From the IMG/VR virus record IMGVR_UViG_3300035145_003993, positions 124,001-188,000 of that record: a stretch of DNA of 64,000 nucleotides; one strand, given 5' to 3'. The translations under genes and the position numbers were made by a program. The notes beneath the pieces were generated by a model, which was given only the letters and a program-made list of their open reading frames with translations, had not been told where the DNA came from and searched no databases. This document shows positions 1-64,000 of this stretch, one piece after another; positions within the stretch are counted from its first letter, which is position 1; each line of letters begins with the position of its first letter.

Positions 1-56
1 CATGATATTTTTCCTTAACTTATTTTTATGCTAATTATATCAAGTAAACTCATTTT

Positions 57-233
57 TTATATAAAACTTAAATTTTCTTTTTGAATACTTAAAATATGTT
101 TATTAACGTATATAGTACACCATTTAAGATTATCTGAGTTTATATAATCACTTTCAGAAAGAATTAAACAGATTTGACCTTTTAACTTTCCTTTTTTTAA
201 AATTCCAAGTTTATTAAATGCTTTACTATTCAT
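57..233 (-). CDS. Small hypothetical protein (58 aa), possible SH3/KOW-like beta-barrel
   Basis: Not in the ORF track; read manually as MNSKAFNKLGILKKGKLKGQICLILSE...LSFI*. Confidence 0.55.
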   Translation of the reverse strand: MNSKAFNKLGILKKGKLKGQICLILSESDYINSDNLKWCTIYVNKHILSIQKENLSFI

Positions 234-251
234 ACATTCTGTTTCGTCAAA
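222..251 (-). promoter_or_regulatory. Copy 1 of a 30-nt motif TTTGACGAAACA-N4-GTAT-N2-ATAGTAAA, possible sigma70-like promoter (TTGACG-N16-TAGTAA)
   Basis: Same motif and spacing as at 1778..1807; overlaps the ATG of the 57..233 ORF. Confidence 0.4.
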
Positions 252-257
252 TTTTCT

Positions 258-890
258 CTATCTTTTATTTCCTATAAATAAAAAAGATATTAATAATATA
301 AGTAAAGTCCAAATTGCATTTGGATTTTCTCTTTGATTACAACTATTATTATTTATTTCTTGAATATAATATTGATCTTTATCATAATTGTTTAATTCTT
401 TTTCATTATTATGTGATTCTAAATTGTTTTCATGTAATTTTTCTTTATTAATTTGACAACTTTGGCCCCATAAAGTTATACACTCATCTTCAAAATTTAA
501 AATTCCATCCCCATCAATATCATCATCACACATATCACCAAGTCCATCACCATCACTGTCTAATTGGTTTTCATTATAATCATATAGACAATTATCACAC
601 ATGTCACCAACACTGTCACCATCTCTGTCAAACTGATCTGTATTAGAATATCTCATACAATTATCAGAAGAGTCTTCTATTCCATCATCATCATAATCAT
701 CTGCATGTTGGTATGAGTCTCCTAAGTCTGTATTTGATATTAACACAGATCCTTTTCCGCCTCCACCTCCACCACTTTGCTCAGGTGTTCCACAGTCATT
801 ATAATTGTTATCGCATTCATAACTTTGGCTATATGATACATTATTAATAAAAATTAAAAAAGTTAAACAGACATAATTTAAATGATTCAT
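258..890 (-). CDS. Secreted thrombospondin type 3 (TSP3) repeat protein with MYXO-CTERM-like C-terminal anchor
   Basis: Signal peptide; DxDxDGxxDxxDNC repeats; C-terminal Cys, hydrophobic helix and basic tail (SCNQRENPNAIWTLLILLISFLFIGNKR). Confidence 0.8.
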   Translation of the reverse strand: MNHLNYVCLTFLIFINNVSYSQSYECDNNYNDCGTPEQSGGGGGGKGSVLISNTDLGDSYQHADDYDDDGIEDSSDNCMRYSNTDQFDRDGDSVGDMCDNCLYDYNENQLDSDGDGLGDMCDDDIDGDGILNFEDECITLWGQSCQINKEKLHENNLESHNNEKELNNYDKDQYYIQEINNNSCNQRENPNAIWTLLILLISFLFIGNKR

Positions 891-891
891 T

Positions 892-1719
892 TTAATATCC
901 TTTTATCAAGTGAATCCACCCAGGCAAATAAGAACTTCCATTTGAAGTAAATACTGCATTTTCGAATGCTTGTTTTGGATACTTCGTTACACCGTTATAA
1001 TCACCTGTACCATAGCCACATTTAAAACATCCACTCCATTTCCCTGCAGGATCATTGACATAATAGTTTTGACCATCAAATGATTTAACAACTAAAACAT
1101 GTCCTGAAGATGTGAAATAACCATGAACTATTGCGATATAGCCTTGAGACAAAGATATACGCAAATCTTCAGGAGAAGCATTTGTATATGTATTTATTGT
1201 ACTATTAGAAGCATAGTGTCTATAAATATAGTTTAAACCTGATGGTGATTGTGCCATATCTTTACCCCATCTAGAAAATATATCATCTGGATGAATATTA
1301 TATTGAAAGTAACTTAATACCATTGCAATTGAAGTATTTTGACATGTTGCATAAGGATAATGTTTATTGTTATATTGATTGTAATATGGAATAGAATTAT
1401 TATTTGAACTTTCTAATTGCTGTTGAGGTTGTTCTGACCAAAGTTGATGAGGCTTAGAATTTATATTACATAAAGTATATGCATCTCCTTCTTTAACACA
1501 CACACAAGGTCCTTCAACACAATCATATTGTTTTTCTTGAATATTGTATTCTACTGCATAATTTGAGTAAATACATTGATTATCGCATGAAGCTCCAACG
1601 TGTTTTGTTTCTGAATATGATTTATTTCTAAAATCAGTTTCATAACCTTGATAACTAGATAATTCATCTGAACAATTTAAAAGTAAAGATGAAAAAATTA
1701 ATAATAAAATATATTTCAT
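892..1719 (-). CDS. Lipoprotein with Cys-rich domain and C39-like cysteine peptidase domain
   Basis: Lipobox LLN-C; YYNQ...TCQNTSIAMVLSY (Cys), SGHVLVV (His), VNDPAG (Asp). Confidence 0.8.
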   Translation of the reverse strand: MKYILLLIFSSLLLNCSDELSSYQGYETDFRNKSYSETKHVGASCDNQCIYSNYAVEYNIQEKQYDCVEGPCVCVKEGDAYTLCNINSKPHQLWSEQPQQQLESSNNNSIPYYNQYNNKHYPYATCQNTSIAMVLSYFQYNIHPDDIFSRWGKDMAQSPSGLNYIYRHYASNSTINTYTNASPEDLRISLSQGYIAIVHGYFTSSGHVLVVKSFDGQNYYVNDPAGKWSGCFKCGYGTGDYNGVTKYPKQAFENAVFTSNGSSYLPGWIHLIKGY

Positions 1720-1741
1720 GATATCTCCTATATAACTACAA

Positions 1742-1749
1742 TATAAATA
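1742..1749 (-). promoter_or_regulatory. Candidate late-promoter motif TATTTATA
   Basis: About 22 nt upstream of the 1719 start; recurs at 9825, 15596 and 18216. Confidence 0.35.
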
Positions 1750-1777
1750 TATTCTTTAGTTTATAAACGTATTCTGT

Positions 1778-1807
1778 TTTACTATGTATACGTCTTGTTT
1801 CGTCAAA
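1778..1807 (-). promoter_or_regulatory. Copy 2 of the 30-nt TTTGACGAAACA...ATAGTAAA motif
   Basis: Intergenic, just downstream of a terminator, upstream of the C39 lipoprotein gene. Confidence 0.45.
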
Positions 1808-1831
1808 ATTCTGAGATCTTTTTTCGAATAC

Positions 1832-1856
1832 AAAAAAACCAGCAAAAAGCTGGCTT
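1832..1856 (-). terminator. Rho-independent terminator
   Basis: Minus strand AGCCAGC-TTTTT-GCTGGTT hairpin followed by a T run, immediately after the stop at 1861. Confidence 0.7.
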
Positions 1857-1860
1857 CTTA

Positions 1861-2058
1861 TTAAGTTGAAATTTTTTTTAAATTGTCTTTTAAAACAACA
1901 TCAATTCCTCCTGACGGGAAAAGTACAAAATATCTTTTTTGATTATTAACTATGTTTTTCTCAATTACTAATCTCTTAAACTCTGAAATGACTATGACTG
2001 GGCTTCCTCTAAAACTATAAAGATTTCCTATTATATTAGAATTTTCTTTTGCTTCCAT
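1861..2058 (-). CDS. Small hypothetical protein, SH3/KOW-like
   Basis: ORF track; IIGNLYSFRGSPVIVISE beta-rich pattern. Confidence 0.55.
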   Translation of the reverse strand: MEAKENSNIIGNLYSFRGSPVIVISEFKRLVIEKNIVNNQKRYFVLFPSGGIDVVLKDNLKKIST

Positions 2059-3328
2059 GAATAACCTTTATTACTGGAAAACGTAAAGAAAATTCTCCTT
2101 TTTGATTTTTAGACTCTTCAAAATATTGTACTGTAATTGTTTTGTTTAAAATATCATTTGGATTTTCAAATAAATGTTTTCTTTGTTCTATAGAGAATCC
2201 GCTACCTACTCTAACTATATTTCCTTTATGTTCAATAGATACCCCACTTAACATTTCTTCTTCTACTTCGACTCCATTTTTAATATATCTTATAGGACCA
2301 AAGAAAATGTCTTTTACTATGTATTCATTATCATAAAACGTTTTTATTTTTAAAATATCATTAGTTCTTTTTCCTTTATAAGGAGTACTTTTTCTAAGCA
2401 TTAAACCTTCCCAACCTTTTTCTGAAGATTTTTGTGTTAGCTCATTAATTTCTTCAAAACTTGAAACAGGTATTTGATCTAGAAAGTTTATATAGTTTAA
2501 TTTTTTACCTAAAAGAAGATTTTGTAAAGCAAAAACCCTTTGAGAAAAAGTACCTGTTTCACCATATCCTTTCGAAAACATTCGATAAGGAATAAAATCA
2601 AAAATTTGAAATAGACCGTTTTGAATAGTGTGATCTTTTCTTCCTATTTCTTTCATAATGTTTTGAAAGTCTTCATCACCATTTTTATCTACAATACACA
2701 TTTCTCCGTCATAAACAATGTTTTTAACACCTAAGTTTTCTAATTCCTTTTCTACCAAGGATAACGTATGAAATTGTTTTCCTGATCTTGCAAATGATTT
2801 TGCTTTCCCTTTTTCGTCCACAATAATAAGACAGCGAACACCATCGAGTTTTCTTGATACATACCAAACATCTTTCTTTAAATCTACTTTCTTTTTTGTT
2901 TTATCATTAAATTTATTAGCTAATGCCACGTTAAACGTAGGAATTAATCCTATATGAGCTTTATTAATTAATTTAACAGAAGCTCTAATTTTAAGATTTC
3001 TATTAAGTATTAAGTAAAGTAGATTTTTAAATTCAGGATTTTTTAAAATAAATCCGTTTGTTTCTTCTATTGCTTTATGACCTGTAATTAATTTTTCATT
3101 TAAAGAGTCTAACAGATTAAATATAGAATCAAATTTAGTATCTTTATTGCATAGATCTTTCCTTTTTTCTAAGTTTTTAGAAGTAATGTTATATTGCATA
3201 AAATTATTATACGTATAATATAAAATTCTTTGTAACTCTCTATCACAGTTTCTTAAAACTTTAATTTTATCATTAGTTGAATTAGAAGAATTCATTTCTT
3301 TAATAAAATCGTTAAATTTATTAATCAT
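2036..3328 (-). CDS. lig: ATP-dependent DNA ligase
   Basis: KLDGVR motif I, YDGE, FQIFD, EGLMLR, LKIK and C-terminal LRFP OB-fold motifs. Confidence 0.93.
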   Translation of the reverse strand: MINKFNDFIKEMNSSNSTNDKIKVLRNCDRELQRILYYTYNNFMQYNITSKNLEKRKDLCNKDTKFDSIFNLLDSLNEKLITGHKAIEETNGFILKNPEFKNLLYLILNRNLKIRASVKLINKAHIGLIPTFNVALANKFNDKTKKKVDLKKDVWYVSRKLDGVRCLIIVDEKGKAKSFARSGKQFHTLSLVEKELENLGVKNIVYDGEMCIVDKNGDEDFQNIMKEIGRKDHTIQNGLFQIFDFIPYRMFSKGYGETGTFSQRVFALQNLLLGKKLNYINFLDQIPVSSFEEINELTQKSSEKGWEGLMLRKSTPYKGKRTNDILKIKTFYDNEYIVKDIFFGPIRYIKNGVEVEEEMLSGVSIEHKGNIVRVGSGFSIEQRKHLFENPNDILNKTITVQYFEESKNQKGEFSLRFPVIKVIHGSKRKF

Positions 3329-3525
3329 GTTAATAACTCTATTATCTTTAATAAAGCAATATAAAATAATGTATATAATAATATTTCAGTTACACAAAGA
3401 ATTAATATTGCTGATATTATCATTAATGGGTTGTTTTTATAAAAATCATCATTCAGTTTTTTTTGATCGTAAAAAATAAATGAATTGATTAATAATATTA
3501 TTGTTATACCAATAAAATATAACAT
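3325..3525 (-). CDS. Small membrane protein (2 TM)
   Basis: Two hydrophobic stretches; start overlaps the upstream stop. Confidence 0.6.
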   Translation of the reverse strand: MLYFIGITIILLINSFIFYDQKKLNDDFYKNNPLMIISAILILCVTEILLYTLFYIALLKIIELLT

Positions 3526-3749
3526 TATTTAATTTTTGCTAAATCTGTTTCTGCTGATATTGCAACAGCTTCTAAAAATAGCTTTGAATTATAAGGAATT
3601 CTTTTATTAATTTTTTCACACTGAATATAGACATTCTCTACTCTTCTTAAAGCATCTTTTGGTGATGTAGATTTAAACACATCAAAAACAACACTCTTTT
3701 CGTATTCACCAAGTCCGTGTCTATCAATTGTTAACTTATAACGCATCAT
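3525..3749 (-). CDS. Hypothetical protein
   Basis: ORF track, with RBS. Confidence 0.6.
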   Translation of the reverse strand: MMRYKLTIDRHGLGEYEKSVVFDVFKSTSPKDALRRVENVYIQCEKINKRIPYNSKLFLEAVAISAETDLAKIK

Positions 3750-3766
3750 AATTTTTTTCCTTTTTA

Positions 3767-3898
3767 TTAGTTTGTGTATTGTTTTGCAGCGCTTTCTGCT
3801 TGATTAATAGTTTTATACTTTCCAATATAGGTCCAACCTTGTGACCATTTGTTTTGTGCTTTATGATATAATTTAAATTGATTATTTTCTTTAACCAT
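3767..3898 (-). CDS. Small hypothetical protein (43 aa)
   Basis: Not in the track; MVKENNQFKLYHKAQNKWSQGWTYIGKYKTINQAESAAKQYTN* fills the gap. Confidence 0.5.
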   Translation of the reverse strand: MVKENNQFKLYHKAQNKWSQGWTYIGKYKTINQAESAAKQYTN

Positions 3899-3955
3899 TT
3901 TAAATGTTTCAGTATTAAAATTATATAACATAAATATCTCTTTTATAAATAAAGT

Positions 3956-5227
3956 TTACATATTGATAACAATATCAGATTTATCATTATCAAAAGCTAG
4001 TTTGCAGTTTTTAGCTAATATCCAACATCTTCTCATTCTTTGTGAAGAAGGAGGTTTAGGTGCTCCTCCATCTGTTAGTATAATATAGCCATCGAATTTT
4101 TTTCTATTTTCTTGTGCATGTTTTGCAACAGCACTAAATGAAGTACCTCCTACCAAAGTTCTAGATATATTTGGTCTTTTGTTTTTCTTCCAGACAAATC
4201 CATTTTGATCATCTACCTTACTATCAAACTTGTATAAGAAAAAATCTGTTGACCTTGATAAATTATCTAATTCACTGTAGAATAAAGATAGTTCTTTATC
4301 ACTTACAGAACCACTTTCATCTATGTAAACTGCAATCATTGGTCTGTATATCTTTTTAGAACCGGGATGTATTCCGGGATATTTTCTATTTAATCTTCTT
4401 ATTGAAGATCTTCTTTCATCTTTTCTAGTAAATCCACAAAATCTTTTTAGTAAAGATTCCCAACTAATTTTAGAAGAAACAATCTTATAAATTTCAGATC
4501 TAGTTTCAGCTGGAATCGATCCCCAATTTCTTGATTCTGCTTCTTGTATTGCGTCTTTAATTAATTCTTTTAGTTTTCCTTTTAATAACTCTTTTTCTTC
4601 ATCAGACATATTATCCCATCCTTCATGATCATCGAAACCTATTTCAAATTTGTCTGATTCTTCTAAGAATTTTTTAATGTCTTTATTTTCCATTAATTTT
4701 TCAAAATAGTATTCTGAAGTTTTATTTCTTGGAAAACTTTCAATTAATGAAGATAGTTTTTCAAAATTATCTATTTCTTCTTGTGTTGCGTTTTTTCTTT
4801 GTGATTCATCTAAGAATAATTTTTTACCTGGAATTAGACCACCTTTTGGAAGTTCATGTTCAGGAATTGTAGAATTAATAGCTAAATCAGTTGAATAATT
4901 CCAGATTATATGAGGATCTTTTCTTCGGTCAGAAGTATGACCAAAAACTAAATGTAAACATTCATGTTTAAGTAATCCTGTTATTTCATGATTATTTAAG
5001 CCTGCTAGAAATTCTCTATTCCAATAAAGAGTTATATCATCATTTATACAAGTCACACCAGCTGTAGGTATTTGCGTTGTTTCTTCTTTATTTAATGACC
5101 TAAGAATTCTTGAGTAAAAAGGTTCATTCCAAAGAAAGTCAACAAGATGTTTTGTTAAATCAAATTTTTCAATTTCTAGTTCAGATACTTCGCGTTTTTT
5201 AAGAATGTTATTGTTATTTTTACTCAT
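3956..5227 (-). CDS. Metallopeptidase-like plus VWA-domain protein (MoxR partner)
   Basis: KHECLH HExxH motif; coiled-coil; IDESGS MIDAS, GGTSF, IILTDG. Confidence 0.85.
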   Translation of the reverse strand: MSKNNNNILKKREVSELEIEKFDLTKHLVDFLWNEPFYSRILRSLNKEETTQIPTAGVTCINDDITLYWNREFLAGLNNHEITGLLKHECLHLVFGHTSDRRKDPHIIWNYSTDLAINSTIPEHELPKGGLIPGKKLFLDESQRKNATQEEIDNFEKLSSLIESFPRNKTSEYYFEKLMENKDIKKFLEESDKFEIGFDDHEGWDNMSDEEKELLKGKLKELIKDAIQEAESRNWGSIPAETRSEIYKIVSSKISWESLLKRFCGFTRKDERRSSIRRLNRKYPGIHPGSKKIYRPMIAVYIDESGSVSDKELSLFYSELDNLSRSTDFFLYKFDSKVDDQNGFVWKKNKRPNISRTLVGGTSFSAVAKHAQENRKKFDGYIILTDGGAPKPPSSQRMRRCWILAKNCKLAFDNDKSDIVINM

Positions 5228-5237
5228 AATAATCCTC

Positions 5238-6320
5238 TTATTTGTTTAAAAGATTTCTGTTATTATTTACTATTTCAACAATATAGTTTCCAATTTCTTT
5301 GTGGAATTTTTGAATAGATTTAATATTCTTTCCTTTTGTTACACAAGACCAAAAATGAATCATCATCTCTTCAGAAATAATTTTTCCTAATTTTGCTGCA
5401 TTCTTAGCTTGAGATACTGTCCAATCATTAGTAGTAGAATGTTCACCTAATCTTTCAATTAAAGAGTTTATTCTATCATTAGACATTGCATCAATCTTTG
5501 GTTTACATTTATCGAAGCTTTTTAGCAATTCTTCGGGTGTTACAATAATTTCATATTTCTTAACAAAGTCAGTAAATTCAACTGCAGCTTCTTGACCAAT
5601 AAAACCAATTGATGTATTAAAAATATCAAATGTATCTTTATTAGATAAGAGATCAATATCATTATATTTTAAAACTTCGTCAAACCTTGCCCAAGAAGCT
5701 GGAGTTGGAAATACATTCCCAGGTTTAATTTTTTCTAAATTAACGTATAAATGAGAAGTTCTAGTTTTTAAAAATTCAATTATTAAATTATCTACATTTT
5801 TACTTTTTGCCCAATCAATCCAATCTTGTTTTGTTGGTTGTAAATCTATTGTCCAAAATCTTCTTAATAAAGCTGGATCCATTTCATTAACATCATATTC
5901 ATTACCATGATTAATAGCAGCAAATATTCTTGTTTCTGGGTGTATATCATAAGGGTTACCATTTTCATCATTTCCTAATTGTCTATCAAGAACAATTTGA
6001 AAGAAAGATTGTTGTACTGATGGTAATCCTCTATTAAATTCATCTAAGAATAATACAACTGGTTCATTACAAGCTCTTACAAACCAAGATGGCATGCAAA
6101 ATGTCATAATACCTTTTTCTTTCATTCCTTCAATATCAGGATAACCTTGAACATCACCTTCAGACATAATAGAAGCTCGAACATCTATTAAAGGTAGATT
6201 AATATCTTTAGATATTTGATTAACTAATGCTGATTTTCCTATGCCTGTACTTGCTCTCATAAGAACTGCATGGTGTGATGGTAGATTTTTAACAATTTTT
6301 AAAAAGCTTTTAATATTCAA
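5238..6320 (-). CDS. MoxR-like AAA+ ATPase
   Basis: Walker A ASTGIGKS, Walker B LFLDEFNR, AAIN, MDPALLRRF, PTPASW. Confidence 0.9.
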   Translation of the reverse strand: MNIKSFLKIVKNLPSHHAVLMRASTGIGKSALVNQISKDINLPLIDVRASIMSEGDVQGYPDIEGMKEKGIMTFCMPSWFVRACNEPVVLFLDEFNRGLPSVQQSFFQIVLDRQLGNDENGNPYDIHPETRIFAAINHGNEYDVNEMDPALLRRFWTIDLQPTKQDWIDWAKSKNVDNLIIEFLKTRTSHLYVNLEKIKPGNVFPTPASWARFDEVLKYNDIDLLSNKDTFDIFNTSIGFIGQEAAVEFTDFVKKYEIIVTPEELLKSFDKCKPKIDAMSNDRINSLIERLGEHSTTNDWTVSQAKNAAKLGKIISEEMMIHFWSCVTKGKNIKSIQKFHKEIGNYIVEIVNNNRNLLNK

Positions 6321-6365
6321 TTTAATGTCCTTTTTTAAAAGGTTAATGTTGTTTGATTACTTTTT

Positions 6366-6394
6366 ATTATACAATAAAATTTTTTAATTTACAC
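6366..6394 (-). promoter_or_regulatory. Phage promoter GTGTAAA-N16-TATAAT
   Basis: Exact consensus, upstream of the MoxR gene. Confidence 0.75.
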
Positions 6395-6402
6395 ATTTAA
6401 AA

Positions 6403-6738
6403 TTAAAATCTATATTGAACTGCGATTATTAATAGACTTAAAAAGATACATGTCAATGTTTTAAATGTAAATGGTGATTCACCTAAAAAGATGTATGACA
6501 ATACTGGATATACTAAATACGATAATCCAAAAAAAACAAATTTTGCAGACCAAACTGATCCTTGGTTTGAATTAACAAAATAAGTCCAAGAATAGAAATA
6601 AAGATAAGAAATAGGAATACTTAAAGTAACAATAAGAAAATGCATTTTATCTTTAAAAGCACTATTTATAAATTGAAGATTATGCTGAAAGAAAACAAGA
6701 GATGACCCAATAATATAAGCTAATAAAGCTTTTACCAT
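6403..6738 (-). CDS. Small 4-TM membrane protein, EamA/DMT-like
   Basis: Four hydrophobic segments; C-terminal LSYIFLGESPFTFKTLTCIFL. Confidence 0.65.
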   Translation of the reverse strand: MVKALLAYIIGSSLVFFQHNLQFINSAFKDKMHFLIVTLSIPISYLYFYSWTYFVNSNQGSVWSAKFVFFGLSYLVYPVLSYIFLGESPFTFKTLTCIFLSLLIIAVQYRF

Positions 6739-6740
6739 AA

Positions 6741-7490
6741 TTATTTAACACCCACTCTTGCGACTTCATTAAATCCTTCTTTTTTAAGATCAAGAAAGAA
6801 AGTCCAACCTGCTCCACCGAATCTATTTTTAATTGTTTCTAATACTCTTAAGCCTTTAAAATCTTCATCTTTTCTTTCAATAGAAAGATGTAACATTGCA
6901 TCAACCATATGTTTAAGTTTTTGAGATCCTGCCATGTTCCCGCTCTTATTAACTTGACCAATACAAATAATATTAACATAATGCTCTTTTGCATAGTCTG
7001 TTAAGATTTGTAAAGACCTTACAGCCGATTGTCCGTTAGTATGCTGTTCTCCGTATTTTCCATCATTTAAAGTTTGTAGCGAGTCAACTATTAAAAAGAA
7101 TGGTTTATTAGGAAATTTATTTCTTAAAGTATCACAATGTTTAATTAATCTAGGAACATAAGATTCTTGACCAGCAATAAATCCACTATTTAAATCAAGT
7201 CTTTCACAAGTCATTTTCACTTGATATAAACTTTCTTCTGCAGTATTAAATAAACATGTATAACCTTTTGATGTTAAAGCATTTGCAAGTGTTAACATCA
7301 AAGTTGTTTTACCTGCTCCTGGTTCACCAGTAAACAATGTCATTGTTGAAGGAGTAAAACCTTCTCCACCAAATGCTGCATCAATATAATCAATTCCACA
7401 AGGATGTCTTTCTCTCAATTTTGAGGGGATTGCAATATCTAGAATGTTTGTACCAAAAGTAATATTGTCTCTTTTGACATTAAGTTTCAT
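6741..7490 (-). CDS. radA: RadA/Sms-like RecA-family ATPase (core domain only)
   Basis: GEPGAGKT, IVDSLQ, GQVNKSG, LKHMVDAML and KNRFG motifs; no Zn finger or Lon domain. Confidence 0.8.
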   Translation of the reverse strand: MKLNVKRDNITFGTNILDIAIPSKLRERHPCGIDYIDAAFGGEGFTPSTMTLFTGEPGAGKTTLMLTLANALTSKGYTCLFNTAEESLYQVKMTCERLDLNSGFIAGQESYVPRLIKHCDTLRNKFPNKPFFLIVDSLQTLNDGKYGEQHTNGQSAVRSLQILTDYAKEHYVNIICIGQVNKSGNMAGSQKLKHMVDAMLHLSIERKDEDFKGLRVLETIKNRFGGAGWTFFLDLKKEGFNEVARVGVK

Positions 7491-7533
7491 TTTTTTATTC
7501 CTTATTGTTAGGATAAAGGTTTTGTATATTAAT

Positions 7534-7562
7534 ATTATAAATTAAATTAATTTATTTTGCAC
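7534..7562 (-). promoter_or_regulatory. Phage promoter variant GTGCAAA-N16-TATAAT
   Basis: One mismatch to the consensus. Confidence 0.65.
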
Positions 7563-7578
7563 TTTAAAAATCTTAAAT

Positions 7579-7899
7579 TCAAAATCTTCTTAAGAATTTA
7601 CCATCAATTTGTTTTACAGAATTTCCGATTAAGATAAAAAAACTATTTTTTTCTACTCTTTTAGAGAAATATTCAAAATTAGAAATGATTAAACCAATCT
7701 CGTTATTAGTTGTAACATTAACTAGTTCATTAACTTCAAAGTTCCATCTAATTACAGATGTTTTTTGTTTGAAGTTTTCTTTTTTAATTGTAGATTTAAT
7801 TACTTTAGGACTCTTTTTTCTAATGTTGTTAAGAGAATTTGAGTCTTTAGAAAGCATTTTCTTTTTAAGATCTCTAAGTTGATTTTTTGTTAATGACAT
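7579..7899 (-). CDS. Hypothetical protein, basic N-terminus plus SH3/KOW-like domain
   Basis: FEVNELVNVTTNNEIGLII. Confidence 0.6.
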   Translation of the reverse strand: MSLTKNQLRDLKKKMLSKDSNSLNNIRKKSPKVIKSTIKKENFKQKTSVIRWNFEVNELVNVTTNNEIGLIISNFEYFSKRVEKNSFFILIGNSVKQIDGKFLRRF

Positions 7900-7919
7900 T
7901 GTTTATTCTCCTTACATTA

Positions 7920-7948
7920 ATTATAACAATTTAATGTTGAATTTACAC
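7920..7948 (-). promoter_or_regulatory. Phage promoter GTGTAAA-N16-TATAAT
   Basis: Exact consensus. Confidence 0.75.
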
Positions 7949-8413
7949 AAATTTCCTCCTAATTGAATTAACATTAACAGTTTTTCCATATAAAGATAAA
8001 AGACCTTCTCTTACGTAAGACATAACACAGTCAGTCATATATTCTTCAAACTTATTTTCTTCAATTTTTAAATCTAATTCTTTAACTAATTGCCTTCCAT
8101 AATTCCAAGCTAATATTTCTTCATTGAGAGTATGAATATAAGACACTTTAGATTTAATTTTTTGAGGTGAATTTTTATTAAAACATGTGATATTTTGATA
8201 TCTTATGTTATTATCGATAATAGCATGTCCTGCTTCGTGTAGTAAACAAAATAATCTTTCACGATACCTTAAGTTTTTATTTATATAAATTAGATTTAAA
8301 CTTGGGTACCAAGCATCTTCAGCATTTGGCTGTTCAACAATACCTACATTGTAGTTATCTAATAAGTATGACGATAATTTTTTATAATATTCTTTATATT
8401 GCTTTGGAATCAT
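7943..8413 (-). CDS. HExxH metallopeptidase-like protein (ImmA/IrrE-like)
   Basis: LLHEAGH and EEILAW; likely start 8413 (GGAGG RBS) rather than 8458. Confidence 0.7.
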   Translation of the reverse strand: MIPKQYKEYYKKLSSYLLDNYNVGIVEQPNAEDAWYPSLNLIYINKNLRYRERLFCLLHEAGHAIIDNNIRYQNITCFNKNSPQKIKSKVSYIHTLNEEILAWNYGRQLVKELDLKIEENKFEEYMTDCVMSYVREGLLSLYGKTVNVNSIRRKFV

Positions 8414-8470
8414 GTTCCCTCCTGGGAGTATTATACAATAAAAAAAATTAAAATACATTTTAAATTTTTA

Positions 8471-8977
8471 TTATCTAATTGATTTTTTCTTAACAATCGA
8501 TGTTATTAATGATTTAAATTTATTTACATTTAAAACATAACCTGATTTGTAATTGTTGCTTTTTGAACATTTCTTTGAATTATTATAATAACATATAGCT
8601 TTATTCAAAGGCTTAAATTTATTAATATAATATTTTAAAGATTTTACACCATGATAATAAACGTCACATTTAGAAATCAATCCATCTCTTTTTGTCGCTG
8701 TAATTTTGTTCTCTTTATTTGGGCACCAAAACTCGTATTTTATTTGCATCGGTCCAATACATTTATATTTAGTTGGTTTTGACTGTTCAGTAAATCTAGA
8801 TTCTTCCCAAGCTACAGCTAAAGTAATTTCTACATTTAAATCATTTTTAATAGAAGATTCTATTAAAAGAGAACAAACAGTTAAGTTTTCTTCAGAAGGT
8901 TGTTTTCCTGTTAGTTTGTTGTAAATATCGTGACATAAATTATAATTTAAACTTGCTAATAGAATTAATTTAATCAA
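8471..8977 (-). CDS. Lytic transglycosylase (SLT-like)
   Basis: LAVAWEESRF catalytic Glu, GPMQI, AICYYN; N-terminal signal-like segment. Confidence 0.7.
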   Translation of the reverse strand: MIKLILLASLNYNLCHDIYNKLTGKQPSEENLTVCSLLIESSIKNDLNVEITLAVAWEESRFTEQSKPTKYKCIGPMQIKYEFWCPNKENKITATKRDGLISKCDVYYHGVKSLKYYINKFKPLNKAICYYNNSKKCSKSNNYKSGYVLNVNKFKSLITSIVKKKSIR

Positions 8978-9176
8978 AATATTTTTGTATATCTCCCTTA
9001 CGATATCTTACGGTTTCTGTTTTATTACCATCATTATATAAAACATCTATATAAACTCTTGCTTCAGAAGTTCCTCCGACTGTTAATTGGTTATTTCTTT
9101 CTGTTATGATATTAACAACAGTTCCGATCCTGTTCATAGTTTGAAAATAATAAACTTTATCACCTTTTTTTATCAT
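8970..9176 (-). CDS. Small SH3/KOW-like protein
   Basis: IKKGDKVYY...RIGTVVNI. Confidence 0.65.
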   Translation of the reverse strand: MIKKGDKVYYFQTMNRIGTVVNIITERNNQLTVGGTSEARVYIDVLYNDGNKTETVRYRKGDIQKYFD

Positions 9177-9202
9177 TGTGGTTCCTTTATAAATTATAGT
9201 TT

Positions 9203-9231
9203 ATAATAATATAAAAAAAATTAATTTACAC
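9203..9231 (-). promoter_or_regulatory. Phage promoter GTGTAAA-N16-TATTAT
   Basis: Consensus -35 with near-consensus -10. Confidence 0.7.
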
Positions 9232-9236
9232 TTTTA

Positions 9237-9803
9237 TTACCCAAATACACCACACTTAATTAAAGATTGTAATACATCAAGTAAAGCTTTTGTTGATGAT
9301 TCTTTACAAGTAGAACCAGTAAAATCCATTAAAGGACGCAAGCATTTTTCAATATCATCAGGATTAGTCATTAAATGTTGAGAGCAACTATCATATGAAT
9401 CTTTACAAGGCACATTTTGTATTGACTGTGATCTTATTTTATTATAATGGTCTAAAGACTCAGGGTGTGCGCAATGAAATTTAATATGGTCTACGTAATC
9501 CTGAGTTGTAACTTGATTATCGTTATCTAAATCAAAATGAGAATATAAGTCTTCAGGTGTAACATAGCCGTCATTATTAGGATCTAGATCATGATGTGTG
9601 TGTCCTTTTAATCCATCTAATTTTTTCGTTTCTAAATGATCATGATCATAATATTCTTCTTCAGAGTGTCCTGGACAATTACATGGATCACAATAGCATT
9701 CTCCACAAACTTCTTCACATTTACAAGGATTATATCCACATGCAAAACAAACATTTGAAGAAGCTTTGTCTAAAAATTCTTTTATAAGTTTTCTATCGTT
9801 CAT
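9237..9803 (-). CDS. Cys-rich, His/acid-rich, EF-hand-like protein
   Basis: CxxCxxxPCxC twice; DPNNDGYVTPED and DLDNDNQVTTQD loops. Confidence 0.65.
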   Translation of the reverse strand: MNDRKLIKEFLDKASSNVCFACGYNPCKCEEVCGECYCDPCNCPGHSEEEYYDHDHLETKKLDGLKGHTHHDLDPNNDGYVTPEDLYSHFDLDNDNQVTTQDYVDHIKFHCAHPESLDHYNKIRSQSIQNVPCKDSYDSCSQHLMTNPDDIEKCLRPLMDFTGSTCKESSTKALLDVLQSLIKCGVFG

Positions 9804-9814
9804 ATTAAAACCTT

Positions 9815-10990
9815 TCAGTATGAATATAAATATAACTTATCTTTGATCTTTTGTTGATTATCATGTGCTTGTTTTCTACTTAATCCTTTTTTAATACTTT
9901 CAGACATGATTCTTTGTGAATCTACAATATCTTCCATTAATTTACAATGACTTTCAGCATAATCTGTGATAAGATTAATATTTTTAATTACGTATTCTAA
10001 CCTTTTAATAGTAAAACATACAATATGAGCCGCATCTTTAAAAATAATTCTTTCTGAGGATGAGTGTGAAATATCTCTTTCAAGAAGTGTTGTACAGTTT
10101 TCAATTGCTGTTTGAAAATAAGATTTATATAACCTTGTAAGACCACAAATATTTTCTGTTAAGATAGGATTTTTTTTATGTGGCATTGCACTTGATCCTT
10201 TTTGCTTGGCTCTAAAAGGTTCAGCCATTTCATTTATTCCATCTAAACTGTAAATTCTTATATCATAAGAGATTTTTTCAATTGCAAGTACGAGCTGTAG
10301 TATGCCGTAAAAATAATCTAAGTAATGTTGTCTTGGAATAATTTGTGATGAAATAACAGGTTTAAGATCAAGTTGTTCTAAAGCTTTATGTTCACATTCA
10401 ACTGTATTAAAATAGTAATTCCCGGTAGCACCACTAAGTTTTCCTAAGCTTATTTTATCTTTAGATTCAAGTACTGAGTCATATCCTTTTCTCAAAAGAT
10501 GCAGCCAACGATATATTATATCATAATAAGTTTGTATTTCTGCAGCTTTTCCATGTGTTCTAGCAAGTATTCTGTTTTTCGATTCATCAGATTGTAACAG
10601 ATTTGACAAATGAAATATTAAACTACTTGCATAATCTAACACCACTTGTAGACTTTCTTTACACATTATTGATAAAGATGTATCAAGTATATCTGAAGAC
10701 GTTAAACCGTAATGAATCCATCTACCACTCTTGTCTGGAATAGACTCTTCTAACATTTGGACAAATGCTTGGACGTCATGATTAGTTTCTTCTTCTATTT
10801 CTTTCCAACGATTAATATTGATTTTAGCATTTTCTTTAATTACGTTGAATTCATCAGATGTAATTGTTGGATGAGTTATATTGTCTAATTGAGATTCAAG
10901 ATGAGCTAATTCTACTTTTAGCCAAGTGTTTAATTTATTTTCTGTTTTCCAAATATCATAAATTTCTTGAACTTTATATCTTGGTATCAT
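9815..10990 (-). CDS. purB: Adenylosuccinate lyase
   Basis: HYGLTSSDI, RTHGKAA, and the GSSAMPHKKNPILTENICGL signature. Confidence 0.93.
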   Translation of the reverse strand: MIPRYKVQEIYDIWKTENKLNTWLKVELAHLESQLDNITHPTITSDEFNVIKENAKININRWKEIEEETNHDVQAFVQMLEESIPDKSGRWIHYGLTSSDILDTSLSIMCKESLQVVLDYASSLIFHLSNLLQSDESKNRILARTHGKAAEIQTYYDIIYRWLHLLRKGYDSVLESKDKISLGKLSGATGNYYFNTVECEHKALEQLDLKPVISSQIIPRQHYLDYFYGILQLVLAIEKISYDIRIYSLDGINEMAEPFRAKQKGSSAMPHKKNPILTENICGLTRLYKSYFQTAIENCTTLLERDISHSSSERIIFKDAAHIVCFTIKRLEYVIKNINLITDYAESHCKLMEDIVDSQRIMSESIKKGLSRKQAHDNQQKIKDKLYLYSY

Positions 10991-11187
10991 TTTTCCTCTT
11001 TCGTTATTTTTTCTAGAAAGTCTGTAGGGATTTGTACTATTTCTTTATTTAATAAGATTTTAGATAGCGTTTTGCTTTCTTGATAAGAAGAATTTTTTCC
11101 ATAAGATATAAAAATCCCAACATCACATCTACTGTTTGAAAACTTATTTGTATTAAGAACAAGATCACCTTTAGTTAAGATGCCCAA
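10987..11187 (-). CDS. Small SH3/KOW-like protein
   Basis: LTKGDLV...DVGIFISY; sits between purA and purB. Confidence 0.55.
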   Translation of the reverse strand: MGILTKGDLVLNTNKFSNSRCDVGIFISYGKNSSYQESKTLSKILLNKEIVQIPTDFLEKITKEEK

Positions 11188-12371
11188 ACTATTTCTCCTC
11201 TTTTAGGACCAGTTGTAAAAGATATACGTTTTACACCAGTGTGGATTTCTATTGTATTTAATAATTCTTTAAATCCAGGATCAGTTGTTTTAACGCTGTT
11301 AATTCTAGTCATCGAATAGTTTCTTCCGTGTAAGAAGAAAGCAGGTTTCTCTATATGTGTCATCACGTCTGTTTTAACAACACACAAATGATCTACTCCA
11401 TTTTGTATAATAGCTAATTTAACTTCGTCTAAATCTAACCAACCACACTGTCTAGGACGCCCAGTTGTCGCACCAAACTCTTGACCAACTTCAGCTAATA
11501 TCTTTTCTTGACCATCTGTAATGATACTAGGAAAATTACCGCTACCTACCTTAGTTTTGTAAGATTTAATTACTCCTATTACTTCATCGATTTGCTTATG
11601 ATTTAATCCTGTAGAGTTGATTGCTCCACCTACAGAAGGTGAAGATGATGTAACGTCTGGATAGTTATCTGAAAATATGTTAAGGCCACTTCCTTGTGCA
11701 CCTTCTAAAAGAATATTATAATCTTTTTTATAATATTCGTGAAGAACATTTTCGTCACTTAGTTGATACATTCGCAAGATTGAAACCATATTTTCATATT
11801 CAGAAATCCAAGAATTAAATAGATCAAAGTCAGGTTTTAAGTCTTCTAAACTTTCACCGTCTTGTGCTCTTCTTTCTTGTAAGTCATAAAACCTTGATTG
11901 AATTTTAATGAGAGACTGTTCAGGCATATTTACAAAATCTTTAACCAAAATAGAGTCCCGAGCGTAAAAATCAGAGTATGCAGGACCAATTCCTTTTGCA
12001 GTCGTGCCTAGTCTTTTCTGATATTTGAGTCGATCAATTATTTTATGAGTTGGCTCAATTATAGGACAATATCCCGAAACTGAAAGATTTGAACCAGGTT
12101 TTACATTTAAGTCTGTTACTTCTTTGCAAAAGTCTTCTACATCTATAACACATCCTCTTGAAATAATGTTAATAACTTCTTTTGTTAAAACACCTACAGG
12201 AAGAATGTGTGTAACAAACTTATTACCTTTTCTATCGTAAACTGTATGACCAGCATTCCCTCCTCCTTGAAACCTTACAACGACGTCAGCCCAAGTTTGA
12301 ACTAAATCATCAACTACTCTACCTTTACCTTCGTCTCCATGTTGAAGACCTAAAACTAATTTTACTGGCAT
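11175..12371 (-). CDS. purA: Adenylosuccinate synthetase (canonical PurA, not PurZ)
   Basis: QHGDEGKG, RFQGGGNAGHT, GTTAKGIGPAY, LEGAQG, EFGATTGRPRQCGWLD. Confidence 0.93.
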   Translation of the reverse strand: MPVKLVLGLQHGDEGKGRVVDDLVQTWADVVVRFQGGGNAGHTVYDRKGNKFVTHILPVGVLTKEVINIISRGCVIDVEDFCKEVTDLNVKPGSNLSVSGYCPIIEPTHKIIDRLKYQKRLGTTAKGIGPAYSDFYARDSILVKDFVNMPEQSLIKIQSRFYDLQERRAQDGESLEDLKPDFDLFNSWISEYENMVSILRMYQLSDENVLHEYYKKDYNILLEGAQGSGLNIFSDNYPDVTSSSPSVGGAINSTGLNHKQIDEVIGVIKSYKTKVGSGNFPSIITDGQEKILAEVGQEFGATTGRPRQCGWLDLDEVKLAIIQNGVDHLCVVKTDVMTHIEKPAFFLHGRNYSMTRINSVKTTDPGFKELLNTIEIHTGVKRISFTTGPKRGEIVWAS

Positions 12372-12374
12372 AAT

Positions 12375-13436
12375 TTACTTTCTATTAAAAATATGTGGAT
12401 TACCTTCGATATGTGATGAAGAGCTTTGAACTCTAAAAACTGCATTTTCTCTAAGGTCATTTAAATTTTGAGCTCCGCTGTAAGACATTCCACTTTTAAC
12501 GTTTGACATAATTTCATTTAAAACTTCTTTAACAGATCCTTTAAAAGGTACATAAGAAGAAACGCCTTCAACTGAATTATATGTTCCTTTCCAGTCTTTT
12601 TGCGCTGCTTTAGAAGCCATACCATTATACTTTTTTGTTTTTTCACCTTCTTCGTTAAGAATCACTTCACCAGGTGTTTCTTCAGTTCCACTAAGAATAG
12701 AACCTAACATGACGAAATCTGCACCAGCGGCTAATGATTTAACAATATCACCACTATTTTTAATACCACCATCAGCAATAATATAAGAAGTTTTTTGATC
12801 TAATTTTTGTAACTCTAATTTAGCTTTGTAGCAATCAAGAACAGCTTGAAATGTTGGTATTCCGTGACCTGTTTGGATTCTAGTAGTACAAATACTACCA
12901 CTTCCGACCGAAGATCTTATTGCGTGAGCTCCAGCTTGAGTTAATCTTTTATATGCATGACCTGTTGCAATATTACCAGCAATTACAAACAAATGATCAT
13001 ATTCACTTCTGATAAACTCGATAGCATTTTCCATAAGTACATGATCACCATGTGCAATATCAATACAGACAATATTTAAATCATTTTTTACTAATTCAGA
13101 TAATCTTTCTTTATAATCTCCTGATGCTCCTATCGCTGCTGATTTGTAAAGATTATTATTTACTTTTGATAAAAGATTTACTTGATGATCTATAGAATTA
13201 TACCGATGTATAATTCCTAATCCACCTTGATCTATCATAGCATTAGACATATCATATTCTGTTACTGTAGACATAGGCGAACTAATAATTGGTATATTAA
13301 ACACTAAATCTTTTTTATTTTTATTTGTTGATACTTTAACAGATGTATCTATATTTTTCCTTGTTTTAAGGTTAGAATATTGTGGTTCTAAAATTACATC
13401 ATCAAAACTTAAAACTTTTTTATTTATAACTTTCAT
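12375..13436 (-). CDS. IMPDH/GMP reductase family enzyme without CBS domains; GMP reductase favoured
   Basis: [37 protein letters not shown]; no Arg-Tyr flap dyad. Confidence 0.85.
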
Positions 13437-13458
13437 TCATACCTCTTTAGTCTTAAAC

Positions 13459-13487
13459 ACTATAATAAATAAAATTTCTATTTACAC
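13459..13487 (-). promoter_or_regulatory. Phage promoter GTGTAAA-N16-TATAGT
   Basis: Upstream of the purine operon. Confidence 0.7.
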
Positions 13488-13494
13488 CAAAGAA

Positions 13495-14466
13495 TTACAT
13501 ATTAGTTAAAAAATCTTTTCTATATTTTAATAATGCTTTTTCTTTTGCTTTAGACTCTAACACTATATCAACTGTTTTCCCACAGCTGTTAAAAGGTTTA
13601 TAGTAATAGTTCGAATGTGCCGCTGCAGATCTTATTGATGGATCTTCAAATTCTTTTTTTCCGTTAGAATGATGACAAGTAGGTCTTATACTCTTTGGCC
13701 AAGAATCGTAAGCCATTTCGAAAGATTCTTGATAAGAAGCATCTTGAGGCCCTAATGAATAGTGATGAGAATCAAAAACGATTGGAACTTTTATTTTTTT
13801 ATAAATATTTTCATAAAGAAATTTTGCACTAAACATTGAAGGTCTATCATCATTTTCAACAGTTAGCCTTGATTGAACTGAAGGTGTGAGTTTTTTAAAA
13901 TTATTAATAAAGTTATTTGCAGCTAATTGTAAATCTCCACCACAAGAAGATCCTAAATGAATATTAATTTTCGACCAATGATTTTGATCTAAACCCATTA
14001 AATCGAATAACTCACCATGCATTTCTAAATCAACAATACAATTTTTTACTACATTTTCTTTTTCAGATGCTAAGCAATTAAATTGACCAGGATGAAAAGA
14101 AACTCTTTGATTAATAACTTTTGTATAATTACCTGCCATTTTAAGATAATGACAAATTTCTTCATAATCTGGTAAATCTTTAAGATTATATTCACTAGCC
14201 CATGGAGTTAAACAAGAAGAAATCCTAAAAACTTCAATATTATTTTTATAATTCCAATTAAAAATTGGAAGTAAGTCTTTAACATTTTGAAGAACAATTT
14301 TTGAAACGTATGGTAAACCTTTTTTTAAAAAGGTAGCTTTTCTCATTGTTCTAGAATTAAATATATCTTTTTCTCTTAATTCCATATTAAGACAAGCATA
14401 TCCAAACCTATTCATAATAAATGTTCCTTCGTTTAATAAAAATTTGAATTTTTTTATATTATACAA
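13495..14466 (-). CDS. uvsE: UV damage endonuclease
   Basis: RFGYAC, RVSFHPGQF, RLTVENDD, FDSHH, HSNYY, VLESKAKE; true start is probably the internal MNRFG. Confidence 0.9.
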   Translation of the reverse strand: MYNIKKFKFLLNEGTFIMNRFGYACLNMELREKDIFNSRTMRKATFLKKGLPYVSKIVLQNVKDLLPIFNWNYKNNIEVFRISSCLTPWASEYNLKDLPDYEEICHYLKMAGNYTKVINQRVSFHPGQFNCLASEKENVVKNCIVDLEMHGELFDLMGLDQNHWSKINIHLGSSCGGDLQLAANNFINNFKKLTPSVQSRLTVENDDRPSMFSAKFLYENIYKKIKVPIVFDSHHYSLGPQDASYQESFEMAYDSWPKSIRPTCHHSNGKKEFEDPSIRSAAAHSNYYYKPFNSCGKTVDIVLESKAKEKALLKYRKDFLTNM

Positions 14467-14487
14467 AAAAAAATTTATTATTTACAC
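14458..14487 (-). promoter_or_regulatory. Phage promoter GTGTAAA-N17-TATAAT
   Basis: Upstream of uvsE. Confidence 0.7.
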
Positions 14488-14496
14488 TAATTTTTA

Positions 14497-15564
14497 TTAA
14501 GGTTCTTCGTATATTTTTTTATCATATACAGGGTGATTATAAGATAAATCTAAAGCTTTAATACTCTTAGGACTAAGATTGTTATTCCTAAGATCAGCTT
14601 TATCGATTCCAACATTAGCCAAACTAAAGTCATGATATAAATTTTCTTTTGTGTGATTCACTAATCTATTAAGATCTTCGTATGTATTTAATAAAGATAA
14701 ATCTGATTCGTAATTAGGATTAAGATTATCAAACATGAAATATTCTGGATTTACATAATCTATAGTTCTTTTTTCTTTAATATTTTCAATCACGTCTATA
14801 AGTAATTCGTAATTAACTACATTTGTTGGAATCATAGAAAATCTAAATCTTTCTTCAATAAACTCTACTAAATATTTTAAAAAGTCGTCTGAAGCTCTGA
14901 CAAATCCTTCTGTATTATTTTGTAATTTAAAAATCGAACTTAATGTAGGAAAAATTTTCTTAATATCAGAAACAGAAAGACTTGAATCGAAGAAAGGAAC
15001 TTCGTTTTCATCAACACCATATATACGTTCAAGTTTTTCTGTAATGATCCATTCTGGATGAGGATCTAGATCGTATAAATAAGTTTTAGTAAAAAGTTGT
15101 GAAGATCCTTTTCCATACTGGCCTCGAGACACATTTAATTCTTTTAAATTAGAAATAGCACCTGCTTTATCCATGGATGCTTTTAATACAATATTATCAA
15201 CGTCGTTGATGTTAAAAACATATCTTTCCGCACCTTCAGCTATAAAATCTAATTCAAGTTCAGAAATTCCATATTTTTCAAGATAATATTGTCTATCTCT
15301 TAATCTATCTTCTCGATTGAATTCTAAATCCGGAATATTTTTTGTCTGTGAAAGAAGTAATAGTGTGTGTCCAAACTCATAAAAAGTATCTTGGCGTTTT
15401 TCATTTCCTTTATGCCAGTTTGAATATTCTGGGTCTAGAACTTCATTTTTTATCAACTTTAAATTTTCAGAAAGATTTTGTATAATACTATCATCTCTCA
15501 TATTAAGATCTTCATTTATATATTCTTTCCAAAGATTTATAAATACACTTTTATTATATATCAT
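14497..15564 (-). CDS. Protein-kinase-like fold protein with N-terminal leader
   Basis: AEGAERYVF (G-loop), IVLK, ELNV, WIITEKL, HDFSLANVG, KALDLSY. Confidence 0.6.
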   Translation of the reverse strand: MIYNKSVFINLWKEYINEDLNMRDDSIIQNLSENLKLIKNEVLDPEYSNWHKGNEKRQDTFYEFGHTLLLLSQTKNIPDLEFNREDRLRDRQYYLEKYGISELELDFIAEGAERYVFNINDVDNIVLKASMDKAGAISNLKELNVSRGQYGKGSSQLFTKTYLYDLDPHPEWIITEKLERIYGVDENEVPFFDSSLSVSDIKKIFPTLSSIFKLQNNTEGFVRASDDFLKYLVEFIEERFRFSMIPTNVVNYELLIDVIENIKEKRTIDYVNPEYFMFDNLNPNYESDLSLLNTYEDLNRLVNHTKENLYHDFSLANVGIDKADLRNNNLSPKSIKALDLSYNHPVYDKKIYEEP

Positions 15565-15595
15565 ATATTTTCCTTTTATAGTTATATAATAATTA

Positions 15596-15603
15596 TATTT
15601 ATA
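15596..15603 (+). promoter_or_regulatory. Candidate late-promoter motif TATTTATA
   Basis: 17 nt upstream of the + strand cluster start at 15620. Confidence 0.4.
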
Positions 15604-15619
15604 AAGTTAAAGAGATAAA

Positions 15620-15904
15620 ATGCTTCCATTTAAAGAAAAAATTATCGAAGAAAATGAAAATTTTATACTAGTTCAAAGAAACTTTATGTCAATGATGTCA
15701 GAAGAAGAATTAAATTGGCATAAGGATAAGGAAGAAAGAGAAGTATTTTTAGTTGAAGGCGATGGTTGGTATTTACAAATGGAAAATGAAATCCCTGTTT
15801 TAATGCAGAAAGGATCTGTTTTTAAAATACCTAAAGAAACATGGCATCGAATAATTAATAAAAACGGCACAAATTTAATAATCAATGTGAGAAAATATAA
15901 ATGA
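15620..15904 (+). CDS. Cupin-fold protein
   Basis: WHKDKEERE...IPKETWHRII. Confidence 0.7.
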   Translation: MLPFKEKIIEENENFILVQRNFMSMMSEEELNWHKDKEEREVFLVEGDGWYLQMENEIPVLMQKGSVFKIPKETWHRIINKNGTNLIINVRKYK

Positions 15905-16479
15905 GTTTTAATCTTTTAAAAGAAATGATAAAAGAAATTATTTTAGTTGAATCAAATAAACCTTCAAAAGAATTAGAAAAATCTAAGTATGCTTTACTTA
16001 ATGGTGAAAAAGTAGAGATTATTGCTGCTGATGGACCTGGTGAGTATTCGATTGTTAGAAAGAAAAATTCTGATAAGGGTGAAGATAAAGAAGAATTTGC
16101 TTTAATGAAAGATCTTAAACCTTTAAAAAACGTAAACGAAAGAAAAGATCCTAAAGTAGGAACAGGGAAAAAACCAAAAGGAAGTGACAGAAGATTATAT
16201 ACTGACGAAAATCCAAATGACACAGTAAGAGTAAAGTTTAGAACTGCTTCAGATATTAGAAAAACTTTGTCAAAAAAATCTTTTAAATCAAAATCTCACG
16301 CTAGACAGTCTCAAATTATTAATTTAATACATCAAAGAGTTAGAGCTGCTTATAAAAACGCTAAAGATCCTAAAGTAAAAGCTCGTCTTAAAAGGGCATA
16401 CGAATATGCATGTGAAAGAAAAGAAGCATCAAAAAGAAAAACTTTAAGAATTAAAAAGAAAAAGCGAGAATTAAATTGA
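15901..16479 (+). CDS. Basic phage protein with leader
   Basis: ATGA coupling; GTGKKPKGSDRRLYTDENP motif recalled from marine phage hypothetical proteins. Confidence 0.75.
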   Translation: MSFNLLKEMIKEIILVESNKPSKELEKSKYALLNGEKVEIIAADGPGEYSIVRKKNSDKGEDKEEFALMKDLKPLKNVNERKDPKVGTGKKPKGSDRRLYTDENPNDTVRVKFRTASDIRKTLSKKSFKSKSHARQSQIINLIHQRVRAAYKNAKDPKVKARLKRAYEYACERKEASKRKTLRIKKKKRELN

Positions 16480-16739
16480 ATTTTAAATTATTAGAAAACT
16501 TTATAAAAGAAGTAATTTTAGATGAAACTAAAAAGAAAAAATCTAAAAGAAAAAAGAAGAAAAAAAGACCTGGAAAAAAAGAGTATTATAAAGGGACTAA
16601 GGATAGTAATAAATCAATGGCTTATGAAATTAATAAGTGTAGTCCAAAAGGAAAACCAAAAGGTTGGAAAGCTCCTAAATCTTGTTATGATTATTGGGAT
16701 GCAGATAAAAAATACGACAAATCAAAAGGTAAAAAATGA
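16476..16739 (+). CDS. Small Lys-rich protein with leader
   Basis: TTG start overlapping the previous stop; leader shared with the next gene. Confidence 0.65.
   Translation: MNFKLLENFIKEVILDETKKKKSKRKKKKKRPGKKEYYKGTKDSNKSMAYEINKCSPKGKPKGWKAPKSCYDYWDADKKYDKSKGKK
16491..16559 (+). repeat. 69-nt direct repeat, copy 1
   Basis: 4 mismatches versus 16754..16822; encodes LENFIKE(V/I)ILDE(T/V)KKKKSKRKKK. Confidence 0.9.
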
Positions 16740-17077
16740 AAAACTTAATTATTTTAGAAAACTTTATAAAAGAAATAATTTTAGACGAAGTTAAAAAGAA
16801 AAAATCTAAAAGAAAAAAGAAGGAGAATTCTAAAAAATTATCTGAAAAGATTAAAACAACTTTAAGAAAAAAGGCAAAAGATTCAAATATGCCATTAGGT
16901 GCTTTAACTTCTGTATATAAAAAAGGATTAGCAGCTTGGCTAACAGGACATAGACAAGGAATTCCTCAACATCAATGGGCAATGGCAAGAGTTAATAGTT
17001 TTATTAGAGGAGGAAAAACTAGAAAAGTTGACAAAGCCGAATGGAAAAAGGTTCAGAATTTTAGAAAGAAGAAGTAA
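16736..17077 (+). CDS. Basic protein with leader and a conserved viral domain (DUF5824-like)
   Basis: LRKKAKDSNMPLGALTSVYKKGLAAWLTGHRQGIPQHQWAMARVNSF. Confidence 0.75.
   Translation: MKNLIILENFIKEIILDEVKKKKSKRKKKENSKKLSEKIKTTLRKKAKDSNMPLGALTSVYKKGLAAWLTGHRQGIPQHQWAMARVNSFIRGGKTRKVDKAEWKKVQNFRKKK
16754..16822 (+). repeat. 69-nt direct repeat, copy 2
   Basis: See copy 1. Confidence 0.9.
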
Positions 17078-17082
17078 AATAA

Positions 17083-17706
17083 ATGAAAAATTTATTGTTA
17101 GAAACAAATATAATCTCAGAAGGATTAAGATTTCATTTAATTGAAAATATAGGTGTTGAAAATAATATATATAGACCTGGTTCAATAAAATATTTTAATC
17201 TTTTTAGAGAAGTTAGAGACTTAAATAAAATAGGTTTATATAATCTTAGTTTAAAAGAAAAATACTATATTAATGAAACAGATATAGGTGAATGGGGATT
17301 TTATGGAAACAATTTAGTTCCTTTAGATTATCCTATTTTAGAAGGAGATGAGTCTTTAAAATCTAGTATTCCTGTTGAAATATTAAACGAAAAAAAGAAG
17401 AAAAAACCAAAGAAAAAAGGAAACTTCTATAAAGGAAAAAAAGTTCAATTAAATAAACCAAAAAGAGGTGGAAGAAAAAAATATTATGTATACGTCAGAA
17501 ACCCAGAAACAGGAAATATTAAAAAAGTAGAATGGGGAGCTAAAGGTATGTCTGTTGGTATTCATGATGAAGCAAGAAGAAAATCATTTGCAGCTCGTCA
17601 CAGATGTCATTTAACAAAAGATAAAACTACAGCAAGTTATTGGGCATGTAGAACGGGAAGATATCCGCATTTAACTGGCGGGAAAAAGAAATATACTTGG
17701 TGGTAA
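17083..17706 (+). CDS. Phage protein with leader and basic C-terminal domain
   Basis: KKYYVYVRNPETGNIKKVEWG...RRKSFAARHRC...YWAC motif recalled from large-phage hypothetical proteins. Confidence 0.75.
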   Translation: MKNLLLETNIISEGLRFHLIENIGVENNIYRPGSIKYFNLFREVRDLNKIGLYNLSLKEKYYINETDIGEWGFYGNNLVPLDYPILEGDESLKSSIPVEILNEKKKKKPKKKGNFYKGKKVQLNKPKRGGRKKYYVYVRNPETGNIKKVEWGAKGMSVGIHDEARRKSFAARHRCHLTKDKTTASYWACRTGRYPHLTGGKKKYTWW

Positions 17707-17707
17707 T

Positions 17708-18196
17708 TTATTCTTTGTCATATCCAACAAAATGTACACCTTTGAAATGATCTTTTAAAAATGAATTTAGTTTTTTATTCATATCGAAAGATTCAATAGG
17801 TTCATCATTTTTTTCATTTTGTATGTCTTTCCAAACATATGTTAAAAAATCTTCTTCTAGTTTATTGTCTAATATTTGTTGAATCTCTTTGTTAATTCTA
17901 AAGTTATCTAAAAAACTATTAGTCTTTTTTCCTTTTTTTGAAAAATTCCACATACCTAGTAGTATGTCTCCTACATTAGTAACAGTATCAACACCAGGTA
18001 ATACGCCTGCTATTGTTTTTGCTATTTTAAAAACTTGTTTATTTTTATTTTTTAGTTTTGCATTAGCTAAAAGAGCTCTTAAGTCTCCGTAAGTTTTTAT
18101 GTCTTCTATATTTTTAACTTTAAAATTAACTTTATTTTCTTCATTGATTTTTTGTATTTCAAGTCTTATATAGTTTTCTAATATATTTTTTTTCAT
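17708..18196 (-). CDS. Hypothetical protein with leader
   Basis: MKKNILENYIRLEIQKINEE; central amphipathic segment. Confidence 0.7.
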   Translation of the reverse strand: MKKNILENYIRLEIQKINEENKVNFKVKNIEDIKTYGDLRALLANAKLKNKNKQVFKIAKTIAGVLPGVDTVTNVGDILLGMWNFSKKGKKTNSFLDNFRINKEIQQILDNKLEEDFLTYVWKDIQNEKNDEPIESFDMNKKLNSFLKDHFKGVHFVGYDKE

Positions 18197-18215
18197 AAAA
18201 TAAAACCTTAATTTA

Positions 18216-18227
18216 TATTTATAAATA
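18216..18227. promoter_or_regulatory. Palindrome TATTTATAAATA, candidate bidirectional late promoter
   Basis: Perfect 12-nt palindrome between divergent genes 18196(-) and 18250(+). Confidence 0.4.
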
Positions 18228-18249
18228 AATATTACGTTTTAGGATAAAA

Positions 18250-18615
18250 ATGAAACCATATTATTACATTGCTGAAGTTGTTTCTGTTTATGATGGGGAT
18301 ACATGTACTTGTGTAGTTGATTTAGGATTTAAAACTTCAATAAGAATAAAGGTTCGTCTTATTGGGATTGATACGCCTGAAGTTAGAACAAAGGACAAAT
18401 CTGAAAAGGTGAGAGGATTAGAAACAAGAGACTGGCTCAGAGAAAAAATACTAAATAAAAAAGTTTTACTACATACTAAAGAAAGAGGAAAGTTTGGACG
18501 ATGGTTAGGAACTATTTGGTCTTTAGAACAAGATAAACCTGAGTTTGAAAACAGCTATAATAAAAAATTAATCAATGAAGGTTTTGCAAAAGAATATTGG
18601 GGTGGAAAAAGATGA
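18250..18615 (+). CDS. Thermonuclease (SNase family)
   Basis: VYDGDT, VRLIGIDTPE, GKFGRWLG. Confidence 0.9.
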   Translation: MKPYYYIAEVVSVYDGDTCTCVVDLGFKTSIRIKVRLIGIDTPEVRTKDKSEKVRGLETRDWLREKILNKKVLLHTKERGKFGRWLGTIWSLEQDKPEFENSYNKKLINEGFAKEYWGGKR

Positions 18616-19604
18616 AATATAGTTTAAAAGATCAATATAAAAGTTTGTTAAAAGAAGAACTTGCAATTGTAAAAAGATTAAGTCAAAATAATAAAACAGA
18701 ACTTTTCGATGTCGATCTATTTAAAAATGGTAATATTAAAGGTAAAAAAGTTGAAATATCAGATGAAGATAAAAATCTTTTAAAAATATATAATGATTAT
18801 TGTTCTGACTCTGATCTTAAATTAATTAATTTTATTAAAAATAACAAAGATAATATAAAATTTCGAATCAACATAAATGACATGAATGACAATAATATAG
18901 TGAATTATCTTAATCAAAATTTTAGTGAAACAATAAATTGGAATCCAAATAAAGTAAAAGATAAAGGCAGAGGAGAAGTTTCATTACATTTAGCATTTAA
19001 TTCTGATTTAAACTTTAAAGAGCCTGATTTTGTTTCTCACGATAATAAAAGAAAATTTTCTGTTAAATCATTTATAACAAACCAAGGAAACATTACTAAT
19101 GTTAGGTCTTCAAAAGACAATAGATTTATAGAAATATACGATAATAATAAAGAAATCAAATCTATATTTGATAATCAAAATTGGAACAACCTATTTTCAA
19201 TAACATCAGATTTTATAAAACAAAGTAGTAAAACTTATAATCCAATAGAATTTAAAAAAACAATTGAACATTTTGTTATAGAAAAAGATTTTTCAAAAGA
19301 AGAAATAATTTTAAAACTTAAAAAAATAAAAGAATTTTTAAACGAAATAAAAATAGAGTTAACAAAAGATCATGGTTCTGAATGTATTATTGGTATTGAC
19401 AAGAATAAACAATTTTTTATAGTTAATAGAGAAAATGCTATCGAAAAATTAGGTATATACAGAATTAATGGTAATGAAATTACTTACTATCATACAGATG
19501 ATACTAGAAGACTTACTTTTTCTAAGGTTATAGATATACTAATTAACGAAGTAAATCAACTTAAAGAGTCAAAGTTTAAAAGCGTATATAAACATTTATT
19601 TTAA
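18612..19604 (+). CDS. Hypothetical protein with leader, possible PD-(D/E)xK nuclease
   Basis: Start at the ATGA overlap, 18612; GRGE...EPDF...FSVKS. Confidence 0.55.
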   Translation: MKYSLKDQYKSLLKEELAIVKRLSQNNKTELFDVDLFKNGNIKGKKVEISDEDKNLLKIYNDYCSDSDLKLINFIKNNKDNIKFRININDMNDNNIVNYLNQNFSETINWNPNKVKDKGRGEVSLHLAFNSDLNFKEPDFVSHDNKRKFSVKSFITNQGNITNVRSSKDNRFIEIYDNNKEIKSIFDNQNWNNLFSITSDFIKQSSKTYNPIEFKKTIEHFVIEKDFSKEEIILKLKKIKEFLNEIKIELTKDHGSECIIGIDKNKQFFIVNRENAIEKLGIYRINGNEITYYHTDDTRRLTFSKVIDILINEVNQLKESKFKSVYKHLF

Positions 19605-19961
19605 AAGTCCCATATCTTTAAGATATTTTTCTGTAACTTTTCTATCTTTATCCCACGTTGTTAAGCCTTTTTTATTAAACCATTCTTTTTCAAAGTCATG
19701 CCATTCCATGTATTGTTCTTCTGGATGACTTCCGTTTAATCTTTTTTCTTTTTTTAAGTTTTCATACAAAAGCCTAATAAGAACTTTTTCTGCAATTTCT
19801 TGAATATCTTCATTTGCATATTTTGCTCTTACTGCAGAATCTGCTTTAGATTTTGATGTGTGACAAGATATTTTTTTATTACTATTCTTTTTAGTGATAA
19901 TATACTTACCTTTTTTACCTTGTGAGTTTTTGCATTTTCTTTTTTTAACTTTATAAGGCAT
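19596..19961 (-). CDS. Basic hypothetical phage protein
   Basis: Lys-rich N-terminus, SCHTSKSKA motif. Confidence 0.7.
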   Translation of the reverse strand: MPYKVKKRKCKNSQGKKGKYIITKKNSNKKISCHTSKSKADSAVRAKYANEDIQEIAEKVLIRLLYENLKKEKRLNGSHPEEQYMEWHDFEKEWFNKKGLTTWDKDRKVTEKYLKDMGLLK

Positions 19962-19962
19962 A

Positions 19963-20247
19963 TTAACACATCGATTTTTTAATAATATTTTTAATTTCTG
20001 TTATATTCATATTATTATCTAAACAAATTTTTGTAATTTTTGAAGTTAAATAATCATTTACAGTTGAAAGATCAGCACTACTTTTAGCTAGTTTATAATG
20101 ACACCATTGTGGTAAATCATCATGGTCACCTAAAATCATATATAAATTATATAAATCTCTTGACATAGTAATCAAAGTTGACTTTGCCATTTGGCCTTCT
20201 CTTGCATCAGATTTTTTATGTCCGTAATCTAAATTTATTCCTGTCAT
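19963..20247 (-). CDS. Hypothetical phage protein
   Basis: EGQMAKS...DDLPQWCHYKL motif recalled from large-phage hypothetical proteins. Confidence 0.7.
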   Translation of the reverse strand: MTGINLDYGHKKSDAREGQMAKSTLITMSRDLYNLYMILGDHDDLPQWCHYKLAKSSADLSTVNDYLTSKITKICLDNNMNITEIKNIIKKSMC

Positions 20248-20262
20248 TATATTTCTCCTTTT

Positions 20263-22017
20263 TTATTCTCCACAGGGTTGAATGATGCAAGAAGCATCAG
20301 GTAAATTTGAGTTGAGAACTTCTTCACAAGAATTACCTATTTTAAGATCTGGTGCCCAACTCCAGTTATTCATAATTATATATCCCGCATGTATAGGAAA
20401 ACCATTTAAATCGTAAGAAACTATTTCAGATAATTTTATATATCTACTAGTTTGTCTGTGAAACATTCCAAACCTTCCTCTAGGAATATATCCACTATAA
20501 CTAAATGTTGTTGATGAAGTATTTGAATTTACAATGGTTTGAGAAATACTTTCACTATTCCCTACAGAAACAACCTTTCCACTTGATATACTTTCTGACA
20601 TGTTCCATACACGTCCAGAAGATAATGAATTTGATTCTGAAAGGGTGTTCGAAGTATTATTTGATAAAATATATGAACCACTTAAAGAATGACTTCTAAC
20701 ATCATTTTGAACACTTCCAAATGTTTTTCCACTTTGATTAGATCCACTAGTTGAATATCCTCTAGAAGAAGAGTTAGACTCACTTTCAGAAGAAGAATTA
20801 GAATTACCCCATCCTTGAGAAACTCCAGCAGAAACTTCAACTTTCCCACTTGCTTTTGCTAAAAATGGTAAAGATCCTTCTCCACTTACACCGACTGTTG
20901 TTGATCCATTAACAGAAGTATTAGAGTTATTAGATTGACTTTGACTAGAAGATTCAGAATTAGATTCTCCTAAAGACCAAGACCAAGATTCTCCGTCTGT
21001 AGTATTAAAAGAAATATTATTACTTTCACCGCTAGATTCTGAATTGGTGAATGATTCACTTTGTGTTTCTGATTGAGATAATGAAGATGACAATACTGTA
21101 TTTTGAGTTTCACTTACACTAACACCTTCAGATATACTAGAAGAAGTATTAGAAGTAAAGCTATCACTCCAGTTTTTATTTATTGTAATTGAAACACTAT
21201 TTTGTTTAGTTTCTGATTGTGACTCTGAATAGTTTACTGTGTTACCAACAGATCCAGGTATACATCCAGTTACAGGAACAGGTTCATATGTTTCTGCTAA
21301 TTCATATTTTCCATAATGTTTAACTTCAATAGGATTAACTACTTTAATTGGTATAGCATTTTCTATATATTCATTATTGTCATTATAGGCAGTAATTCTT
21401 ATTAGAGCTATGTAAGATGAAATATCTTTAGGTACTTCTAAAAAAACATGTTCGATATAATCATTAGAGACAGCGGAACTAAATTCATTTGTATAACTTA
21501 AACTAGTATAAGGACTTGTTATATCATAATGTAATTTAATAGGAGAAAACTTAAAAGAATCAACATTAATATAAGTCTTAACTCCACCTAAAACATTTCC
21601 AGAAAGTGAATTACAATTTTCTTGATTACAAATTCCGCTAATAATAATAGATTTTTCTATATTTATCGGCAAACTTACAATAATTCTTTCATCTGATTCA
21701 AATGATAATTTATATCGTTTATAGAAAGGTATTTTTTTATTTAAAAATCTTTTTAATATTAATTTATCATTTAAAAGAAGAGGAGAATATTTTTCAATAA
21801 CATTATTATTACTGTCTTTTAGTTTTATTGTTTTTATGATTTTATTATTTTCTTTATTTTGTAAAGAATATTTTATTACTTCTCCTGATGTAATACTATT
21901 TTTTCCTATAATTTTTTCTTCTTTATCATAAGAAGATTGTGCACAGGAAGTAAAAAATAAATAAAAGATAAAGTAAAAAATTAATCTATTCATTTTCATG
22001 TGTATTTCTAAATTCAT
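20263..22017 (-). CDS. Lipoprotein with giant Ser/Thr-rich beta-hairpin, aerolysin/ETX-MTX2-like
   Basis: Lipobox FTS-C (likely start MNRLIF); 250-aa alternating S/T region centred on VGVSGEGSLPFLAKASGKVEVSAGVS. Confidence 0.65.
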   Translation of the reverse strand: MNLEIHMKMNRLIFYFIFYLFFTSCAQSSYDKEEKIIGKNSITSGEVIKYSLQNKENNKIIKTIKLKDSNNNVIEKYSPLLLNDKLILKRFLNKKIPFYKRYKLSFESDERIIVSLPINIEKSIIISGICNQENCNSLSGNVLGGVKTYINVDSFKFSPIKLHYDITSPYTSLSYTNEFSSAVSNDYIEHVFLEVPKDISSYIALIRITAYNDNNEYIENAIPIKVVNPIEVKHYGKYELAETYEPVPVTGCIPGSVGNTVNYSESQSETKQNSVSITINKNWSDSFTSNTSSSISEGVSVSETQNTVLSSSLSQSETQSESFTNSESSGESNNISFNTTDGESWSWSLGESNSESSSQSQSNNSNTSVNGSTTVGVSGEGSLPFLAKASGKVEVSAGVSQGWGNSNSSSESESNSSSRGYSTSGSNQSGKTFGSVQNDVRSHSLSGSYILSNNTSNTLSESNSLSSGRVWNMSESISSGKVVSVGNSESISQTIVNSNTSSTTFSYSGYIPRGRFGMFHRQTSRYIKLSEIVSYDLNGFPIHAGYIIMNNWSWAPDLKIGNSCEEVLNSNLPDASCIIQPCGE

Positions 22018-22246
22018 TTCTAATTTTTCTTTGACTTAACAAACACCAATTTAGAACTTGTTTAGATTGTTCATCTGTTAAACCATGCTCTTCAATTAAT
22101 TTTACTAAAGATAAATCCTGACAGAATTGTAATTCATCTTCTTCTATAAATTGACTTGATAATGATTTAGCAATTATTAAATTAATCGCGTCTATATTTT
22201 TGTTTCTTTTTGCCATAATAATTTGTTCTTTCTTGATTTTTCTCAT
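21986..22246 (-). CDS. Hypothetical protein
   Basis: ORF track; start may be internal (MAKRNK). Confidence 0.55.
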   Translation of the reverse strand: MRKIKKEQIIMAKRNKNIDAINLIIAKSLSSQFIEEDELQFCQDLSLVKLIEEHGLTDEQSKQVLNWCLLSQRKIRNEFRNTHENE

Positions 22247-22359
22247 ATTTATCTTGATTATAATTATTATAGCAATTATTACTTTTATTTATACTTTCTA
22301 CTTTTCTTTCCTTTTTAATAAAAAAAATATTCTTTACATAAAAGAAAAAATCAACCCAA

Positions 22360-22638
22360 TCAGCTTTGTTCATTTTTTGATTTCTTTTTTCTATTATATT
22401 TTCTTCTTTTTTTACTTTTCACGGGTTCTATAATATTTTTTTTTACATCTAATTCTTGGTTTACTTTATTTAATGCTATATCAAAAAAATCTTTTGGAGG
22501 TGGAAAAACTTTTCTTTCTCTTAAGAGAGAGCAAAATTCTTCATAAGTAATTTTATTGTTAGATTTTAAAAACAAATGTAAATTAAATTTTTTTCTTAAA
22601 CAAAATAAATTAAAATTAATTAAGTGATGATCCTTCAT
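22360..22638 (-). CDS. Hypothetical protein with basic C-terminus
   Basis: ORF track. Confidence 0.55.
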   Translation of the reverse strand: MKDHHLINFNLFCLRKKFNLHLFLKSNNKITYEEFCSLLRERKVFPPPKDFFDIALNKVNQELDVKKNIIEPVKSKKRRKYNRKKKSKNEQS

Positions 22639-22891
22639 TTTTTCTCTTCATTAATTCAATAACTGACTCCTGAAACTGGGGAGACTTAGCAATATTAAAT
22701 ATGTCTTCACTAGAGTGTTCCATTCCGTATTTTTTCGAAATGTTTGCTGCAATTTTAACAAAAGACCTATTAATTATATTTCTAACTGTTGAATGGTTCA
22801 TTTTATGACCACACTTTGTCATAATATTTGCAATATCGTATAAACCTAGACCTTCTTCATTTTTAACTGTTACATATTTTTTATTTTTCAA
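22616..22891 (-). CDS. HTH protein resembling detached sigma region 4.2
   Basis: [11 protein letters not shown]...[17 protein letters not shown]; TTG start overlaps the sigma stop by 11 nt. Confidence 0.65.
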
Positions 22892-23633
22892 GATATTTTC
22901 TCATTTCTTTAGTCACAGGAAAGTTTTTAATATTATTGTCGTTATTGTTAATTCCAAATCTAAGTCTAATTATTTTTTCTTCTTTAGGAGTTAATAAAGA
23001 TAAACTTTCTTCAACAATTTGATTTAGTTCTTTATGTTCTAAAGATTTTTCAGGATTCGAAAATATTGACTCATCTTCTATTTTATTTAAAACACTGAAT
23101 GTATTCGAATCACTATCTTCTCTTTCAATAGAAGAAATATTTTTATTTGACTTTAATGTGTATTTAACTTTTTTAGATGGTTCATCAACTAATTCAGATA
23201 TTTCTTCTATTGAAGGATTTCTTCCATTTTCTTCTTCAAATTTTAAAATTTCTTTTTTAATTTTAGAATTTAATAACCTTGAGTGAGTAGGAACTTTTAT
23301 ATTTGAAGATTTTTCATTTATATATTGTAATGCTGATTGTTTTATCCACCAGCAAGCGTATGTGCTAAATTTGTAACCTAACTCAGGATCAAATTTGTCA
23401 ACAGCTTTAAGAAGTCCTATTGTACTTTCTTGAATAAGATCATCAAAATCTAAACCATTTCTATGATATTTTTTTGCAATTGAAATAACTAATCGATAAT
23501 TTGACTCAATTAGCTTTTTTCTTGCTTTTTCATCACCTTTTTTAATTCTTCTTGATAATTCAATTTCCTCTTTTTTCTTTAATAAGGGATTTTCTTTAAT
23601 AACTTTAGAGAAACTAGAGTGAATATTAACCAT
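22881..23633 (-). CDS. Sigma-70 family factor (regions 1.2-4.1), lacking the region 4.2 HTH
   Basis: [55 protein letters not shown], then stop after 21 residues. Confidence 0.9.
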
Positions 23634-23672
23634 TAATTGTCCTTTAATTATATAGGTTTTTTGTTAATTATA

Positions 23673-23873
23673 CTATATATCAATTATAATTACACGCGAT
23701 TTTTCTTTTTCTTTTAATCTTTCATTAGGTACACGATCATAGTCGTATGGATTAGGAATTTCAATTCTTAACATTCTATCATTTTCATCATAGAAATTTT
23801 CTTTTTGTTTTTCATAAATAGATTTTTTAATTAAAAGGTCATCTATAATACTGATTTCAATTTTAGAATTCAT
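23673..23873 (-). CDS. Small hypothetical protein
   Basis: RMLRIEIP...SRVIIIDI. Confidence 0.55.
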   Translation of the reverse strand: MNSKIEISIIDDLLIKKSIYEKQKENFYDENDRMLRIEIPNPYDYDRVPNERLKEKEKSRVIIIDI

Positions 23874-23896
23874 AATTTTCCTTTCATGACTCTATA

Positions 23897-25528
23897 TTAA
23901 TACATATCATCTGATAGTTGAACTAATTGAACTCCTCCATGACCGTCATTACTATTTAAAACAATACACCCTACTGATATTAGACTATTACATACACTAA
24001 CTGCGTTTGATATTGCAGTTGCAGTAACTTTTTGTGGATCAATAATTCCTTCATCAATCATATCAACATACGATTCAGTACGAACATCATATCCATAATT
24101 CCAATCTCTATTGTTTTTTATCATTTCAATAATATAATCAACTGGTTTATCTCCATTTTGCAAAATCTTTTTCAATGGAGACATACATGCGTCAGAAACA
24201 ATTTTTGAAACAGTGCTATCTAGCAAGGATTCTTCTTTGCTTTCTTCTAAAAGATTTATTCCTGCTCTTGCCAAAGCAATCCCACCACCTGGCAAGAATC
24301 CACTTTCAATAGCAGCTTTCGTTGCATGAAGAGCATCATCGATTCTATCTACTAATTCTAATAACTCAGATTCTGTATGAGCTCCAATTGAAAGAACAGC
24401 AACAATACCTTTATTAATAATAAGCCTTTGTTTATAAAAGACTTCATCTTCCTTTGAAAGAGTTTTATCTTCTAATTTTTTCTCAACAGCCTTCGAAATT
24501 TCATCAGAGTTTTCACAAGAAGCACATTCAACAAAAAGAGTTGAATTATGATTTGTTTCGATCTTTTTAGAATTCCCTAAGTCTGAAAGGAGAACATTAG
24601 ACATTTCTCTTTCATCTAAATCATAGAAAACTTTTGTTCCTAAAGCTTTAGCGAGATCATTTAAAATTTGATTTCTTTTTTCACCATAAAATGGAGATCT
24701 AACTGCACAAACTTGCAAAGTACCTTTTGAAACATTAGCTAACAAAGATTGAATTACTTCTTGTTCATAGTCATTTGCAATAATAAATAAAGATTTTCCA
24801 GTTTGATGTATTTTTTCTAAAATCGGAAGAATTTGTGAAAGACTATTTAATTTACAACTTAGGATTAAAATTAAAGGATCATCTAAAACTGTTTTTGATT
24901 TTTCATTGTCATTAATAAAATAAGGTGAAACATATCCACGATCAATTTTAACACCACGAACTAATTTAAGCTCTGTATTTGTAGTTTTAGATTTTTCGAC
25001 TGTAACTAGTCCAGAAGAACCTACTTCTGACATTGCGTTAGCAATCAAGTTACCAATATATTCGTCACCGTTAGCACTAATTGTTGCAACTTGCCTTATT
25101 TCTTCATTAGAAGAAACTTTCTTTGATTTTTTAGATAATATTTCAACAACATCAGAAACCTTTTTATTTAAGTAAGAAGTGATTTCTGATGGTGATCCTA
25201 TTCCTGTTTGCAAAGCTTGAGATGCTCTAAAATATAATTCTTTAGCTAAAACAGTTGAAGTTGTACTTCCATCACCCGCTACAGTTGCTGTATTTTCGCT
25301 AGCTTGTTTTAAAAGTTTTGCGCCAAGATCTTCAACTCTATTTTGTAGAACAATACTTTTAGCTACTGTTGCACCATCTTTAGTTAAATGAGGAGGTTCG
25401 TTATTTTTTTCTATTAATACTAATTTACCTCTTGGTCCCATTGTGATTGAAACAGCATCACAAAGTTTTTTTACTCCACTTTTTAGATGATTTTGTGCTT
25501 CTTCATCAAAGTATATTAAGTCTGACAT
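23897..25528 (-). CDS. groEL: Chaperonin GroEL
   Basis: ITMGPRG, TKDGATVAK, AGDGSTT, RIDDALHATKAAIESGFLPGGG, GIIDP. Confidence 0.95.
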   Translation of the reverse strand: MSDLIYFDEEAQNHLKSGVKKLCDAVSITMGPRGKLVLIEKNNEPPHLTKDGATVAKSIVLQNRVEDLGAKLLKQASENTATVAGDGSTTSTVLAKELYFRASQALQTGIGSPSEITSYLNKKVSDVVEILSKKSKKVSSNEEIRQVATISANGDEYIGNLIANAMSEVGSSGLVTVEKSKTTNTELKLVRGVKIDRGYVSPYFINDNEKSKTVLDDPLILILSCKLNSLSQILPILEKIHQTGKSLFIIANDYEQEVIQSLLANVSKGTLQVCAVRSPFYGEKRNQILNDLAKALGTKVFYDLDEREMSNVLLSDLGNSKKIETNHNSTLFVECASCENSDEISKAVEKKLEDKTLSKEDEVFYKQRLIINKGIVAVLSIGAHTESELLELVDRIDDALHATKAAIESGFLPGGGIALARAGINLLEESKEESLLDSTVSKIVSDACMSPLKKILQNGDKPVDYIIEMIKNNRDWNYGYDVRTESYVDMIDEGIIDPQKVTATAISNAVSVCNSLISVGCIVLNSNDGHGGVQLVQLSDDMY

Positions 25529-25537
25529 TATTGTTGT

Positions 25538-25756
25538 TTATCCTTTCAACAAAGTCTTTTGTGTGTTTTCTGACAAAGACTCGTTTTTTGTCATTGTTGC
25601 GATTGAAGATGCACTAAGCATCCTTTTTTCATTAGTCAATACATCCTTGGCAAAATATAAATCACCTGATTGGATTGCAACCTCATTTTCACTAATGATA
25701 TTTTTATTTCTTAATTCTAACAAAATACTATTTGATAATACACTTTCAGTCGTCAT
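25538..25756 (-). CDS. Hypothetical protein (not GroES-like)
   Basis: ORF track. Confidence 0.6.
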   Translation of the reverse strand: MTTESVLSNSILLELRNKNIISENEVAIQSGDLYFAKDVLTNEKRMLSASSIATMTKNESLSENTQKTLLKG

Positions 25757-26594
25757 TATTTATATTCCTTTCTAAAGATTTAAAAGTTTGTATATACTTT
25801 TCCCATGACTTATCTTTTCCTATTATAGAATTAAATTTAAAATTTATAAATTCTTTTTTTAATAAGTCCCAATTAAAAATTTTATTTTCACTTAATACGA
25901 AGTTTTTTTCTTCATCAACTAAATCATGAAATTTTATCATAAATTTGTTTTTATTAAATTTTTCTCTATTATTTTCTTCTGTTAAAAAATTCTCTAATAA
26001 TTCTTTATTAGAAAGAAGCTTTTGAGCTTTTTTATTACCGATCCCGTTAAATCCTATAATATTATCTGATTTGTCTCCTACAAGAGATTTCCAATCAACA
26101 TAGTTGTATTCTGTTTTTTCTAGAAAACACTTTCTTACTGGATTATATAGTTTTATATTACTTGAAATTATTTGTATAAAGTCAGTATCTGATGAAACGA
26201 TTGTGACATTTTCGTTATGATGTTTTTGTGTTGCAATATGTGCTATGACATCATCACATTCATAGTCATCATGTTTAATAATTTTAAAAGGAAAATATTC
26301 TTTTAAAAGTCTTATAATTTCTTTTTTTTGTGACTGAAAATTGTCTTTATCGTGATAAACTCTTTGTCCTTTATAATCAGGAGAAATTTCTAATCTTTTT
26401 TTAGGAATACCTTCCAAAACAAAATAACAAACATCAGGATCGAATTTTTCTACTAAAGGTCTTAAACTTCTAAAAAAATTAAATATAGTTGAATAATCTC
26501 CTTTATTCATTCTAGAATAACGCGATCTATAAATTAAATTATATCCATCAAGAAGTAGTACTTTCATTATTGATTTCTTCTTTTTCTTTACCAT
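25746..26594 (-). CDS. 5'-3' exonuclease / flap endonuclease (PolI N-terminal, T4 RNase H-like)
   Basis: LLDGYNL, YKGQR, YECDDVIA, IVSSDTDF, LVGDKSDNIIG; true start MKVLLLD. Confidence 0.92.
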   Translation of the reverse strand: MVKKKKKSIMKVLLLDGYNLIYRSRYSRMNKGDYSTIFNFFRSLRPLVEKFDPDVCYFVLEGIPKKRLEISPDYKGQRVYHDKDNFQSQKKEIIRLLKEYFPFKIIKHDDYECDDVIAHIATQKHHNENVTIVSSDTDFIQIISSNIKLYNPVRKCFLEKTEYNYVDWKSLVGDKSDNIIGFNGIGNKKAQKLLSNKELLENFLTEENNREKFNKNKFMIKFHDLVDEEKNFVLSENKIFNWDLLKKEFINFKFNSIIGKDKSWEKYIQTFKSLERNINNDD

Positions 26595-27033
26595 TAATAA
26601 TACTAGTATTTAAAATATTTGTATTGTCAATAATATTTGCTGTTTGACCATTATCTAAATTAATCTTTATTTGATTATTTTTTATAATACTATTATTTGT
26701 CTCATTTTTACACTTTAAAGAATCTCTATTTAATTTTTCTTCCACTATATTAAAGAATTCTTCTTCGAGATTAATTGCACTTTCAATCATTTTACTAATA
26801 GAAGATTTTGCTCTTTCTAAAATAAATTCATTAACTTCATCTAAATCTTCAAAAGTATTATCTAACTTATCTATACTAATTTTTTTACCTTTTTTATTAG
26901 GTAATAAAACTTTATAATTAGTTACTTCACCTTCTAGATCTTTTATGACAATTTGCTCTACTATCTTTACAGGTATAATAGCTTGCTTGTCTTTTAAAAT
27001 AGTATATAAAATTTGCCCTACTTCATATGACAT
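26548..27033 (-). CDS. Hypothetical protein
   Basis: YEVGQILY beta-rich N-terminal domain. Confidence 0.65.
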   Translation of the reverse strand: MSYEVGQILYTILKDKQAIIPVKIVEQIVIKDLEGEVTNYKVLLPNKKGKKISIDKLDNTFEDLDEVNEFILERAKSSISKMIESAINLEEEFFNIVEEKLNRDSLKCKNETNNSIIKNNQIKINLDNGQTANIIDNTNILNTSIINGKEKEEINNESTTS

Positions 27034-27035
27034 TT

Positions 27036-27362
27036 TTATTTCTCTTTTATGTTTTTATTTATTTTATCATTTATTTTATTTCCAAGTTTTGATGCTTTAT
27101 TTAAAGGCATTAATCCTAATGCCTCCCTAACTTGGTCGTATAATTCTTCGCTTAATTTGCTTTTTAATTGCATCATATTTGCGTATGAATGTAAAACTAT
27201 TTCTCTTTCAACATCATCTTCTTCAATTTTTCTAGATTCATACATAAACAAAACAGAAGGCATGTTTTCTTCATTATTTAAATTAACAAAAGGAAGTCCT
27301 CCAGTTATTGTTTCCTCACCTTTACTAAAATCTTCATAACATATTTCTGGCTGTCTTTTCAT
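27036..27362 (-). CDS. Hypothetical protein
   Basis: ORF track, with RBS. Confidence 0.65.
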   Translation of the reverse strand: MKRQPEICYEDFSKGEETITGGLPFVNLNNEENMPSVLFMYESRKIEEDDVEREIVLHSYANMMQLKSKLSEELYDQVREALGLMPLNKASKLGNKINDKINKNIKEK

Positions 27363-27411
27363 ACAATATCCTTTTTTTGTCTATTATATGAAATATAATG
27401 TCTTATTAAAA

Positions 27412-29835
27412 TTATAATTTCATTTTTTTAATTTTATCATCTATTGTATTTTTGACCTGGACTCTTTTGATACTGTCTTTTAAATAATTATCTTTTATAA
27501 CACTGTTATTTTTAAAAACATATTCATTAAAATCTTGAAGCATTTTTTTCGTTTCAGAAAATGACGAATTATTAATTTCTTTTAATTTTTTCCCGTATTC
27601 TGATTTTTGAAAATCTTTTGGATCATAATCTATATCAAATAAATTTGTGTCTGATAGATATTTTAATCCGTCGATTTTTTCTAAATCTTCATATCTTTTA
27701 TCAAGTTCGTCATTTAAATTATTATATTTTTGTTCTGTCATTTTTTTATTATCATCATATAATTTAAGAACATTTTGATATTCTTTTGAAAATAAAGACT
27801 GAAAGTATTCAATCACTTTAATATACGTTTCAGCAATTTCTTTTTGAATAAAACCTTCAATATTAGATATTTCATCGTCGTCAGTACTTAAAATTTCGTT
27901 AATAAAGTCTTCGTTATTTTCTAATTCATTTATTTTCATAAAATTTGTATTTAACCAATTAAATATAGCAATATATTTTTCTTGATAACTCATTTCAAAA
28001 AATTTAAGACTAAAAATAATTCTATCAGTAATTATCTTCTCTAATTCTTGAAGATAATTGCTATTCTCTATTGAGTCTTTAAAAGTTTTATATGAACTTT
28101 CATTTTTAAAGTCTTCAAAATTGTGATCAATATTTTTTTTAAATAAATTTTTATCTTTACTCTTAATTTTAATATCATCTAATAATAAATTATAATATTG
28201 TTTTATATACGAATCAGAATCTTCTTGTATACTTTTTTTAATATTACTAATTTCTTCTTGTTTTAATTTATCGTCAGAATTTTTTAAATCGTCTATTTTT
28301 TCTTCGAAATTTTTTAATTCTTTTTTATATATATCTTTTTCGTCAATAAATATTTGATCAGTTAGATAGTCATTTATGTAACCTTTGAGATCATTATCTT
28401 TGATGTAATTTAAAAAACCTCCAATGTTATCTTGAATTTTATTTTGAATTAGTTCATTAAAAGTTTTATCTTGAATTTTATTTACTTTTTTAAAATCTGT
28501 ATTAGAAACAAGGCTTTTGTCTACACCATAATCAAGATTATATTCATTAACAGCTTTTACTAAAAGTAAGTCAATTATAATGCAAGAAGCAAGTCTATAT
28601 TGATCTTTATAATATTTATTTATTTTATCTAAATCTTCATCAGATTTTTCTATTTCAAAAGTTTTATTATTTAAATCTTTTTTTTCTGATTCAGAACTGT
28701 TTTCAATCTTATCTCCTAGATCATTAAATTTTTTATTAGTTTTTTCGTTTTTATTAACTTGTTTTAAAGATTCTGTTTTAAAGTCAAATTTCCCATCATT
28801 GATAATCTTTTGAATTTCTTCATTTTCTAAAAGAACTGCTACAGCTATAGAATTGGATAATTCTAGAATTAAAGAAGCAAATTTATCAATTTCAAAATCA
28901 TTACCAATATTTTCTTTTAATATAATATTTTTATTATTAATTTGCAAAACTTTTTTTAATCTATATGAAGACTCGTTCTTTTTTGTGTCAACTAAAGAAG
29001 TTTTTTTTATCGATTTTAAATAACTTTTAAGTTTCTCTAAGAATTTTTTTGATGTTTTGTTTTTTATAATGTTATAAGAAGTATAAGTTCGATTTTCTAA
29101 TACTTTTTTTATTAAATTGAAAGTTTCTTTGTCTTTTTTCTTAAGAACCTCGTTGTTCATAATATCAAAAAATTCTGGGTGAGCTTTTTTACTTAAAAAT
29201 AAATTTAATTTAGGTTTAAGTTTATTAACTTTTTGTATGTTTTTTCTTAAAAGTTGATCAATAATAGTTTTTGTAGGTGATTCTATTTTATTATCTTCAT
29301 TAGATATAAGTTCAATTTCATAAATCATCCAAAAGATTATAAGTTGATACATATCATGGTCAATATTATTGTATTTTGCATATAAATTTTTATTATACAA
29401 TTTCCCAGTTAAAAGATCAGATAAATTAATTTTGTCAAATATTGTTACACCTGGAACACTTAAAGCAAAAGTAGATAATTCTGAATTTGATATTCCTGCT
29501 TTGTTTAACATAGACTTTGTTGTATTGTCTATATTAGATATTGTTCTATCACTTGAATCAACAAAACTTACTCTTGCGTCTTTTAATGCTCTTTTAAAAT
29601 CTTCATCTGACATGTTTTTTAATATTTTTGCTCTAAAGGTAAGCCATCCAGATTTTATTGTGAATTTTGCTAATTGTGATAAAAACTTAGAACTATCACC
29701 CATAAATGAACTAACATCTCCAACAACGTCGGTTGTTATACCTTTTAATAATTCCTTATCAGAGCTGTCTTCTAAAATAATTTTTTTATTAAAAATCTTT
29801 AATACTTTATTTTTCATAGTGTTTATCTTCTTCAT
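27412..29835 (-). CDS. Large hypothetical protein (807 aa), possible virion/internal protein
   Basis: Long ORF; amphipathic N-terminal segment; helical K/E/N-rich body. Confidence 0.7.
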   Translation of the reverse strand: MKKINTMKNKVLKIFNKKIILEDSSDKELLKGITTDVVGDVSSFMGDSSKFLSQLAKFTIKSGWLTFRAKILKNMSDEDFKRALKDARVSFVDSSDRTISNIDNTTKSMLNKAGISNSELSTFALSVPGVTIFDKINLSDLLTGKLYNKNLYAKYNNIDHDMYQLIIFWMIYEIELISNEDNKIESPTKTIIDQLLRKNIQKVNKLKPKLNLFLSKKAHPEFFDIMNNEVLKKKDKETFNLIKKVLENRTYTSYNIIKNKTSKKFLEKLKSYLKSIKKTSLVDTKKNESSYRLKKVLQINNKNIILKENIGNDFEIDKFASLILELSNSIAVAVLLENEEIQKIINDGKFDFKTESLKQVNKNEKTNKKFNDLGDKIENSSESEKKDLNNKTFEIEKSDEDLDKINKYYKDQYRLASCIIIDLLLVKAVNEYNLDYGVDKSLVSNTDFKKVNKIQDKTFNELIQNKIQDNIGGFLNYIKDNDLKGYINDYLTDQIFIDEKDIYKKELKNFEEKIDDLKNSDDKLKQEEISNIKKSIQEDSDSYIKQYYNLLLDDIKIKSKDKNLFKKNIDHNFEDFKNESSYKTFKDSIENSNYLQELEKIITDRIIFSLKFFEMSYQEKYIAIFNWLNTNFMKINELENNEDFINEILSTDDDEISNIEGFIQKEIAETYIKVIEYFQSLFSKEYQNVLKLYDDNKKMTEQKYNNLNDELDKRYEDLEKIDGLKYLSDTNLFDIDYDPKDFQKSEYGKKLKEINNSSFSETKKMLQDFNEYVFKNNSVIKDNYLKDSIKRVQVKNTIDDKIKKMKL

Positions 29836-30079
29836 ATAATTTTAAACTAATACCATAATTATCAGAACAGTAATTAATTAAGCTTATTTCGAAGTCATTT
29901 AATGTATGTTTATACGATTGACTATTCCTAGTAGAAAAATATTTTCTAATTTTAGGTTGCGAATATCTCATAATATATTTTTTAACAATTAACCAATTGT
30001 CTTCTTTATATATATCTAATAACTCTTCAAGAAGTTCTATAATTGTTTCCTTATGGTTTTGATCTATAGTGTTAAACAT
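29807..30079 (-). CDS. Hypothetical protein
   Basis: ORF track. Confidence 0.6.
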   Translation of the reverse strand: MFNTIDQNHKETIIELLEELLDIYKEDNWLIVKKYIMRYSQPKIRKYFSTRNSQSYKHTLNDFEISLINYCSDNYGISLKLYEEDKHYEK

Positions 30080-31038
30080 TAAAATACTCCAAAATAATTT
30101 AGTTCAATACAATTATTATTTGATAAATCATCTATTTGTTTATTACTTTGAGTTATTTTAAAGTCTTGTAATAAAATATTTTTTTCTAAACCAGGTTCAT
30201 AAATTAAAATCGACTCTAGATTAGTAAGACTTTTTAAATAAGAAACGAACTCTTTATATAGTAGATATTGTATTAAACTTTTACAATCATTTTTTTTATT
30301 TAAATGACTTTGATTAAGAATAATATCTTTGCAGTAATTTGAAGAAATTTTATATTCATATTTAACGTTTAAATAATCATACAATTTAAAATCAAACTTT
30401 TCTTCATTAGTATTAAAACTATATGATTTATTCATAATGATTGATTTAAAATCATTAAAACAACTTAAATAAGATTTTAATTGATAACTTTCTGGGATTT
30501 TTATAAAAGAATTATTTAAACAATCATAAATATTAGATTTTGTTTCGTAAGAATTGTCAATTAAAATAGACCTATTATTTTTATTTGTAAAAGTTCCTTC
30601 TCTATTTTTATAATGACAAAAATTATAAATTCCTTCTAAATAAATTATATCTAAGTTAGAATCCCATAATATCGGAATAAATTTGGTTTCATTTTTTTTT
30701 ATATTGATTTGTTGCCAATAATTTTTATTTTTTGATTTATTAAACAATTCTAATATTATAGAAATAATTCTGTAGATGTTCGAATTAGTTTTGTAAAAGT
30801 TATTGATATTTTCGAGACTAATTCCTTTTATATCTCTTAGTTTTTGTGTTCTAAAGTCTATAACAAATTCAGATCTTTCTTTAGACCATCTTACTGGAAA
30901 TAACATGTTTGATGTAAATTCATAGCACTTCTTTTTTGAAATGATTCTTAATAAGTTTTTGTAAAAAACTAAACTTTTATTAATTGTATTAATTTGATTT
31001 AAATGATATGGTTTTGTAACATTAATAATTTCAAACAT
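30079..31038 (-). CDS. Hypothetical protein
   Basis: ORF track; coupled to the next gene. Confidence 0.65.
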   Translation of the reverse strand: MFEIINVTKPYHLNQINTINKSLVFYKNLLRIISKKKCYEFTSNMLFPVRWSKERSEFVIDFRTQKLRDIKGISLENINNFYKTNSNIYRIISIILELFNKSKNKNYWQQINIKKNETKFIPILWDSNLDIIYLEGIYNFCHYKNREGTFTNKNNRSILIDNSYETKSNIYDCLNNSFIKIPESYQLKSYLSCFNDFKSIIMNKSYSFNTNEEKFDFKLYDYLNVKYEYKISSNYCKDIILNQSHLNKKNDCKSLIQYLLYKEFVSYLKSLTNLESILIYEPGLEKNILLQDFKITQSNKQIDDLSNNNCIELNYFGVF

Positions 31039-31044
31039 CTACAA

Positions 31045-31752
31045 TTAAGAATTAATTTTTTTTAAAAATTCAATTATTTCTTTTTTCTCTTGGATAGACT
31101 CTTCGACTTCTGTATCGACATTACCTACCTTTATTACTGAAATTGGTGATGCCAATTTTTCTTCTGCTTTCTCTTTTGGCATATCTTGTAAATCTTCTAA
31201 TTGATCTTTTCTACTTTGTGATCTTTTTAATTCACTTTTTGTTGCTTCTGATTTTCCAATAATAATTTTTAAATCTTTAGGGCTATAAGCTGCTTTTCCG
31301 TTTACGTCAAGTAAAGTTATTTGTACGAGACCTTTTAAGAATACGTGTAAAGCCTTTTTTTCGTCACCTGTAAGCTTGTTAAAATATTTTTCTAAATCTT
31401 CATGAACACTTTTCTTAGAAAGAGAATGCGACGCTCTAAACTGATTTAGAATACTTTTAAGTTTATCAAAATTATCAGCATCTGCTAAGTTAATAGTAGA
31501 AGGAGATTCATCTGGAGTATCATCAATCATTTCTTCTTTATCGTCAACTCTTTCTTCTTTATTATCATCTCCTATTTCAGATGAGTCATTAGATTCTTCT
31601 TCATCTTCTTTGAGATTTTTTTCTAAATCTTGATGATAAGTTCCTCTACTTCTAGAGTCAGCAATAAATTCATTTTGATTTTCTTTAACTTTTTCCCAAG
31701 AGTTTTCTTCTTTTAATATTTCTTCAAGTTTGTTTAAAATATCAAAATTCAT
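31045..31752 (-). CDS. Acidic hypothetical protein with leader-like N-terminus
   Basis: ORF track. Confidence 0.7.
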   Translation of the reverse strand: MNFDILNKLEEILKEENSWEKVKENQNEFIADSRSRGTYHQDLEKNLKEDEEESNDSSEIGDDNKEERVDDKEEMIDDTPDESPSTINLADADNFDKLKSILNQFRASHSLSKKSVHEDLEKYFNKLTGDEKKALHVFLKGLVQITLLDVNGKAAYSPKDLKIIIGKSEATKSELKRSQSRKDQLEDLQDMPKEKAEEKLASPISVIKVGNVDTEVEESIQEKKEIIEFLKKINS

Positions 31753-31922
31753 TATTTATCCTCCCAGACAATTCTGTTTTGCCATCTTTCATTATACTGA
31801 GCATTTCGAAGTCTTCTTCTTTCGTCTTCTTCTCTAATATGATTTTCAATTTGACGTCTTTGTTGATTATCAATTTGTCTTTTATCTAGATCTTTTATAA
31901 ACTTATCAAATTCAAATTCCAT
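31752..31922 (-). CDS. Small charged protein (56 aa)
   Basis: Not in the track; MEFEFDKFIKDLDKRQ...IVWEDK*, TAATG overlap with the next gene. Confidence 0.6.
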   Translation of the reverse strand: MEFEFDKFIKDLDKRQIDNQQRRQIENHIREEDERRRLRNAQYNERWQNRIVWEDK

Positions 31923-31936
31923 TGTTATTTCCTTAT

Positions 31937-32287
31937 CTATTTGTATATAATTATTTTAATTTTATAATTATTTTCAAAAACGTTATATAATTTATATTTT
32001 AATAATGATTTTTTACCATTAAATATAGATTCTTCAAAGTCTTCTAACCCAATTGAAATGTTAATTTCTTTATTTATAAATAACTTCTGTAAAGACTTTT
32101 TATTAATTTTGAATGTAACCTTATATTTACTTTTTGAATTAACGTATGATAAAATAGAAAACTTTTCATTAAATAACTTAATCCATAGATTATTGTTATT
32201 AATATTAGAAGAAGAAAGATTATCTAAATCAATTATATCTTCTAGATCCTTAGACAAAAATAATCTTTCTTCTTCACTATTCTGCAT
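31937..32287 (-). CDS. Hypothetical protein
   Basis: ORF track. Confidence 0.55.
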   Translation of the reverse strand: MQNSEEERLFLSKDLEDIIDLDNLSSSNINNNNLWIKLFNEKFSILSYVNSKSKYKVTFKINKKSLQKLFINKEINISIGLEDFEESIFNGKKSLLKYKLYNVFENNYKIKIIIYK

Positions 32288-32624
32288 AATAATACATTAC
32301 ATCTTTTTTGATTTTGTCTATATCTTTTGAAGCTTCTAATTCTAGTTCTGAAACTCTTCCTGAATAAGAATGGATAATAATTCCTACAGATAATTTTCTA
32401 AATCTCAATTCAATATCAGCATCACATTCATTAGTATATTTTAGTATTTCTACAATAAATGACTCAAAAAACTTTACACTTTCAAACAAATATACTTTTT
32501 TTAATTTCTTCTCTTCGACATTTATCCATTTAGACTTTTTTACTTTTAAAGGTTTAAAACTGTCTTGAACCTTTAAATTAGAATTTTCATTTAAATAGTT
32601 TTGCATCAGGTTTTTTAAATACAT
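32277..32624 (-). CDS. Pterin-4a-carbinolamine dehydratase-like fold protein with leader
   Basis: W...KLKKVYLFESV..F...I.......D.EL....V.I.IHSYSGRVSELELE pattern; catalytic His-His absent. Confidence 0.55.
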   Translation of the reverse strand: MYLKNLMQNYLNENSNLKVQDSFKPLKVKKSKWINVEEKKLKKVYLFESVKFFESFIVEILKYTNECDADIELRFRKLSVGIIIHSYSGRVSELELEASKDIDKIKKDVMYYYAE

Positions 32625-32639
32625 TATTATTCCTTGAAT

Positions 32640-35600
32640 TTACTTTGTCTTTTTTCTAGACTTTCTAGTTTTAGGCAACTTAATAGTTTCTAAACCAAAC
32701 TCAGAATCTAAATAATCTGCAAAGTCTTTTCCAATTAATAAACTTCCATATAATTCTTTGTAATTTTCAAGAGCTTCCTTTGAATCTTTACCAATTTTAT
32801 CAAATACTTTTGGAATTAATACATCGAAATCTGTTCTATTTTTAAATTCTGATGATGCAAATGCTTTAATAATTGATTCATCAATATCACTATCAGACAT
32901 AGAATAAATGTGATTTATTAATTCATCTGCTGTTGTTTTAGTTAATATTTTTAGATCTTCATATACTGATCCAATGATTCCATTTGGACTAAACATATCA
33001 TCTAATAATTTTTCAACGTCTTTTCTATTAAATTCGCCACCAAAAAAACTTTTAAGCTGATCATCTTCATCCCTATTAGAATTTAATTTTTCTACTTTAC
33101 CTATAAGATATCCTTTTCCTGGATTTAAAAAATAATCTCTTTGACTATCTCTTGTACTTTTTGCAGATGATTTTGATATCCCTTTAGATCCGGAAGATCC
33201 TAGTCCCGATAGTTTTTGAACTACATTAGCAATTGAAACAAAAATATTTTGTCCTTCATCTTTTTTGATTTGCTCAATTCTTGGACTAGATGGACTTAAT
33301 CCTGGTGCAAGAATATCTTTTCCATAATGAGTATCAAAATATTCTTTAGTTGCTTTAATAATACTATTTTTTGTTCTTCCTTGGATTTTTTTCTTATAGA
33401 AATTATCAAGTAAACCTATAACATATAAAGAAAAACCTGATTGATTTCCAAGAGAAGCTTCAAGAACTAAGTAAGAAGAAAAACCTTTATCATTTTTCGA
33501 TAAATCCTTTAGTAATTCATTATAACTAGCTTCATCATCATCTGATAGTATTTTAATAGAATTTATTTTTTCTGAAATTTCTTGTGCGACAGAATCATCT
33601 CTAGCTTCATCAAAATATCTTTGGAGTAATTTAGTATCTGTTAATATTTTACTAATTTCTGAAAAGTAATCTGAAACGTCTTCTAGTTTCTTTGATCTTT
33701 TGTATTTTCCTTGTAATTCTAATTGTTTTAATTGTGAAGAAGAAATAGCCACATCTGCTTCGTCTTCGTTTTTAGAAGGAACTCTTACGAATGATTTATC
33801 ATCAATCAAATCAAGCTTAACCAAACGTTCAGTCCATCTATCTGCTGCTGCAGAATATATTCGAGCTTTTTCATCTGGATTACATGAATAAAACAACTCT
33901 TGAGACCAAGCCTTTTGAGCTAATTGTCTAACACCTGCTCCACTTGCAAACTGGCCATAGGACATATGAGAAATATCAACGTCAGTAAGGTTTTCTTTTT
34001 TATCAAGACCAAACTTAGAAACATGTTCTTGTGTCTTTTTAATTACATCATCTATAGATGCATAATTGTCATATAAGTCTCTATAGAACTTTCTTTTTTT
34101 ATCTACATTAATAATATTAATTTTATCTTTGTATGATAGTCTTTCTAGAATTTCTTTAATTTCATTTTCTTCTTCTTCACTCAAATCTTCAGCAGGAATA
34201 GTGTCTGGTATATTAATAATATTACCAAATTCATCTTCTTCGATTGGATTAAAAATATCTGGATTAACTCTTTCTGTAGATTTCTTATATAAATCATTTA
34301 AACGTTTAATATCATCAGAAATTTGTTTCATATATTTCTGAAGTTCGAAAACAGTTAATGATAAATTTCTATTTTTACTAGAATAATCTTCTAATTCTTT
34401 TGTAACATTAATTTCTTCTTCAATATAAAAATTGTCATCTTGATCAGGATCATCAGATATTCTTTTATCAAATTCAATATTTTGCTGTTTAAGCTTTTCT
34501 AATTCATCGTCAGATAATCTAGGTTCTAAATCAAAATCAGCAGTATATTCTTGATTTAAAGGGTACATAATATCTAATTCTTGTTTGAGTTCTTGAATAC
34601 TTTTATTTCTAGAAGAACCAGATCTAGACCATAGTCTTAATAGTACTTGTTCTCTAATTAAATCACTTTCTAAGTCAAAGTCGCCTCTAGATAATTCTTC
34701 TTTAACATCTACAATAATTGATCTTATTTCTTCACTAGACAAACTTTTTCCAAGACCGACACTTCTTCTAAAACTCGAAACAGCGTTTTTAAGATTTAAT
34801 TTTTGCGCTTTGTCTAGGGAAGAAATCATTCTGTCTTTTTCTGAATCACTAATTCCTAACATCATATTAGACTGAGATTCGAGTGTTAAATAAACTTCTA
34901 TTGACATTATTATCCAAAGTTTTCTTTTTGCTAATAGAGATAAATCATTTTCTTGACTAACACCCGAATTTTTGAGCTTATTTGAAACATAAACAACTAA
35001 TTGATCCCAAGGTTGTAATACAGCAGACTTTTGACCGGCAACATATTTACCTGTTCCCGTAAAACCTAAAGCTTTTGCTATTTTGTTATTTGAAGGACCT
35101 TTTGAAAATCTTTTTTGTTCTTTAGATTTAACTTTTTTATAAATAGATTCAACAGGTTGTGATAAACTAGGTGCTGGTTTTAAATCACTATCAGGCAAAT
35201 CATCTAAATCTATTTCTGAAAAGTCTTCTTCGTCTTTTTTCTGTTGAACGCTATCTAAATCTTCAGATCCAAATTCATCGTCTAATTGTTGTTGAATCAT
35301 TTCTAGTTCTTCTTGAGAAGGACCCTCAATATTATCTAAACTTCTTCTTCTTCTTCTTGAAGTTCTTGATTCTAATAAATCAATTTTATCTTCTATTGAT
35401 TTAATTAATATATTCTCTAGTTTTAAATCTAATTCTTTGTTAACATAGTTAACTTTATCTAATTCTTCGTTAATTAAAGAGTCAAAGTCTCTAATACTTT
35501 TTGAATATTTTAAATCAATAGATTCTTTTATTTCTTTAATAAAATCATTCGTGATATTATTTTTCAAAAATTCAAAAATATATTTTTCATTTGGAAGATC

Positions 35601-35774
35601 TCCATTAGTTAAATTTAAAGATCTAACTAAACATTTGAATTCTTCAAAAAGAACTTTATTTTTATTTAAATCACTCTCGCTTAATCTTGAAAGAGCATAA
35701 AACTTTCTTTGATAATCTTTGTTTTTAAAAGAAAGAAGTTTATTAACTCTATATTTTAGTTTGTTATTCGTCAT
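32640..35774 (-). CDS. Large hypothetical protein (1044 aa)
   Basis: Long ORF; acidic blocks, SRRRRRS run and basic tail. Confidence 0.75.
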   Translation of the reverse strand: MTNNKLKYRVNKLLSFKNKDYQRKFYALSRLSESDLNKNKVLFEEFKCLVRSLNLTNGDLPNEKYIFEFLKNNITNDFIKEIKESIDLKYSKSIRDFDSLINEELDKVNYVNKELDLKLENILIKSIEDKIDLLESRTSRRRRRSLDNIEGPSQEELEMIQQQLDDEFGSEDLDSVQQKKDEEDFSEIDLDDLPDSDLKPAPSLSQPVESIYKKVKSKEQKRFSKGPSNNKIAKALGFTGTGKYVAGQKSAVLQPWDQLVVYVSNKLKNSGVSQENDLSLLAKRKLWIIMSIEVYLTLESQSNMMLGISDSEKDRMISSLDKAQKLNLKNAVSSFRRSVGLGKSLSSEEIRSIIVDVKEELSRGDFDLESDLIREQVLLRLWSRSGSSRNKSIQELKQELDIMYPLNQEYTADFDLEPRLSDDELEKLKQQNIEFDKRISDDPDQDDNFYIEEEINVTKELEDYSSKNRNLSLTVFELQKYMKQISDDIKRLNDLYKKSTERVNPDIFNPIEEDEFGNIINIPDTIPAEDLSEEEENEIKEILERLSYKDKINIINVDKKRKFYRDLYDNYASIDDVIKKTQEHVSKFGLDKKENLTDVDISHMSYGQFASGAGVRQLAQKAWSQELFYSCNPDEKARIYSAAADRWTERLVKLDLIDDKSFVRVPSKNEDEADVAISSSQLKQLELQGKYKRSKKLEDVSDYFSEISKILTDTKLLQRYFDEARDDSVAQEISEKINSIKILSDDDEASYNELLKDLSKNDKGFSSYLVLEASLGNQSGFSLYVIGLLDNFYKKKIQGRTKNSIIKATKEYFDTHYGKDILAPGLSPSSPRIEQIKKDEGQNIFVSIANVVQKLSGLGSSGSKGISKSSAKSTRDSQRDYFLNPGKGYLIGKVEKLNSNRDEDDQLKSFFGGEFNRKDVEKLLDDMFSPNGIIGSVYEDLKILTKTTADELINHIYSMSDSDIDESIIKAFASSEFKNRTDFDVLIPKVFDKIGKDSKEALENYKELYGSLLIGKDFADYLDSEFGLETIKLPKTRKSRKKTK

Positions 35775-36148
35775 TATTTTTGACCTTTATTAATAATTTG
35801 TGTTGCTGATTTCCAAATTTTTTCTGCTAAATCATCTGAAATGTCTTTATTATCATCTAATATTGATATCATAGCAGAAGATAACTCAACAGATTTCGGG
35901 ACATAATTTTTATCTCTTACATTATGATTTTTTTTTAACATTGATACAGAGACAAAGTCATCTGCTGTAAGAGGAGTATTTAATTCTAAGTCTAGTTCTT
36001 TTTGATCTCCGTTTAATTTAGATCCTGTAGTATCAAACATTGTTGTTCGACTGCTTGTAAATCCATCTGGAAACATTTCTTTTATGCTATTTTCAAACAA
36101 AATGTTTTTAACAATATCTCTAAGATCTTTTTTTGTCAAGTTACTCAT
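35774..36148 (-). CDS. Hypothetical protein with leader
   Basis: MSNLTKKDLRDIVKNILFEN. Confidence 0.65.
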   Translation of the reverse strand: MSNLTKKDLRDIVKNILFENSIKEMFPDGFTSSRTTMFDTTGSKLNGDQKELDLELNTPLTADDFVSVSMLKKNHNVRDKNYVPKSVELSSAMISILDDNKDISDDLAEKIWKSATQIINKGQK

Positions 36149-36195
36149 ATTACTATAGCCTTATTTTTATAATAATTATTTAATGTAAAAAGATT

Positions 36196-36513
36196 TTAGT
36201 GATATTTTATTTTATTTTCAAATCCTTCTTCATTAAGGACTATACTTTCTAAAACTAAATTAAGTATATTTATTGAATAAGAAAGACTTGATATATCTTT
36301 TTGTAATAAAAAGTTATTCTCTTCTATAGCATTAATTCTTTTTTTTAAAAAAATATTTTCTTCTTGAAGAGAATTTAATTCTTTTTTGTTTTCTTCTATT
36401 TGATTATTAAGATTATTAAGACTTTGTAATACTTCAAAAAAATTATTAATATTTTTTTTAATCTTTTTTAAATGGTGAATTTTCTTCGATTGCACTGTAC
36501 AAGTCCTTTTCAT
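36196..36513 (-). CDS. Coiled-coil hypothetical protein
   Basis: Heptad pattern; start uncertain. Confidence 0.5.
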   Translation of the reverse strand: MKRTCTVQSKKIHHLKKIKKNINNFFEVLQSLNNLNNQIEENKKELNSLQEENIFLKKRINAIEENNFLLQKDISSLSYSINILNLVLESIVLNEEGFENKIKYH

Positions 36514-36760
36514 TAATATCTTTAAGATTGTTTACTTTTTTATTTTTTAATTCATCAATTCTTTCGTGAACAAGTTCTTTTAAGTAAAGATCGTCATTAA
36601 CATATTTTTCGGCCATTAATCTAAAAAATTTTTGCATTGACATTTCATCTAAAAAAAGCTTTGTCCTAAGTTTCTTGTGTAATTCTCCAGGAAACTCAAC
36701 ATGAATTGTTTTATTATTAATAATTTTTTTGACTTGTTTATTTAATCGTTTATTTTTCAT
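36458..36760 (-). CDS. Ribbon-helix-helix-like DNA-binding protein
   Basis: KTIHVEFPGELHKKLRTKLFLDEMSMQKFFRLMAEKY. Confidence 0.6.
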   Translation of the reverse strand: MKNKRLNKQVKKIINNKTIHVEFPGELHKKLRTKLFLDEMSMQKFFRLMAEKYVNDDLYLKELVHERIDELKNKKVNNLKDINEKDLYSAIEENSPFKKD

Positions 36761-37548
36761 TATCCTTGTTTAACTGCACCTGTTGCTGTATTATGTTTTG
36801 TGTTGTCTAAAACATGTTCAGGATATTCAATACCAAATTTACTATAAAGTTCTTTGTGATATAAATCATCAAATTCTTGAACATTTTTTTCTATATTATC
36901 TCCACTATTTAATACTAATACATTTTTAGCTGCTTGTTTAACAATAAGTTCTTTAGCAAAAAGTTTATCAAAATTTTTATATGCTTTTATAGCTGCTTTA
37001 ACATACTCTTTGACATCTGCTTCTTTTTCACTTATTTTTTTTACTAATGATGTACCTTGAGAAACAACATTATCTAAAGATTTAATAGAACTCTCTAAAT
37101 TTTCTACAGAGTCTTCTAGATCTTTTTCTGATTCTTCAAATATAAAATAATTTTTTAATGAATTTTTTCCAATTTTGAAGTTTTCATCTAGTTGACTTTC
37201 TATATAATCTTCAATTTTATTTATTTCTTCACCATTGATATGCTTCTTTTGCTCTTTTTCTAATTTATTTATTTTTTTTGTAAGAGTTTCAACAGCTGCA
37301 ATACTATAACCAATATCTTGAGTTTCTTGTTCACTTTTGTCAACAGGGTCTTCAGTGATATCTTCGTTAGAAGTCTCAGAACTTTCATCGGGAGTCTCAG
37401 AACCTTCATCGGGAGTCTCAGAACCTTCACCATCTTCGTCAGGCATATCAAAAGAAGGATTTTCATCTTCTTCTACTAATAAACTTTTAAGACTTAAAAA
37501 ACTATTTTTTTCTGTTAACACTTTATCAACTTTATTTAAAAAATTCAT
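36760..37548 (-). CDS. Acidic hypothetical protein
   Basis: ORF track; contains a short tandem repeat. Confidence 0.7.
   Translation of the reverse strand: MNFLNKVDKVLTEKNSFLSLKSLLVEEDENPSFDMPDEDGEGSETPDEGSETPDESSETSNEDITEDPVDKSEQETQDIGYSIAAVETLTKKINKLEKEQKKHINGEEINKIEDYIESQLDENFKIGKNSLKNYFIFEESEKDLEDSVENLESSIKSLDNVVSQGTSLVKKISEKEADVKEYVKAAIKAYKNFDKLFAKELIVKQAAKNVLVLNSGDNIEKNVQEFDDLYHKELYSKFGIEYPEHVLDNTKHNTATGAVKQG
37372..37434. repeat. 3 x 21-nt tandem repeat encoding EGSETPD-EGSETPD-ESSETSN
   Basis: agtctcagaac(c/t)ttca unit seen three times. Confidence 0.85.
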
Positions 37549-37557
37549 TATAACACC

Positions 37558-38280
37558 TTACAATATTTGTGATATTTTATCTGCTTTTTTAATTCTATCT
37601 TCAATAACTGACCATTTAAGTTCTTTCATCATTGCGAATACATACATTTTTCTATTTTTTAAATAGTCCCTATAATAACTGTGTTCCCAACAATCCATTA
37701 CAATAACTGGTATCATTCCAATCATTACATTTAAACTATGTAAATCTATAATAGTATTAACATATCTTTTAAGATATATGTCATAATAAGTAACTGCCCA
37801 ACCATTTCTAGCTGAAAGACAACATGCAATAAAATCTTCTTGCCACGCATCAAAACTTCCAAAGTCTCTAGCAAGCCTCATATAGCTTAATGAATTCATA
37901 GTAATATTACTATTTAAATCAGAAATATTTTCAAAATATAATCCATGAAGAAATGCTGCATTGTGATTATATGTTTCGTCTACTTTTAAGCTTCTAAATG
38001 ATGAATGATTTAAATTAGCTAAAGATTTATCAACGCCATCAAGATTAGCAGAAATTTCATTTAATTGTTTAGCATAACCTTCTAATAATTCTTGATGAGA
38101 TTTTTTAGTTTTTGAAGATAAAAGTTCAGTCTGTAAATCAAACTTTCCTGCTTCAATAACATAAGCCTCTGATAGAAGACTTTTTGGATTACTTGTTTCT
38201 TTCTTATTGTTTTTATTCAATCCATTTTCGCTCAAAGATGAATCTACAGCTTCTTTAATAATTTTATCTAAATTTTTCAT
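37558..38280 (-). CDS. Fe/Mn superoxide dismutase-like protein with N-terminal leader
   Basis: SHQELLEGY, FLHGLYF, DFGSFDAW, GWAV and DCWEHSYY metal-ligand motifs. Confidence 0.8.
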   Translation of the reverse strand: MKNLDKIIKEAVDSSLSENGLNKNNKKETSNPKSLLSEAYVIEAGKFDLQTELLSSKTKKSHQELLEGYAKQLNEISANLDGVDKSLANLNHSSFRSLKVDETYNHNAAFLHGLYFENISDLNSNITMNSLSYMRLARDFGSFDAWQEDFIACCLSARNGWAVTYYDIYLKRYVNTIIDLHSLNVMIGMIPVIVMDCWEHSYYRDYLKNRKMYVFAMMKELKWSVIEDRIKKADKISQIL

Positions 38281-38738
38281 AAACTAAAATTGTCCTCAAA
38301 TTCTTTAATAGGTACGTCTAAATATTCTTCGTTAGAGTCTATATCATATACATTTGATTTTATATCAACATTAAAAGACTTTTTATATTTAACTTTTTTA
38401 TTAGGTGGAAAAATTTCACCTTTATTATTTTTACTAGGTTTCTTAGATTCTTTATCTTTTTCGTTTATTTGATAATAAGATTTTGACATTTCTAAACTAT
38501 CAAGGCCTTCACCCGGAAATAGTAATCTAACAAAAAATTCACCACCTTTTTCAATAACATTAATTACTGTATATAAAAAACCCGCTTTGTCTTTAACTTT
38601 TAAACCTCTAGCAGAAGCTATTAAGTCATTATCATCTTTGTCTCTAACTTCAATTTCATTTAAATTTAAATAATGATCAATTCTTTTTTCATATTCTTCT
38701 TTTAAAAGATCAAATATTTGATTACTATTATTTTTCAT
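38277..38738 (-). CDS. Hypothetical protein
   Basis: ORF track; ATGA coupling to the SOD-like gene. Confidence 0.65.
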   Translation of the reverse strand: MKNNSNQIFDLLKEEYEKRIDHYLNLNEIEVRDKDDNDLIASARGLKVKDKAGFLYTVINVIEKGGEFFVRLLFPGEGLDSLEMSKSYYQINEKDKESKKPSKNNKGEIFPPNKKVKYKKSFNVDIKSNVYDIDSNEEYLDVPIKEFEDNFSL

Positions 38739-38837
38739 TTAATTTATCTTTCTTGTGTAATACGCTAATAGAAAGCATACTAAAATTATATATATTATAT
38801 ATTAATTATATTTGTTTATTTAATCAATACAGGTAAA

Positions 38838-39254
38838 TTATTCTTTGTATTGTTCAACAATAATAGAAGACTGTTTAAGAATACAAACTCCTGACATATC
38901 TCTATATTCTTCTTTGTATACAACCTTCTTGATTCCACTATTAATAATTGCCATAGCACAGTTTTCGCAAGGACTTAATGTTATATACATTACCTTATCT
39001 TTTGGATTATTATAATCAAGTTTTAAAAGAGCATTTATTTCAGCATGCAACAATCCGCTACATCCAGGTTCACTAGATTTAGGTTCGTTTAGCATTCCAG
39101 AAGCTCGTCCATTATATCCTAAAGAAAGTACTTGTGTGTTATCTGACGTTACTATAAGTGCTCCAACTTTAAAATCTGGATGATGACTTCTTTGTGCAAT
39201 TGTTTCTGTCATTTTCATCCATATTTTATCCCATGAGGGCCTATTTATATTCAT
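38838..39254 (-). CDS. dCMP deaminase
   Basis: KVGALIV, GYNG, LHAEINA, SPCENC. Confidence 0.9.
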   Translation of the reverse strand: MNINRPSWDKIWMKMTETIAQRSHHPDFKVGALIVTSDNTQVLSLGYNGRASGMLNEPKSSEPGCSGLLHAEINALLKLDYNNPKDKVMYITLSPCENCAMAIINSGIKKVVYKEEYRDMSGVCILKQSSIIVEQYKE

Positions 39255-39275
39255 AACTATTTTCTCCGAGGTTTT

Positions 39276-39752
39276 ATGTCTTATTTGTTATTAGAAAATT
39301 ATATTAAATCTATTATAGAAAAAAATACAATTAAAGAACTACATGTTTTTGATTTTGATATGACTTTATACAATCATAATAAAAAAGATTGGTTTGAAGA
39401 TGTCATGTTAAATTTAAAAAAATCTTTAAAAGATCCAAGTGTAAGAGTTATTTTATGCACAGCAAGAGAAAAAAGCGAAAATTTTATATTAAAAACTGAG
39501 AAGTTGCTTTCTACACGTAAAATGTCTCTTGAAGACTTTAATGAGTGTTATTTTAAATCAATACATAGAAAAGAAAAAACTCCGATTTATAAATCTAATG
39601 TCATTTTAGATGAAGTTAGTTCTAACACTAATATTGTAAAAGTAAAGTTTTGGGATGATCGTGAAGATACTCTTAATCAAGTTAAAAAAGATTTAAAAAA
39701 ATATAACGAAAATATAATTTATATTCCTGTTAATCCTTTAAAAATTGCATAA
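39276..39752 (+). CDS. HAD-superfamily phosphatase with leader
   Basis: VFDFDMTL, LCTAR, FWDDR. Confidence 0.8.
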   Translation: MSYLLLENYIKSIIEKNTIKELHVFDFDMTLYNHNKKDWFEDVMLNLKKSLKDPSVRVILCTAREKSENFILKTEKLLSTRKMSLEDFNECYFKSIHRKEKTPIYKSNVILDEVSSNTNIVKVKFWDDREDTLNQVKKDLKKYNENIIYIPVNPLKIA

Positions 39753-40592
39753 ATCTTTTTTCCAAGATAATATTTTTCTTTCAAGTTTTAAACTTTTATC
39801 TTTTTCATTTGCGTCTTTCAAAGTTATTCTATTCCAAGGGTATAATTTTCCTGTATTAGAAGAAGTAGATATTGTTTCTATTCCTTTAATAGAATATAAA
39901 TAAATTTTACTGTCATCAATTTCAACGTTTCTTTTAAATTTTAAAACTTTTGGTGGTCTTCCCATTTCAGACATTTCACTATCTTGTATTAATAATTCTT
40001 TACTAGTCCAAGGAATTGCAAATTTAATTGCGTCTTCTTTATAAGGAGTTACATAAGAGTATTTATTTAAGCAATTAAATCTACTTTGACTTCCATGATA
40101 ATATACTCTTTTCGAAATTTCAGGTATATAATATTGAGGTTTTACTTTAAAAGGAATAAAAATATGGATTTCTTTTTTATCATCGGGACAAGAAAACCAT
40201 AGTTTGTAAGCATCTGCAAATCCTTGTATTCCTTTACAGAATATTTTTTCTTTTCTCGCAACGAATAAAAATAAACATTTTTCAATTTCATTAGGTAAAA
40301 GTTTAAAGTAATATGAATATTCTCTTCTCTGTAATATTTGATCAGGGCTAGATTCGTTTGTTGCATTAAAAAAAGAAGCTCTTAGAAAAGATGTATTTTT
40401 TTCATGATAAGGAAAATATTTTCTAATCTCTTTTTCAGCTAATTTAAGTCTATGTCCTTCTATGACTTTATCGTATCTTAAAGGTCTTAAAACTTTTTTA
40501 TATTTTTTGTCTTTTGAAATAAACCAAATATCTGATGTTAGAAACTTTGTACCTAAGTTTTTAATTTCAATAGGGACATTAATTTTTTTCAT
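39738..40592 (-). CDS. Possible ADP-ribosyltransferase-fold protein
   Basis: YYHGSQ...YSYVTP..EDAIKFA...IYLYSI. Confidence 0.5.
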   Translation of the reverse strand: MKKINVPIEIKNLGTKFLTSDIWFISKDKKYKKVLRPLRYDKVIEGHRLKLAEKEIRKYFPYHEKNTSFLRASFFNATNESSPDQILQRREYSYYFKLLPNEIEKCLFLFVARKEKIFCKGIQGFADAYKLWFSCPDDKKEIHIFIPFKVKPQYYIPEISKRVYYHGSQSRFNCLNKYSYVTPYKEDAIKFAIPWTSKELLIQDSEMSEMGRPPKVLKFKRNVEIDDSKIYLYSIKGIETISTSSNTGKLYPWNRITLKDANEKDKSLKLERKILSWKKDLCNF

Positions 40593-40637
40593 TATTTCTC
40601 TTTTTATTATGTTTTAATTTTATTTTAAATTATTATA

Positions 40638-41498
40638 TTAAGACAATATTGCTTTGACATAATCTTTAATTAATTTGTGAGCATTTATAACTGTTTTACC
40701 TTGTACTCTTGACATCGTTAAAGAGTTAATAATCATGTTTCTATTAGCCAAACTAAGTTGATCAGGTGAAAGTATAAACTGCCTAAAACATTCTGCAAAA
40801 AACTCTCTTTCATCTGTAGATCCATATTCTGAAGGCATGTGTTTCATAATTGACTCAATCATGTTTTCTATTTTAGATAATGGTGTAAACTTATCAGATA
40901 ACTCATAATCTTTACAAATTTGAGAAGAAATACTAGAAAAGCCACCTTCAGAATTATTATCAAGAAAGTCAGCAAAATCATAAAATGATTCTTCAGCATC
41001 GTTTAAAAGTTTTTCGTTTCTTTCATCATCATTATTGTTTTCTATTATATCTTTTATAGACTTAAGCTCTCTAATAATATTTGTATAAGTTTCTCCTATT
41101 AATGTTATATACTCACTTGAATCTGATGAAACAAAATTAACGTGTATACAATGACCTATTTCATGTACTAAAGTGTTTATAAGTTGTTCTTCATTTTTAA
41201 ATTTACTTAAATCAAAAACAATAGCTTTAATATCAGTTTCTAAAAAAGCTTTCCAGTTATGTAAAGCTGATTTAAAATTTTTATCAATTTCAGCTCTTTC
41301 TTTATTACCCTTAACAATGACAAGACTTTTAAACAATTCTGATAATGGTGTGTTTATTCTGAACTGTTTAAATTTAATATTAACGTTTTCTAACCCACTA
41401 ATCAAATTATTTGTCATATAAAAATCATCTTCTGCATTTTTTGAAAAATAAACTTTTATACCATAATAGTTTTCTATTCTCGTAAATTCAATATTCAT
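40638..41498 (-). CDS. Zincin metallopeptidase-like protein
   Basis: VHEIGHCIH and YGSTDEREFFAECF. Confidence 0.75.
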   Translation of the reverse strand: MNIEFTRIENYYGIKVYFSKNAEDDFYMTNNLISGLENVNIKFKQFRINTPLSELFKSLVIVKGNKERAEIDKNFKSALHNWKAFLETDIKAIVFDLSKFKNEEQLINTLVHEIGHCIHVNFVSSDSSEYITLIGETYTNIIRELKSIKDIIENNNDDERNEKLLNDAEESFYDFADFLDNNSEGGFSSISSQICKDYELSDKFTPLSKIENMIESIMKHMPSEYGSTDEREFFAECFRQFILSPDQLSLANRNMIINSLTMSRVQGKTVINAHKLIKDYVKAILS

Positions 41499-42103
41499 AT
41501 ATCACCTAACTTGATTAAATGTCTAATTAAATTATTATCTTTCTCTTTAAAAGTCGTATAATGTTTTGCACAACGTGGCTCGTACATTCCTTTTGAACCA
41601 ACTCTCTCTTCAGCAGATGCATTATTTATATCAAACATAGCTTCAGTAAAATAAGCATCTTGATCACAATCAGTACAGACTGCTGGGCATATTTCTATTT
41701 TTGTTGCCCAAGGCATTATATTTTTTATATTCTCAAAAGGTACCTCGTTTGCGTCTAATTGAATTGATGACACAATTATATTAATACCTTTACGATATAA
41801 AGAAATTAAAACAGAATCAATATCATGTATCATAAATGCTTCATCTACAGCAATCACTGTATTCGAATTATACATGTCTTCATTGACATAGCACAATATT
41901 TCTTCAGCATGATTAATACAAAATGCAGGATATGTTGCTCCTGTATGTGTGCTTATAGCTTCTTTCGTATAACGATTATCTCTTTTAGCTTTAAATGCTA
42001 TTACTTTACGACCTTTATATAAAGATCGGTCTATATCTGACATTAGTTTTGTCGTTTTAGATCCGAACATAGGCCCTGTATATATTTTAAATGTTGGATT
42101 CAT
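41495..42103 (-). CDS. tdk: Thymidine kinase (type II)
   Basis: GPMFGSKT, VDEAFM, CxxC...YEPRCxxH zinc site. Confidence 0.92.
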   Translation of the reverse strand: MNPTFKIYTGPMFGSKTTKLMSDIDRSLYKGRKVIAFKAKRDNRYTKEAISTHTGATYPAFCINHAEEILCYVNEDMYNSNTVIAVDEAFMIHDIDSVLISLYRKGINIIVSSIQLDANEVPFENIKNIMPWATKIEICPAVCTDCDQDAYFTEAMFDINNASAEERVGSKGMYEPRCAKHYTTFKEKDNNLIRHLIKLGDI

Positions 42104-42201
42104 CTTCTATTTCTACTATCTTTATCATTTTCAATAACTTCTAATATCTCATTTTTACTAAATTTTTCTGGATTTAAAATTTCTTTAGACACTTTTTCCT
42201 T

Positions 42202-43092
42202 TCAAGGTACGATATAAGCTGACCTAATATTAATTGTAAGTTCGATATCTACATCTTCTGGTAAAGAAATCTCACCAGCCGCTCTTACACTAAGTATCTT
42301 AAGAAATTCATAATCTGTCCATAAATCTTTTAAAACATTAGACTGTTTAAGAGTTACATCAACATTTAAAGATTGATTTCTCCAAAGAAGATGAACGAAT
42401 GAAATATTTTTATTTCCAGAATATGAAAAATTCCTATTATCTAATTTATTTTTTTTGCGTGAATTACTTAAACCTGATCTTTCTAGAAATATTCTATTAG
42501 ATAATTTATCTATAATTTGATTATAATATTTATTTTTTTCGGGATTATTTAATATTGTGTAATCAATATTATTGATGTCGATTTTTTCTTTACATTTTAT
42601 GTCTAATAGTTCATTTTTTCCGCTCTTTATCACTAAAGATTTTATTAATTCTTGCGTAGGAATTTCGTTTAAAGAATTAATAAAAGAAATAGATTTTTGG
42701 CAATTTTCTTCAAGATTTTCACTTTCTATAAGTAAAACATTTGGATAATATTTTAAATTTGATTTAAGCAAATCTTCATAATATTTTCTTACTATTAGTA
42801 TGCTATTTTCATCTTGACATTCATCACCTCTGATTTTTAATCTTTCTAAGATTGTTTTTTCACTAGGTAATAAAACAATATAAAGTATGTCAAGTCTATT
42901 TAGTTCTTTTAAAAGTTTATCATACCAAATCGATTCTATTCCTCTATCATAGAGTTTTGAATAAACAATCATTGACATACAACTTCTATCTTGAATATTA
43001 TAGATATAACCTGTTTCTTTATGAATTTTATTAAATAATGTAGTTTTACCACTACAGTCAGGTCCTTCAATAATAATATGTTGAAATCTCAT
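42202..43092 (-). CDS. Thymidylate-kinase-like domain fused to a degenerate thymidylate-synthase-fold domain
   Basis: IIEGPDCSGKTT, QDRS; C-terminus DNR...ISFVHLLWRNQSLNVDVTLKQSNV..DLWTD...IRSAYIV. Confidence 0.7.
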   Translation of the reverse strand: MRFQHIIIEGPDCSGKTTLFNKIHKETGYIYNIQDRSCMSMIVYSKLYDRGIESIWYDKLLKELNRLDILYIVLLPSEKTILERLKIRGDECQDENSILIVRKYYEDLLKSNLKYYPNVLLIESENLEENCQKSISFINSLNEIPTQELIKSLVIKSGKNELLDIKCKEKIDINNIDYTILNNPEKNKYYNQIIDKLSNRIFLERSGLSNSRKKNKLDNRNFSYSGNKNISFVHLLWRNQSLNVDVTLKQSNVLKDLWTDYEFLKILSVRAAGEISLPEDVDIELTINIRSAYIVP

Positions 43093-43112
43093 TTAAAACC
43101 TTTTTATATTTT

Positions 43113-43141
43113 ATTGTATTAACTAATATGTATATTTACAT
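43113..43141 (-). promoter_or_regulatory. Phage promoter variant ATGTAAA-N16-TACAAT
   Basis: Upstream of the kinase operon. Confidence 0.55.
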
Positions 43142-43155
43142 ACAAAGGAAAAACA

Positions 43156-43365
43156 ATGTACCAAATTTTAGAAAATTATATACAACTTGTATTTGAAAAC
43201 GAAAAAAATAAAAACAAAACGTTTAAAGATATACTTAATAGTTTAAAAAATAGTCAAAATCCTAAAAAGGTACTAAGAAATACAGATCCTATAGAAAGAA
43301 ATACAGATCAAATAGGATTTGACCAATTAATTAAAAAATCTAGTAATTCTAATCAAACGCGTTAA
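43156..43365 (+). CDS. Short leader-bearing ORF, possible remnant
   Basis: MYQILENYIQLVFENE; RBS present; overlaps the dnaE stop. Confidence 0.45.
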   Translation: MYQILENYIQLVFENEKNKNKTFKDILNSLKNSQNPKKVLRNTDPIERNTDQIGFDQLIKKSSNSNQTR

Positions 43366-46300
43366 TCTTTTTAAGCTTAGCTAAACTTGATGACATACCC
43401 CAGTTAACATCATTACTAATATCAGCCAACCAAGTTGTAAATTCAATTTCACCTTCCATATCTCCCCATACTCGAAGCCATCCACTTCGATTATCAATAT
43501 CGACGCATTTCCATCTCATAAATGATTTACCGTTTTTAGTTGTTTTTCTAATAACTTCTGTAACAGTAAACCATCCAATTCCACGCTCACCTTTTGGTAT
43601 ATCAAAAATACTATTGATTTGCTTCTGTTTTAGTTTTTTAACTAAGCTTGGTGGAAACAATAAATCGTCATTTGCATCATTACTGAGTTCAAAATAGTTT
43701 TTAATTTTAGTACTTCTTGACCAATCACTAACAACTCTGTATTGTGAGATTAACTTTTCGACAATTGGAATGATTTCTTCACCATTTTTATTTGCTTTTT
43801 TAATAGCAGTTTTTGTCATTCCAAAGCTTCCTTTCTTTAAAATCATATAATTATCCAAGATTAAATCATGCATTTGTTTGTGATTGTCTAGTGTTCCATC
43901 TTGAAATTCTTGGAGTGACTTAAATGCTTCCATCTTTGTTAGTGATGAAAAAGCTGTTTTATTCATTTTTGAATGTTTCCATTCTCCTTCTTTATTGTAA
44001 AAAAGATCTTGTAAATTATTATATGGTCTATTTACAAATATTTCTTCAACAGCTTTGTCACCTACTCCTTTAAGAGATGTCAACGGAGGAACAAACGATT
44101 TTAAATCTTCTGAATATTCCCATTGAGATCCTGAGTGATTTATATCAATTGCTGATATGTCATATCCTAGTGCCTTAATTTCTGCAATTACTTTGGACAT
44201 TCCTTTAGGATTACCATTTTCTGATTGTAAAACAGTTGCTAGCCAGTCTGTTTCGTAGTGTGTATGAAGCCACGCAGCGTAATATGAGTCGATTGCATAA
44301 GAAACAGCATGACTTTTATTGAAACCGTAAACAGCAAAACCTTCTATTTCTTCCCAAAGTTTTTTAGATATATGTTCGGGTACATCATTAATTTCTTTTG
44401 CACCTTTAATAAACTTTTCTCTTGCAATTGTTTTTTCATCTTTTTTATTTCCCATTGTTGCGAGATTATTCTTAACAAGGGTTTTTCTCAGCTTATCAGC
44501 TTCACCTGGATCAAAACCTGATAGTTTTTGTGCAAGTAACATAAATTGCTCTTGAAATACAACGTAAGAAAATGTTGGTCCTAAAACTTCTTCGATAATC
44601 GGATGATCGTATTTAATTTGTTCTGCGTTTTGTTTAGATTTAACATATTTTTTATGAACATTAGCTTTAAGAGGTCCAGGACGATAAATAGCAGTTAAAG
44701 CTGCTAATTCTTCAATACTTTCTGGTTTAGCTTCTAATGAAAAGTTTCTAGCTCCTGTATTTGTAAATTGGAATATTCCTACAAATCTTCCATCATGATA
44801 TACATGCTTCCAGACATCTTGATCATTTTGTTCGTGAAATCTACAATTTAAATGTTTATCAAAGAATTTTTTAGCATCACTAAATTGTGGATTATTATTA
44901 CCCTCCTTTTTAAGGATTCTATAAATACAATTTTCAATATCTTTTAATAAGGATAAACCTAAGAAATCAAATTTAATAAAACCATTATCTTCTAAGTTTC
45001 TAAAATTTAATCCTTCTGACCATGGTGTTTGTAATTCTCCTCTTACACCTACGATAGGCATAGTTGTTTCTAAATGTTCAGGATCAGCTACTAACACACC
45101 CCCTGCATGACGACCAATTGCTCTATTCTGCATAAACAAAGAAGCAATATGAGTTTCAACTTCAGGATATCTTTCCATAAAATCTTTATATTCTGGAGAA
45201 TACTTTTTACAATCTTCATGCTTAAGAACAAAAACAGATTTTTCTTGATCGTCACCTTTTGCCATTTTCATAACTTGATCGTGAAGAGGACCAGTTACTT
45301 TATTTACTTCATCATACGGAATATCATAAAACTTAGATATATCTTTAATAAGAGACTTAAGCTTTAAAGTATTAAAGTTAGAAACAGGAATAACAGCATC
45401 GTTTCCATATAATTCTTTTGCAGCATTAATTAACTCATCACGATCACCAGCATCTGTATCAATATCAGGCCATGAAACCCTATGCCTTCCTAAGAATCTT
45501 GCCCAAAGAAGATCGTATGGAAGAGGGTCAACTTGTGTAATGCCTAATAAATAATTAACTAAAGAGCCAGCTCCTGATCCTCTTCCTGGCCCTAATAAAG
45601 TTTTCTTTTCAGCCTTCTTAAAAATTTCATACATCGTAATAAAATATGCTTCGTGACCAAGATACTTTATATCTGATAATTCTTCTTTAGCACGATCAAC
45701 ATAAACTTGGTTTGTATGAAAACCATGGCTAACGAGTGAATCTTTAACTAAAGAAGATAAGTGTTGAAAAGGAGTTTTATTTGGAACGTTTATTGTAGGT
45801 AGTTTAACTCCTGTATCAATCCAAGTATCTTCAAATTCATTCCAAACGATATCATGAGTTCGATTAATAGCATCACGAACTAATTCTTCATTACCTTTAT
45901 AAAATTCATAAGTAGGATATGAATCAAGAAATTCTTCCCACATTTGAGAAGCATTTTTTGGATATAATTCACACTTAAGATCTTCAAATTCTGGAAGAGA
46001 AAGATTATCTCTTTTTCCTAACCAACCAAGTTTTTTATATAATTCTCGAGCTTGCCATTTTTCATTTGAAGGGTAATGTGAATCTGCTGTACAAATAAGA
46101 GGAATACCTGTTAATTTATGGTGTTCTATAAGATAATCATTAACAGTATGCTGTTTTTCTAATTTATTAAACTGTAATTCAAGTTTAAAATTGTTTTCTC
46201 CAACACAAGAAACAAACCTATCTGTTAGATTTAATAATTCTTTCTGAATTTGTTCACGTGATTGATTATGAACTTCACCTCTTAAAATACGATTACTATA

Positions 46301-46444
46301 AATACCACCAAGGCAGTTGTGCACTAAAATATTGTTAGCAAAAAAATTGTGATTACCTTCAACAGTAATGTCGTAAACGTCAGAAGTCTCATCTATTTCT
46401 TCAATAATTTCAACTTCAATAAATTTTGTTTGAATGTCTTTCAA
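43349..46444 (-). CDS. dnaE: DNA polymerase III alpha, C-terminal part, preceded by a C-intein
   Basis: IntC ending VHN|C; GPGRGSGAGS, PDIDTD, GRHAGG, KFDFLG, YGFNKSHA. Confidence 0.95.
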   Translation of the reverse strand: MKDIQTKFIEVEIIEEIDETSDVYDITVEGNHNFFANNILVHNCLGGIYSNRILRGEVHNQSREQIQKELLNLTDRFVSCVGENNFKLELQFNKLEKQHTVNDYLIEHHKLTGIPLICTADSHYPSNEKWQARELYKKLGWLGKRDNLSLPEFEDLKCELYPKNASQMWEEFLDSYPTYEFYKGNEELVRDAINRTHDIVWNEFEDTWIDTGVKLPTINVPNKTPFQHLSSLVKDSLVSHGFHTNQVYVDRAKEELSDIKYLGHEAYFITMYEIFKKAEKKTLLGPGRGSGAGSLVNYLLGITQVDPLPYDLLWARFLGRHRVSWPDIDTDAGDRDELINAAKELYGNDAVIPVSNFNTLKLKSLIKDISKFYDIPYDEVNKVTGPLHDQVMKMAKGDDQEKSVFVLKHEDCKKYSPEYKDFMERYPEVETHIASLFMQNRAIGRHAGGVLVADPEHLETTMPIVGVRGELQTPWSEGLNFRNLEDNGFIKFDFLGLSLLKDIENCIYRILKKEGNNNPQFSDAKKFFDKHLNCRFHEQNDQDVWKHVYHDGRFVGIFQFTNTGARNFSLEAKPESIEELAALTAIYRPGPLKANVHKKYVKSKQNAEQIKYDHPIIEEVLGPTFSYVVFQEQFMLLAQKLSGFDPGEADKLRKTLVKNNLATMGNKKDEKTIAREKFIKGAKEINDVPEHISKKLWEEIEGFAVYGFNKSHAVSYAIDSYYAAWLHTHYETDWLATVLQSENGNPKGMSKVIAEIKALGYDISAIDINHSGSQWEYSEDLKSFVPPLTSLKGVGDKAVEEIFVNRPYNNLQDLFYNKEGEWKHSKMNKTAFSSLTKMEAFKSLQEFQDGTLDNHKQMHDLILDNYMILKKGSFGMTKTAIKKANKNGEEIIPIVEKLISQYRVVSDWSRSTKIKNYFELSNDANDDLLFPPSLVKKLKQKQINSIFDIPKGERGIGWFTVTEVIRKTTKNGKSFMRWKCVDIDNRSGWLRVWGDMEGEIEFTTWLADISNDVNWGMSSSLAKLKKINAFD
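46316..46444 (-). mobile_element. Split intein C-fragment (43 aa) of DnaE
   Basis: VYDITVEGNHNFFANNILVHN followed by Cys+1. Confidence 0.93.
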
Positions 46445-46463
46445 AATTATTCCTTTTTATTAG

Positions 46464-46492
46464 AATATAATACAATTAGTTAATATTTACAC
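46464..46492 (-). promoter_or_regulatory. Phage promoter GTGTAAA-N16-TATATT for the dnaE C-fragment
   Basis: -35 lies in the last codons of the endonuclease gene. Confidence 0.65.
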
Positions 46493-47426
46493 TTTCATTA
46501 ATTAAATCAATTGTATTATCAATTTCATTTTCCCATATAATCAAGTAGTTATAGTTTCTTTTTTTTGCTATCTTCATTTTGTAAGAATCAGCATTCCAAA
46601 TATCACCTGCTTTTATTTTTCCTCTTGGGAAATCAAGAATGCTATTTTCATTATATAGAGAAGGGTGTGCGTGCCAAAATAGACCATGGCATTCAATGAT
46701 TAAATTAAACTTTGGCAGATAAAAATCATATATGTAACATCTTTTGTTGTATAATAATTCATCTTTTGTCAAATTAATTCGATATTGAATAGAATAGTCA
46801 ATGTTATTTTCTCTTAATAATCTTTCAATTCTTTTTTCTGTTTTAGGTTGTGATGTTTTTTTAAGAGCACCAATTGCACCTTTAACAGCTCTTTCTGAAA
46901 TTATTGCATTTGCATTATCCTTACTTAATCCTTTCTTAAGCCAAAACTCAATGCAAAATGGAGAATTTGATCGTTTATAGTTAGATAAACTTTCTTTTGC
47001 ATCTTCAATATTTTCCGTTTTTTCTATCCAATACTCTAAAGTTTGTTTTTGGTTGTAAGGTTTACCTGACTTTTTTCTAGTTTTAACTGTTCCTTTTTGT
47101 CCTTTTAAAGAAGTCTTCAAATAGTAACTTTCAATTTCTTTTATTGAAGTGTTTTTTGGAAATTTAAACTGACTTCTGAATGCTGTTGAAGTTTTTTGAT
47201 TATCTACATGAAGCTTAAAACCGATTTTGTCTTTTAAAAGAATAGAAAAAGTTTGCTGTGATATATTTAACTCATTAAAGCATTTTCTATTGTCACGATT
47301 AATCATTTGATATAACATTGAAAACGAGTAAAGTTTATTAATAAAACCTTGTATTTCTTCTTTTGAGTAATAAGAAAAAAGTATTTCTTCTCTAATTTTC
47401 CATATATTTGTTTTTTTTGTTTTCAT
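46476..47426 (-). mobile_element. Free-standing Vsr-like homing endonuclease between the dnaE halves
   Basis: C-terminal YDFYLPKFNLIIECHGLFWH...IIWE; repeated EYWIEK/EFWLKKG segments. Confidence 0.85.
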
Positions 47427-47463
47427 TATATTATCCTCCTAGGCACATATTATATATTCTGCT

Positions 47464-48381
47464 TCAGAGGTTAATATTAATAATTATATCACCTTTAACA
47501 ATATCTTTTGTATCAATCCATCCTTTGTCTTTAACAAGAACACGATGATCAGGTGTAAGTTTGATTTCGTTACCTTCTTTGTCTTTAATTCTCATAAGCT
47601 TAGCACCTCCTCGGGTTTTGTCACCCCAGATTACTTTTTTAAATTCAGCTTTGCTAGTATATTCATTATAAGAAAGAACTTGGATTTCTTCACCTTTATT
47701 AAATCTTTCTACAACTTCTTTAATAGATAGATTTCCAGATGAAGTTTGTAAAGTTGTGTCAGGATGAAGACAAGCTGTAGATATGTGTAATCCTTCACCA
47801 TGTTCTTGAAGCATTTGAAAATCAATACGTGGGTATCTATAAAAACCATATTTATACGATTTTTTAACTAAAGTAAATAAATTGTGAAGACCTTTTTGGT
47901 TTTTTGCTGTAACTACCAAATGATATCTTCTTTTCCACTCATCTTTAAGGATATCAACATTTTTTGTTTCATCTTCGTCTTCAACAACTAATCCGCCACT
48001 TTCATCATCTGCGTCAATATCAACTTTTTCTTTTGATTTCCTTTCAGCAGCAGCGGCAGATTTTGCGTCTTTTACTGCTTGTTTGTGAGCAGCATATTCT
48101 TCAGACCATTGTTGAAGTGAAGGAACAAAATAAAATTCAACTCCATAAATTTGTCTATAATTCCTTCCTGATTTTTGCATTCTAATTGTATGAGATCTTG
48201 CATGAGCAAGACCATTACCGTTACCATGGTCTGTTAGTGCCCATGCATCCATACCCTGAGATTCAGACAAAACAAAATCAATATGATCAGATGGGTATCC
48301 TAATCCATCGAATGTTGAAAACGTGCTGTGTGCATGAAGACCGACAAATCTATCTGGTGGTGTTATTAAATCAATAGACAA
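47464..48381 (-). CDS. dnaE: DNA polymerase III alpha, N-terminal PHP domain plus N-intein
   Basis: LHAHSTFSTFDG, ALTDHG, IYGVEFY, YHLVV, ISTA|CLHPDT. Confidence 0.95.
   Translation of the reverse strand: MSIDLITPPDRFVGLHAHSTFSTFDGLGYPSDHIDFVLSESQGMDAWALTDHGNGNGLAHARSHTIRMQKSGRNYRQIYGVEFYFVPSLQQWSEEYAAHKQAVKDAKSAAAAERKSKEKVDIDADDESGGLVVEDEDETKNVDILKDEWKRRYHLVVTAKNQKGLHNLFTLVKKSYKYGFYRYPRIDFQMLQEHGEGLHISTACLHPDTTLQTSSGNLSIKEVVERFNKGEEIQVLSYNEYTSKAEFKKVIWGDKTRGGAKLMRIKDKEGNEIKLTPDHRVLVKDKGWIDTKDIVKGDIIININL
47467..47772 (-). mobile_element. Split intein N-fragment (102 aa) of DnaE
   Basis: Block A CLHPDT, block B LTPDHRVL, GW...GD. Confidence 0.93.
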
Positions 48382-48409
48382 ATTATATACCTTTCTTTTT
48401 TTATTTATT

Positions 48410-48658
48410 TTATTTTTCTGATTTTAAAATGTTAATAACTTTTATATCACGAGTTTTAATATCATATATTTTATTACTATTTACATCAAGCATTTTATAA
48501 CTAAAAAATCTTTTATTTCCGTATTTTGTTTTATTTTCAAATAAAAAATTTCTATCTAAAACCAAAGCTGTTCTCGGACCTGAAAATTGATTTCTAAATA
48601 TTTTATGTTCAAATGTTACAAGATCAGAAACTTCTAATCCTTTTGAATAAGAAGACAT
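48410..48658 (-). CDS. Small SH3/KOW-like protein
   Basis: LEVSDLVTF...TALVLD. Confidence 0.6.
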   Translation of the reverse strand: MSSYSKGLEVSDLVTFEHKIFRNQFSGPRTALVLDRNFLFENKTKYGNKRFFSYKMLDVNSNKIYDIKTRDIKVINILKSEK

Positions 48659-48705
48659 ATAAATTCCTTATTTTTATATTTCATTTAAATGTTTTTTTAT
48701 AGTTT

Positions 48706-48734
48706 ATTATATTTATTAAATAATTAATTTACAC
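48706..48734 (-). promoter_or_regulatory. Phage promoter GTGTAAA-N16-TATAAT
   Basis: Exact consensus, upstream of the dnaE-N operon. Confidence 0.75.
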
Positions 48735-48758
48735 TTAAAAAATACAATAAGGTTTATA

Positions 48759-48857
48759 ATGAAAACTAAAGAAATATTAAGAGAATGGAATTTATTTTTA
48801 AAAAATATATTGAGACTCTTATTTCTTAAATATTGTATTATACTAATCGTTCAATAA
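48759..48857 (+). pseudogene. Leader-only stub (32 aa)
   Basis: MKTKEILREWNLFLKN..., runs into the photolyase 3' end. Confidence 0.3.
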
Positions 48858-50021
48858 TTTTAAAGTTCTTTCTTGATTAAATCTCATAACTTTTCCATAT
48901 TGTAATTTAAAACTTTCAACACAGTTTACAATATTATTTGGACTTTGAGCATCTTCACAGTGTGTATTAAAAAAATCAATTAAAGTTTCTAATGATTTTA
49001 AACCTCCACCAAGATTCCAATAACATTCTCCTGCGAACCACATTCTAGATCTATTAGGCATCCACCTATTTTTAATACACTGTTTTATTTCTTTGTTAAG
49101 GTAATCATTTTTTGTATTTCCATTCATAATATCTTTTTTTGATAAAACGGGAGTAAAAGTATTATTTAATAAATTGTTATAAGACTTTTCATCTAAAAGT
49201 TTTTTTGAAATACTATCTACACTATCTAAAAAACTTATTTCTTTAATTCTACATTTTCTAATACAAATTTCTCTAAATGCTAATTGTCTAAGAATAGGTA
49301 TAATTGGATTATCCTTTTCAATAAACCTTGGAGAAAGTGATAAAACTAAATGTGTTATTACCCTTGGATCAATTAAACCATGATGTAAAAATTTAGAAAG
49401 TTTTGTACTTCCTTCTCTTTCATTTCTTGTTTTATGATAAGATAAAACCTTTTCTTTGAATCTTTTTAAAATGTTACAAACATTTTTATGAGTTTTCAAA
49501 GATAAATTATGATTAATTTTATATAATTCGCCTATACTCCCAAAATCATTTATTTTATTATAATTACAAAATATTTCTTCTTTCTTTAGTCTATTTTTTG
49601 TCCAATAGATCCATCTACTTTTTGCTGTCATTTTTGTACAAGACTCAATATAAGAGTCAGAATCGACTTCTTCTACATTAATATTATTAAATTTTAATTT
49701 TTCTGAAAAAAGAGGTTTATCGTAATATACTTTTTCGATATTTTCATTTTTACAAAAATCTTCAATTAATGCAACAGGATTTTTTGATTTAATTATTTTA
49801 AGATTTAAATCATAATTTTCTTTTAATCTGCTTGAAAAATAATTTAATGATTCGTAATAAAATAGATTATTATTATTTTTATAATAATTTTTATTATTAT
49901 CATTTAAATAATAATTTGAAATATATACAACACAAATATTTTTATAAGAAGATATAGCTTTTTTAAAAATAAAACTGTTTGTTCTAAAAGAATGATCAAT
50001 TATAATTAGACATTTAGACAT
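48843..50021 (-). CDS. Divergent photolyase/cryptochrome-like protein, shortened C-terminus
   Basis: STKLSKFLHHGLI, LRQLAFREI, WMPNRSRM, EDAQSPNN. Confidence 0.75.
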   Translation of the reverse strand: MSKCLIIIDHSFRTNSFIFKKAISSYKNICVVYISNYYLNDNNKNYYKNNNNLFYYESLNYFSSRLKENYDLNLKIIKSKNPVALIEDFCKNENIEKVYYDKPLFSEKLKFNNINVEEVDSDSYIESCTKMTAKSRWIYWTKNRLKKEEIFCNYNKINDFGSIGELYKINHNLSLKTHKNVCNILKRFKEKVLSYHKTRNEREGSTKLSKFLHHGLIDPRVITHLVLSLSPRFIEKDNPIIPILRQLAFREICIRKCRIKEISFLDSVDSISKKLLDEKSYNNLLNNTFTPVLSKKDIMNGNTKNDYLNKEIKQCIKNRWMPNRSRMWFAGECYWNLGGGLKSLETLIDFFNTHCEDAQSPNNIVNCVESFKLQYGKVMRFNQERTLKLLND

Positions 50022-50055
50022 ATAAACTCTTTTTATTAATTATTATTTATTTTTT

Positions 50056-50084
50056 AATATAATCATTATTATTCTTATTTACAC
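50056..50084 (-). promoter_or_regulatory. Phage promoter GTGTAAA-N16-TATATT
   Basis: Downstream member of a tandem pair. Confidence 0.65.
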
Positions 50085-50089
50085 ATAAA

Positions 50090-50118
50090 ACTATAATTAA
50101 TTAATATTTAATTTACAC
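50090..50118 (-). promoter_or_regulatory. Phage promoter GTGTAAA-N16-TATAGT
   Basis: Upstream member of a tandem pair. Confidence 0.65.
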
Positions 50119-50136
50119 GCAAAAGTATGGTATAAG

Positions 50137-50367
50137 CTAAGTCTCAGATTTAGTTACCCACAGACCGTCTTGATTTTCTAAATCCATTGTTTCTCTAGAC
50201 GATCCATTTAAGTAAACAATTAGACCTTTAACAAAGTAATGATCTTGAATAATTTCTGTAACTAAACAGTTATTTTTTATCCTTTCACCATAAAAAAATA
50301 TATCAATCATGTCACCTTCTTTTAACTGTGATACTTCGTGTATTTCATTTTTATAATTACTGGACAT
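50137..50367 (-). CDS. Small SH3/KOW-like protein
   Basis: LKEGDMIDIF...CLVTEI. Confidence 0.6.
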   Translation of the reverse strand: MSSNYKNEIHEVSQLKEGDMIDIFFYGERIKNNCLVTEIIQDHYFVKGLIVYLNGSSRETMDLENQDGLWVTKSET

Positions 50368-51538
50368 TGATTTTAGGTTTTCCCCATCTAAGTGTTATTT
50401 GTGTATTGTTATTTAACATGTTTGTGCAAATATTAAAAGGTTCTACGTCATAGAATTTTAAAATCTTATAAAGATCATCATACAAATAATCTATTCCTTC
50501 TTCCAAGATTTGGGTACCATTAAAAACATTTAAATCACCTTCAGCAATTACAGGACCTATCCTACACATTATCTCTTCTATAATTGCATTAAATGCTGAT
50601 TCAACTTGATTTGCATTAACAACGAAAGAGAATTCATTAGGAATTGTATTGAGTGTGTTTCCGCTTATAGACTGTAGTGCGCTTGTATTTGCATTGTCTA
50701 CACCTAAAGTATATACAGTAATACAAGGATCTATTGCTGTAGAGTAAATGCAATTGTTATCATTAATATTTCTTATGTTGTTTTGAACAAAAGACTGAGA
50801 AGGCCCTGATCCTTCATTTGGCGATCCATCTGATATTAAGAGAATGTAATAAGACTCGTAGTTTGTCGTCTGTATTTGTGTCATTGCTTCTTGTAAAGGT
50901 GCTATAAAGTTTGTTCCACCTCCCGGACTTCTATTATTAACAATTGAAAGAACAGATTGCTTATGCTGTTGATTTTTTCCTATACTTGAAGAAACTATTA
51001 TATTACTATTGTATAATATAACAGAGTAACTTAAATTAAAATCAGAGTTAACAAATTGACTAACTGTATCTCTAAGTTGAACTATTCTGTTTCCACTCAT
51101 TGAACCACTATAATCTAAAAGCATTATTACAGCTGCATCTATTAAGTCAACGTCATGAACTTCTTCAGGGACAGTTATTATAACTGACTTGGTAGTTTGT
51201 CCGCGTCCTGGGTTATAAGAAGAAGTTATTCCGTATTTTCTATTACAATAGTTTTCAACACTACACTCTAGTCCTAGATCTATACATTGAAAGTTTGGTG
51301 TAACGTTAGTTGAAAGTGACGAAGCGCAATTATTTAAAAAATTAGGTGTACAAATTTCTTCAGTACTATTTGTCTCAATAATAGAAATTCCTAGATTTAC
51401 ACTACAAGAATCTAAAACTTGTTTTTCTTCCAATATGTTTAAAGATATTCTACCGTATTGTATTGTTATAAATGCTAAAGTTGATAACACAGCAGACAAT
51501 AACATAATAGTTAGTGCTGCAAATCCTTTGTTTTTCAT
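50357..51538 (-). CDS. TadG/PilY-like pilin-leader protein with VWA domain
   Basis: KG|FAAL prepilin-like N-terminus and TM helix; LDYSGSM MIDAS, GGTNF, LISDG, VYTLGV. Confidence 0.7.
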   Translation of the reverse strand: MKNKGFAALTIMLLSAVLSTLAFITIQYGRISLNILEEKQVLDSCSVNLGISIIETNSTEEICTPNFLNNCASSLSTNVTPNFQCIDLGLECSVENYCNRKYGITSSYNPGRGQTTKSVIITVPEEVHDVDLIDAAVIMLLDYSGSMSGNRIVQLRDTVSQFVNSDFNLSYSVILYNSNIIVSSSIGKNQQHKQSVLSIVNNRSPGGGTNFIAPLQEAMTQIQTTNYESYYILLISDGSPNEGSGPSQSFVQNNIRNINDNNCIYSTAIDPCITVYTLGVDNANTSALQSISGNTLNTIPNEFSFVVNANQVESAFNAIIEEIMCRIGPVIAEGDLNVFNGTQILEEGIDYLYDDLYKILKFYDVEPFNICTNMLNNNTQITLRWGKPKINVQ

Positions 51539-51581
51539 GATTTATCTCTCCATATATTATAATATAAGGATTTGTTTTAAA

Positions 51582-52352
51582 TTACAAATTAGACTTTTTT
51601 AGATAAATAAGATGTCTTGTACCATGATAATTTTTATTTTCTATATTATCAATAGTCCAGTAATGATTTGTTTTTTTAATGTTTCTATAAAAATCTTTCA
51701 TTAATAAAACGTCTATATTAACGCCTTGATTTTTTAATATATCAACAGCTAATAAGTTTGAATTAAATTTTCTATCTCTACGAATAGCCTTTAATTCAAC
51801 ATATTTATCTTCATCAGGATGGTAAAAATCTGGCGTATATTGCTTGTCTCTTCCTGCATAATTTACAGTAAAAGTTTTATGTTCATAAATATAAGGCTTA
51901 TTTGTTGCTTCGCACCATCTTGCATAATCTGCCTCTAATCCTGATTTGAAAAAATAATTACTTGGTAAATCTCTTCTAAATCCTAATCTTCCATTTGAAG
52001 GTATTTCGTGTAAACCACTACTTTGAGCTTTATATTGGCAATCTTTACTACAATATTTAGTAGCTTGTCCTATTGGCTTTTGATATGATTTTCCACAAAA
52101 ATTACAATTTAAATCGATTCTTTCATGACGATTTTCTTTTAAATAACATTCTCGTCTACAATATTTTTTATCTCTTTTAGCTTTAAATTTATTGTTACAA
52201 GAAAGACAATTTTTATAAACATATTTTGAAGAATTTTTGTCTTTACAGACCTTTGAACAAAACTTTGATGAAGAAGCTCTTGATGCTGGTTTTTTATAAA
52301 TAGATTTACACTCTTGACACGTTAACTCTACTTGATTACTTTTTCTAGGCAT
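51582..52352 (-). CDS. Zinc-finger-repeat PD-(D/E)xK endonuclease, probably free-standing homing type
   Basis: Three CxxC...(F/Y)CSxxC-type repeats; FKSGLE...YTPDF...VELK. Confidence 0.75.
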   Translation of the reverse strand: MPRKSNQVELTCQECKSIYKKPASRASSSKFCSKVCKDKNSSKYVYKNCLSCNNKFKAKRDKKYCRRECYLKENRHERIDLNCNFCGKSYQKPIGQATKYCSKDCQYKAQSSGLHEIPSNGRLGFRRDLPSNYFFKSGLEADYARWCEATNKPYIYEHKTFTVNYAGRDKQYTPDFYHPDEDKYVELKAIRRDRKFNSNLLAVDILKNQGVNIDVLLMKDFYRNIKKTNHYWTIDNIENKNYHGTRHLIYLKKSNL

Positions 52353-52417
52353 AGTTTATCTCCTTATAAAGTAATTATCTTACAGTACAGATAGTTGTCA
52401 TAACAAATTATTTATTT

Positions 52418-52627
52418 TTATAAGACATTAAAAGACATTATATTGTAAGGAACAATTTCAATTTCATTATTAATTAACAAGTAAATCATTGCATAAAAAT
52501 TATTATCTTTTTTAATGTCTATTACTAAACCTACTTTTTCTTTTTCGTTCGAATATAAAAAATTATATTTAATTATTTGACCTATTTTTAAATCTAAAAT
52601 TAATTTTTTATTATTCTTAAACTCCAA
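52418..52627 (-). CDS. Small SH3/KOW-like protein
   Basis: LKIGQIIKY...KVGLVIDI. Confidence 0.6.
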   Translation of the reverse strand: MEFKNNKKLILDLKIGQIIKYNFLYSNEKEKVGLVIDIKKDNNFYAMIYLLINNEIEIVPYNIMSFNVL

Positions 52628-53411
52628 TGACTTGTCTTTCTTTTACCCAATGTGTAGTTCTATTATCTGGAGTTATTTCTTTAATTACTTTATATTTGTT
52701 ATAATCTCTTTTTCTACCATAAACAACAAAACCTTGTGTAGCAGAACCAGATTCACCGTCAAAAGTATAATAGCTTTGAATTGTAGCTCCTTGCTGGTTG
52801 TATGACTTATTTATTACAAATCTAATTGCTTTGTCTAGTGTTACTAGGTTTTCGTCTGTTAAATCTTTTATAAAAGAATAAGGATTAATACATGAATACC
52901 ATAAAGACTCTGCTTTAATATAATTTCCAATTCCAGAAATTATATTTTGATTCATTAGAACACAACATATATTTTTATGATTATACTTTCTTAAAATATT
53001 GACAAAATTATTAGGTGGATTAGAAAGCATATCAGGACCTATAGACTTAAGTTTTTTTTCTAAGTCTAATCTTTTTTTAATTTGAAAAGTGCCAAAATTT
53101 CTGGTGTCATTAAAGTAAAGAGTATCATTCTCATAGAAAGTAAACTCTATTCTTGAATGTTTTGACTTTTCTCGAGACCAATTACCAGTCATTCCTAAAG
53201 TATTAAAAACAATTACATCACCTAAATCCATCCAGATGAACTTACCTTTGCAATTAAAGGATTCAATTTCTTTACCAAATAAAGATTTTATTCCTGGTAT
53301 TGGCTTTTTTACATATCGTCCACTCAATACATTAACAGATTTAATCATATAGTATCTAAAGTTTTGATTTAGTCTTTCAACAAATAGTTTAACTTCAGGT
53401 CCCTCTGGCAT
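52617..53411 (-). CDS. Fpg/Nei DNA glycosylase with zincless finger
   Basis: MPEGPEV, GKFIW, LGMTG, LYFNDTRNFG, GIGNYIKAE; no C-terminal Cys cluster. Confidence 0.92.
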   Translation of the reverse strand: MPEGPEVKLFVERLNQNFRYYMIKSVNVLSGRYVKKPIPGIKSLFGKEIESFNCKGKFIWMDLGDVIVFNTLGMTGNWSREKSKHSRIEFTFYENDTLYFNDTRNFGTFQIKKRLDLEKKLKSIGPDMLSNPPNNFVNILRKYNHKNICCVLMNQNIISGIGNYIKAESLWYSCINPYSFIKDLTDENLVTLDKAIRFVINKSYNQQGATIQSYYTFDGESGSATQGFVVYGRKRDYNKYKVIKEITPDNRTTHWVKERQVIGV

Positions 53412-53415
53412 ATTG

Positions 53416-53628
53416 TTAGTCCTTTAAAATAGATTTATTAACTTCTGGATCATCAATTTCAGTGTTTACAACATTCTTTTCAAAAACACCTTTTTTAGGT
53501 AATGTTTGATCATGAATTTTATTAGCTAAATCATTTTTACCTATCCAGCTTAAAATTTCCATTAAAGGATGAGCAATGATATTATGTACTGCATAATTTT
53601 TAAAAAATTTTTCATATTTAAGATTCAC
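53416..53628 (-). CDS. Small hypothetical protein
   Basis: VHNIIAHPLME...IHDQTLP. Confidence 0.6.
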   Translation of the reverse strand: MNLKYEKFFKNYAVHNIIAHPLMEILSWIGKNDLANKIHDQTLPKKGVFEKNVVNTEIDDPEVNKSILKD

Positions 53629-53938
53629 TAAATACCTCTAATATATCTTCATCTCTAAAATATACTTTTTCATTATTTTCTCCTAATGCAACGTAATAGC
53701 CTAAAGGAAAATTCTTTGTTTGAAAATGTATAGGAATTGCTGTTATTTTTTCATTAGATTCTTTATCAATAAATGATATTAAATAAGACTTTTCGAAAAA
53801 AAATCTTCTTTCAACCATTGTGTTATAAAGATCTTCGTATTTTGCTTTTTTATAGTGTTTTGTATCTTTAAAAGACCAAAATTTAAGTGTATCTTTATTC
53901 AATCGCGTCTTCATAAGGTTCTTCAATAAATTCACCAT
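53618..53938 (-). CDS. Hypothetical protein
   Basis: ORF track; start probably MKTRLN. Confidence 0.55.
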   Translation of the reverse strand: MVNLLKNLMKTRLNKDTLKFWSFKDTKHYKKAKYEDLYNTMVERRFFFEKSYLISFIDKESNEKITAIPIHFQTKNFPLGYYVALGENNEKVYFRDEDILEVFSES

Positions 53939-54344
53939 TTTCTACTATTCTGTCAAGGTAATCTTCTAATTGTTCAAATGAAGTACAGACCTTAATACCA
54001 CTTCTTGCTAACATTAAATTAAATTTAGCACCTTCAGGTAAACCTGCACAAAAATAAATAATAGGTTTGTTAAATGCAAAAGCATAACCAGCTTCCCAAA
54101 TTGTTCCAATATCTTTGTCTCTAGTGTTTACTAACAAAAAGTCAGCTGTTTGAATGTGGTGAAGATTACCTGTAAAAGTTTCGTCTTGCACACTTTTTGG
54201 TGCATTTGGAGGACAAATAAAAATTCTGCGAGGTGAAGCTAATTCAAAATTATTTGATCGATCATCAAAAATTTTTTCAAGTTGAGTAAGTTCTTCGTCT
54301 TGTGTAGGATTAAACCAACCACTAGCTAAATAAATCTTTTTCAT
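53895..54344 (-). CDS. Nucleoside 2-deoxyribosyltransferase / dNMP N-glycosidase family
   Basis: IYLASGWF, ADF...DIGTIWEAGYA...KP; start MKKIYL at 54344. Confidence 0.88.
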   Translation of the reverse strand: MKKIYLASGWFNPTQDEELTQLEKIFDDRSNNFELASPRRIFICPPNAPKSVQDETFTGNLHHIQTADFLLVNTRDKDIGTIWEAGYAFAFNKPIIYFCAGLPEGAKFNLMLARSGIKVCTSFEQLEDYLDRIVENGEFIEEPYEDAIE

Positions 54345-54425
54345 TAAAATATTCCTTTTATAATAATTTTTTCTAAGTTTGTAATTGTTTTTCAATAAAG
54401 TTTACTATTTTTAATAACTTTAAAA

Positions 54426-55391
54426 TTAATTGTTGAATTGTTTTTTAACTTGATTTATGGCTCTTACATCATCATTCCACATCCTTGTAAAGATTTTTTC
54501 TTCACCAGATTTATTGCCGTTTAATTCTTCGCGGCGACAAGGGTAAATTGAATCTTCTTCATTGAATTCAAACAAATCGTTTTTAGGCTCTGGATGATAT
54601 AAATTAGTTCCTTTTGAAGTAAAAGTACCATCTGCTTGTTTAACTCTAAATGTTCTAACATAATGCATGTCAGGTTTTTCAAAATCTAAGCAAGTTGCAA
54701 CTTCAGGAATTCTTTCAACAACTAGTCTTGCTATTTTAGTAGCAATAATATTATCAACCTCAGGCTGAATTTGTACATCTTGTCTTTGTTTAATAAGACC
54801 AATTAAATCTTTTAAATTAAACCTTGCAATATAAAATGTTTCGATAGATTTTGGCATAATAACTCTAGCGTCCATTAAAGAAATTAGTTTTGAATCTACC
54901 ATATCAGAATATAATTGTTTTGCAGCAGCAGCAACTTCAATAAATCTATGGTAAAAATCAGAATTTTCAATAGACTCTGGAACTAAAATATTATCGTGTC
55001 GTAGGTCTCTATCACCTGTGCATTGAGCAGCAAATGATCCTGCTCTGTGTCTAATTAAGTGTGTTACGGTTTGAGTATCAATACCACTTATCCTAAAAGT
55101 AAATCCTAAACATTCCATAGGCGTTGGTAAGGCTCTAAAATTTAGTACGTCTTGAAGGTTTTGTGAGGCCTCTTCAGGTGAAGCATTATTAAAGTCAGTT
55201 TCAAAAGGTCGATCAGCCCATGTTGCCTTGGTCATATTCCAAGCTATTTCTTGTGCTTGCTTTTGTGTTGGAGCATCAATCACTTCAATTTTAAGTGATT
55301 CTAAATTGTTAATATAGTTTGTAACAGGAACTTCGTTAAACTTTAAAAGCATAGGAAGTTGAATCTTATCTAAATCATTATTAATTGGCAA
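54426..55391 (-). CDS. Divergent ThyX-like flavoprotein
   Basis: RHRAGSFAAQC (Cys at the RHRx7S position), DARVIMP, NLKDL...QR. Confidence 0.8.
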   Translation of the reverse strand: MPINNDLDKIQLPMLLKFNEVPVTNYINNLESLKIEVIDAPTQKQAQEIAWNMTKATWADRPFETDFNNASPEEASQNLQDVLNFRALPTPMECLGFTFRISGIDTQTVTHLIRHRAGSFAAQCTGDRDLRHDNILVPESIENSDFYHRFIEVAAAAKQLYSDMVDSKLISLMDARVIMPKSIETFYIARFNLKDLIGLIKQRQDVQIQPEVDNIIATKIARLVVERIPEVATCLDFEKPDMHYVRTFRVKQADGTFTSKGTNLYHPEPKNDLFEFNEEDSIYPCRREELNGNKSGEEKIFTRMWNDDVRAINQVKKQFNN

Positions 55392-55418
55392 ATTTTTTCT
55401 CCTTGTTATTTACCATTC

Positions 55419-55447
55419 ATTATAAAATTAAAAATTTTATTTTACAC
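55419..55447 (-). promoter_or_regulatory. Phage promoter GTGTAAA-N16-TATAAT
   Basis: Exact consensus, upstream of the ThyX-like gene. Confidence 0.75.
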
Positions 55448-56116
55448 TAAATTATTCTTTTTACTAATCATATCTTCTAATTGTTCTAGTAAAACAATAT
55501 TTTCTTTAAAAATTAAATTTTCTTTTTTTATTTTTGCAACTGCTTCATCAAATGTTAATTTATTTAAATCTTGATATGTTTTTAACACTTCATAATCACT
55601 ATCTAATTCTGCTTTAATTGAATCAGACCTTTGTATGTCTATGTAAAAAATATTTCTATTAATTGCATATTGTATTTCTTTAACTAAATTTAAAAATATA
55701 TCTTTTTTAAATGAAAAAATATTTTCTATATTAAGATTAGTAATAGAAGAATATTCAATTATTCCTTCATCATTTTTTTTGTCTGACTGAAAATAGAGTT
55801 TGCAATATTTATTTTTAATAAAAAAGAAAGAATAAGAATTTACTATTTGTAAATCGATTTCAATTGTAAATTCATCGCAAAAATCTAAAGAGTGATTAAA
55901 GTTTGTTTGATATTTTTTACTAAATAACTGTGTATAGTTGCTTGTAAACGTTAAGTACATTATTCCTGGATCAATAACTAAAGTCATATTTCCAGTTTGA
56001 ATGAGACCTAAAGAATAAATAATATCGTATTCGATTGTGTCCCAAACTTTACTTAAAAATTCATAAGATCTAAATTTCTTGTTAGTATAAAAATCTAGAT
56101 CTTCATGAAAAAACAT
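55442..56116 (-). CDS. Hypothetical protein
   Basis: ORF track. Confidence 0.6.
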   Translation of the reverse strand: MFFHEDLDFYTNKKFRSYEFLSKVWDTIEYDIIYSLGLIQTGNMTLVIDPGIMYLTFTSNYTQLFSKKYQTNFNHSLDFCDEFTIEIDLQIVNSYSFFFIKNKYCKLYFQSDKKNDEGIIEYSSITNLNIENIFSFKKDIFLNLVKEIQYAINRNIFYIDIQRSDSIKAELDSDYEVLKTYQDLNKLTFDEAVAKIKKENLIFKENIVLLEQLEDMISKKNNLV

Positions 56117-56117
56117 T

Positions 56118-56504
56118 TTAATAACCTTTTTGTAGCCTTTTTCTAATTATTTCGTCTTTAATATTAAATGCATTATAAAATTCATTAACATCAACGCCGA
56201 TTAAAATCATTAATGAGAAAAAATAATTAAAAGCATCTACTATTTCTTCTAAAAATTCATCTCTATCAATTTCAGGCATATCTGTTTCTCGATGAGGCTT
56301 CCAATTTTTTAAATGTTGAAGTGCCTCAAACATTTCTTCAACTCCTTTTAAAGCTGTTTCACGTAATAAATTTTGATTTTCTTTTTTTGAAATATCTACA
56401 GGCCATTCGTTTGTATAAGAATCAGGAAACTTATCTTGAATAAGTTTCATAAACGATTGTCTTTTATTAAAGATTTCAACAAGTTTATCATTTTCTAATG
56501 TCAT
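56118..56504 (-). CDS. All-alpha NTP pyrophosphatase (dimeric dUTPase/MazG-like)
   Basis: EEMFEAL...WKPH...EEIVDAFNYF. Confidence 0.85.
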   Translation of the reverse strand: MTLENDKLVEIFNKRQSFMKLIQDKFPDSYTNEWPVDISKKENQNLLRETALKGVEEMFEALQHLKNWKPHRETDMPEIDRDEFLEEIVDAFNYFFSLMILIGVDVNEFYNAFNIKDEIIRKRLQKGY

Positions 56505-56506
56505 AT

Positions 56507-56737
56507 TTATTGTACTTTTTCTTCTTGAGTTTCGCTTAACTTTTCTTGTGAATTAGATAACATTTTATTAATTTGTTCGTTAAAAATTTCTTGATATTGT
56601 TCGTTAACTGTAAGTTTGTTTTCTTCATTAATTTCTAATGATACCATCCTGAGATGGTCAACAATGTCTGTTCCAGTTAAGATTGCCATTTGAATTAGTT
56701 TAGCAATATGTGCTATTGTAGTATCATGTAATAACAA
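56507..56737 (-). CDS. Hypothetical protein
   Basis: ORF track. Confidence 0.6.
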   Translation of the reverse strand: MLLHDTTIAHIAKLIQMAILTGTDIVDHLRMVSLEINEENKLTVNEQYQEIFNEQINKMLSNSQEKLSETQEEKVQ

Positions 56738-56747
56738 AATTTTCTCC

Positions 56748-57110
56748 TTAAATTACTACTGGTGATTTGCTTAATTTTTGTGTTATAATATCTGAATCGT
56801 GATCTAATGCTTTAAGCATAGAAATACCTTCTATCGTTTTAATTGATTTTAAAACTGTTATGAATTTATCTTTTCCTTCAACAAATTTTTCAATATATGA
56901 AACGTTTAATTCAATTATTCTATGACCATTTGAAGATACAATATCTGAAACTGGTCTTGTTTGTCTGACTGTTACGATTCCTGGTAAGGCCCTCATGTCA
57001 GTCATAATATCAAGAACTGTAGGGTCTTCTCTATCTTCTATTTTAATTCTACATCTAATTAAAGTATTAATTAAGTCTTCATGTCTTTCAACGAGTAATT
57101 TTTTCTTCAT
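56748..57110 (-). CDS. Hypothetical protein
   Basis: ORF track, GGAG RBS. Confidence 0.65.
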   Translation of the reverse strand: MKKKLLVERHEDLINTLIRCRIKIEDREDPTVLDIMTDMRALPGIVTVRQTRPVSDIVSSNGHRIIELNVSYIEKFVEGKDKFITVLKSIKTIEGISMLKALDHDSDIITQKLSKSPVVI

Positions 57111-57145
57111 TAATAATCTCCTTTATAATGTAGTAATTATTTCTT

Positions 57146-57868
57146 TTACTCGTGATTATTAATATAACTGTTAACAGTTTCTGGCCAAAGATCTTTAATA
57201 ATATCTAACATTCTAAATGCTAATTGTTGAATTTCCCATTGAGCTCCTTCATGTGTTCTTAAATTTATAAACTTTAATATGTTATTTAAATTCGCAGAAG
57301 CGTAATATTCTGTATAAAGATTTTGTGGTAAAATTCCACGCGCTTGTTCTCTGCATATACCATTGTTTACTAAATCATCAAATAATTTTAAAGAATTTTT
57401 GTGATAATTTTTAATAACATTCGATGCTTTAGTTTTAATTTTAACGCTACTTACTGCAGAGTCAATTTCTAATATAGGATCAATTAATTCATCTTGATTT
57501 GAAGATTGTCTATTTGATTTGTGTTGAGTTCTAAATTGATTAGGTTCATAAAATTCTATATTAGAATCTGTATATCTTCTAGAGATTTCGTTGTATGACC
57601 AAGTTCTGTGTCTATGATGTTGTGATCGAACAAATAATGGAACTTTAATTCTAAAAGTTGCAAAATTATGTTCTAAAGTAGATGTATGTTTATGTTTAAT
57701 TAAATAATTAATTAACTTTTTATCTTTATTATCAAGACTTTCTTTGTGAACTCCGAATGATACCCTTGCTGAATTTACTATTGTAATATCTTCGCCAACA
57801 TATTGAACTAATTCTATTTTTCCTATGCCATCTTCATACAGATTTTTTTCAATAGTATCTATTTTCAA
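57146..57868 (-). CDS. thyX: Flavin-dependent thymidylate synthase
   Basis: NSARVS, HTSTLEH, RHRTWSYNEISRRY, EQARGILP. Confidence 0.95.
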   Translation of the reverse strand: MKIDTIEKNLYEDGIGKIELVQYVGEDITIVNSARVSFGVHKESLDNKDKKLINYLIKHKHTSTLEHNFATFRIKVPLFVRSQHHRHRTWSYNEISRRYTDSNIEFYEPNQFRTQHKSNRQSSNQDELIDPILEIDSAVSSVKIKTKASNVIKNYHKNSLKLFDDLVNNGICREQARGILPQNLYTEYYASANLNNILKFINLRTHEGAQWEIQQLAFRMLDIIKDLWPETVNSYINNHE

Positions 57869-57873
57869 ATTTA

Positions 57874-58638
57874 TTATCCTTCACTTTTTTGATTATTTAA
57901 TGGCTTTTCAAAGTGATAAAAAGCTCCTCCTGTGTGACCGTCGTGAATTAGAGTTGCAAAACACCTTGCAACAGGACCACCTAATTTATCCTTAAGTTTT
58001 TTATAAAAAGGATGATTTTTAATTTCTTTTGGAATTCTCCACGAAGAAGATGTAGAATATCCTGTATCATATTTAATAAAGTCAAACCCTGTATCTGTAC
58101 CTAGCTTAATAAAATTTTCATGAACTGGAAAGTTAACATGTCCAATTTTATGTTCCTTTTCAGGTGAATGAAATTGTGTGTCTTGTGTATTCATTGGGAA
58201 TCCTAGTACCATTCTCCCACCAGGTCGAAGAACTCTATAAAGCTCTTTCATAATATATGGATAATTGTGGTCTTCAATATGTTCAAAAACTTCTGACGAA
58301 ACCATGATATCAAACATTTCGTCACTATATGGGAGTCCTGTTGTGATATCATGTTGCTTTAATTGAAATTTGTTACTTTGCTTAGACCAAGCCATATCGA
58401 TATATTTTTGTTGATAGTCAATACCATAATACTCAGTAAAAACAAAAAGACTTTTCATAAATGTCCAGAGTCTACCATTATAACATCCAATATCAAGAAG
58501 TTTTGGCTGATTTTTTCCATCATATCCATTTGAAGAGCACCACTTACGAACAGCTTCAACTAAATAATTTTGAGAAAAAACAATAAATTGACAATCAATT
58601 AAAGTTTGTGGGTGAGACTTTTTTTGTATCGCAGCCAT
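57874..58638 (-). CDS. Class I SAM-dependent methyltransferase
   Basis: LLDIGCYNG, FDIMVSSEVFEH, RVLRPGG. Confidence 0.88.
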   Translation of the reverse strand: MAAIQKKSHPQTLIDCQFIVFSQNYLVEAVRKWCSSNGYDGKNQPKLLDIGCYNGRLWTFMKSLFVFTEYYGIDYQQKYIDMAWSKQSNKFQLKQHDITTGLPYSDEMFDIMVSSEVFEHIEDHNYPYIMKELYRVLRPGGRMVLGFPMNTQDTQFHSPEKEHKIGHVNFPVHENFIKLGTDTGFDFIKYDTGYSTSSSWRIPKEIKNHPFYKKLKDKLGGPVARCFATLIHDGHTGGAFYHFEKPLNNQKSEG

Positions 58639-58688
58639 ATGGTTACATACCTTTCTTATTTTTTATAATTTTATTAATTTGTTTTATT

Positions 58689-58717
58689 ATTATATTAATA
58701 TTAGTTTTATTTTACAC
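58689..58717 (-). promoter_or_regulatory. Phage promoter GTGTAAA-N16-TATAAT
   Basis: Exact consensus, upstream of the methyltransferase-thyX operon. Confidence 0.75.
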
Positions 58718-58723
58718 TAAAAA

Positions 58724-59506
58724 TTAATCAATATTGTAATATAATTTTTCTGCCCAAGGTATAACATCCCATTTTTTTGCTGAAATGTTGTGGTGTCCTA
58801 CAATACTATATTTAGAAGCTTCTTTCACAGACATTACATCTAAACTTTCACAAACTGGTTTGTCTGTGAGATTAGTTGCTTCTCTTAATGATTGTAAAAA
58901 TTGTTTGCAAACATCTGCAAAATCGTCACCAATCATTACTAATTTTCTTCCTTTTACTCTATTATCTGGTATTTTACAAACTTGAAGTGATGCATCTGGG
59001 TACCAATTTTTAGTTTTTTCCCAATATTTTTCATCTGGATGCATGCAAATATCAATACCAATAGAGTATTTATTAAATTTTCCTGCATGATAAGCAGCTA
59101 AACCTGTATCTAAGCATTGTAAAATTTCATATTCACCTGTTTTATGATTTCTTCCAATTAAAAAATGTGAAGAAACGTGTCTTCCTCTTGCAAGATTAAA
59201 AACATTATAACAGTGTCTAGAATTTAATCCTCCCCAATGTACACAAATAGATGTAGGATCAGATTTTCTTTTATACCAATTTTTTGTACCATCATCAAGT
59301 TCGTATAAAGGCGCAGACCAATCAATTTCTAAAGGAGAATCAATTGGAACGACTTTTCCCATATGCATTATGATAGGCATCCCATAATATTGTCTAACTG
59401 CTCTATGAGTTGCTGGTCCATATATACCATCTGCTTTAACACCTACTTCTTGTTGAAGTGATATTACATATTCTTTGTTTTTATTTAAAGTACTAAACTG
59501 TTCCAT
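58724..59506 (-). CDS. Endolysin: PG-binding domain plus N-acetylmuramoyl-L-alanine amidase (type 2)
   Basis: LQQEVGVKADGIYGPAT; VHW, SSHFLI, YHAG, SIGIDI, GHHN...D. Confidence 0.88.
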   Translation of the reverse strand: MEQFSTLNKNKEYVISLQQEVGVKADGIYGPATHRAVRQYYGMPIIMHMGKVVPIDSPLEIDWSAPLYELDDGTKNWYKRKSDPTSICVHWGGLNSRHCYNVFNLARGRHVSSHFLIGRNHKTGEYEILQCLDTGLAAYHAGKFNKYSIGIDICMHPDEKYWEKTKNWYPDASLQVCKIPDNRVKGRKLVMIGDDFADVCKQFLQSLREATNLTDKPVCESLDVMSVKEASKYSIVGHHNISAKKWDVIPWAEKLYYNID

Positions 59507-59928
59507 TATCTATTATTACCTTCAATTCTATCTTTAATTCTATCTTTAATTATTTCTTCCTTGTTAGGATAAGATTTTATAACTATTTTAAGACATTTTT
59601 CTGTTAATTTTATTAAAGATTTTACATCATCATCAGTTATAGGTTCATTTTTATTTTTTTTAAAACTTTTTTTAAGTTTAAAAAGACTTTCATCATCTGT
59701 AGACATTTCTAAATATTCTAAATAAGAATTAATATTTAACAATAATGAATTAATCATTCTGTCTGCAGATTCTGGTGTTTTTAAACTTAGTTTAACAAAT
59801 CCTATAGCTTCATCATAGTCTAAATCCATCTGCTTTTCACTAATTTCTGTAATGATTTCTTTATTTGGCAAATTTTCATCTAGTAGAAATTGTCTCCATT
59901 GATTAAACATTTCGTATATATTTTTCAT
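59506..59928 (-). CDS. Hypothetical protein with leader
   Basis: MKNIYEMFNQWRQFLLDEN. Confidence 0.65.
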   Translation of the reverse strand: MKNIYEMFNQWRQFLLDENLPNKEIITEISEKQMDLDYDEAIGFVKLSLKTPESADRMINSLLLNINSYLEYLEMSTDDESLFKLKKSFKKNKNEPITDDDVKSLIKLTEKCLKIVIKSYPNKEEIIKDRIKDRIEGNNR

Positions 59929-59939
59929 AAATAATCCTT

Positions 59940-60926
59940 TTAATAATCTAAATTTTCTTCGTAATCATCATATTCATCAGAATCACCAAATTCAGTAAAT
60001 GCAGTTGCTGTATTTAAAACATATTTTCCTAAGACATTTTGTAAGTCTTCTGTTCCAACTTCATTTTTTGCTCTATTTATCATATCCTCATTGATATTAC
60101 TACCGTCGAGAGCGCCACAAATTTTCAAAGATCCAAGAGCTGTCATTAGATTTATTATTTCGTCACTTGCATTTTGAGTTCTTAGAAAATTAATTTTTTC
60201 TTGAACGCTATCTTTAATTCTTTTCTTTTCAGAAGGTTTTACATTATAGACACCTCCTTGAGAAAATAAATCGTTTTCATCTTCAGACTGCTCTAAATTT
60301 AGTGGCTGTCTAAAGAAACTAATAACATCATCATTTTTTCCTGAAATGACATTTTGACTCCACTCTTCTAGGCTATCAAATTTATTAATACCTAAATCAC
60401 CTTCAATATCATCTTTATTTAAGCTCAATTCTTCATAGACATCATCTGATAAGTTTAAAGAATTTGACAGTAATTCTTGAAATAAAAGAACTAAAGGATT
60501 TTCTTGATTTTCTTGATTTATAGGATTAGAATCGATTCCAAAAACAGATTTAATAGCAGATAATTCTTTGTCTGTAAGTTGTTTAAAATCATTATTATTA
60601 ATCCTTCTAGTAAAAGAATCTTTAACGCTATTAGGAATACTATTAGGATTGCCAATCTCTTTTGCTGTGTTTACTATAGCTGTTTCTTCGTTAGGTTTTA
60701 ATTTAGTATTTTTCCCTATTTGAGTTCCTAAAATACCTGTTGTTCCTATTGCTAATATTAATATTTTTTCTAATGGTGTTGTATTAGAAACGAATTTTTT
60801 TATATTTTTTAAAAAATTTTCGTCTATTCTATTATTTTTATTTAAAATACTTTCAAATATATAGTCTATTTCATCGTAGTAAAATATTTGATTTTTAATA
60901 TAACTTTCTAATAATTGATTTGTCAT
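59940..60926 (-). CDS. Hypothetical protein with leader and one hydrophobic helix
   Basis: MTNQLLESYIKNQI; ILILAIGTTGILG. Confidence 0.7.
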   Translation of the reverse strand: MTNQLLESYIKNQIFYYDEIDYIFESILNKNNRIDENFLKNIKKFVSNTTPLEKILILAIGTTGILGTQIGKNTKLKPNEETAIVNTAKEIGNPNSIPNSVKDSFTRRINNNDFKQLTDKELSAIKSVFGIDSNPINQENQENPLVLLFQELLSNSLNLSDDVYEELSLNKDDIEGDLGINKFDSLEEWSQNVISGKNDDVISFFRQPLNLEQSEDENDLFSQGGVYNVKPSEKKRIKDSVQEKINFLRTQNASDEIINLMTALGSLKICGALDGSNINEDMINRAKNEVGTEDLQNVLGKYVLNTATAFTEFGDSDEYDDYEENLDY

Positions 60927-60959
60927 ATAATATTCTTTCTATTAAATTTATAATAAATA

Positions 60960-61565
60960 TTATTCTAAATCAAAACTTACAGAAACTTTTCCTTTTAATC
61001 GTGGTATTCTTAATTGCTGGACTATATTGTGTTCTTTTGCCTCTTCAGCTTCTAAAAACCAATCTGCGTGACCTTTGTCATGAATTAAGTTTAAGAAATA
61101 ATCATCCGGCTTTCCACAATTTCGTGCCATCATAGTATATAATTTTTTATTTAATCGTTCAGACTCGCGTGCATCAGCTTTAAGTTCTTCAACTTTACCA
61201 AAAGCCATTGAAGAAACATCATGAATCATTAGTACAGAATCTTTGTCCATAAATCGTAAACCTTCGTCACCAAAAGAAGCTAATAAAGCTCCACATGACA
61301 TTGCTTTTCCTTTAACAATAGTTGCTACAGGAATTGTTGATGATTTAATTGTAGCTATCATTGATAATAGTGAATAAGCTTGACCTCCAAATGAATCAAT
61401 AACAATAGGTATAATTTTTTGCCCAGTATTTTGAGCAGCACTAACGAGAGTTGAAAATTCGCTAGCAGACTCTTCAGTAAATTCATTTACAGTTATAACT
61501 ACAGGATCGTTTCTTAGCTCAAGATCCTTGATTAGTGGAGATATCTCAGCAACAAAATTAATCAT
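60960..61565 (-). CDS. clpP: ClpP-family protease
   Basis: IDSFGG, AMSCG (catalytic Ser), LMIHD, DWFLEAEEA. Confidence 0.88.
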   Translation of the reverse strand: MINFVAEISPLIKDLELRNDPVVITVNEFTEESASEFSTLVSAAQNTGQKIIPIVIDSFGGQAYSLLSMIATIKSSTIPVATIVKGKAMSCGALLASFGDEGLRFMDKDSVLMIHDVSSMAFGKVEELKADARESERLNKKLYTMMARNCGKPDDYFLNLIHDKGHADWFLEAEEAKEHNIVQQLRIPRLKGKVSVSFDLE

Positions 61566-61809
61566 TTAACATTCCTCTCAAAGAATCAATTGTCATTAAT
61601 CCAACTTTTCTTGACACTTCTTTGTCATCAACTACCTTAATAAATGTAGGAACATTCATAACATGATATTTACATGACTTAACAGTATCTTCAGATATAT
61701 CAATAATCTCAATTGATAATTCGTTTTTAATATTTTCTGTTAGTCTATTTTTCATTTGCTTACACGGCCCACACCAAGGAGCACTAAAAAATAAAATTTT
61801 TGTATTCAT
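61558..61809 (-). CDS. trxA: Thioredoxin
   Basis: WCGPC, VPTF. Confidence 0.92.
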   Translation of the reverse strand: MNTKILFFSAPWCGPCKQMKNRLTENIKNELSIEIIDISEDTVKSCKYHVMNVPTFIKVVDDKEVSRKVGLMTIDSLRGMLND

Positions 61810-61866
61810 AAACCACCTTTTTAATTTTTATATATTATATTAATAAAAAGTTTTTTTTATTAATTA

Positions 61867-62832
61867 TTAAGCTATATTTTCCCAACCCCAACTGTCACCA
61901 CTCATACCATCAGCATTATAGTCTGTAACAGTTCCTTCGAAGAAGTTTTTAAAACTGTCACCATTAATAATCCAGTCTAACCAATCTAGCGGATTATGTT
62001 TGACTTTAAAATTAGGCTTTAAACCTAACTGAATTAAGCGACGGTCTGCAAGATATCTGATGTATTGCTTAACCTCTTCTTTGTCTAATCCTTCAATATG
62101 ACCCATTTCATAAGCTAAATCAATAACTTTGTCTTCTAATTTTACAGCTTGACGATACATTTTATAAATTGATTTTTTAAATTCGTCATTTACAATTCGT
62201 GGATGTTCTTTTACAAACTCTCTAAATAGATGAGTCATGCCTTGAACGTGCATCGTCTCGTCGCGGATAGACCATTCAACGATTTCACACATTCCTTTCA
62301 TTTTTCCAAACCTTTGGTAATTTAATAACATTACAAATGCTGAAAATAGACTCATTCCTTCATTACACGCAGACTGCGCAAGAGCTAGTCCTAGTCCTTT
62401 TTTAGTACTTACATCGTTTTGTTGCATGAACTCAATTTTATCACTCATTTCTTTATATTCAAGAAACGCGCCATATTCTTCTTCAGACAATCCTAGTGTA
62501 TCGTTCAAGAGAGCATAGCTTCTTTGATGTGTGCCTTCACGATTTGCAAAACTTAATAGCATACTCCTAATTTCATTATTTTTAAACTTAGGAATAAACA
62601 GATCACAATAATTACCACCTACTTGCACATCACTTTGTGTAAATAGTCTAAGAATTTGTGTAATATGGTTTTTTTCTTCTAAAGATATTTTTCCACCTTT
62701 CCACTGATTGACATCTTCAGCTAACTTTGCTTCCCAACTTCCCCAGTGAATCTTTTCATGACTTTCTGCGATTTCCATTGCCCAAGCATACTTGAAGGGC
62801 TTATATGTTGTATTGTATTTTAGTAATGACAT
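61867..62832 (-). CDS. nrdB: Ribonucleotide reductase class Ia beta subunit
   Basis: FTQSD, EGTHQRSY, EGMSLFSAF, DETMH, YIRYLADRRL. Confidence 0.95.
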   Translation of the reverse strand: MSLLKYNTTYKPFKYAWAMEIAESHEKIHWGSWEAKLAEDVNQWKGGKISLEEKNHITQILRLFTQSDVQVGGNYCDLFIPKFKNNEIRSMLLSFANREGTHQRSYALLNDTLGLSEEEYGAFLEYKEMSDKIEFMQQNDVSTKKGLGLALAQSACNEGMSLFSAFVMLLNYQRFGKMKGMCEIVEWSIRDETMHVQGMTHLFREFVKEHPRIVNDEFKKSIYKMYRQAVKLEDKVIDLAYEMGHIEGLDKEEVKQYIRYLADRRLIQLGLKPNFKVKHNPLDWLDWIINGDSFKNFFEGTVTDYNADGMSGDSWGWENIA

Positions 62833-62865
62833 ACGTTTAACCTTTGTAAAAACCTTGTATAATAA

Positions 62866-63927
62866 TTATCCTTGACAGCTTAAACATTCATCAGGATCAG
62901 CGAAATCTTGTAACTTATCTTGCTTAACCTTCTGACTAACCTTTTCAGCTGAAGCTCCTGCGTTTGTCCTTAGATAATATAATCCTTTTAACTTCTTTTT
63001 CCAAGCTCTAATATGTACTGCATTAACATAAGATTTATCAGTACCAGCGGGAAAGAATAAATTAACACTTTGACCTTGGCAAATAAATTCTTGTCTATCA
63101 CCTGCGTGATCTATAATCCATCTTTGATCTAATTCAAATGCTGTTTTAAATACTTCTTTATGCCAATCTGACATGTATTCAAGGTGTTGAACAGATCCTT
63201 CTGCTAAGATAATAGATTTCCATTGTTCATTCATCCAAGATTCAATATCAATTTTTTCTACATTGTCAGCATACTCTCTTAAAACTTTTTCTAAGTGATG
63301 ATTTTTCACTAAATAAGAACCTACTCTTGTTCTATGTGTATATGCATTACTTTTCCAAGGTTCAATAGATGGTGAAGTCCCTGCAATAATAGAAGAATTA
63401 GCATTTGGAGCAATTGCTAATAGATGAGAATTCCTAACTCCGTAACCAGATCCATCAGGACATTCACCTTTTTTAATCGCCAACTCTTTTGTACGCTGTT
63501 TTGCTTTTTCTTTAATTAATGAGAATATATTAATATTTGTTGCTTTTGCAATCCCTGATTCAAACGGAATATTTTTTGATTGAAGATAGGAGTGAAATCC
63601 CATTGCACCTAAACCAAGTGATCTTTCTCTCATAGCGGAAAATTTTGCTTTGTGCAAATAGTCAGGAGCATTTTCAATAAAAAATTGTAGGACGTTATCT
63701 AAATACTCTATTAAATCTTCAACAATATTTGTGTCTTTCCATTCATCAAACTTTTCAACATTTAGTGAGCTTAAACAACATACTGCACTTCTTTCAGGAG
63801 ATGTTGCCAAATGGATCTCATTACAATTGTGAACGAGCATGTTATTTGCAAAAAAATTTTTATTGTCTTTAACAGTTATGTCAAAAACAGGTTCTTTTGT
63901 TTCTCTTTTAATTATTTTTAATCCCAT
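62866..63927 (-). CDS. nrdA: Ribonucleotide reductase alpha subunit, C-terminal part, preceded by a C-intein
   Basis: VHN|CNEI, VCCLSSLN, RSLGLG, AIAPNANSS, ICQGQS, GLYYLR, C-terminal CxxC. Confidence 0.93.
   Translation of the reverse strand: MGLKIIKRETKEPVFDITVKDNKNFFANNMLVHNCNEIHLATSPERSAVCCLSSLNVEKFDEWKDTNIVEDLIEYLDNVLQFFIENAPDYLHKAKFSAMRERSLGLGAMGFHSYLQSKNIPFESGIAKATNINIFSLIKEKAKQRTKELAIKKGECPDGSGYGVRNSHLLAIAPNANSSIIAGTSPSIEPWKSNAYTHRTRVGSYLVKNHHLEKVLREYADNVEKIDIESWMNEQWKSIILAEGSVQHLEYMSDWHKEVFKTAFELDQRWIIDHAGDRQEFICQGQSVNLFFPAGTDKSYVNAVHIRAWKKKLKGLYYLRTNAGASAEKVSQKVKQDKLQDFADPDECLSCQG
63826..63927 (-). mobile_element. Split intein C-fragment (34 aa) of NrdA
   Basis: VFDITVKDNKNFFANNMLVHN|C, with its own ATG after an upstream in-window stop. 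Confidence 0.88.
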
Positions 63928-63940
63928 ATTTTCTACCTTT

Positions 63941-64000
63941 TATCCATTCTTCACTGTTAAGTGCATCGATTTCTTTTTTGCTCATTTGTTTTGAAACTTT
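63941..64000 (-). CDS. 3' end of an upstream ORF (endonuclease or NrdA-N/IntN), truncated by the window
   Basis: ...KVSKQMSKKEIDALNSENG*. Confidence 0.5.

Follow-up and report, generated by a model that had tools for sequence, protein, structure and literature searches.

Aerolysin-type pore formers share a core strand order in which the hairpin lies between the second and third long strands (PMC3110756), and the known proteins of this type have Ser/Thr-rich flanks (PMC4179158). The lysenin pore is built from a 74-residue hairpin and has a Ser/Thr-lined lumen and a membrane belt of 35 Å (PMC4823867). A different precedent is the unimolecular spanin (u-spanin) gp11 of phage T1, a lipoprotein with a mainly beta periplasmic domain that is thought to link both membranes; none of 58 u-spanins carries a Cys in its periplasmic part (PMC6139136).

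The gene described here belongs to a marine jumbo phage and lies in a window of 64,000 nucleotides, positions 124,001 to 188,000 of IMG/VR virus record IMGVR_UViG_3300035145_003993. Like members of the aerolysin family (lysenin, ETX/MTX2-type toxins, and parasporin-2), its product has a predicted hairpin of alternating polar and non-polar residues resembling an insertion hairpin, Ser/Thr-rich flanking strands, and attached accessory domains of a binding type. The protein is, however, a lipoprotein, whereas the toxins are secreted and soluble; its putative hairpin of ~250 residues would be ~3.4 times longer than that of lysenin and about three times the size of known pore-former hairpins; no sequence or Foldseek match to the family was detectable; and a tube this long would be unable to enter the membrane that carries its own head. 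With u-spanins of the T1 gp11 type, the protein has in common that it is a phage-encoded lipoprotein whose predicted periplasmic part is mainly beta, but it lacks a C-terminal transmembrane helix, contains conserved Cys residues, is encoded outside the lysis cassette, and has homologues in bacterial chromosomes. Phage lipoproteins also block superinfection, as T5 Llp and the Cor proteins do, both of which are small single-domain receptor blockers. The gene resembles theirs in being located outside the lysis cassette and in encoding a lipobox protein that would be sent to the host envelope; we know of nothing like a long hairpin in T5 Llp or Cor. Our literature search returned no description of such a protein or of its phage lineage.

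Layout of the gene and its product

The features of the gene are listed in Table 1. The Ser/Thr-rich tract (20494-21243, minus strand) translates to residues 259-508 of a 584-aa protein (ORF 20263-22017, minus strand). This protein has 263 homologues at E ≤ 1e-3, of very constant length, and the gene is therefore real; translation may actually begin at an internal Met located a few codons downstream. The signal peptide closes with a lipobox-like FTSC at residue 25, and Cys25 is invariant across 30 aligned relatives. A lipobox-like match was present in 100 of 114 full-length members of the phage family and in 91 of 119 distant relatives, and the residue after the lipobox Cys was A, S, C, or T in 95 of the 100 matching members and Asp in none. 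With its signal peptide, lipobox, and invariant Cys, the N terminus is that of a bacterial lipoprotein (Lgt/LspA substrate); an earlier note on this DNA had pointed out the lipobox.

Table 1. Features of the lipoprotein gene, in window coordinates
Feature	Position	Strand	Basis and remarks
Whole gene	20263..22017	(-)	584-aa lipoprotein precursor, stop codon included; ORF list
Signal peptide up to lipobox Cys25	21943..22017	(-)	Translation; Cys25 invariant
Ig-like beta-sandwich domain 1, ~residues 35-120	21658..21915	(-)	AF2 strands, pLDDT 60-91
Ig-like beta-sandwich domain 2, ~residues 121-235	21313..21657	(-)	AF2 pLDDT 80-95; invariant Cys130, Cys135
Head module, N-side, residues 236-258	21244..21312	(-)	Alignment; includes PVTGCIPG, invariant Cys252
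Putative ascending hairpin arm, residues 259-378	20884..21243	(-)	Gapless, dyad pattern, no proline
Amphipathic tip, residues 379-392	20842..20883	(-)	Translation; only Pro of tract
Putative descending hairpin arm, residues 393-508	20494..20841	(-)	Dyad parity as ascending arm; mirrored indels
Head module, C-side, residues 509-584	20266..20493	(-)	Alignment; AF2 strands, pLDDT 55-81

Ig-like domain 1 is the most variable part of the protein (mean column entropy, 2.2 bits), and Foldseek matches to tandem Ig/FN3 proteins agree with its assignment. The two halves of the head module (236-258 and 509-584) are separated by the 250-residue insert and are both kept in every distant relative. The first contains PVTGCIPG (residues 248-255), the upstream flank of the tract, and in the second R521, Q522, Cys564, Cys577, and Cys582 are invariant. 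The flanks pointed out previously are present, PVTGCIP on one side and a conserved C-terminal domain on the other, with Cys252, R521, and Q522 all invariant. Apart from the lipid-bearing residue, the window protein has six invariant Cys, consistent with an exported protein, and its C terminus is polar and Cys-rich, without a hydrophobic stretch. The best explanation of the gene product is an exported, lipid-anchored protein composed of a lipobox signal peptide, two Ig-like domains, and a beta-rich head module split by the insert.

Scans against Pfam, NCBIfam, PHROG, and PADLOC, which also covered neighbors and relatives, gave no significant family match for the protein, and the family is without annotation. 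Neither the window protein at E ≤ 10 nor ten relatives at E ≤ 0.1 matched an aerolysin or ETX_MTX2 Pfam model, phmmer and profile searches of the PDB found nothing significant, and tblastn against 50,697 cultured-phage records gave no match. The gene is situated among replication and nucleotide-metabolism genes, away from lysis genes, with small ORFs without a family match, a sigma factor, GroEL, and an SNase-type nuclease as neighbors; the sole endolysin-like ORF (58724-59506) is ~37 kb distant. A PurZ-type base modification was considered and rejected, as the enzyme scores as PurA.

Composition and symmetry of the insert

The 250-residue tract contains 82 Ser, 22 Thr, 29 Asn, and 20 Gly (Ser+Thr, 42%) and a single Pro, at the tip. 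Small residues (G/A/S/T) occupy 96 of its 124 even positions versus 30 of 123 odd ones (Fisher p 2.6e-17). The parity is equal on both arms, with small residues at 47/59 even and 12/58 odd positions of the ascending arm (262-378) and at 48/60 even and 14/59 odd positions of the descending arm (390-508), and the phase of this dyad pattern never flips along the ~120 residues of either arm, fading only at the tip. One face of the tract is almost purely Ser/Thr/Gly, and the other mixes acidic, amide, and hydrophobic residues; nearest the tip, the last 12-16 residues per strand are hydrophobic on this large-residue face. The tip itself (residues 379-392, nt 20842-20883) reads GEGSLPFLAKASGK, has a hydrophobic face spanning ~375 to 403, and lies at relative insert position 0.494, with 120 and 116 residues beside it. 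Both the alternating 250-aa tract and the amphipathic tip at its middle, as noticed earlier from the letters alone, were thus confirmed. The amphipathic-hairpin pattern of the aerolysin/ETX-MTX2 superfamily is present as well, with alternation at 375-403 and flanks of 42% Ser+Thr.

The tract is strongly conserved. Over 260 columns of an alignment of 30 sequences (the window protein and 29 relatives, 52-75% identity), it has no gaps, and its column entropy is 0.33-0.99 bits versus 1.34-2.2 bits for the Ig-like domains. The nearly invariant tip has the lowest column entropy of the whole protein (0.33 bits). Apart from a 16-nt one, no DNA tandem repeat underlies the tract, and profile autocorrelation detected no internal repeat that would account for the length classes described below.

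Family members are carried by marine jumbo-phage contigs of IMG/VR and by genomes of Myxococcota/Bradymonadia; distant relatives were found with an HMM and loose anchors. Insert length was identical in 133 of 178 anchored sequences, and the relatives fall into discrete classes with inserts of ~75, 120, 162, 225, 268, and 320 residues, of which the 268-residue class is common to marine jumbo phages and predatory Myxococcota. The shortest relatives have a ~50-residue amphipathic hairpin with Ser/Thr flanks, which is of ordinary pore-former size and close to the 74 residues of lysenin. The bacterial relatives are chromosomal and lie outside evident prophage, without a toxin-immunity-like context, and one tandem pair adjoins mreB-mreC-PBP2-rodA.

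Across this range of lengths, the tip stays in the middle. The most hydrophobic 6-mer was found at 0.47-0.53 of the insert in 30 of 46 relatives (null 10%, p 2e-19), and its position followed insert length with a slope of 0.49 (r 0.999) over inserts that measure 75-317 residues from anchor to anchor. Moreover, indels are paired across the arms: their sizes are equal or nearly so and are multiples of two, and their distances from the tip are similar. The two strongest antidiagonals overall in a covariation analysis were i+j 768 and 770; this signal is weak, with 44 effective sequences. Plain covariation is noisy, the top single pairs being mostly phylogenetic, and only the antidiagonal average is informative. 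The base strands predicted by AF2 span 260-273 and 497-510, so that their outer and their inner ends each add up to 770. No single register stood out in a mirror correlation of hydrophobicity. Altogether, comparison of the sequences makes it very probable that the insert forms a single unbroken antiparallel beta-hairpin of two strands, with ~126 residues per arm. The giant symmetric hairpin proposed in the earlier note therefore gains support from four sides: the dyad register, the midpoint tip, the mirrored indels, and the covariation at i+j 768/770.

In the AF2 monomer of the window protein, residues 266-504 have a pLDDT of ~24 and no secondary structure. The model of the short relative P0227 reached a pLDDT of 82.7, with strands at 272-285, 302-322, 354-383, and 389-409; its hairpin interrupts the long strands between the second and the third, a strand order compatible with the aerolysin core (PMC3110756), and the top 50 Foldseek matches of the whole model are only Ig/FN3/arrestin-like. 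Foldseek was run against PDB and BFVD with uncropped models, in which Ig-like domains dominate the matches; for both the window protein and P0227, the top 50 listed were tandem Ig/FN3-type folds with no aerolysin-family entry. A virion fiber role, raised by tail-protein matches in BFVD, was rejected, since the Ig/FN3 domains account for these matches and a lipobox is present in the protein. The only PDB profile match was to the hairpin of 4zno, the zebrafish natterin-like protein Dln1 of aerolysin fold (E = 0.092, 14 bits, non-significant); the alignment covers the hairpin region of both proteins but not the remainder, and the match arises because of a shared alternating Ser/Thr/Val pattern. 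The likeness of the family to aerolysin-type pore formers holds only as an analogy, suggested by the hairpins of the short relatives and the non-significant 4zno match, and Pfam, PDB, and Foldseek gave no match that would support membership in the aerolysin family.

Candidate functions of the probable hairpin

By analogy with aerolysin-type proteins, we favor an oligomeric barrel with its tip inserted in a membrane, a tentative reading to which we give somewhat less than an even chance. Subunits would associate side by side in the aerolysin manner, and their hairpins would merge into one long beta-barrel, with the Ser/Thr face lining its lumen and the amphipathic tip embedded in a membrane. 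With an axial rise of ~2.7 Å per residue, as in the lysenin pore, the tube would measure ~34 nm. The lipid anchor would keep the head at one membrane, and the target membrane of the tip would therefore be separated from it by roughly the width of a periplasm; if the infected host is Gram-negative, a tube anchored in the outer membrane would extend to the inner membrane. It is further conceivable, if somewhat unlikely, that tube length is genetically set by the hairpin, from ~10 to 40 nm across the insert classes, and that the 268-residue class crosses a whole periplasm, either the producer's or its prey's. We know of no pore-forming protein that crosses the whole periplasm with a lipid anchor in one membrane and its tip in another. 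Hydrophobic residues make up about one-third of the putative outer face, an unusual share for a barrel surface in water, and we counted this against the barrel, as we did the context among replication genes together with the lack of family, PDB, or Foldseek matches.

The same long hairpin could instead, alone or in a narrow closed bundle, act as a stiff spacer with a set length that connects the lipid-anchored head with the cell wall or with a second membrane, with the tip as an anchor or closed cap and no pore. Such a strut or tether, which we regard as unlikely, would suit the strictly fixed length (the same insert in 133/178 sequences, a gapless family), the discrete length classes, and the hydrophobic patches on the large-residue face, which could form a core. 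Given the chromosomal relatives and the tandem pair beside mreB-mreC-PBP2-rodA, with no toxin-immunity-like context, a structural role in the envelope fits as well as a pore. The short relatives, however, resemble ordinary membrane-insertion hairpins, the polar/non-polar alternation of the tip with its charged turn residues is typical of pore-former hairpins, and the near-pure Ser/Thr/Gly face matches the Ser/Thr-rich lumen lining of lysenin (PMC4823867). An improbable functional variant is a spanin-like lysis protein, in which an outer-membrane lipoprotein would help break down the envelope as the infection ends, the hairpin tip reaching the inner membrane in place of a transmembrane helix. 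The lipobox, followed in no case by Asp, and a predicted length of the order of the periplasm would agree with this, as would the T1 u-spanin, itself a lipoprotein whose periplasmic domain is mostly beta; yet the protein has no C-terminal transmembrane segment and six invariant, presumptively periplasmic Cys versus none in 58 u-spanins (PMC6139136), its gene lies ~37 kb from the sole endolysin-like ORF among replication genes, and close homologues reside in bacterial chromosomes outside evident prophage.

Two further explanations do without a long hairpin. A compact beta-rich domain (meander, sandwich, or solenoid) with the central hydrophobic segment as part of its core appears quite improbable. 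It could draw on a borderline ~12-residue period of hydrophobic positions on one arm (power 0.99 vs 95% null 0.98), on Gly-Glu-Ser-like motifs that recur along the ascending arm, and on the one-third hydrophobic outer face. It is contradicted by a dyad register that runs for ~120 residues per arm without a phase shift, by arms without proline, by a tip at the midpoint whatever the insert length, and by indels mirrored about it; AF2, which is good at compact beta domains, found none, and no internal repeat was detected. The AF2 coil would suit a disordered serine-rich linker or glycosylated stalk, like the low-complexity regions of serine-rich adhesins, as would weak compositional matches to models of serine-rich proteins and of Clf/Sdr adhesins. 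Taken literally, the coil fits the disordered linker that the earlier note had named as its refutation, albeit at low confidence. It was not taken as such because the comparative evidence contradicts disorder: the model NF033849 scored far below its cut-off (44.8 against 650 bits), a DNA repeat is absent, the pattern is strictly period 2 with a nearly invariant tip, and the indels of the two arms mirror each other. Since the tract is gapless over 260 columns and conserved above the folded N-terminal domains, we conclude that it is not a disordered linker, a reading that we consider extremely improbable.

Any specific phage role of the lipoprotein is decidedly uncertain and, taken singly, unlikely to be correct; envelope permeabilization, bridging, and exclusion are possible roles, and the lysis, DNA passage, or contact killing proposed in the earlier note would likewise be no more than candidates. 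The family brings together lipoproteins of predatory Myxococcota and Bradymonadia and an unannotated gene found in widespread marine jumbo phages, and suggests an undescribed mode of action on Gram-negative envelopes. If the favored barrel forms, the pore-former design, with its 10-nm stem, would be stretched into an envelope-spanning tube, and the relatives would provide protein nanotubes of graded length as a natural series. Regardless of function, a single beta-hairpin with arms of ~126 residues would exceed all known ones by a wide margin, its length being conserved without an indel in the 30 aligned relatives and varied by mirrored indels in others. The case illustrates that strict order can exist in a serine-rich stretch of low pLDDT and be overlooked by monomer structure prediction.

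A lipoprotein with a conserved Ser/Thr-rich tract

A search of 5.8 billion proteins recovered 263 relatives of the 584-aa window protein, and we therefore regard the target gene as real; the closest 120 are 52 to 96% identical to it and mostly 564 to 588 aa long. Across the gene and its 3-kb flanks, the window matches IMG/VR contig UViG_3300035145_003993 (211,364 bp) at 100% identity, and the family is present in twenty further IMG/VR contigs. In line with the lipobox described in the earlier note, the protein is an exported lipoprotein. Its N-terminal segment closes with a lipobox-like FTSC whose Cys is invariant in the alignment. Of 114 family members, 100 show a lipobox-like match; its Cys is followed by A, S, C, or T in 95 of them and by Asp in none. 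The Ser/Thr-rich tract of 250 residues (82 Ser, 22 Thr, 29 Asn, and 20 Gly) is also present as described, with its tip (residues 379 to 392) flanked by arms of 120 and 116 residues. It contains a single Pro, at the tip, versus 11 Pro in residues 26 to 258. Both flanks were located: PVTGCIPG (residues 248 to 255) on the N side and a conserved Cys-containing domain on the C side.

In an alignment of 30 sequences with 52 to 75% identity, the 260 tract columns contain no gap. Mean column entropy was 0.99 bits in the ascending arm, 0.33 in the tip, and 0.77 in the descending arm; that of the two N-terminal domains was 2.2 and 1.34 bits. No DNA tandem repeat was found under the tract except one of 16 nt. 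The tract is not low-complexity noise.

Sequence signature of one continuous hairpin

Between two conserved head segments, one on its N side and one on its C side, lies the insert, whose sequence bears the signature of a single uninterrupted two-stranded hairpin that is amphipathic at its end. G, A, S, or T occupies 96 of 124 even versus 30 of 123 odd positions of the window-protein tract (p = 2.6e-17). Over 127 sequences, the small-residue fraction is 0.78 at even and 0.28 at odd positions, and hydrophobic residues are nearly confined to the latter (0.33 versus 0.06). The dyad phase does not flip within either arm and weakens only at the tip. The two arms have equal parity, which is what pairing with an even i+j, the summed residue numbers of antiparallel partners, requires. 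Around the tip (residues 375 to 385 and 387 to 403), the odd face consists of Val, Leu, Phe, Ala, and Trp; the even face is made up of Ser, Thr, and Gly and carries Glu and Lys close to the turn.

Searching 1.84 billion representatives with a profile yielded 271 relatives, among which the head segments are conserved and the insert is variable, its anchor-to-anchor length clustering at 74 to 85, 118 to 123, 160 to 169, 189, 219 to 229, 240 to 261, 268, 271 to 279, and 316 to 323 residues. With the search limited to the central 60% of the insert, the most hydrophobic 6-mer lay at 0.47 to 0.53 of its length in 30 of 46 proteins (chance, ~10%; p = 2e-19), and its position followed insert length (75 to 317 residues) with a slope of 0.49 and an r of 0.999. 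Moreover, indels in closer relatives are paired across the arms: the two members of a pair match or nearly match in size, lie about equally far from the tip, and are multiples of two (for example, -4/-4 at a distance of ~30 residues, +2/+2 at ~75, and -16/-14 at ~30), with gap positions in such Ser-rich sequence uncertain by a few residues. Covariation (APC-corrected mutual information) over 127 ungapped sequences, a shallow set with an effective number of 44, gave a weak signal, yet at the expected place: the top two antidiagonals overall were i+j = 768 and 770, with mean scores of 0.022 and 0.020, where the background was -0.0006 (SD, 0.056 over ~130 pairs). AF2 predicts base strands at 260 to 273 and 497 to 510, whose residue numbers sum to 770 at either end. 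Dyad register, midpoint tip, mirrored indels, and this weak covariation thus bear out the giant symmetric hairpin suggested earlier.

Proposed assembly and alternative readings

By analogy with known pore formers, copies of the hairpin would most likely stand side by side as a barrel, because so long a two-stranded ribbon lacks a core. The Ser/Thr face would form the lumen, just as 12 Thr and 9 Ser line that of lysenin (PMC4823867), and the hydrophobic hairpin end would lie within a bilayer. The 74-residue lysenin hairpin runs ~35 Å through the membrane and ~65 Å above it (PMC4823867). At the ~2.7 Å per residue of lysenin, 126 residues per arm would give a tube of ~34 nm; an untilted ribbon would measure ~42 nm. 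With so long a hairpin on a lipid-anchored head, the target membrane would necessarily be far from the head, which fits reach across the periplasm. The periplasm is 20 to 30 nm wide.

The strongest rival is a strut or tether that has a fixed length and conducts nothing, which would use the same hairpin as the pore and differ from it only in what the assembly does. A compact beta domain could draw on conserved hydrophobics spaced roughly 12 residues apart along the ascending arm on its large-residue face, a borderline periodicity (power, 0.99 versus a 95% null of 0.98) that is weaker on the other arm; the unbroken register and mirrored indels argue against such a fold. As for a disordered linker, which the earlier note had named among the outcomes that would refute its proposal, AF2 did leave residues 266 to 504 without secondary structure (pLDDT, ~24), but the conservation of the tract contradicts this reading. 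In the same model, residues 35 to 235 form two beta-sandwich domains (pLDDT mostly 80 to 95) and residues 505 to 580 are modeled moderately well. This model and that of P0227, a 430-aa relative with an insert of 75 residues, are both monomers.

The hairpin logic is most like that of an aerolysin-type pore former. The P0227 model (pLDDT, 82.7, from a 45-sequence alignment) places long head-module strands at 272 to 285, 302 to 322, 354 to 383, and 389 to 409, with a low-confidence hairpin between the second and third, a predicted strand order like that of the aerolysin core described in PMC3110756. A Foldseek match to an aerolysin-type structure did not appear: the matches listed were only tandem Ig/FN3-type folds for the window protein and only Ig-like folds for P0227 (PDB and BFVD). 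Likewise, Pfam and PDB searches with the window protein and its relatives gave no significant aerolysin-family sequence match, and no family member matches Pfam, NCBIfam, or PADLOC. Hairpin tracts of phage and bacterial members (the window protein, P0288, P0285, and P0273) hit the NCBIfam "serine-rich protein" model NF033849 weakly, far below cut-off (E, 2.8e-12 to 3.3e-5), a match that may be compositional or reflect another family of the same build. We rejected identity with a unimolecular spanin because the window protein, unlike such spanins, has no C-terminal transmembrane helix, carries six invariant Cys, and lies outside a lysis cassette.

Phage gene neighborhood and bacterial relatives

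The window is a replication and nucleotide-metabolism region of a large phage; it also encodes an ATP-dependent ligase, a helicase-like ATPase, ribonucleotide reductase (RNR), a thymidylate synthase-like protein, and a 5'-3' exonuclease. Related marine contigs keep the same gene order, running from exonuclease through GroEL, sigma factor, and small ORFs to the target gene. GroEL most resembles its counterparts in Flavobacterium phages (40% identity) and Bacteroides phages (37%), a weak hint of a Bacteroidota host. The immediate neighbors of the target gene have no family match and no transmembrane segment, and the sole endolysin-like ORF in the window lies ~37 kb away.

Features of the window
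Feature	Position	Strand	Remark
PurB (adenylosuccinate lyase), PurA-like synthase, GMP reductase/IMP dehydrogenase-like enzyme	9815-13436	minus	adjacent purine-interconversion genes; synthase scores better as PurA than PurZ
Target gene	20263-22017	minus	584 aa; ORF list
Tract, residues 259-508	20494-21243	minus	by translation; NF033849 hit
Ascending arm	20884-21243	minus	~12-residue recurrence within residues 263-377
Sigma-70 family factor and GroEL	22881-25528	minus	just upstream of target gene
ORF, 807 aa	27412-29835	minus	no match in Pfam, PHROGs, NCBIfam
ORF, 1044 aa	32640-35774	minus	no match in Pfam, PHROGs, NCBIfam
Fe/Mn superoxide dismutase C-terminal domain protein	37558-38280	minus	
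DnaE-type DNA polymerase III alpha, main piece	43349-46444	minus	two ORFs within 43349-48381
HNH/homing-endonuclease ORF	46476-47426	minus	between the polymerase pieces
DnaE-type DNA polymerase III alpha, N-terminal piece	47464-48381	minus	
von Willebrand A domain protein	50357-51538	minus	
RNR small subunit	61867-62832		
RNR large subunit	62866-63927	minus	matches only 488-795 of a 975-position PHROG profile; may be split or continue past window

Relatives also occur at 40 loci in GTDB species genomes, located with one peptide pattern that may have missed other taxa. The named loci all belong to Myxococcota (Myxococcales, Haliangium, Polyangiaceae, Nannocystaceae, and Polyangiales), Bradymonadia, or MAGs labeled "Deltaproteobacteria" or delta proteobacterium. 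For a few loci, the label is only "bacterium" or "proteobacterium". A protein from Myxococcales shares 39% identity with the window protein along 461 residues that include the whole hairpin. The phage has one copy, and tandem paralogue pairs are present in two genomes of Myxococcota type (loci L004, 6127-9890, and L027, 5005-8929; 47% identity per pair) in which both members have the long hairpin. One tandem pair adjoins mreB-mreC-PBP2-rodA. A two-component assembly is possible in these bacteria.

What the first reader, a model, noticed from the sequence alone, without database searches (positions are those of the whole stretch)
42202..43092. dNMP kinase fused to a degenerate thymidylate-synthase fold with a dCMP-type residue
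Seen: the C-terminal about 90 aa align by eye to ThyA (DSR..PC..FQF...L....QRS.D...G.PFN...HLY), but with Cys->Asn, RS->KQ, His->Tyr, and Asp at the PFN-Asn position. Known: Asp there confers dCMP specificity in T4 dCMP hydroxymethylase. Inference: a relic or binding domain from a cytosine-modification pathway, possibly an allosteric or substrate-selecting module for the kinase.
Basis: partly seen in the sequence, partly recalled or inferred. Interest (0 to 1): 0.6.

Follow-up and report, generated by a model that had tools for sequence, protein, structure and literature searches.

The report
Phage kinase with dead mini thymidylate-synthase domain
This marine jumbo-phage gene encodes an intact small nucleotide kinase fused to a stripped-down thymidylate-synthase-fold domain that has lost its catalytic residues here, although hundreds of uncultured phage relatives keep them, which points to an undescribed minimal dCMP-acting enzyme family.

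Summary
Window 42202..43092 (-) encodes a 296-aa protein. Residues 1-142 form an intact YorR/dNK/TMPK-like P-loop kinase. Residues 143-296 have a thymidylate-synthase (TS) fold (VIA Z 9-9.8, 132-140 of 154 residues aligned; only TS-family hits). A family profile matches T4 dCMP hydroxymethylase, the AfhB dCMP hydroxylase and RB69 gp48, and more weakly E. coli ThyA, in the active-site register.

The domain is a minimal TS. It lacks about 58 residues between the first long helix and the SRR strand, and everything after the His207 strand.

The fusion is not a one-off. About 145 clusters (50% identity) of uncultured phage proteins carry this domain, mostly fused to the kinase and sometimes encoded as adjacent separate genes. 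Nearly all keep Cys146, Arg166, Ser167, the SRR pair and His207, have Asp at the Asn177 position, and usually have Asn at position 169, the published 5-hydroxy-dCMP synthase signature.

The window's protein belongs to one nested clade that changed five residues together (E186K, C229N, R249K, S250Q, H293Y). In this clade the C-domain evolves 3-5 times faster than in intact relatives but stays under purifying selection (dN/dS 0.18-0.55).

Verdict: an active kinase carrying a TS-like domain without the TS catalytic residues. The chemistry of the intact family is inferred, not shown.

The parts
42202..43092 (-). Whole gene: 296-aa kinase plus mini-TS fusion protein (P0001); stop codon TGA at 42202..42204
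   Evidence: ORF and translation. The word search gave 232 homologues. dN/dS is well below 1.
42667..43092 (-). N-terminal P-loop nucleotide kinase domain, residues 1-142 (YorR / deoxynucleoside kinase / thymidylate kinase-like)
   Evidence: phrog_761 'thymidylate kinase' 7.9e-14. Weak Pfam Thymidylate_kin, dNK and AAA_28 hits below cut-off. PDB YorR 2axp at 8e-4. Foldseek hits dAK 2jaq at 7.5e-6 and YorR with TMt 0.6.
43039..43065 (-). Walker A / P-loop, residues G10-T18, invariant in the family
42982..42990 (-). D35-R36-S37 motif (the DRY/DRF/ERS-type motif of dNMP and dN kinases), invariant in the family
   Evidence: (aligned to the DRF motif of YorR).
42823..42843 (-). LID-like segment R84..R88-G-D90 with invariant arginines
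42619..42666 (-). Interdomain linker and first helix of the TS-like domain (residues 143-158); low model confidence
   Evidence: pLDDT below 50 for residues 145-158.
42205..42666 (-). C-terminal minimal thymidylate-synthase-fold domain, residues 143-296
   Evidence: AF2 domain model with pLDDT 82 and pTM 0.80. Foldseek top hits are all TS family. VIA Z 9.0-9.8 with 132-140 residues aligned. Profile hits.
42535..42537 (-). K186: Glu in 96% of relatives with an intact Cys, changed to Lys/Arg throughout the Cys-lost clade
42430..42441 (-). D218-N219-R220-N221: remnant of the DSRR motif (ThyA S125, R126, R127); only the first Arg is kept
42406..42408 (-). N229 at the position of the catalytic Cys146. 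The position is Cys in 244 of 263 family sequences, and in all 135 representatives outside the lineages that lost it
42337..42348 (-). K249-Q250-S251-N252, equivalent to ThyA R166-S167-C168-D169. Arg and Ser are lost; Asn at 169 is as in 5-hydroxy-dCMP synthases
   Evidence: PMC13326640.
42313..42315 (-). D260 at the Asn177 position (dCMP-type residue), retained in every Cys-lost and Cys-kept member
   Evidence: PMC13326640.
42214..42216 (-). Y293 at the His207 position; the protein ends three residues later, as in AfhB/gp48-type short TS homologues
41495..42103 (-). Thymidine kinase, conserved downstream neighbour
   Evidence: PF00265 1.1e-32; synteny.
38838..39254 (-). dCMP deaminase, conserved member of the same module
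   Evidence: PF00383 4.3e-23; synteny.
57146..57868 (-). ThyX, the phage's actual thymidylate synthase
   Evidence: PF02511 2e-47. No PF00303 hit in the genome.

Best explanation
The gene encodes a functional small nucleotide monophosphate kinase. It is most likely the phage's dTMP or broad dNMP kinase, feeding the dTTP supply of a 74% A+T jumbo phage alongside the neighbouring thymidine kinase, dCMP deaminase and ThyX.

Its C-terminal half is a minimal TS-fold domain that is catalytically dead in this lineage.

In the wider family the mini-TS domain keeps the nucleotide-binding and nucleophile set of TS-type enzymes: Cys146, Arg166, Ser167, the SRR pair, His207, plus a conserved Glu and Tyr pair. 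It has Asp at position 177 and usually Asn at 169. I infer that the intact family binds dCMP, attacks C6 with the Cys, makes a C5-modified dCMP, and hands it to the fused or adjacent kinase, in the way T4 gp42 works with gp1. 5-hydroxy-dCMP is the best single guess for the product.

In the ancestor of the window's clade the Cys, the Glu and the His were replaced. The phosphate-binding residues then eroded. What remains is a non-catalytic module kept for kinase folding or oligomerisation, or for residual non-covalent cytosine-nucleotide binding.

Shown: the fold, the homology, the residue states, the phylogenetic polarity, the relaxed but still purifying selection, and the fused/split gene relationship.
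Inferred: the kinase substrate, any chemistry of the intact domain, and the present role of the dead domain.
For: Kinase:
- The P-loop, DRS motif and LID arginines are invariant.
- The fold matches dNK, NMP kinases and YorR; phrog_761 scores 7.9e-14.
- It is the only TMPK-like gene found in the 211-kb record.
- N-domain dN/dS is 0.01-0.24.

TS fold and homology.

Family conservation:
- 145 clusters at 50% identity carry the domain.
- Cys is present in 244 of 263 sequences, R166 in 248, S167 in 249, D177 in 249, and position 169 is N in 185 and D in 52.

Coordinated loss in the window's clade:
- E186K/R, C229N, R249K/T, S250Q/K/E and H293Y/F.
- The clade is monophyletic at 100/100 and nested among Cys-kept members.

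Relaxed selection on the C-domain:
- Identity is N 0.76 / C 0.51 in Cys-lost pairs, against 0.76 / 0.77 in Cys-kept pairs.
- C-domain dN/dS is 0.18-0.55 in Cys-lost pairs, against 0.05-0.13 in Cys-kept pairs.

Functional coupling of kinase and mini-TS:
- They are separate, adjacent genes in L019 (151 aa plus 188 aa) and fused at the same syntenic site in L021.
- The 151-aa protein is 46% identical to the kinase half of the fusion, E 5e-35.

Other:
- N177D with D169N is the experimentally supported 5hodCMP synthase signature, and a YorR-like kinase sits in those gene clusters (PMC13326640).
- There is no second mini-TS and no ThyA in the genome.
Against: - No biochemical data exist for any member.
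- The mini-TS lacks the roughly 58-residue segment that carries W80, W83 and Y94, and lacks the C-terminal tail. It is unclear how a folate or flavin cofactor would bind, so the intact domain may not be a modifying enzyme at all.
- In the PolA-type phages (L019, L021) a separate full-size dCMP-type TS homologue sits in the same cluster. There the mini-TS is not needed as the primary modifier.
- In the dead clade, D260 stays invariant, the replacement residues N229, K/R186 and Y/F293 are themselves conserved, and a separate lineage (P0128) also changed Cys to Asn. This looks more like a remodelled binding pocket than plain decay.
- dS is saturated for most pairs, so only the window-P0003 comparison (C-domain dN/dS 0.18) is reliable.
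Confidence: 0.62

Rival explanations
1. The C-terminal domain of this clade has taken on a new role as a non-covalent cytosine-nucleotide sensor or substrate-selecting module that tunes the fused kinase. Asp260 still reads the cytosine face, Asn229 hydrogen-bonds where Cys used to attack, and binding of dCMP or dCTP changes kinase activity or specificity.
For: - D260, R238, Y189, Y190 and E204 are invariant across nine Cys-lost sequences whose C-domains are only about 50% identical.
- The replacement residues N229, K/R186 and Y/F293 are conserved within the clade.
- Cys changed to Asn independently in P0128.
- C-domain dN/dS is 0.18-0.55, well below 1.
- The full-length ORF is kept in all members, with no truncations.
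Against: - In the window's protein the phosphate clamp is largely gone: SRR reads NRN, R166 is K and S167 is Q. These positions vary within the clade, as expected for decay.
- The interdomain geometry is not predicted with confidence (full-length pTM 0.51, linker pLDDT below 50).
- No allosteric TS-fold domain is known.
Confidence: 0.25
2. Throughout the family, intact members included, the mini-TS domain is not a C5-modifying enzyme. It is either a structural dimerisation scaffold for the kinase, or it catalyses a cofactor-free reaction on dCMP such as Cys-assisted hydrolytic deamination or C5 proton exchange. In that case the window's copy has simply lost a dispensable side activity.
For: - The cofactor-binding parts of TS are absent: the model aligns to E. 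coli TS 1..212 using only 154 residues.
- The gene always sits with a dCMP deaminase and ThyX, in a dTTP-supply context rather than with glycosyltransferases.
- Some phages also have a full-size dCMP-type TS homologue.
- No PF00303 enzyme was found in 19 related viral records. The marine group therefore shows no other hallmark of a T4-like cytosine-replacement pathway.
Against: - A scaffold would not need near-invariant Cys, Arg-Ser, Asp and His across 145 clusters that are under 50% identical.
- A Cys-dependent deaminase would duplicate the adjacent zinc dCMP deaminase.
- The homodimer prediction gave no verdict.
Confidence: 0.3
3. The resemblance to TS is convergent or a chance by-eye match, and the C-terminal domain is an unrelated alpha/beta fold.
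For: - The window's sequence alone gives no significant TS hit.
- The narrow family profile against gp48 gives E 0.23.
- Foldseek E-values are only about 3e-4.
Against: - All top structural hits are TS family: 263 chains at Z of 8 or more, with over 130 of 154 residues aligned.
- The diverse profile hits T4 dCH, AfhB and gp48 significantly, and ThyA more weakly, always in the same active-site register.
- Standalone members hit phrog_160 'thymidylate synthase' at about 1e-6, and PF00303 weakly at profile positions 144-223.
- The Atlas structure neighbours include PF00303 clusters.
Confidence: 0.02

Closest known systems
5-hydroxy-dCMP synthases (phage HY126 AfhB, PDB 9iqu/9iqc; RB69 gp48; DLP3 gp80): flavin-dependent short TS homologues
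   Same: - TS fold: among the top structural hits, tied at Z 9-9.8 with MilA and ordinary thymidylate synthases (Z 9.7 and 9.2).
- hhalign to gp48 gives E 7.6e-7.
- Asp at 177, Asn at 169 and the SAH motif are shared.
- Both protein types end a few residues after the His207 strand.
- Both are associated with a YorR-like nucleotide kinase (PMC13326640).
   Different: - The domain here is 154 aa against 217-238 aa. It is about 16 residues shorter between SRR and Cys, and the N-terminal half is about 58 residues shorter.
- It is fused to the kinase rather than merely clustered with it.
- The window's copy lacks Cys, Arg166, Ser167 and His207.
- No arabinosyl- or glycosyltransferase cluster is present.
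- Flavin binding is untested.
T4 dCMP hydroxymethylase gp42 (PDB 1b49, 6a9a), with T4 gp1 dNMP kinase
   Same: - It is the best sequence-profile hit in PDB (6.8e-4).
- It has the dCMP-type Asp179.
- The logic is the same: modify dCMP, then phosphorylate it with a phage kinase.
   Different: - gp42 is a 246-aa folate-dependent enzyme with Asp at position 169.
- gp42 and gp1 are separate proteins, and gp1 belongs to a different kinase family.
- The mini-TS lacks the folate-binding elements.
Thymidylate synthase ThyA (PF00303)
   Same: - Same fold and same active-site strand order.
- SRR, Cys146, Arg166-Ser167 and His207 align.
   Different: - The window protein does not reach the Pfam cut-off, and there is no PF00303 hit in the genome.
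- Position 177 is Asp, not Asn.
- The residue 70-120 region and residues 213-264 are missing.
- The phage's real TS is ThyX.
Viral thymidylate kinase / thymidylate synthase fusion proteins of about 437 aa (ESM Atlas cluster with PF00303 in 100% and PF02223 in 39% of members)
   Same: A kinase plus TS-fold fusion in Uroviricota. It is the nearest annotated cluster by language-model features (score 0.91).
   Different: Those proteins carry a full-size TS domain that Pfam recognises. I could not retrieve a sequence, so their residue at position 177 and their domain order are unknown.
Bacillus SPbeta prophage YorR (PDB 2axp, 3kb2)
   Same: Closest solved relative of the N-terminal kinase domain (E 8e-4; TMt 0.59-0.61). 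It shares the P-loop, the DR-x motif and the Arg-rich LID.
   Different: YorR is a single-domain protein of 173 aa with no established substrate and no TS-like domain.

Membership tests
Thymidylate synthase / dCMP hydroxymethylase superfamily (fold level) | TS alpha/beta fold with the central sheet and the active-site strand order | tested here: met
   Domain model with pLDDT 82. Foldseek top hits are all TS family. VIA Z 9.0-9.8 with 132-140 of 154 residues aligned to E. coli TS 1..212.
Thymidylate synthase / dCMP hydroxymethylase superfamily (fold level) | Detectable sequence homology across the SRR ... Cys ... RS ... N/D177 ... H207 motifs | tested here: met
   The profile of 58 family members hits T4 dCH at 6.8e-4 and AfhB at 2.1e-3, RB69 gp48 at 7.6e-7 and, more weakly, E. 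coli ThyA at 4.1e-5 with probability 69.8%. It is not met by the window sequence alone.
Catalytically active TS-type enzyme (ThyA, dCH, AfhB) | Nucleophilic Cys146 | tested here: not met
   The position is N229 in the window protein. It is Cys in 244 of 263 family sequences.
Catalytically active TS-type enzyme (ThyA, dCH, AfhB) | Phosphate clamp: Arg126', Arg127', Arg166 and Ser167 (plus Arg21) | tested here: not met
   The window has N219-R220-N221 and K249-Q250. The family has SRR and RS in about 95% of sequences. The Arg21 equivalent could not be assigned with confidence.
Catalytically active TS-type enzyme (ThyA, dCH, AfhB) | His207, which contacts the deoxyribose 3'-OH | tested here: not met
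   Y293 in the window. His in 99% of representatives with an intact Cys.
Folate-dependent ThyA (PF00303) | Pfam gathering score, and the folate-binding segment (W80, W83, Y94 region) plus the C-terminal tail | tested here: not met
   No PF00303 hit for the protein or the genome. The domain has 154 residues where ThyA has 264, and the protein ends 3 residues after the His207 position.
5-hydroxy-dCMP synthase (AfhB / RB69 gp48 type) | N177D (dCMP specificity) | tested here: met
   D260. Asp in 249 of 263 family sequences. The criterion is from PMC13326640.
5-hydroxy-dCMP synthase (AfhB / RB69 gp48 type) | D169N, the published diagnostic residue | tested here: met
   N252 in the window. In the family the position is N in 185 and D in 52 sequences. 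The criterion is from PMC13326640.
5-hydroxy-dCMP synthase (AfhB / RB69 gp48 type) | Acidic residue at the L143 position | tested here: inconclusive
   The loop before the Cys is 11-16 residues shorter than in ThyA and gp48. The family has D/E/N at positions -2 and -3 from the Cys, while the window has N227-K228. Positional equivalence is uncertain.
5-hydroxy-dCMP synthase (AfhB / RB69 gp48 type) | Flavin cofactor and O2-dependent formation of 5-hydroxy-dCMP | not testable with these tools
   This needs purified protein and LC-MS.
P-loop dNMP / thymidylate kinase (YorR-like) | Walker A motif, DR-x motif and Arg-rich LID on an NMP-kinase fold | tested here: met
   The motifs are invariant. Foldseek matches dAK, NMP kinases and YorR. 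phrog_761 scores 7.9e-14.
P-loop dNMP / thymidylate kinase (YorR-like) | Pfam Thymidylate_kin (PF02223) gathering score | tested here: not met
   20.4 bits against a cut-off of 27, and 13.7 bits in the genome scan.
P-loop dNMP / thymidylate kinase (YorR-like) | Phosphorylation of dTMP or another dNMP | not testable with these tools
   Inferred only from the context (TK, dCMP deaminase, ThyX) and from its being the only TMPK-like gene found.

The most novel reading that the evidence does not exclude
The intact members of this family are a new minimal class of TS-fold enzymes, about 150 aa, with no folate-binding subdomain. They would make a C5-modified dCMP, most plausibly 5-hydroxy-dCMP using loosely bound reduced flavin, and channel it into a fused or adjacent kinase. 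That would mark an unrecognised cytosine modification in widespread marine jumbo phages and other uncultured phages. The window's clade would then be a natural loss-of-modification lineage that kept the domain as a pseudoenzyme.
Probability: 0.3. Interest if true: 0.8.

Novelty: new variant of a known kind. Interest (0 to 1): 0.58.

Why it matters
TS-fold enzymes are the entry point of almost every known pyrimidine hypermodification in phage DNA. In 2025-2026 a flavin-dependent hydroxylating branch was added to them.

A still smaller TS-fold module keeps the nucleophile and the dCMP-type and 5-hydroxy-type signature residues. It is physically coupled to a kinase in well over a hundred sequence clusters of uncultured phages. 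If it is active, it would widen the range of enzymes to look for when predicting modified phage DNA, and it would define the minimal catalytic core of the TS fold.

The window's clade is a natural comparison set. It has the same genome context and the same fusion, but the active site is erased. That gives a way to identify which residues matter and to connect genotype with DNA chemistry in metagenomes.

There is also an annotation point. These genes are currently called 'thymidylate kinase', 'thymidylate synthase' or 'hypothetical protein', and no Pfam model covers the C-terminal domain.

Tried and rejected
- Single-sequence searches of the window protein or its C-domain against PDB sequences and Pfam gave no TS hit. 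The close-family profile A2 gave only E 0.5 to T4 dCH and E 0.23 to gp48. A diverse profile was needed.
- tblastn of five family members (P0001, P0129, P0164, P0240, P0234) against 50,697 GenBank phage records found no full-length relative. The family appears to be uncultured only.
- Complex prediction on two copies of the C-domain gave no verdict (median 0.41 against a mark of 0.42). I do not use it as evidence either way.
- hhalign of the full-length family against RB69 ORF045, the YorR-like kinase of the 5hoC cluster, aligned only the P-loop. No specific kinship is claimed.
- Literature searches for a described kinase plus TS-like fusion, and for AfhB, returned nothing relevant beyond PMC13326640.
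- I tested the idea that a partner gene was lost together with the Cys. A giant ORF (1537 aa in L003/L004; annotated as 2350 aa in L012, only partly held in the locus) follows the dCMP deaminase in Cys-kept relatives. It is absent at that place in the window and in L009, and it was not found anywhere in the window's genome. It has no family hit, and with so few genomes the correlation may be purely phylogenetic. I leave it as an observation.
- The PHROG name of window 11175..12371 suggested PurZ and therefore a 2-aminoadenine genome. I rejected this: the protein is far closer to cellular PurA (about 4e-62) than to PurZ (about 1e-8).
- I could not retrieve the 437-aa TMPK/TS fusion cluster seen in the Atlas.
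Full report
**What is there.**
Window 42202..43092 on the minus strand is a clean 296-aa ORF. It lies in a 26% G+C, almost uniformly minus-strand gene array. The array belongs to a 211,364-bp IMG/VR virus record estimated 84% complete. A close relative is a complete 239,550-bp genome with terminal repeats, so this is a marine jumbo phage.

The neighbours are:
- DNA polymerase III alpha, split by an intein and a homing endonuclease (43349..48381);
- thymidine kinase (41495..42103);
- a HAD phosphatase and dCMP deaminase (38838..39254);
- a superoxide dismutase.

Further along are an Fpg glycosylase, a nucleoside 2-deoxyribosyltransferase, a MazG-like pyrophosphohydrolase and two ThyX genes. The order PolIII alpha, this gene, TK, an unknown gene, HAD, dCMP deaminase, SOD is conserved in relatives from many marine metagenomes.

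**N-terminal domain.**
Residues 1-142 are a small P-loop nucleotide kinase.
- Pfam gives only sub-threshold Thymidylate_kin, dNK and AAA hits.
- PHROGs gives phrog_761 'thymidylate kinase' at 7.9e-14.
- The best solved relative by sequence is YorR of the SPbeta prophage.
- The AlphaFold model matches deoxynucleoside, NMP and thymidylate kinases and YorR.
- The Walker A motif, a DRS motif and the Arg-rich LID are invariant in the family.
- The domain evolves under strong purifying selection, with dN/dS 0.01-0.24.
- It is the only TMPK-like gene detected in the record.

I infer that it is the phage's dTMP or broad dNMP kinase. No tool here can test the substrate.

The register itself comes from hhalign of a family profile against E. 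coli ThyA.

| ThyA position | Window residue |
|---|---|
| Cys146 | N229 |
| Arg166 | K249 |
| Ser167 | Q250 |
| His207 | Y293 |
| Asn177 | D260 |
| SRR (S125, R126, R127) | N219, R220, N221 |

The window sequence alone does not reach significance against TS. Two independent lines of evidence do.
- Structure. A model of residues 143-296 (pLDDT 82, pTM 0.80) finds only TS-family structures at the top with Foldseek: AfhB dCMP hydroxylase 9iqu/9iqc, T4 TS, E. coli TS and T4 dCMP hydroxymethylase. VIA-align gives Z 9.0-9.8 with 132-140 of 154 residues aligned, spanning E. coli TS residues 1..212, and 263 chains score Z of 8 or more. BFVD and the ESM Atlas agree.
- Sequence. A profile of 58 diverse family domains hits T4 dCMP hydroxymethylase (6.8e-4), AfhB (2.1e-3) and the experimentally validated 5-hydroxy-dCMP synthase RB69 gp48 (7.6e-7), and E. 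coli ThyA more weakly (4.1e-5, probability 69.8%). The catalytic Cys, the Arg-Ser pair, position 177 and the His207 strand align each time.

**A minimal TS.**
The domain uses 154 residues to cover what takes 212 in ThyA, and the protein stops three residues after the His207 position.
- Relative to ThyA, it lacks about 58 residues between the first long helix and the SRR strand. That segment carries W80, W83 and Y94.
- It lacks 11 residues before the Cys (16 relative to gp48).
- It lacks the whole C-terminal region that closes over the folate.

The end just after the SAH motif is shared with the AfhB/gp48 type of short TS homologues.

**The family.**
The word search found 232 proteins of about 296 aa, all metagenomic and marine. 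An exhaustive profile search with the C-domain alone found 145 clusters at 50% identity. Most are about 300 aa, with the domain at the C-terminus and a P-loop at the N-terminus. Some are standalone proteins of 150-220 aa.

Across 263 sequences the residue states are as follows.

| Position | State |
|---|---|
| Cys146 | Cys in 244 |
| Arg166 | Arg in 248 |
| Ser167 | Ser in 249 |
| 177 | Asp in 249 |
| 169 | Asn in 185, Asp in 52 |
| His207 | His in 215 |

An upstream Glu and a Tyr pair are also conserved at 90% or more.

A second subfamily, in phages with a family-A DNA polymerase, has Asp at 169 and a SAH-x-Tyr motif. In that group the kinase and the mini-TS are fused in some genomes (368 aa, L021). 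At the same syntenic site in others they are two adjacent genes (151 aa plus 188 aa, L019). The 151-aa protein is 46% identical to the kinase half of the fusion. This fused/split relationship argues that the two modules work together.

In both phage groups the gene sits next to or near dCMP deaminase and ThyX. The PolA group also has a dimeric-dUTPase-family gene, an NT5C nucleotidase and a separate short full-size TS homologue with Asp at position 177.

No member was found in 50,697 GenBank phage records. No Pfam model covers the domain. Sources name these proteins 'thymidylate kinase', 'thymidylate synthase' or 'hypothetical protein'.

**The window's copy is the exception.**
The Cys-to-Asn sequences closest to the window (P0001-P0009, and L022 in the complete 239.5-kb genome) form one clade with 100/100 support. 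The clade is nested inside Cys-containing relatives, so the loss is derived. P0128 and P0219 lost the Cys independently.

In this clade five family-invariant positions changed together: E186 to K/R, C229 to N, R249 to K/T, S250 to Q/K/E and H293 to Y/F. The SRR motif is partly eroded. P0006 still keeps SRR and the Arg-Ser pair, which suggests that the nucleophile, the Glu and the His went first.

Selection on the two domains differs between the two groups.

| Measure | Cys-kept pairs | Cys-lost pairs |
|---|---|---|
| Identity, N-domain / C-domain | 0.76 / 0.77 | 0.76 / 0.51 |
| C-domain dN/dS (Nei-Gojobori) | 0.05-0.13 | 0.18-0.55 |

For the window protein against P0003, identity is 0.99 in the N-domain and 0.80 in the C-domain. 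In that least saturated pair, dN/dS is 0.18 for the C-domain and 0.01 for the N-domain.

So the domain is relaxed but not decaying neutrally. The ORF is never truncated. D260, R238, Y189, Y190, E204 and the S-A of the last strand stay invariant, and the replacement residues themselves are conserved.

The genome has no second mini-TS and no ThyA. ThyX supplies dTMP.

**How it most likely works.**
Shown:
- an intact kinase fused to a TS-fold domain that lacks the nucleophile, most of the phosphate clamp and the deoxyribose-contacting His;
- hence no TS-type covalent catalysis in this protein.

Inferred: the ancestral, intact domain bound dCMP (Asp177) and used Cys146 chemistry at C5, with the product passed to the coupled kinase, as T4 gp42 works with gp1. 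The published signature for 5-hydroxy-dCMP synthases is N177D together with D169N, with Cys146 conserved. Those clusters also contain a YorR-like kinase (PMC13326640). Most of the family matches that signature and AfhB is among the top-scoring structural neighbours, so 5-hydroxylation is my best single guess for the intact enzymes.

That guess is weak for two reasons. The cofactor-binding subdomain is missing. And some phages carry a separate full-size dCMP-type TS homologue.

For the window's protein the domain now probably serves the kinase, either structurally or as a residual non-covalent nucleotide-binding module. A homodimer prediction gave no verdict.

**Novelty.**
Both the fold and the kinase belong to known kinds. 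The new elements are the minimal TS-fold module, its systematic coupling to a small kinase across many uncultured phage lineages, and a natural clade with the active site erased.

I found no description of this family in the literature searches. The nearest annotated thing is an automatically named 437-aa 'thymidylate kinase / thymidylate synthase' viral cluster with a full-size TS domain. I rate this a new variant of a known kind and of moderate interest.

No alternative genetic code was needed.

Noticed in passing
window 54426..55391 (-) and 57146..57868 (-): The phage has two ThyX genes. One is canonical (PF02511 2e-47). The other is a divergent 321-aa paralogue (7e-18; best PDB ThyX hit only 5.9e-5) with N- and C-terminal extensions. 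A second ThyX also occurs in the unrelated PolA-type phage locus L021. The divergent copy might have a different substrate or product.
   Followed up: partly
window 11175..12371 (-): This gene matches a PHROG named '2-aminooxy adenylosuccinate synthetase' (PurZ-like), which would suggest a 2-aminoadenine genome. The protein is in fact far closer to cellular PurA (about 4e-62) than to PurZ structures (about 1e-8). It is an ordinary PurA-type auxiliary gene, followed by a 'dehydrogenase' (12375..13436).
   Followed up: yes
window 43349..48381 (-): DNA polymerase III alpha is split. A PHP domain plus intein N-part lies at 47464..48381, a free-standing HNH/homing endonuclease at 46476..47426, and the rest of the polymerase with the intein C-part at 43349..46444. 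Some relatives have an uninterrupted 1191-aa gene (L003, L010) and others have the same split (L004).
   Followed up: partly
L003 13371..17984, L004 13371..17984 and L012 14076.., compared with window 38277..38738: A giant ORF of unknown function (1537 aa in L003/L004; annotated as 2350 aa in L012, where it runs off the locus) directly follows the dCMP deaminase in Cys-intact relatives. In the Cys-lost phages (window, L009) a gene of 153-159 aa takes its place. The giant ORF was not found anywhere in the window's genome. It has no family hit. The co-variation with loss of the catalytic Cys rests on very few genomes.
   Followed up: partly
L019 2629..3366 and L021 4693..5367: These are short full-size PF00303 homologues (245 and 224 aa) in PolA-type phages. 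They have Asp at the Asn177 position but Cys or Glu at position 169, so they match neither the hydroxymethylase (Asp) nor the 5-hydroxylase (Asn) signature. They sit in a cluster with a dimeric-dUTPase-family gene, ThyX, NT5C, the kinase/mini-TS gene and dCMP deaminase. They may make a different cytosine modification.
   Followed up: partly
L019 7544..7999 and 8001..8567: This is the split version of the fusion. A 151-aa kinase gene ends two bases before the start of a 188-aa standalone mini-TS gene. The mini-TS gene in turn overlaps the start of dCMP deaminase by four bases, which suggests translational coupling of all three.
   Followed up: yes
window 15620..19604: This is the only block of plus-strand genes in the window. 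It coincides with a sign change of GC and AT skew (skew +0.22 at 16001-18000), so it may be an inversion or a divergent transcription unit.
   Followed up: no
window 23897..25528 (-), 37558..38280 (-), 2036..3328 (-), 53895..54395 (-): The window carries several auxiliary genes: a GroEL-like chaperonin (phrog_5725, 3e-132), an Fe/Mn superoxide dismutase, an ATP-dependent DNA ligase and a nucleoside 2-deoxyribosyltransferase.
   Followed up: no
BFVD hit A0A3G1L3Q7 (Synechococcus phage S-CBWM1, 151 aa): An uncharacterised 151-aa protein of a cultured cyanophage matches the mini-TS model (Foldseek E 2.4e-4, TMt 0.51). It could be a standalone mini-TS in an isolate that can be grown and tested.
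   Followed up: no

Follow-up and report, generated by a model that had tools for sequence, protein, structure and literature searches.

We analysed a 64,000-nucleotide stretch of a marine jumbo phage (IMG/VR record IMGVR_UViG_3300035145_003993, positions 124,001 to 188,000; hereafter the window), in which two genes of the Thy1 fold lie close together within a set of nucleotide-processing genes, all on the minus strand (Table 1). One encodes a canonical flavin-dependent thymidylate synthase, ThyX, and the other a longer, divergent ThyX-like protein, which we refer to as ThyXpar, directly upstream of a gene for a nucleoside 2-deoxyribosyltransferase (NDT). Individual loci among those compared with the window are designated by L numbers.

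Table 1. Genes and features of the window discussed here.
Coordinates	Strand	Length	Feature	Properties
38838..39254	-		dCMP deaminase	PF00383, 81.6 bits; a source of dUMP
41495..42103	-		Thymidine kinase (TK)	PF00265, 113.8 bits; supplies the phosphorylation step after an NDT reaction
42202..43092	-		'TS-fold kinase'	N-terminal Tmk-like P-loop kinase fused to a C-terminal truncated ThyA-fold domain related to T4 dCMP hydroxymethylase; in the window this domain has lost the catalytic residues (Cys to Asn, Arg-Ser to Lys-Gln, His to Tyr, Arg-Arg to Arg-Asn), whereas most clade relatives keep Cys, R-S-S-N, the cytosine-type Asp and His
52617..53411	-		Fpg/Nei-family DNA glycosylase	Syntenic with the module in the window clade and in the L066 and L124 clades
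53895..54344	-	149 aa	NDT of a rare subtype	PF05014, 1e-12; ATG start with AAAGGA upstream; Tyr5, Asp78, Glu84 (WEAG), Asn109 (FNLM) and C-terminal Glu invariant across lineages
54426..55391	-	321 aa	ThyXpar	TTG start preceded by AAGGAG; RHR at residues 114-116; R176 (T. maritima R147) and R203 (T. maritima R174) kept; L88 replaces the folate-stacking His; C124-T-G-D127-R128 replaces S-x-R-Y; N- and C-terminal extensions of about 40 and 90 aa
55020..55022	-		Cys124 of ThyXpar
55442..56116	-	224 aa	Protein of unknown function	Directly upstream of ThyXpar; confident predicted model (pLDDT 92) with no PDB fold match
56118..56504	-	128 aa	All-alpha NTP pyrophosphatase (MazG/dimeric-dUTPase-like)	phrog_12184, 6.9e-16; Pfam dUTPase_2 below its cutoff; EEMFE and EEIVD acidic motifs; with the upstream 76-aa gene, a conserved partner in distant clades
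56507..56737	-	76 aa	Protein of unknown function	Always precedes the MazG-like gene, including in the L066-type and L124-type clades
56748..57110	-	120 aa	Protein of unknown function	Conserved in the window's clade only
57146..57868	-	240 aa	Canonical ThyX	All canonical motif residues present
57874..58638	-		Class I SAM methyltransferase (Methyltransf_11)	Sporadic passenger, not a core part

The canonical ThyX matches Pfam Thy1 with 161.9 bits and TIGR02170 with 173.7 bits, well above the cutoff of 87.9, and contains the motifs HTSTLEH and RHRTWSYNEISRRY. ThyXpar matches Pfam Thy1 with 65.5 bits (E 7e-18) but reaches only 49.3 bits with TIGR02170, below the curated cutoff, and the corresponding motifs read directly from its sequence are ALPTPME and RHRAGSFAAQCTGDR. 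Several observations show that ThyXpar is a real gene: we found 1063 database relatives, the best of them 81-98% identical, and 556 representatives at the 50% identity level, and an AlphaFold2 model has a pLDDT of 95.7, with the top 50 listed PDB matches all being ThyX-family structures. The dN/dS against relatives is 0.08-0.12, although dS is near saturation, and dN is lower than for the canonical ThyX of the same genomes. The family is large and was seen here almost only in viruses; Geobacillus phage GR1 (protein UDY80709) is the only close cultured carrier, and we found no paper describing this subfamily.

The earlier note had described a canonical ThyX beside a longer paralogue with altered motifs, together with an NDT, a dUTPase-like gene and a SAM methyltransferase, and this observation is correct. 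The NDT is more likely the 149-aa frame than a 166-aa ORF with a TTG start. We found no support for the note's statement that the paralogue has its own promoter, as a scan of the sequence gave 38 promoter-like sites against 36.8 expected from shuffles, and the TATAAT in the 50-nt AT-rich gap is unremarkable in 26% GC DNA. Co-transcription of ThyXpar with the NDT, also proposed there, is plausible in that the gap is 81 nt, no terminator is predicted within it and the adjacency is conserved, but transcription was not measured here.

To examine how far ThyXpar departs from ThyX, we aligned the two profile to profile. The alignment (hhalign, 98.4% probability at 18% identity) places Cys at the motif Ser (S88), and Gly and Asp at the invariant Arg (R90) and Tyr (Y91), with an Arg two residues later; N85 is also lost, and H53 falls on Leu. 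The ligand-binding core is nevertheless kept, including the four key arginines (T. maritima R78, R80, R147 and R174), the FAD-site Asn and the Q-x-E. Among 63 diverse members, R114 is invariant and R116, R176 and R203 are at least 90% conserved. The solved T. maritima S88C mutant was the best PDB sequence match, and the Ser-to-Cys change alone therefore says little; furthermore, Cys124 and Asp127 are not conserved in the wider family or in the divergent ThyX-like genes that occupy the same genomic slot in L141, L143, L146 and L149, and they cannot be the key to a shared new mechanism. The fold is that of canonical ThyX (Thy1, PF02511; T. maritima TM0449, M. tuberculosis ThyX), with Foldseek E 3e-11 to 4e-9, target-normalised TM-score 0.65-0.79 and 14-20% identity, but ThyXpar has terminal extensions and neither library gives a full-length match, the query-normalised TM-score being at most 0.54 against PDB and 0.56 against BFVD. 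ThyXpar is a distinct ThyX-like lineage and not a copy of the phage's own ThyX.

We then compared gene neighbourhoods, an examination that the earlier note had put forward for its proposal. The NDT is directly downstream of ThyXpar in 56 of 57 loci of the window's clade, the one exception being truncated, and reciprocally 57 of 57 informative loci seeded with the NDT carry the ThyX-like gene. This NDT subtype occurs in only 25 of 50,697 phage records, with GR1 as the best hit, and pairwise identities of the two proteins correlate (r = 0.71). The SAM methyltransferase is present in only three of the ThyXpar-seeded loci, L003, L011 and, next to the NDT, L065. In many relatives a MazG-NT5C fusion gene, which is absent from the window, lies between the 224-aa gene and ThyXpar.

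The same partners recur in several unrelated lineages, across phages with DnaE, PolA and PolB replicases. These are a dUTPase_2/MazG-like all-alpha NTP pyrophosphatase, a 5'-deoxynucleotidase supplied by two unrelated folds (HAD-NT5C fused to a MazG domain, or HD/YfbR), a Tmk-like kinase, which is fused to the NDT in L059, L063 and L064, and a truncated ThyA-fold, dCMP-hydroxymethylase-like domain. The last is directly downstream of ThyXpar in GR1 and in L059-L063, with overlapping or nearly abutting reading frames in GR1, L059, L062 and L063, although in L061 it is a kinase fusion and in L060 a full-length MilA-like protein. GR1 also has an alpha-glucosyltransferase-like gene (phrog_2888, 6e-53) in the same cluster, a nitroreductase-type flavin reductase just upstream, and no canonical thymidylate synthase (TS) anywhere in its genome.

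In the window's clade a canonical TS accompanies ThyXpar. All 35 loci with at least 5 kb upstream carry one; 33 have ThyX, and L043 and L049 instead have a ThyA in the same slot (329.6 bits to PF00303 for L043). All 12 loci of the roughly 50% GC L065-L076 clade also have a separate canonical Thy1. However, 19 of 49 NDT-seeded loci with at least 5 kb upstream show no canonical TS within the fetched flank, and in the L059-L064 phages ThyXpar is the only uracil-type candidate seen within 10 kb.

The note's interpretation, a folate-independent flavoenzyme acting on another nucleotide and possibly making or removing a modified pyrimidine together with the NDT, the dUTPase-like enzyme and the TS-fold kinase, is partly supported. 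The distinct lineage, the very strong link to the NDT, and the recurrence of the dUTPase-like gene and the TS-fold kinase all hold, although the TS-fold domain of the window's own kinase fusion is catalytically degenerate. Folate independence is an untested inference; of the three residues mutated in the solved folate-complex structures (H53, E144 and R174, according to the PDB titles), only H53 is lost, with E144 corresponding to an invariant Asp and R174 retained.

Our preferred interpretation, which we hold tentatively and at somewhat less than even confidence, is that ThyXpar is a flavoprotein of the ThyX fold that still binds FAD and a pyrimidine 5'-monophosphate but is not the phage's thymidylate synthase. 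We propose that it puts a substituent other than the TS methyl group on C5 of a pyrimidine deoxynucleotide, or acts on a nucleotide other than dUMP, within a conserved pool-rerouting set. In this view, the all-alpha NTP pyrophosphatase and a 5'-deoxynucleotidase would strip canonical dNTP/dNMP down to deoxynucleosides, the dedicated NDT would swap the base, TK and Tmk-like kinases would re-phosphorylate, and ThyXpar, in many relatives together with a truncated dCMP-type ThyA-fold domain, would modify the monophosphate that then feeds phage DNA. The analysis itself establishes the fold, the retained and lost residues, purifying selection, apparent restriction to viruses, obligatory adjacency to the NDT, the recurrent partners and coexistence with a canonical TS, whereas it is by inference that we take ThyXpar to be catalytic, its substrate to be a pyrimidine dNMP, and its product to differ from dTMP and to end up in DNA. 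No assay exists, the chemistry being inferred from context only, and the sequence does not specify the substituent, for which hydroxymethyl, hydroxyl from O2, or oxidation of dTMP are candidates. There is precedent in phage TS-superfamily enzymes that perform unexpected flavin-dependent C5 hydroxylation (PMC13326640).

The main alternative, less likely but not excluded, is that ThyXpar is a second, highly divergent but genuine flavin-dependent thymidylate synthase. It may serve a uracil/deoxyribose salvage branch, in which a nucleotidase makes deoxynucleosides, the NDT puts uracil on deoxyribose, TK makes dUMP and ThyXpar makes dTMP, and it may use another reductant or be expressed at another time than the canonical ThyX. 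This is consistent with the retained arginines and FAD-site residues, with the TK and dCMP deaminase genes of the window, with the flavin reductase gene of GR1, with ThyXpar being the sole TS-like gene in GR1, and with the annotation of the more distant Pbunavirus and Carpasinavirus relatives as thymidylate synthase in their phages. In GR1 and the L059-L064 phages a T4-like set (dCTPase-like, dCMP-hydroxymethylase-like, dNMP kinase, glucosyltransferase) would be completed neatly if ThyXpar were simply the TS, and in GR1 and L060 it would lie next to a dCMP-hydroxymethylase-like protein, a dUTPase_2-like enzyme and a Tmk-like kinase. Some bacteria keep two thymidylate synthases (compare the titles of the C. 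glutamicum ThyX entries), and coexistence alone does not prove different chemistry. Against this are the lost canonical invariants and the score below the ThyX cutoff; moreover, in two jumbo-phage clades a canonical TS is retained in every sufficiently long locus, and is replaced by ThyA rather than lost, which argues that ThyXpar cannot cover TS function. There is also no evident reason why a plain TS should be locked to one rare NDT subtype.

It is unlikely, although possible, that ThyXpar is instead one part of a two-component enzyme, acting as the flavin (and possibly one-carbon or oxygen) carrier for the truncated ThyA-fold protein (mini-TS), which would bind and Cys-activate dCMP but lacks the folate/flavin-binding N-terminal part. 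Together they would make 5-hydroxy- or 5-hydroxymethyl-dCMP, to be phosphorylated by the fused or adjacent Tmk-like kinase. The positions of the mini-TS genes and the GR1 glucosyltransferase-like gene are in keeping with this. The mini-TS proteins keep Cys146, R166, the cytosine-type Asp177 and His207, but are only 150-220 aa long and lack in the alignment the first ~90 residues of ThyA, a region that includes the folate-binding part. Position 169 is Asn in GR1 and in most window-clade copies, the signature reported for 5-hydroxy-dCMP synthases (PMC13326640). However, there is no evidence of physical interaction, ThyXpar keeps its own nucleotide-binding arginines, and no mini-TS was detected near ThyXpar in L077 or in most L065-L076 loci. 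In the window the TS-fold domain is 12 kb away and degenerate, while ThyXpar stays under strong selection. A non-catalytic or regulatory role, as a dUMP/dTMP sensor or a scaffold of a phage dNTP-synthesis complex, is very unlikely, as the lost catalytic-loop invariants and large terminal extensions that could mediate protein contacts are set against FAD- and substrate-binding arginines conserved across very deep divergence, low dN/dS and consistent partners that are enzymes.

Two known ThyX-fold proteins are among the structural hits. The polyoxin enzyme PolB of Streptomyces (PDB 4p5b; PMC5954106) is a ThyX paralogue that coexists with a housekeeping TS and has been recruited to make a modified pyrimidine nucleotide, but it is bacterial, sits in an antibiotic gene cluster and still methylates uracil nucleotides (UMP/dUMP), whereas ThyXpar has a rebuilt substrate loop; we made no residue-by-residue comparison. 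The atypical ThyX of Corynebacterium glutamicum (PDB 3fnn, 3ge9), among the top structural hits, is described by its depositors as not required for thymidylate synthesis, but is cellular, has no NDT, nucleotidase or kinase context, and is only remotely related in sequence (14-16% identity).

The mildiomycin enzymes MilA and MilB and the T4 hydroxymethyl-dCMP pathway (gp56 dCTPase, gp42, gp1 kinase, glucosyltransferases) follow the same logic, in that a TS-superfamily C5-modifying enzyme is paired with an NDT-fold enzyme (MilB) or with a dNTPase, a dNMP kinase and a glucosyltransferase (T4). The partner TS-fold domains here match MilA (the L060 protein, 2.3e-15) and T4 gp42 (profile A5, 1.6e-6). 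No product is known here, however, the flavoenzyme has the ThyX rather than the ThyA fold, and the NDT keeps the nucleoside-type Asn (FNLM) rather than matching the nucleotide hydrolases DNPH1/Rcl well. The 5-hydroxy-dCMP synthases of RB69, DLP3 and RL38JI (PMC13326640) similarly do flavin/O2 chemistry at C5 and feed DNA glycosylation, and their D169N plus N177D signature is present in the GR1 mini-TS and in most window-clade TS-fold kinase fusions. They are full-length ThyA-fold proteins and the paper does not mention ThyX; participation of ThyXpar in this chemistry is speculation.

After GR1, the nearest cultured relatives are proteins annotated as thymidylate synthase in Pbunavirus (phage crassa gp59) and Carpasinavirus (XcP1 gp49). 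They score 90 and 103 bits respectively with the ThyXpar family profile, against 36 and 30 with a profile built from only 10 canonical ThyX of this phage group. Their function is also untested, and they are about 25% identical to ThyXpar, with no Cys-Thr-Gly-Asp motif and no NDT within the 5 kb fetched on each side. Their THQLVRTR-type motif resembles that of distant family members, and in both cases the gene is followed by a polynucleotide-kinase gene.

The stretch has 26% GC and belongs to the 211-kb contig IMGVR_UViG_3300035145_003993 of an uncultured marine jumbo phage; a megablast search of the region against 50,697 phage records found no match. All genes between 52.6 and 58.6 kb run on the minus strand. 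The ThyX paralogue (ThyXpar) is preceded by a canonical ThyX and followed by a nucleoside 2-deoxyribosyltransferase (NDT), and the motifs that the earlier note assigned to the two ThyX-like proteins are all present, confirming what it observed. The paralogue has a TTG start behind AAGGAG. A promoter and terminator scan gave no excess over shuffled sequences, and thus lends no support to the separate promoter that the note had proposed for this gene; expression, co-transcription and read-level signs of modification were not examined here. The 224-aa protein encoded just before the paralogue gave no Pfam, PHROG, NCBIfam, Atlas or PDB-fold match, despite a confident structural model.

Locations of the genes and loci discussed, with L numbers denoting loci compared with the window
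Sequence	Coordinates	Strand	Feature
Window	57874-58638	-	SAM methyltransferase
Window	57146-57868	-	Canonical ThyX
Window			Three small or unknown genes, one of which is the next entry
Window	56118-56504	-	MazG/dimeric-dUTPase-like gene, putative NTP pyrophosphatase
Window			224-aa protein of unknown function
Window	54426-55391	-	ThyX paralogue (ThyXpar)
Window	53895-54344	-	NDT
Window			Two small genes
Window			Fpg/Nei glycosylase
Window	42202-43092	-	Kinase fused to a truncated ThyA-fold domain
Window	43349-48381	-	DnaE-type polymerase in pieces: ORFs 47464-48381, 46476-47426 and 43349-46444
Window	62866-63927	-	C-terminal part of the ribonucleotide reductase large subunit
Window	23897-25528, 37558-38280, 50357-51538, 51582-52352	-	GroEL-type chaperonin, protein with an Fe/Mn superoxide dismutase C-terminal domain, VWA-domain protein, HNH-endonuclease-like gene
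L066	9074-9991		MazG-NT5C fusion
L049	6678-7604		MazG-NT5C fusion
L066	4734-5750		Glutamine-synthetase-like protein
L060	11039-11947		302-aa ThyA-fold protein, MilA-like
L141	8521-9462		Highly divergent ThyX-like protein
L001 / GR1 (OK896991.1)	23.9-36.7 kb and 40-41.3 kb		Nucleotide-metabolism genes of Geobacillus phage GR1

The paralogue is a real gene under constraint. It has more than 1000 relatives in a collection of 5.8 billion proteins, the nearest of which are 81–98% identical and come from ENA, JGI, Tara and Logan assemblies, and 556 representatives at the 50% identity level. It matches the Thy1 family (PF02511) at 65.5 bits against a cutoff of 24.8, an AlphaFold2 model built from 63 sequences has a pLDDT of 95.7, and all 50 listed PDB matches are ThyX-family structures, at 14–20% identity, although the BFVD viral library has no full-length match. 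It nonetheless scores only 49.3 bits against TIGR02170, below the curated equivalog cutoff of 87.9 for ThyX/FDTS (EC 2.1.1.148), whereas the canonical ThyX in the window scores 173.7. Compared with six relatives its dN/dS is 0.08–0.12, and its dN (0.12–0.14) is lower than that of the canonical ThyX in the same genomes (0.19–0.25); we note that dS is near saturation and that these ratios are therefore rough.

To determine which ThyX residues are retained, we compared the paralogue with Thermotoga maritima ThyX by HMMER alignment, with its own family alignments, and with canonical ThyX by profile-profile alignment (hhalign), and these agree. R78 (with H79), R80, the E144-equivalent acid, R147, the FAD-site N163, R174 and Q180-x-E182 are kept. 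The FAD-binding arginines (R78 and R80) and those that bind the substrate phosphate and activate the uracil (R147 and R174) correspond to R114, which is invariant, and to R116, R176 and R203, which are at least 90% conserved in 63 sequences. The folate-stacking H53 is replaced by Leu88, which is nearly invariant within the close family, N85 is Ser or Ala, and E86 is Ala. In the motif RHR-x7-S-x-R-Y the RHR is kept, but S88 is Cys124, R90 is Gly126, and Y91 is Asp127 followed by Arg or Lys, even though Ser, Arg and Tyr are invariant in our canonical ThyX set. Conserved extensions of about 40 aa at the N-terminus and about 90 aa at the C-terminus have been added; ligand docking was not performed, nor was it examined whether the extensions cover the folate site. 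The folate-independence inferred in the earlier note does not follow from these changes, as two of the three residues mutated in the solved folate complexes (H53, E144 and R174) are conserved. We also considered whether Cys124 and Asp127 might mark a cytosine-type nucleophile/acid pair, but this is weakened by their distribution; both are conserved in the close family, but not in about a third of the more distant members, and they are absent from very divergent ThyX-like genes that occupy the same genomic slot, between the MazG-type genes and the NDT, in loci L141, L143, L146 and L149. These slot-mates have TRGR instead of RHR, lack Cys-Thr-Gly-Asp, and keep only the four arginines and the ALPxPxE motif.

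Among 50,697 cultured-phage records only Geobacillus phage GR1 has a close homologue, with 43% identity to the window protein and 49% to the L060 type. The next nearest are the 'thymidylate synthases' of Pbunavirus and Carpasinavirus, which score higher with the paralogue profile than with a profile of 10 canonical ThyX proteins from this phage group. In both of these (phage crassa gp59–gp57, locus L087, and XcP1 gp49–gp48, locus L088) the ThyX-like gene is followed by a polynucleotide kinase/phosphatase gene and an exonuclease, a conserved pairing that is unexplained. Atlas clusters of look-alikes are 86–97% viral. A scan of one genome for each of 185,579 bacterial and archaeal species with a back-translated [SA]AQCTGDRD motif gave seven hits, none of them ThyX-like, which fits restriction to viruses but is limited to the exact motif. 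A search for related loci with one further sequence, P0163, returned no true relatives.

Neighbourhood analysis, which the earlier note had put forward as a way to examine its proposal, provides the main evidence on function. In 56 of 57 loci retrieved with the paralogue the NDT is directly downstream, the exception being truncated, and in 57 of 57 informative loci retrieved with the NDT the ThyX-like gene is directly upstream; in other clades the NDT lies 0.4–8 kb away. This NDT subtype is rare, occurring in 25 of 50,697 phage records with GR1 as the best hit, and pairwise identities of the two proteins correlate (r = 0.71 over 55 non-independent pairs). Weak relatives of the NDT occur in phages Carin-5 (PV155638.1) and LIS04 (OQ999172.1), members of the SP-15-like group with hypermodified thymidine; in Carin-5 the NDT is next to a putative ferredoxin oxidoreductase, and SP-15 itself has a 413-aa ThyX-fold 'thymidylate synthetase' (BFVD A0A127AWA5). 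By contrast with the NDT, the methyltransferase appears in only three of the loci retrieved with the paralogue.

The NDT matches PF05014 at 48.7 bits against a cutoff of 28.8, its best PDB match is 6evs (7.7e-9), and its WEAG Glu and FNLM Asn align to the Lactobacillus NDT 1f8x-type sequences. Y5, D78, E84 and N109 are invariant in eight lineages; in the L. leichmannii NDT the Glu is the catalytic nucleophile, and the Asp, Asn and Tyr hold the deoxyribose and base. The NDT keeps the Tyr, Asp, Glu and Asn of nucleoside-type transferases. Matches to the dNMP N-glycosidases DNPH1/Rcl are weak and partial (E 0.02–0.4, about residues 60–115), compared with 7.7e-9 over the full length for a true NDT, but the phosphate-site residues were not mapped and membership of this branch is left undecided. 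We observed a similar ambiguity for the putative all-alpha NTP pyrophosphatase, which matches phrog_12184 ('nucleotide pyrophosphohydrolase') at 6.9e-16 and has EEMFE and EEIVD acidic motifs, but scores 17.6 against dUTPase_2, below its cutoff of 22.9, and has no PDB sequence hit, such that its family placement is not settled by these data. Homologues in L060 and GR1 do pass the dUTPase_2 cutoff.

Other partners recur across clades. The all-alpha NTP pyrophosphatase-like gene, with a 76-aa gene before it, is present in the window clade and in the L066 and L124 clades, and dUTPase_2-like genes occur in L060 and GR1. A 5'-deoxynucleotidase is supplied by two unrelated folds, either an HD/YfbR enzyme, in L060, the P0124 contig and GR1, or a fusion of an all-alpha dUTPase_2/MazG-like domain with an NT5C-type enzyme, which lies directly upstream of the paralogue in many jumbo-phage loci but is absent from the window; this one polypeptide could take a dNTP down to a deoxynucleoside. 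A small Tmk-like kinase lies next to the paralogue in L077, is nearby in L060 and GR1, and is fused to the NDT in L059, L063 and L064. Finally, a truncated ThyA-fold domain (mini-TS) directly follows the paralogue in GR1 (phrog_35203), L059, L062 and L063, and is fused to the kinase in L061, L074, many NDT-seeded loci and the window.

In the PDB, the profile of this truncated domain matches only T4 dCMP hydroxymethylase (1.6e-6). Most copies keep the catalytic Cys146, R166 and H207 and the cytosine-type Asp177, and GR1 and most window-clade copies have Asn at position 169, the signature reported for flavin-dependent 5-hydroxy-dCMP synthases (PMC13326640). The window copy has lost the catalytic residues of the ThyA-fold pyrimidine C5 enzymes (dCMP hydroxymethylase and 5-hydroxy-dCMP synthase), with Cys replaced by Asn, Arg-Ser by Lys-Gln and His by Tyr, and only the cytosine-type Asp kept, whereas relatives at 52–58% identity (among copies P0276–P0346) keep all of them together with Asn169. 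Four catalytic residues have been lost together in the window, in copy P0273 (80–81% identical), and probably in the other close copies P0272, P0274 and P0275, a pseudoenzyme-like state that is nevertheless conserved. In L060 the domain is instead a full-length protein, next to the ThyX-like gene, that is most similar to the CMP hydroxymethylase MilA (2.3e-15), with Cys146, Asp177, Asp169 and Asn143; we predict that it is a (d)CMP hydroxymethylase and that this uncultured DnaE phage probably has modified cytosine.

GR1, with 31–34% GC, clusters an NDT, an HD nucleotidase, an alpha-glucosyltransferase-like gene, a Tmk-like kinase, a nitroreductase-type flavin reductase, ThyXpar, a mini-TS and a dUTPase_2-like gene, and elsewhere has a second NDT, TK, an Amidoligase_2 protein and a gamma-glutamylcyclotransferase, making it a good candidate for hypermodified DNA. 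The glutamine-synthetase-like protein of L066 sits just upstream of the canonical Thy1 in the roughly 50% GC clade, and this and the GR1 amidoligase are possible base-amidation enzymes.

All 35 loci of the window's close clade with at least 5 kb upstream carry a canonical TS, of which 33 have ThyX, and two (L043 and L049) have a ThyA in the same slot, with the L043 copy scoring 329.6 bits to PF00303. All 12 loci of the L065–L076 clade also have a separate canonical Thy1. We rejected gene dosage in an AT-rich genome as the reason for two TS-like genes, because the L066-type clade with both has 48–53% GC, although L065 itself has 35%. Replacement rather than loss of the canonical TS argues that the paralogue cannot do its job. 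Against this, 19 of 49 NDT-seeded loci show no canonical TS in the fetched flank, GR1 has no other TS at all, and the L060-type phages pair the paralogue with a dCMP-hydroxymethylase-like enzyme, where a plain TS would complete a T4-like set. The window also encodes TK and dCMP deaminase.

The earlier note's interpretation, that the paralogue acts on another nucleotide together with these neighbours, is partly supported. The analysis places the gene in a distinct, apparently virus-restricted branch of the ThyX fold that is functionally tied to an NDT-centred nucleotide module, whereas the substituent, the substrate and the fate of the product are all inferred. Our preferred but tentative reading is that it is a flavin-dependent modifier of a pyrimidine deoxynucleotide, by a reaction other than dUMP to dTMP. 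The strongest alternative, which we consider less likely, is a divergent true TS; conversion of dUMP to dTMP with CH2-THF and reduced FAD was not assayed. It is more doubtful still that the paralogue is the flavin component of a two-part enzyme with the mini-TS, and a non-catalytic binder is improbable.

A more far-reaching possibility, unlikely but consistent with these observations, is a widespread, so far undescribed viral pathway in which a ThyX-fold flavoprotein has left thymidylate synthesis and, alone or as the flavin component for a truncated dCMP-type ThyA-fold partner, makes a 5-substituted (hydroxy, hydroxymethyl or oxidised-methyl) deoxypyrimidine nucleotide, with a dedicated NDT, a 5'-deoxynucleotidase and an NTP pyrophosphatase recycling the displaced canonical nucleotide. 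If so, abundant marine jumbo phages and the cultured phage GR1 would carry a DNA base modification made by a new enzyme class. ThyX is a drug target and a textbook case of a one-reaction enzyme family. We found no published description of this subfamily; the closest precedents are the flavin-dependent ThyA-fold hydroxylases (PMC13326640) and PolB (PMC5954106), from an antibiotic pathway, the latter being the only neofunctionalised ThyX relative that turned up in the papers and structures searched. What differs here is a large clade of the same fold with a rebuilt substrate loop, found in this analysis almost only in viruses, with a fixed partnership with a rare NDT and a recurrent five- to six-enzyme nucleotide module in phages with unrelated replication machinery, including marine jumbo phages that recur in many ocean metagenomes. 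If the clade makes a modified pyrimidine, it adds a new biosynthetic entry point to phage DNA modification, with bearing on restriction and CRISPR evasion, on sequencing bias in viromes, and on enzymes for making modified nucleotides; if it is only a second TS, it still shows which 'invariant' ThyX residues are dispensable. Because GR1 is cultured, the question is open to direct test.

Two further window genes are associated with intein sequences. The DnaE-type polymerase is in pieces around an intein, with a PHP domain plus the N-terminal intein splicing part in one ORF (47464-48381), the C-terminal splicing part followed by Pol III alpha domains in another (43349-46444), and a separate 316-aa ORF with no family match between them; this looks like a split intein, or an intein with a free-standing endonuclease. 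The C-terminal part of the ribonucleotide reductase large subunit similarly begins with a C-terminal intein splicing motif (…VHNC), with the listed ORF beginning at 63927, whereas the relative L002 has an uninterrupted 595-aa gene.
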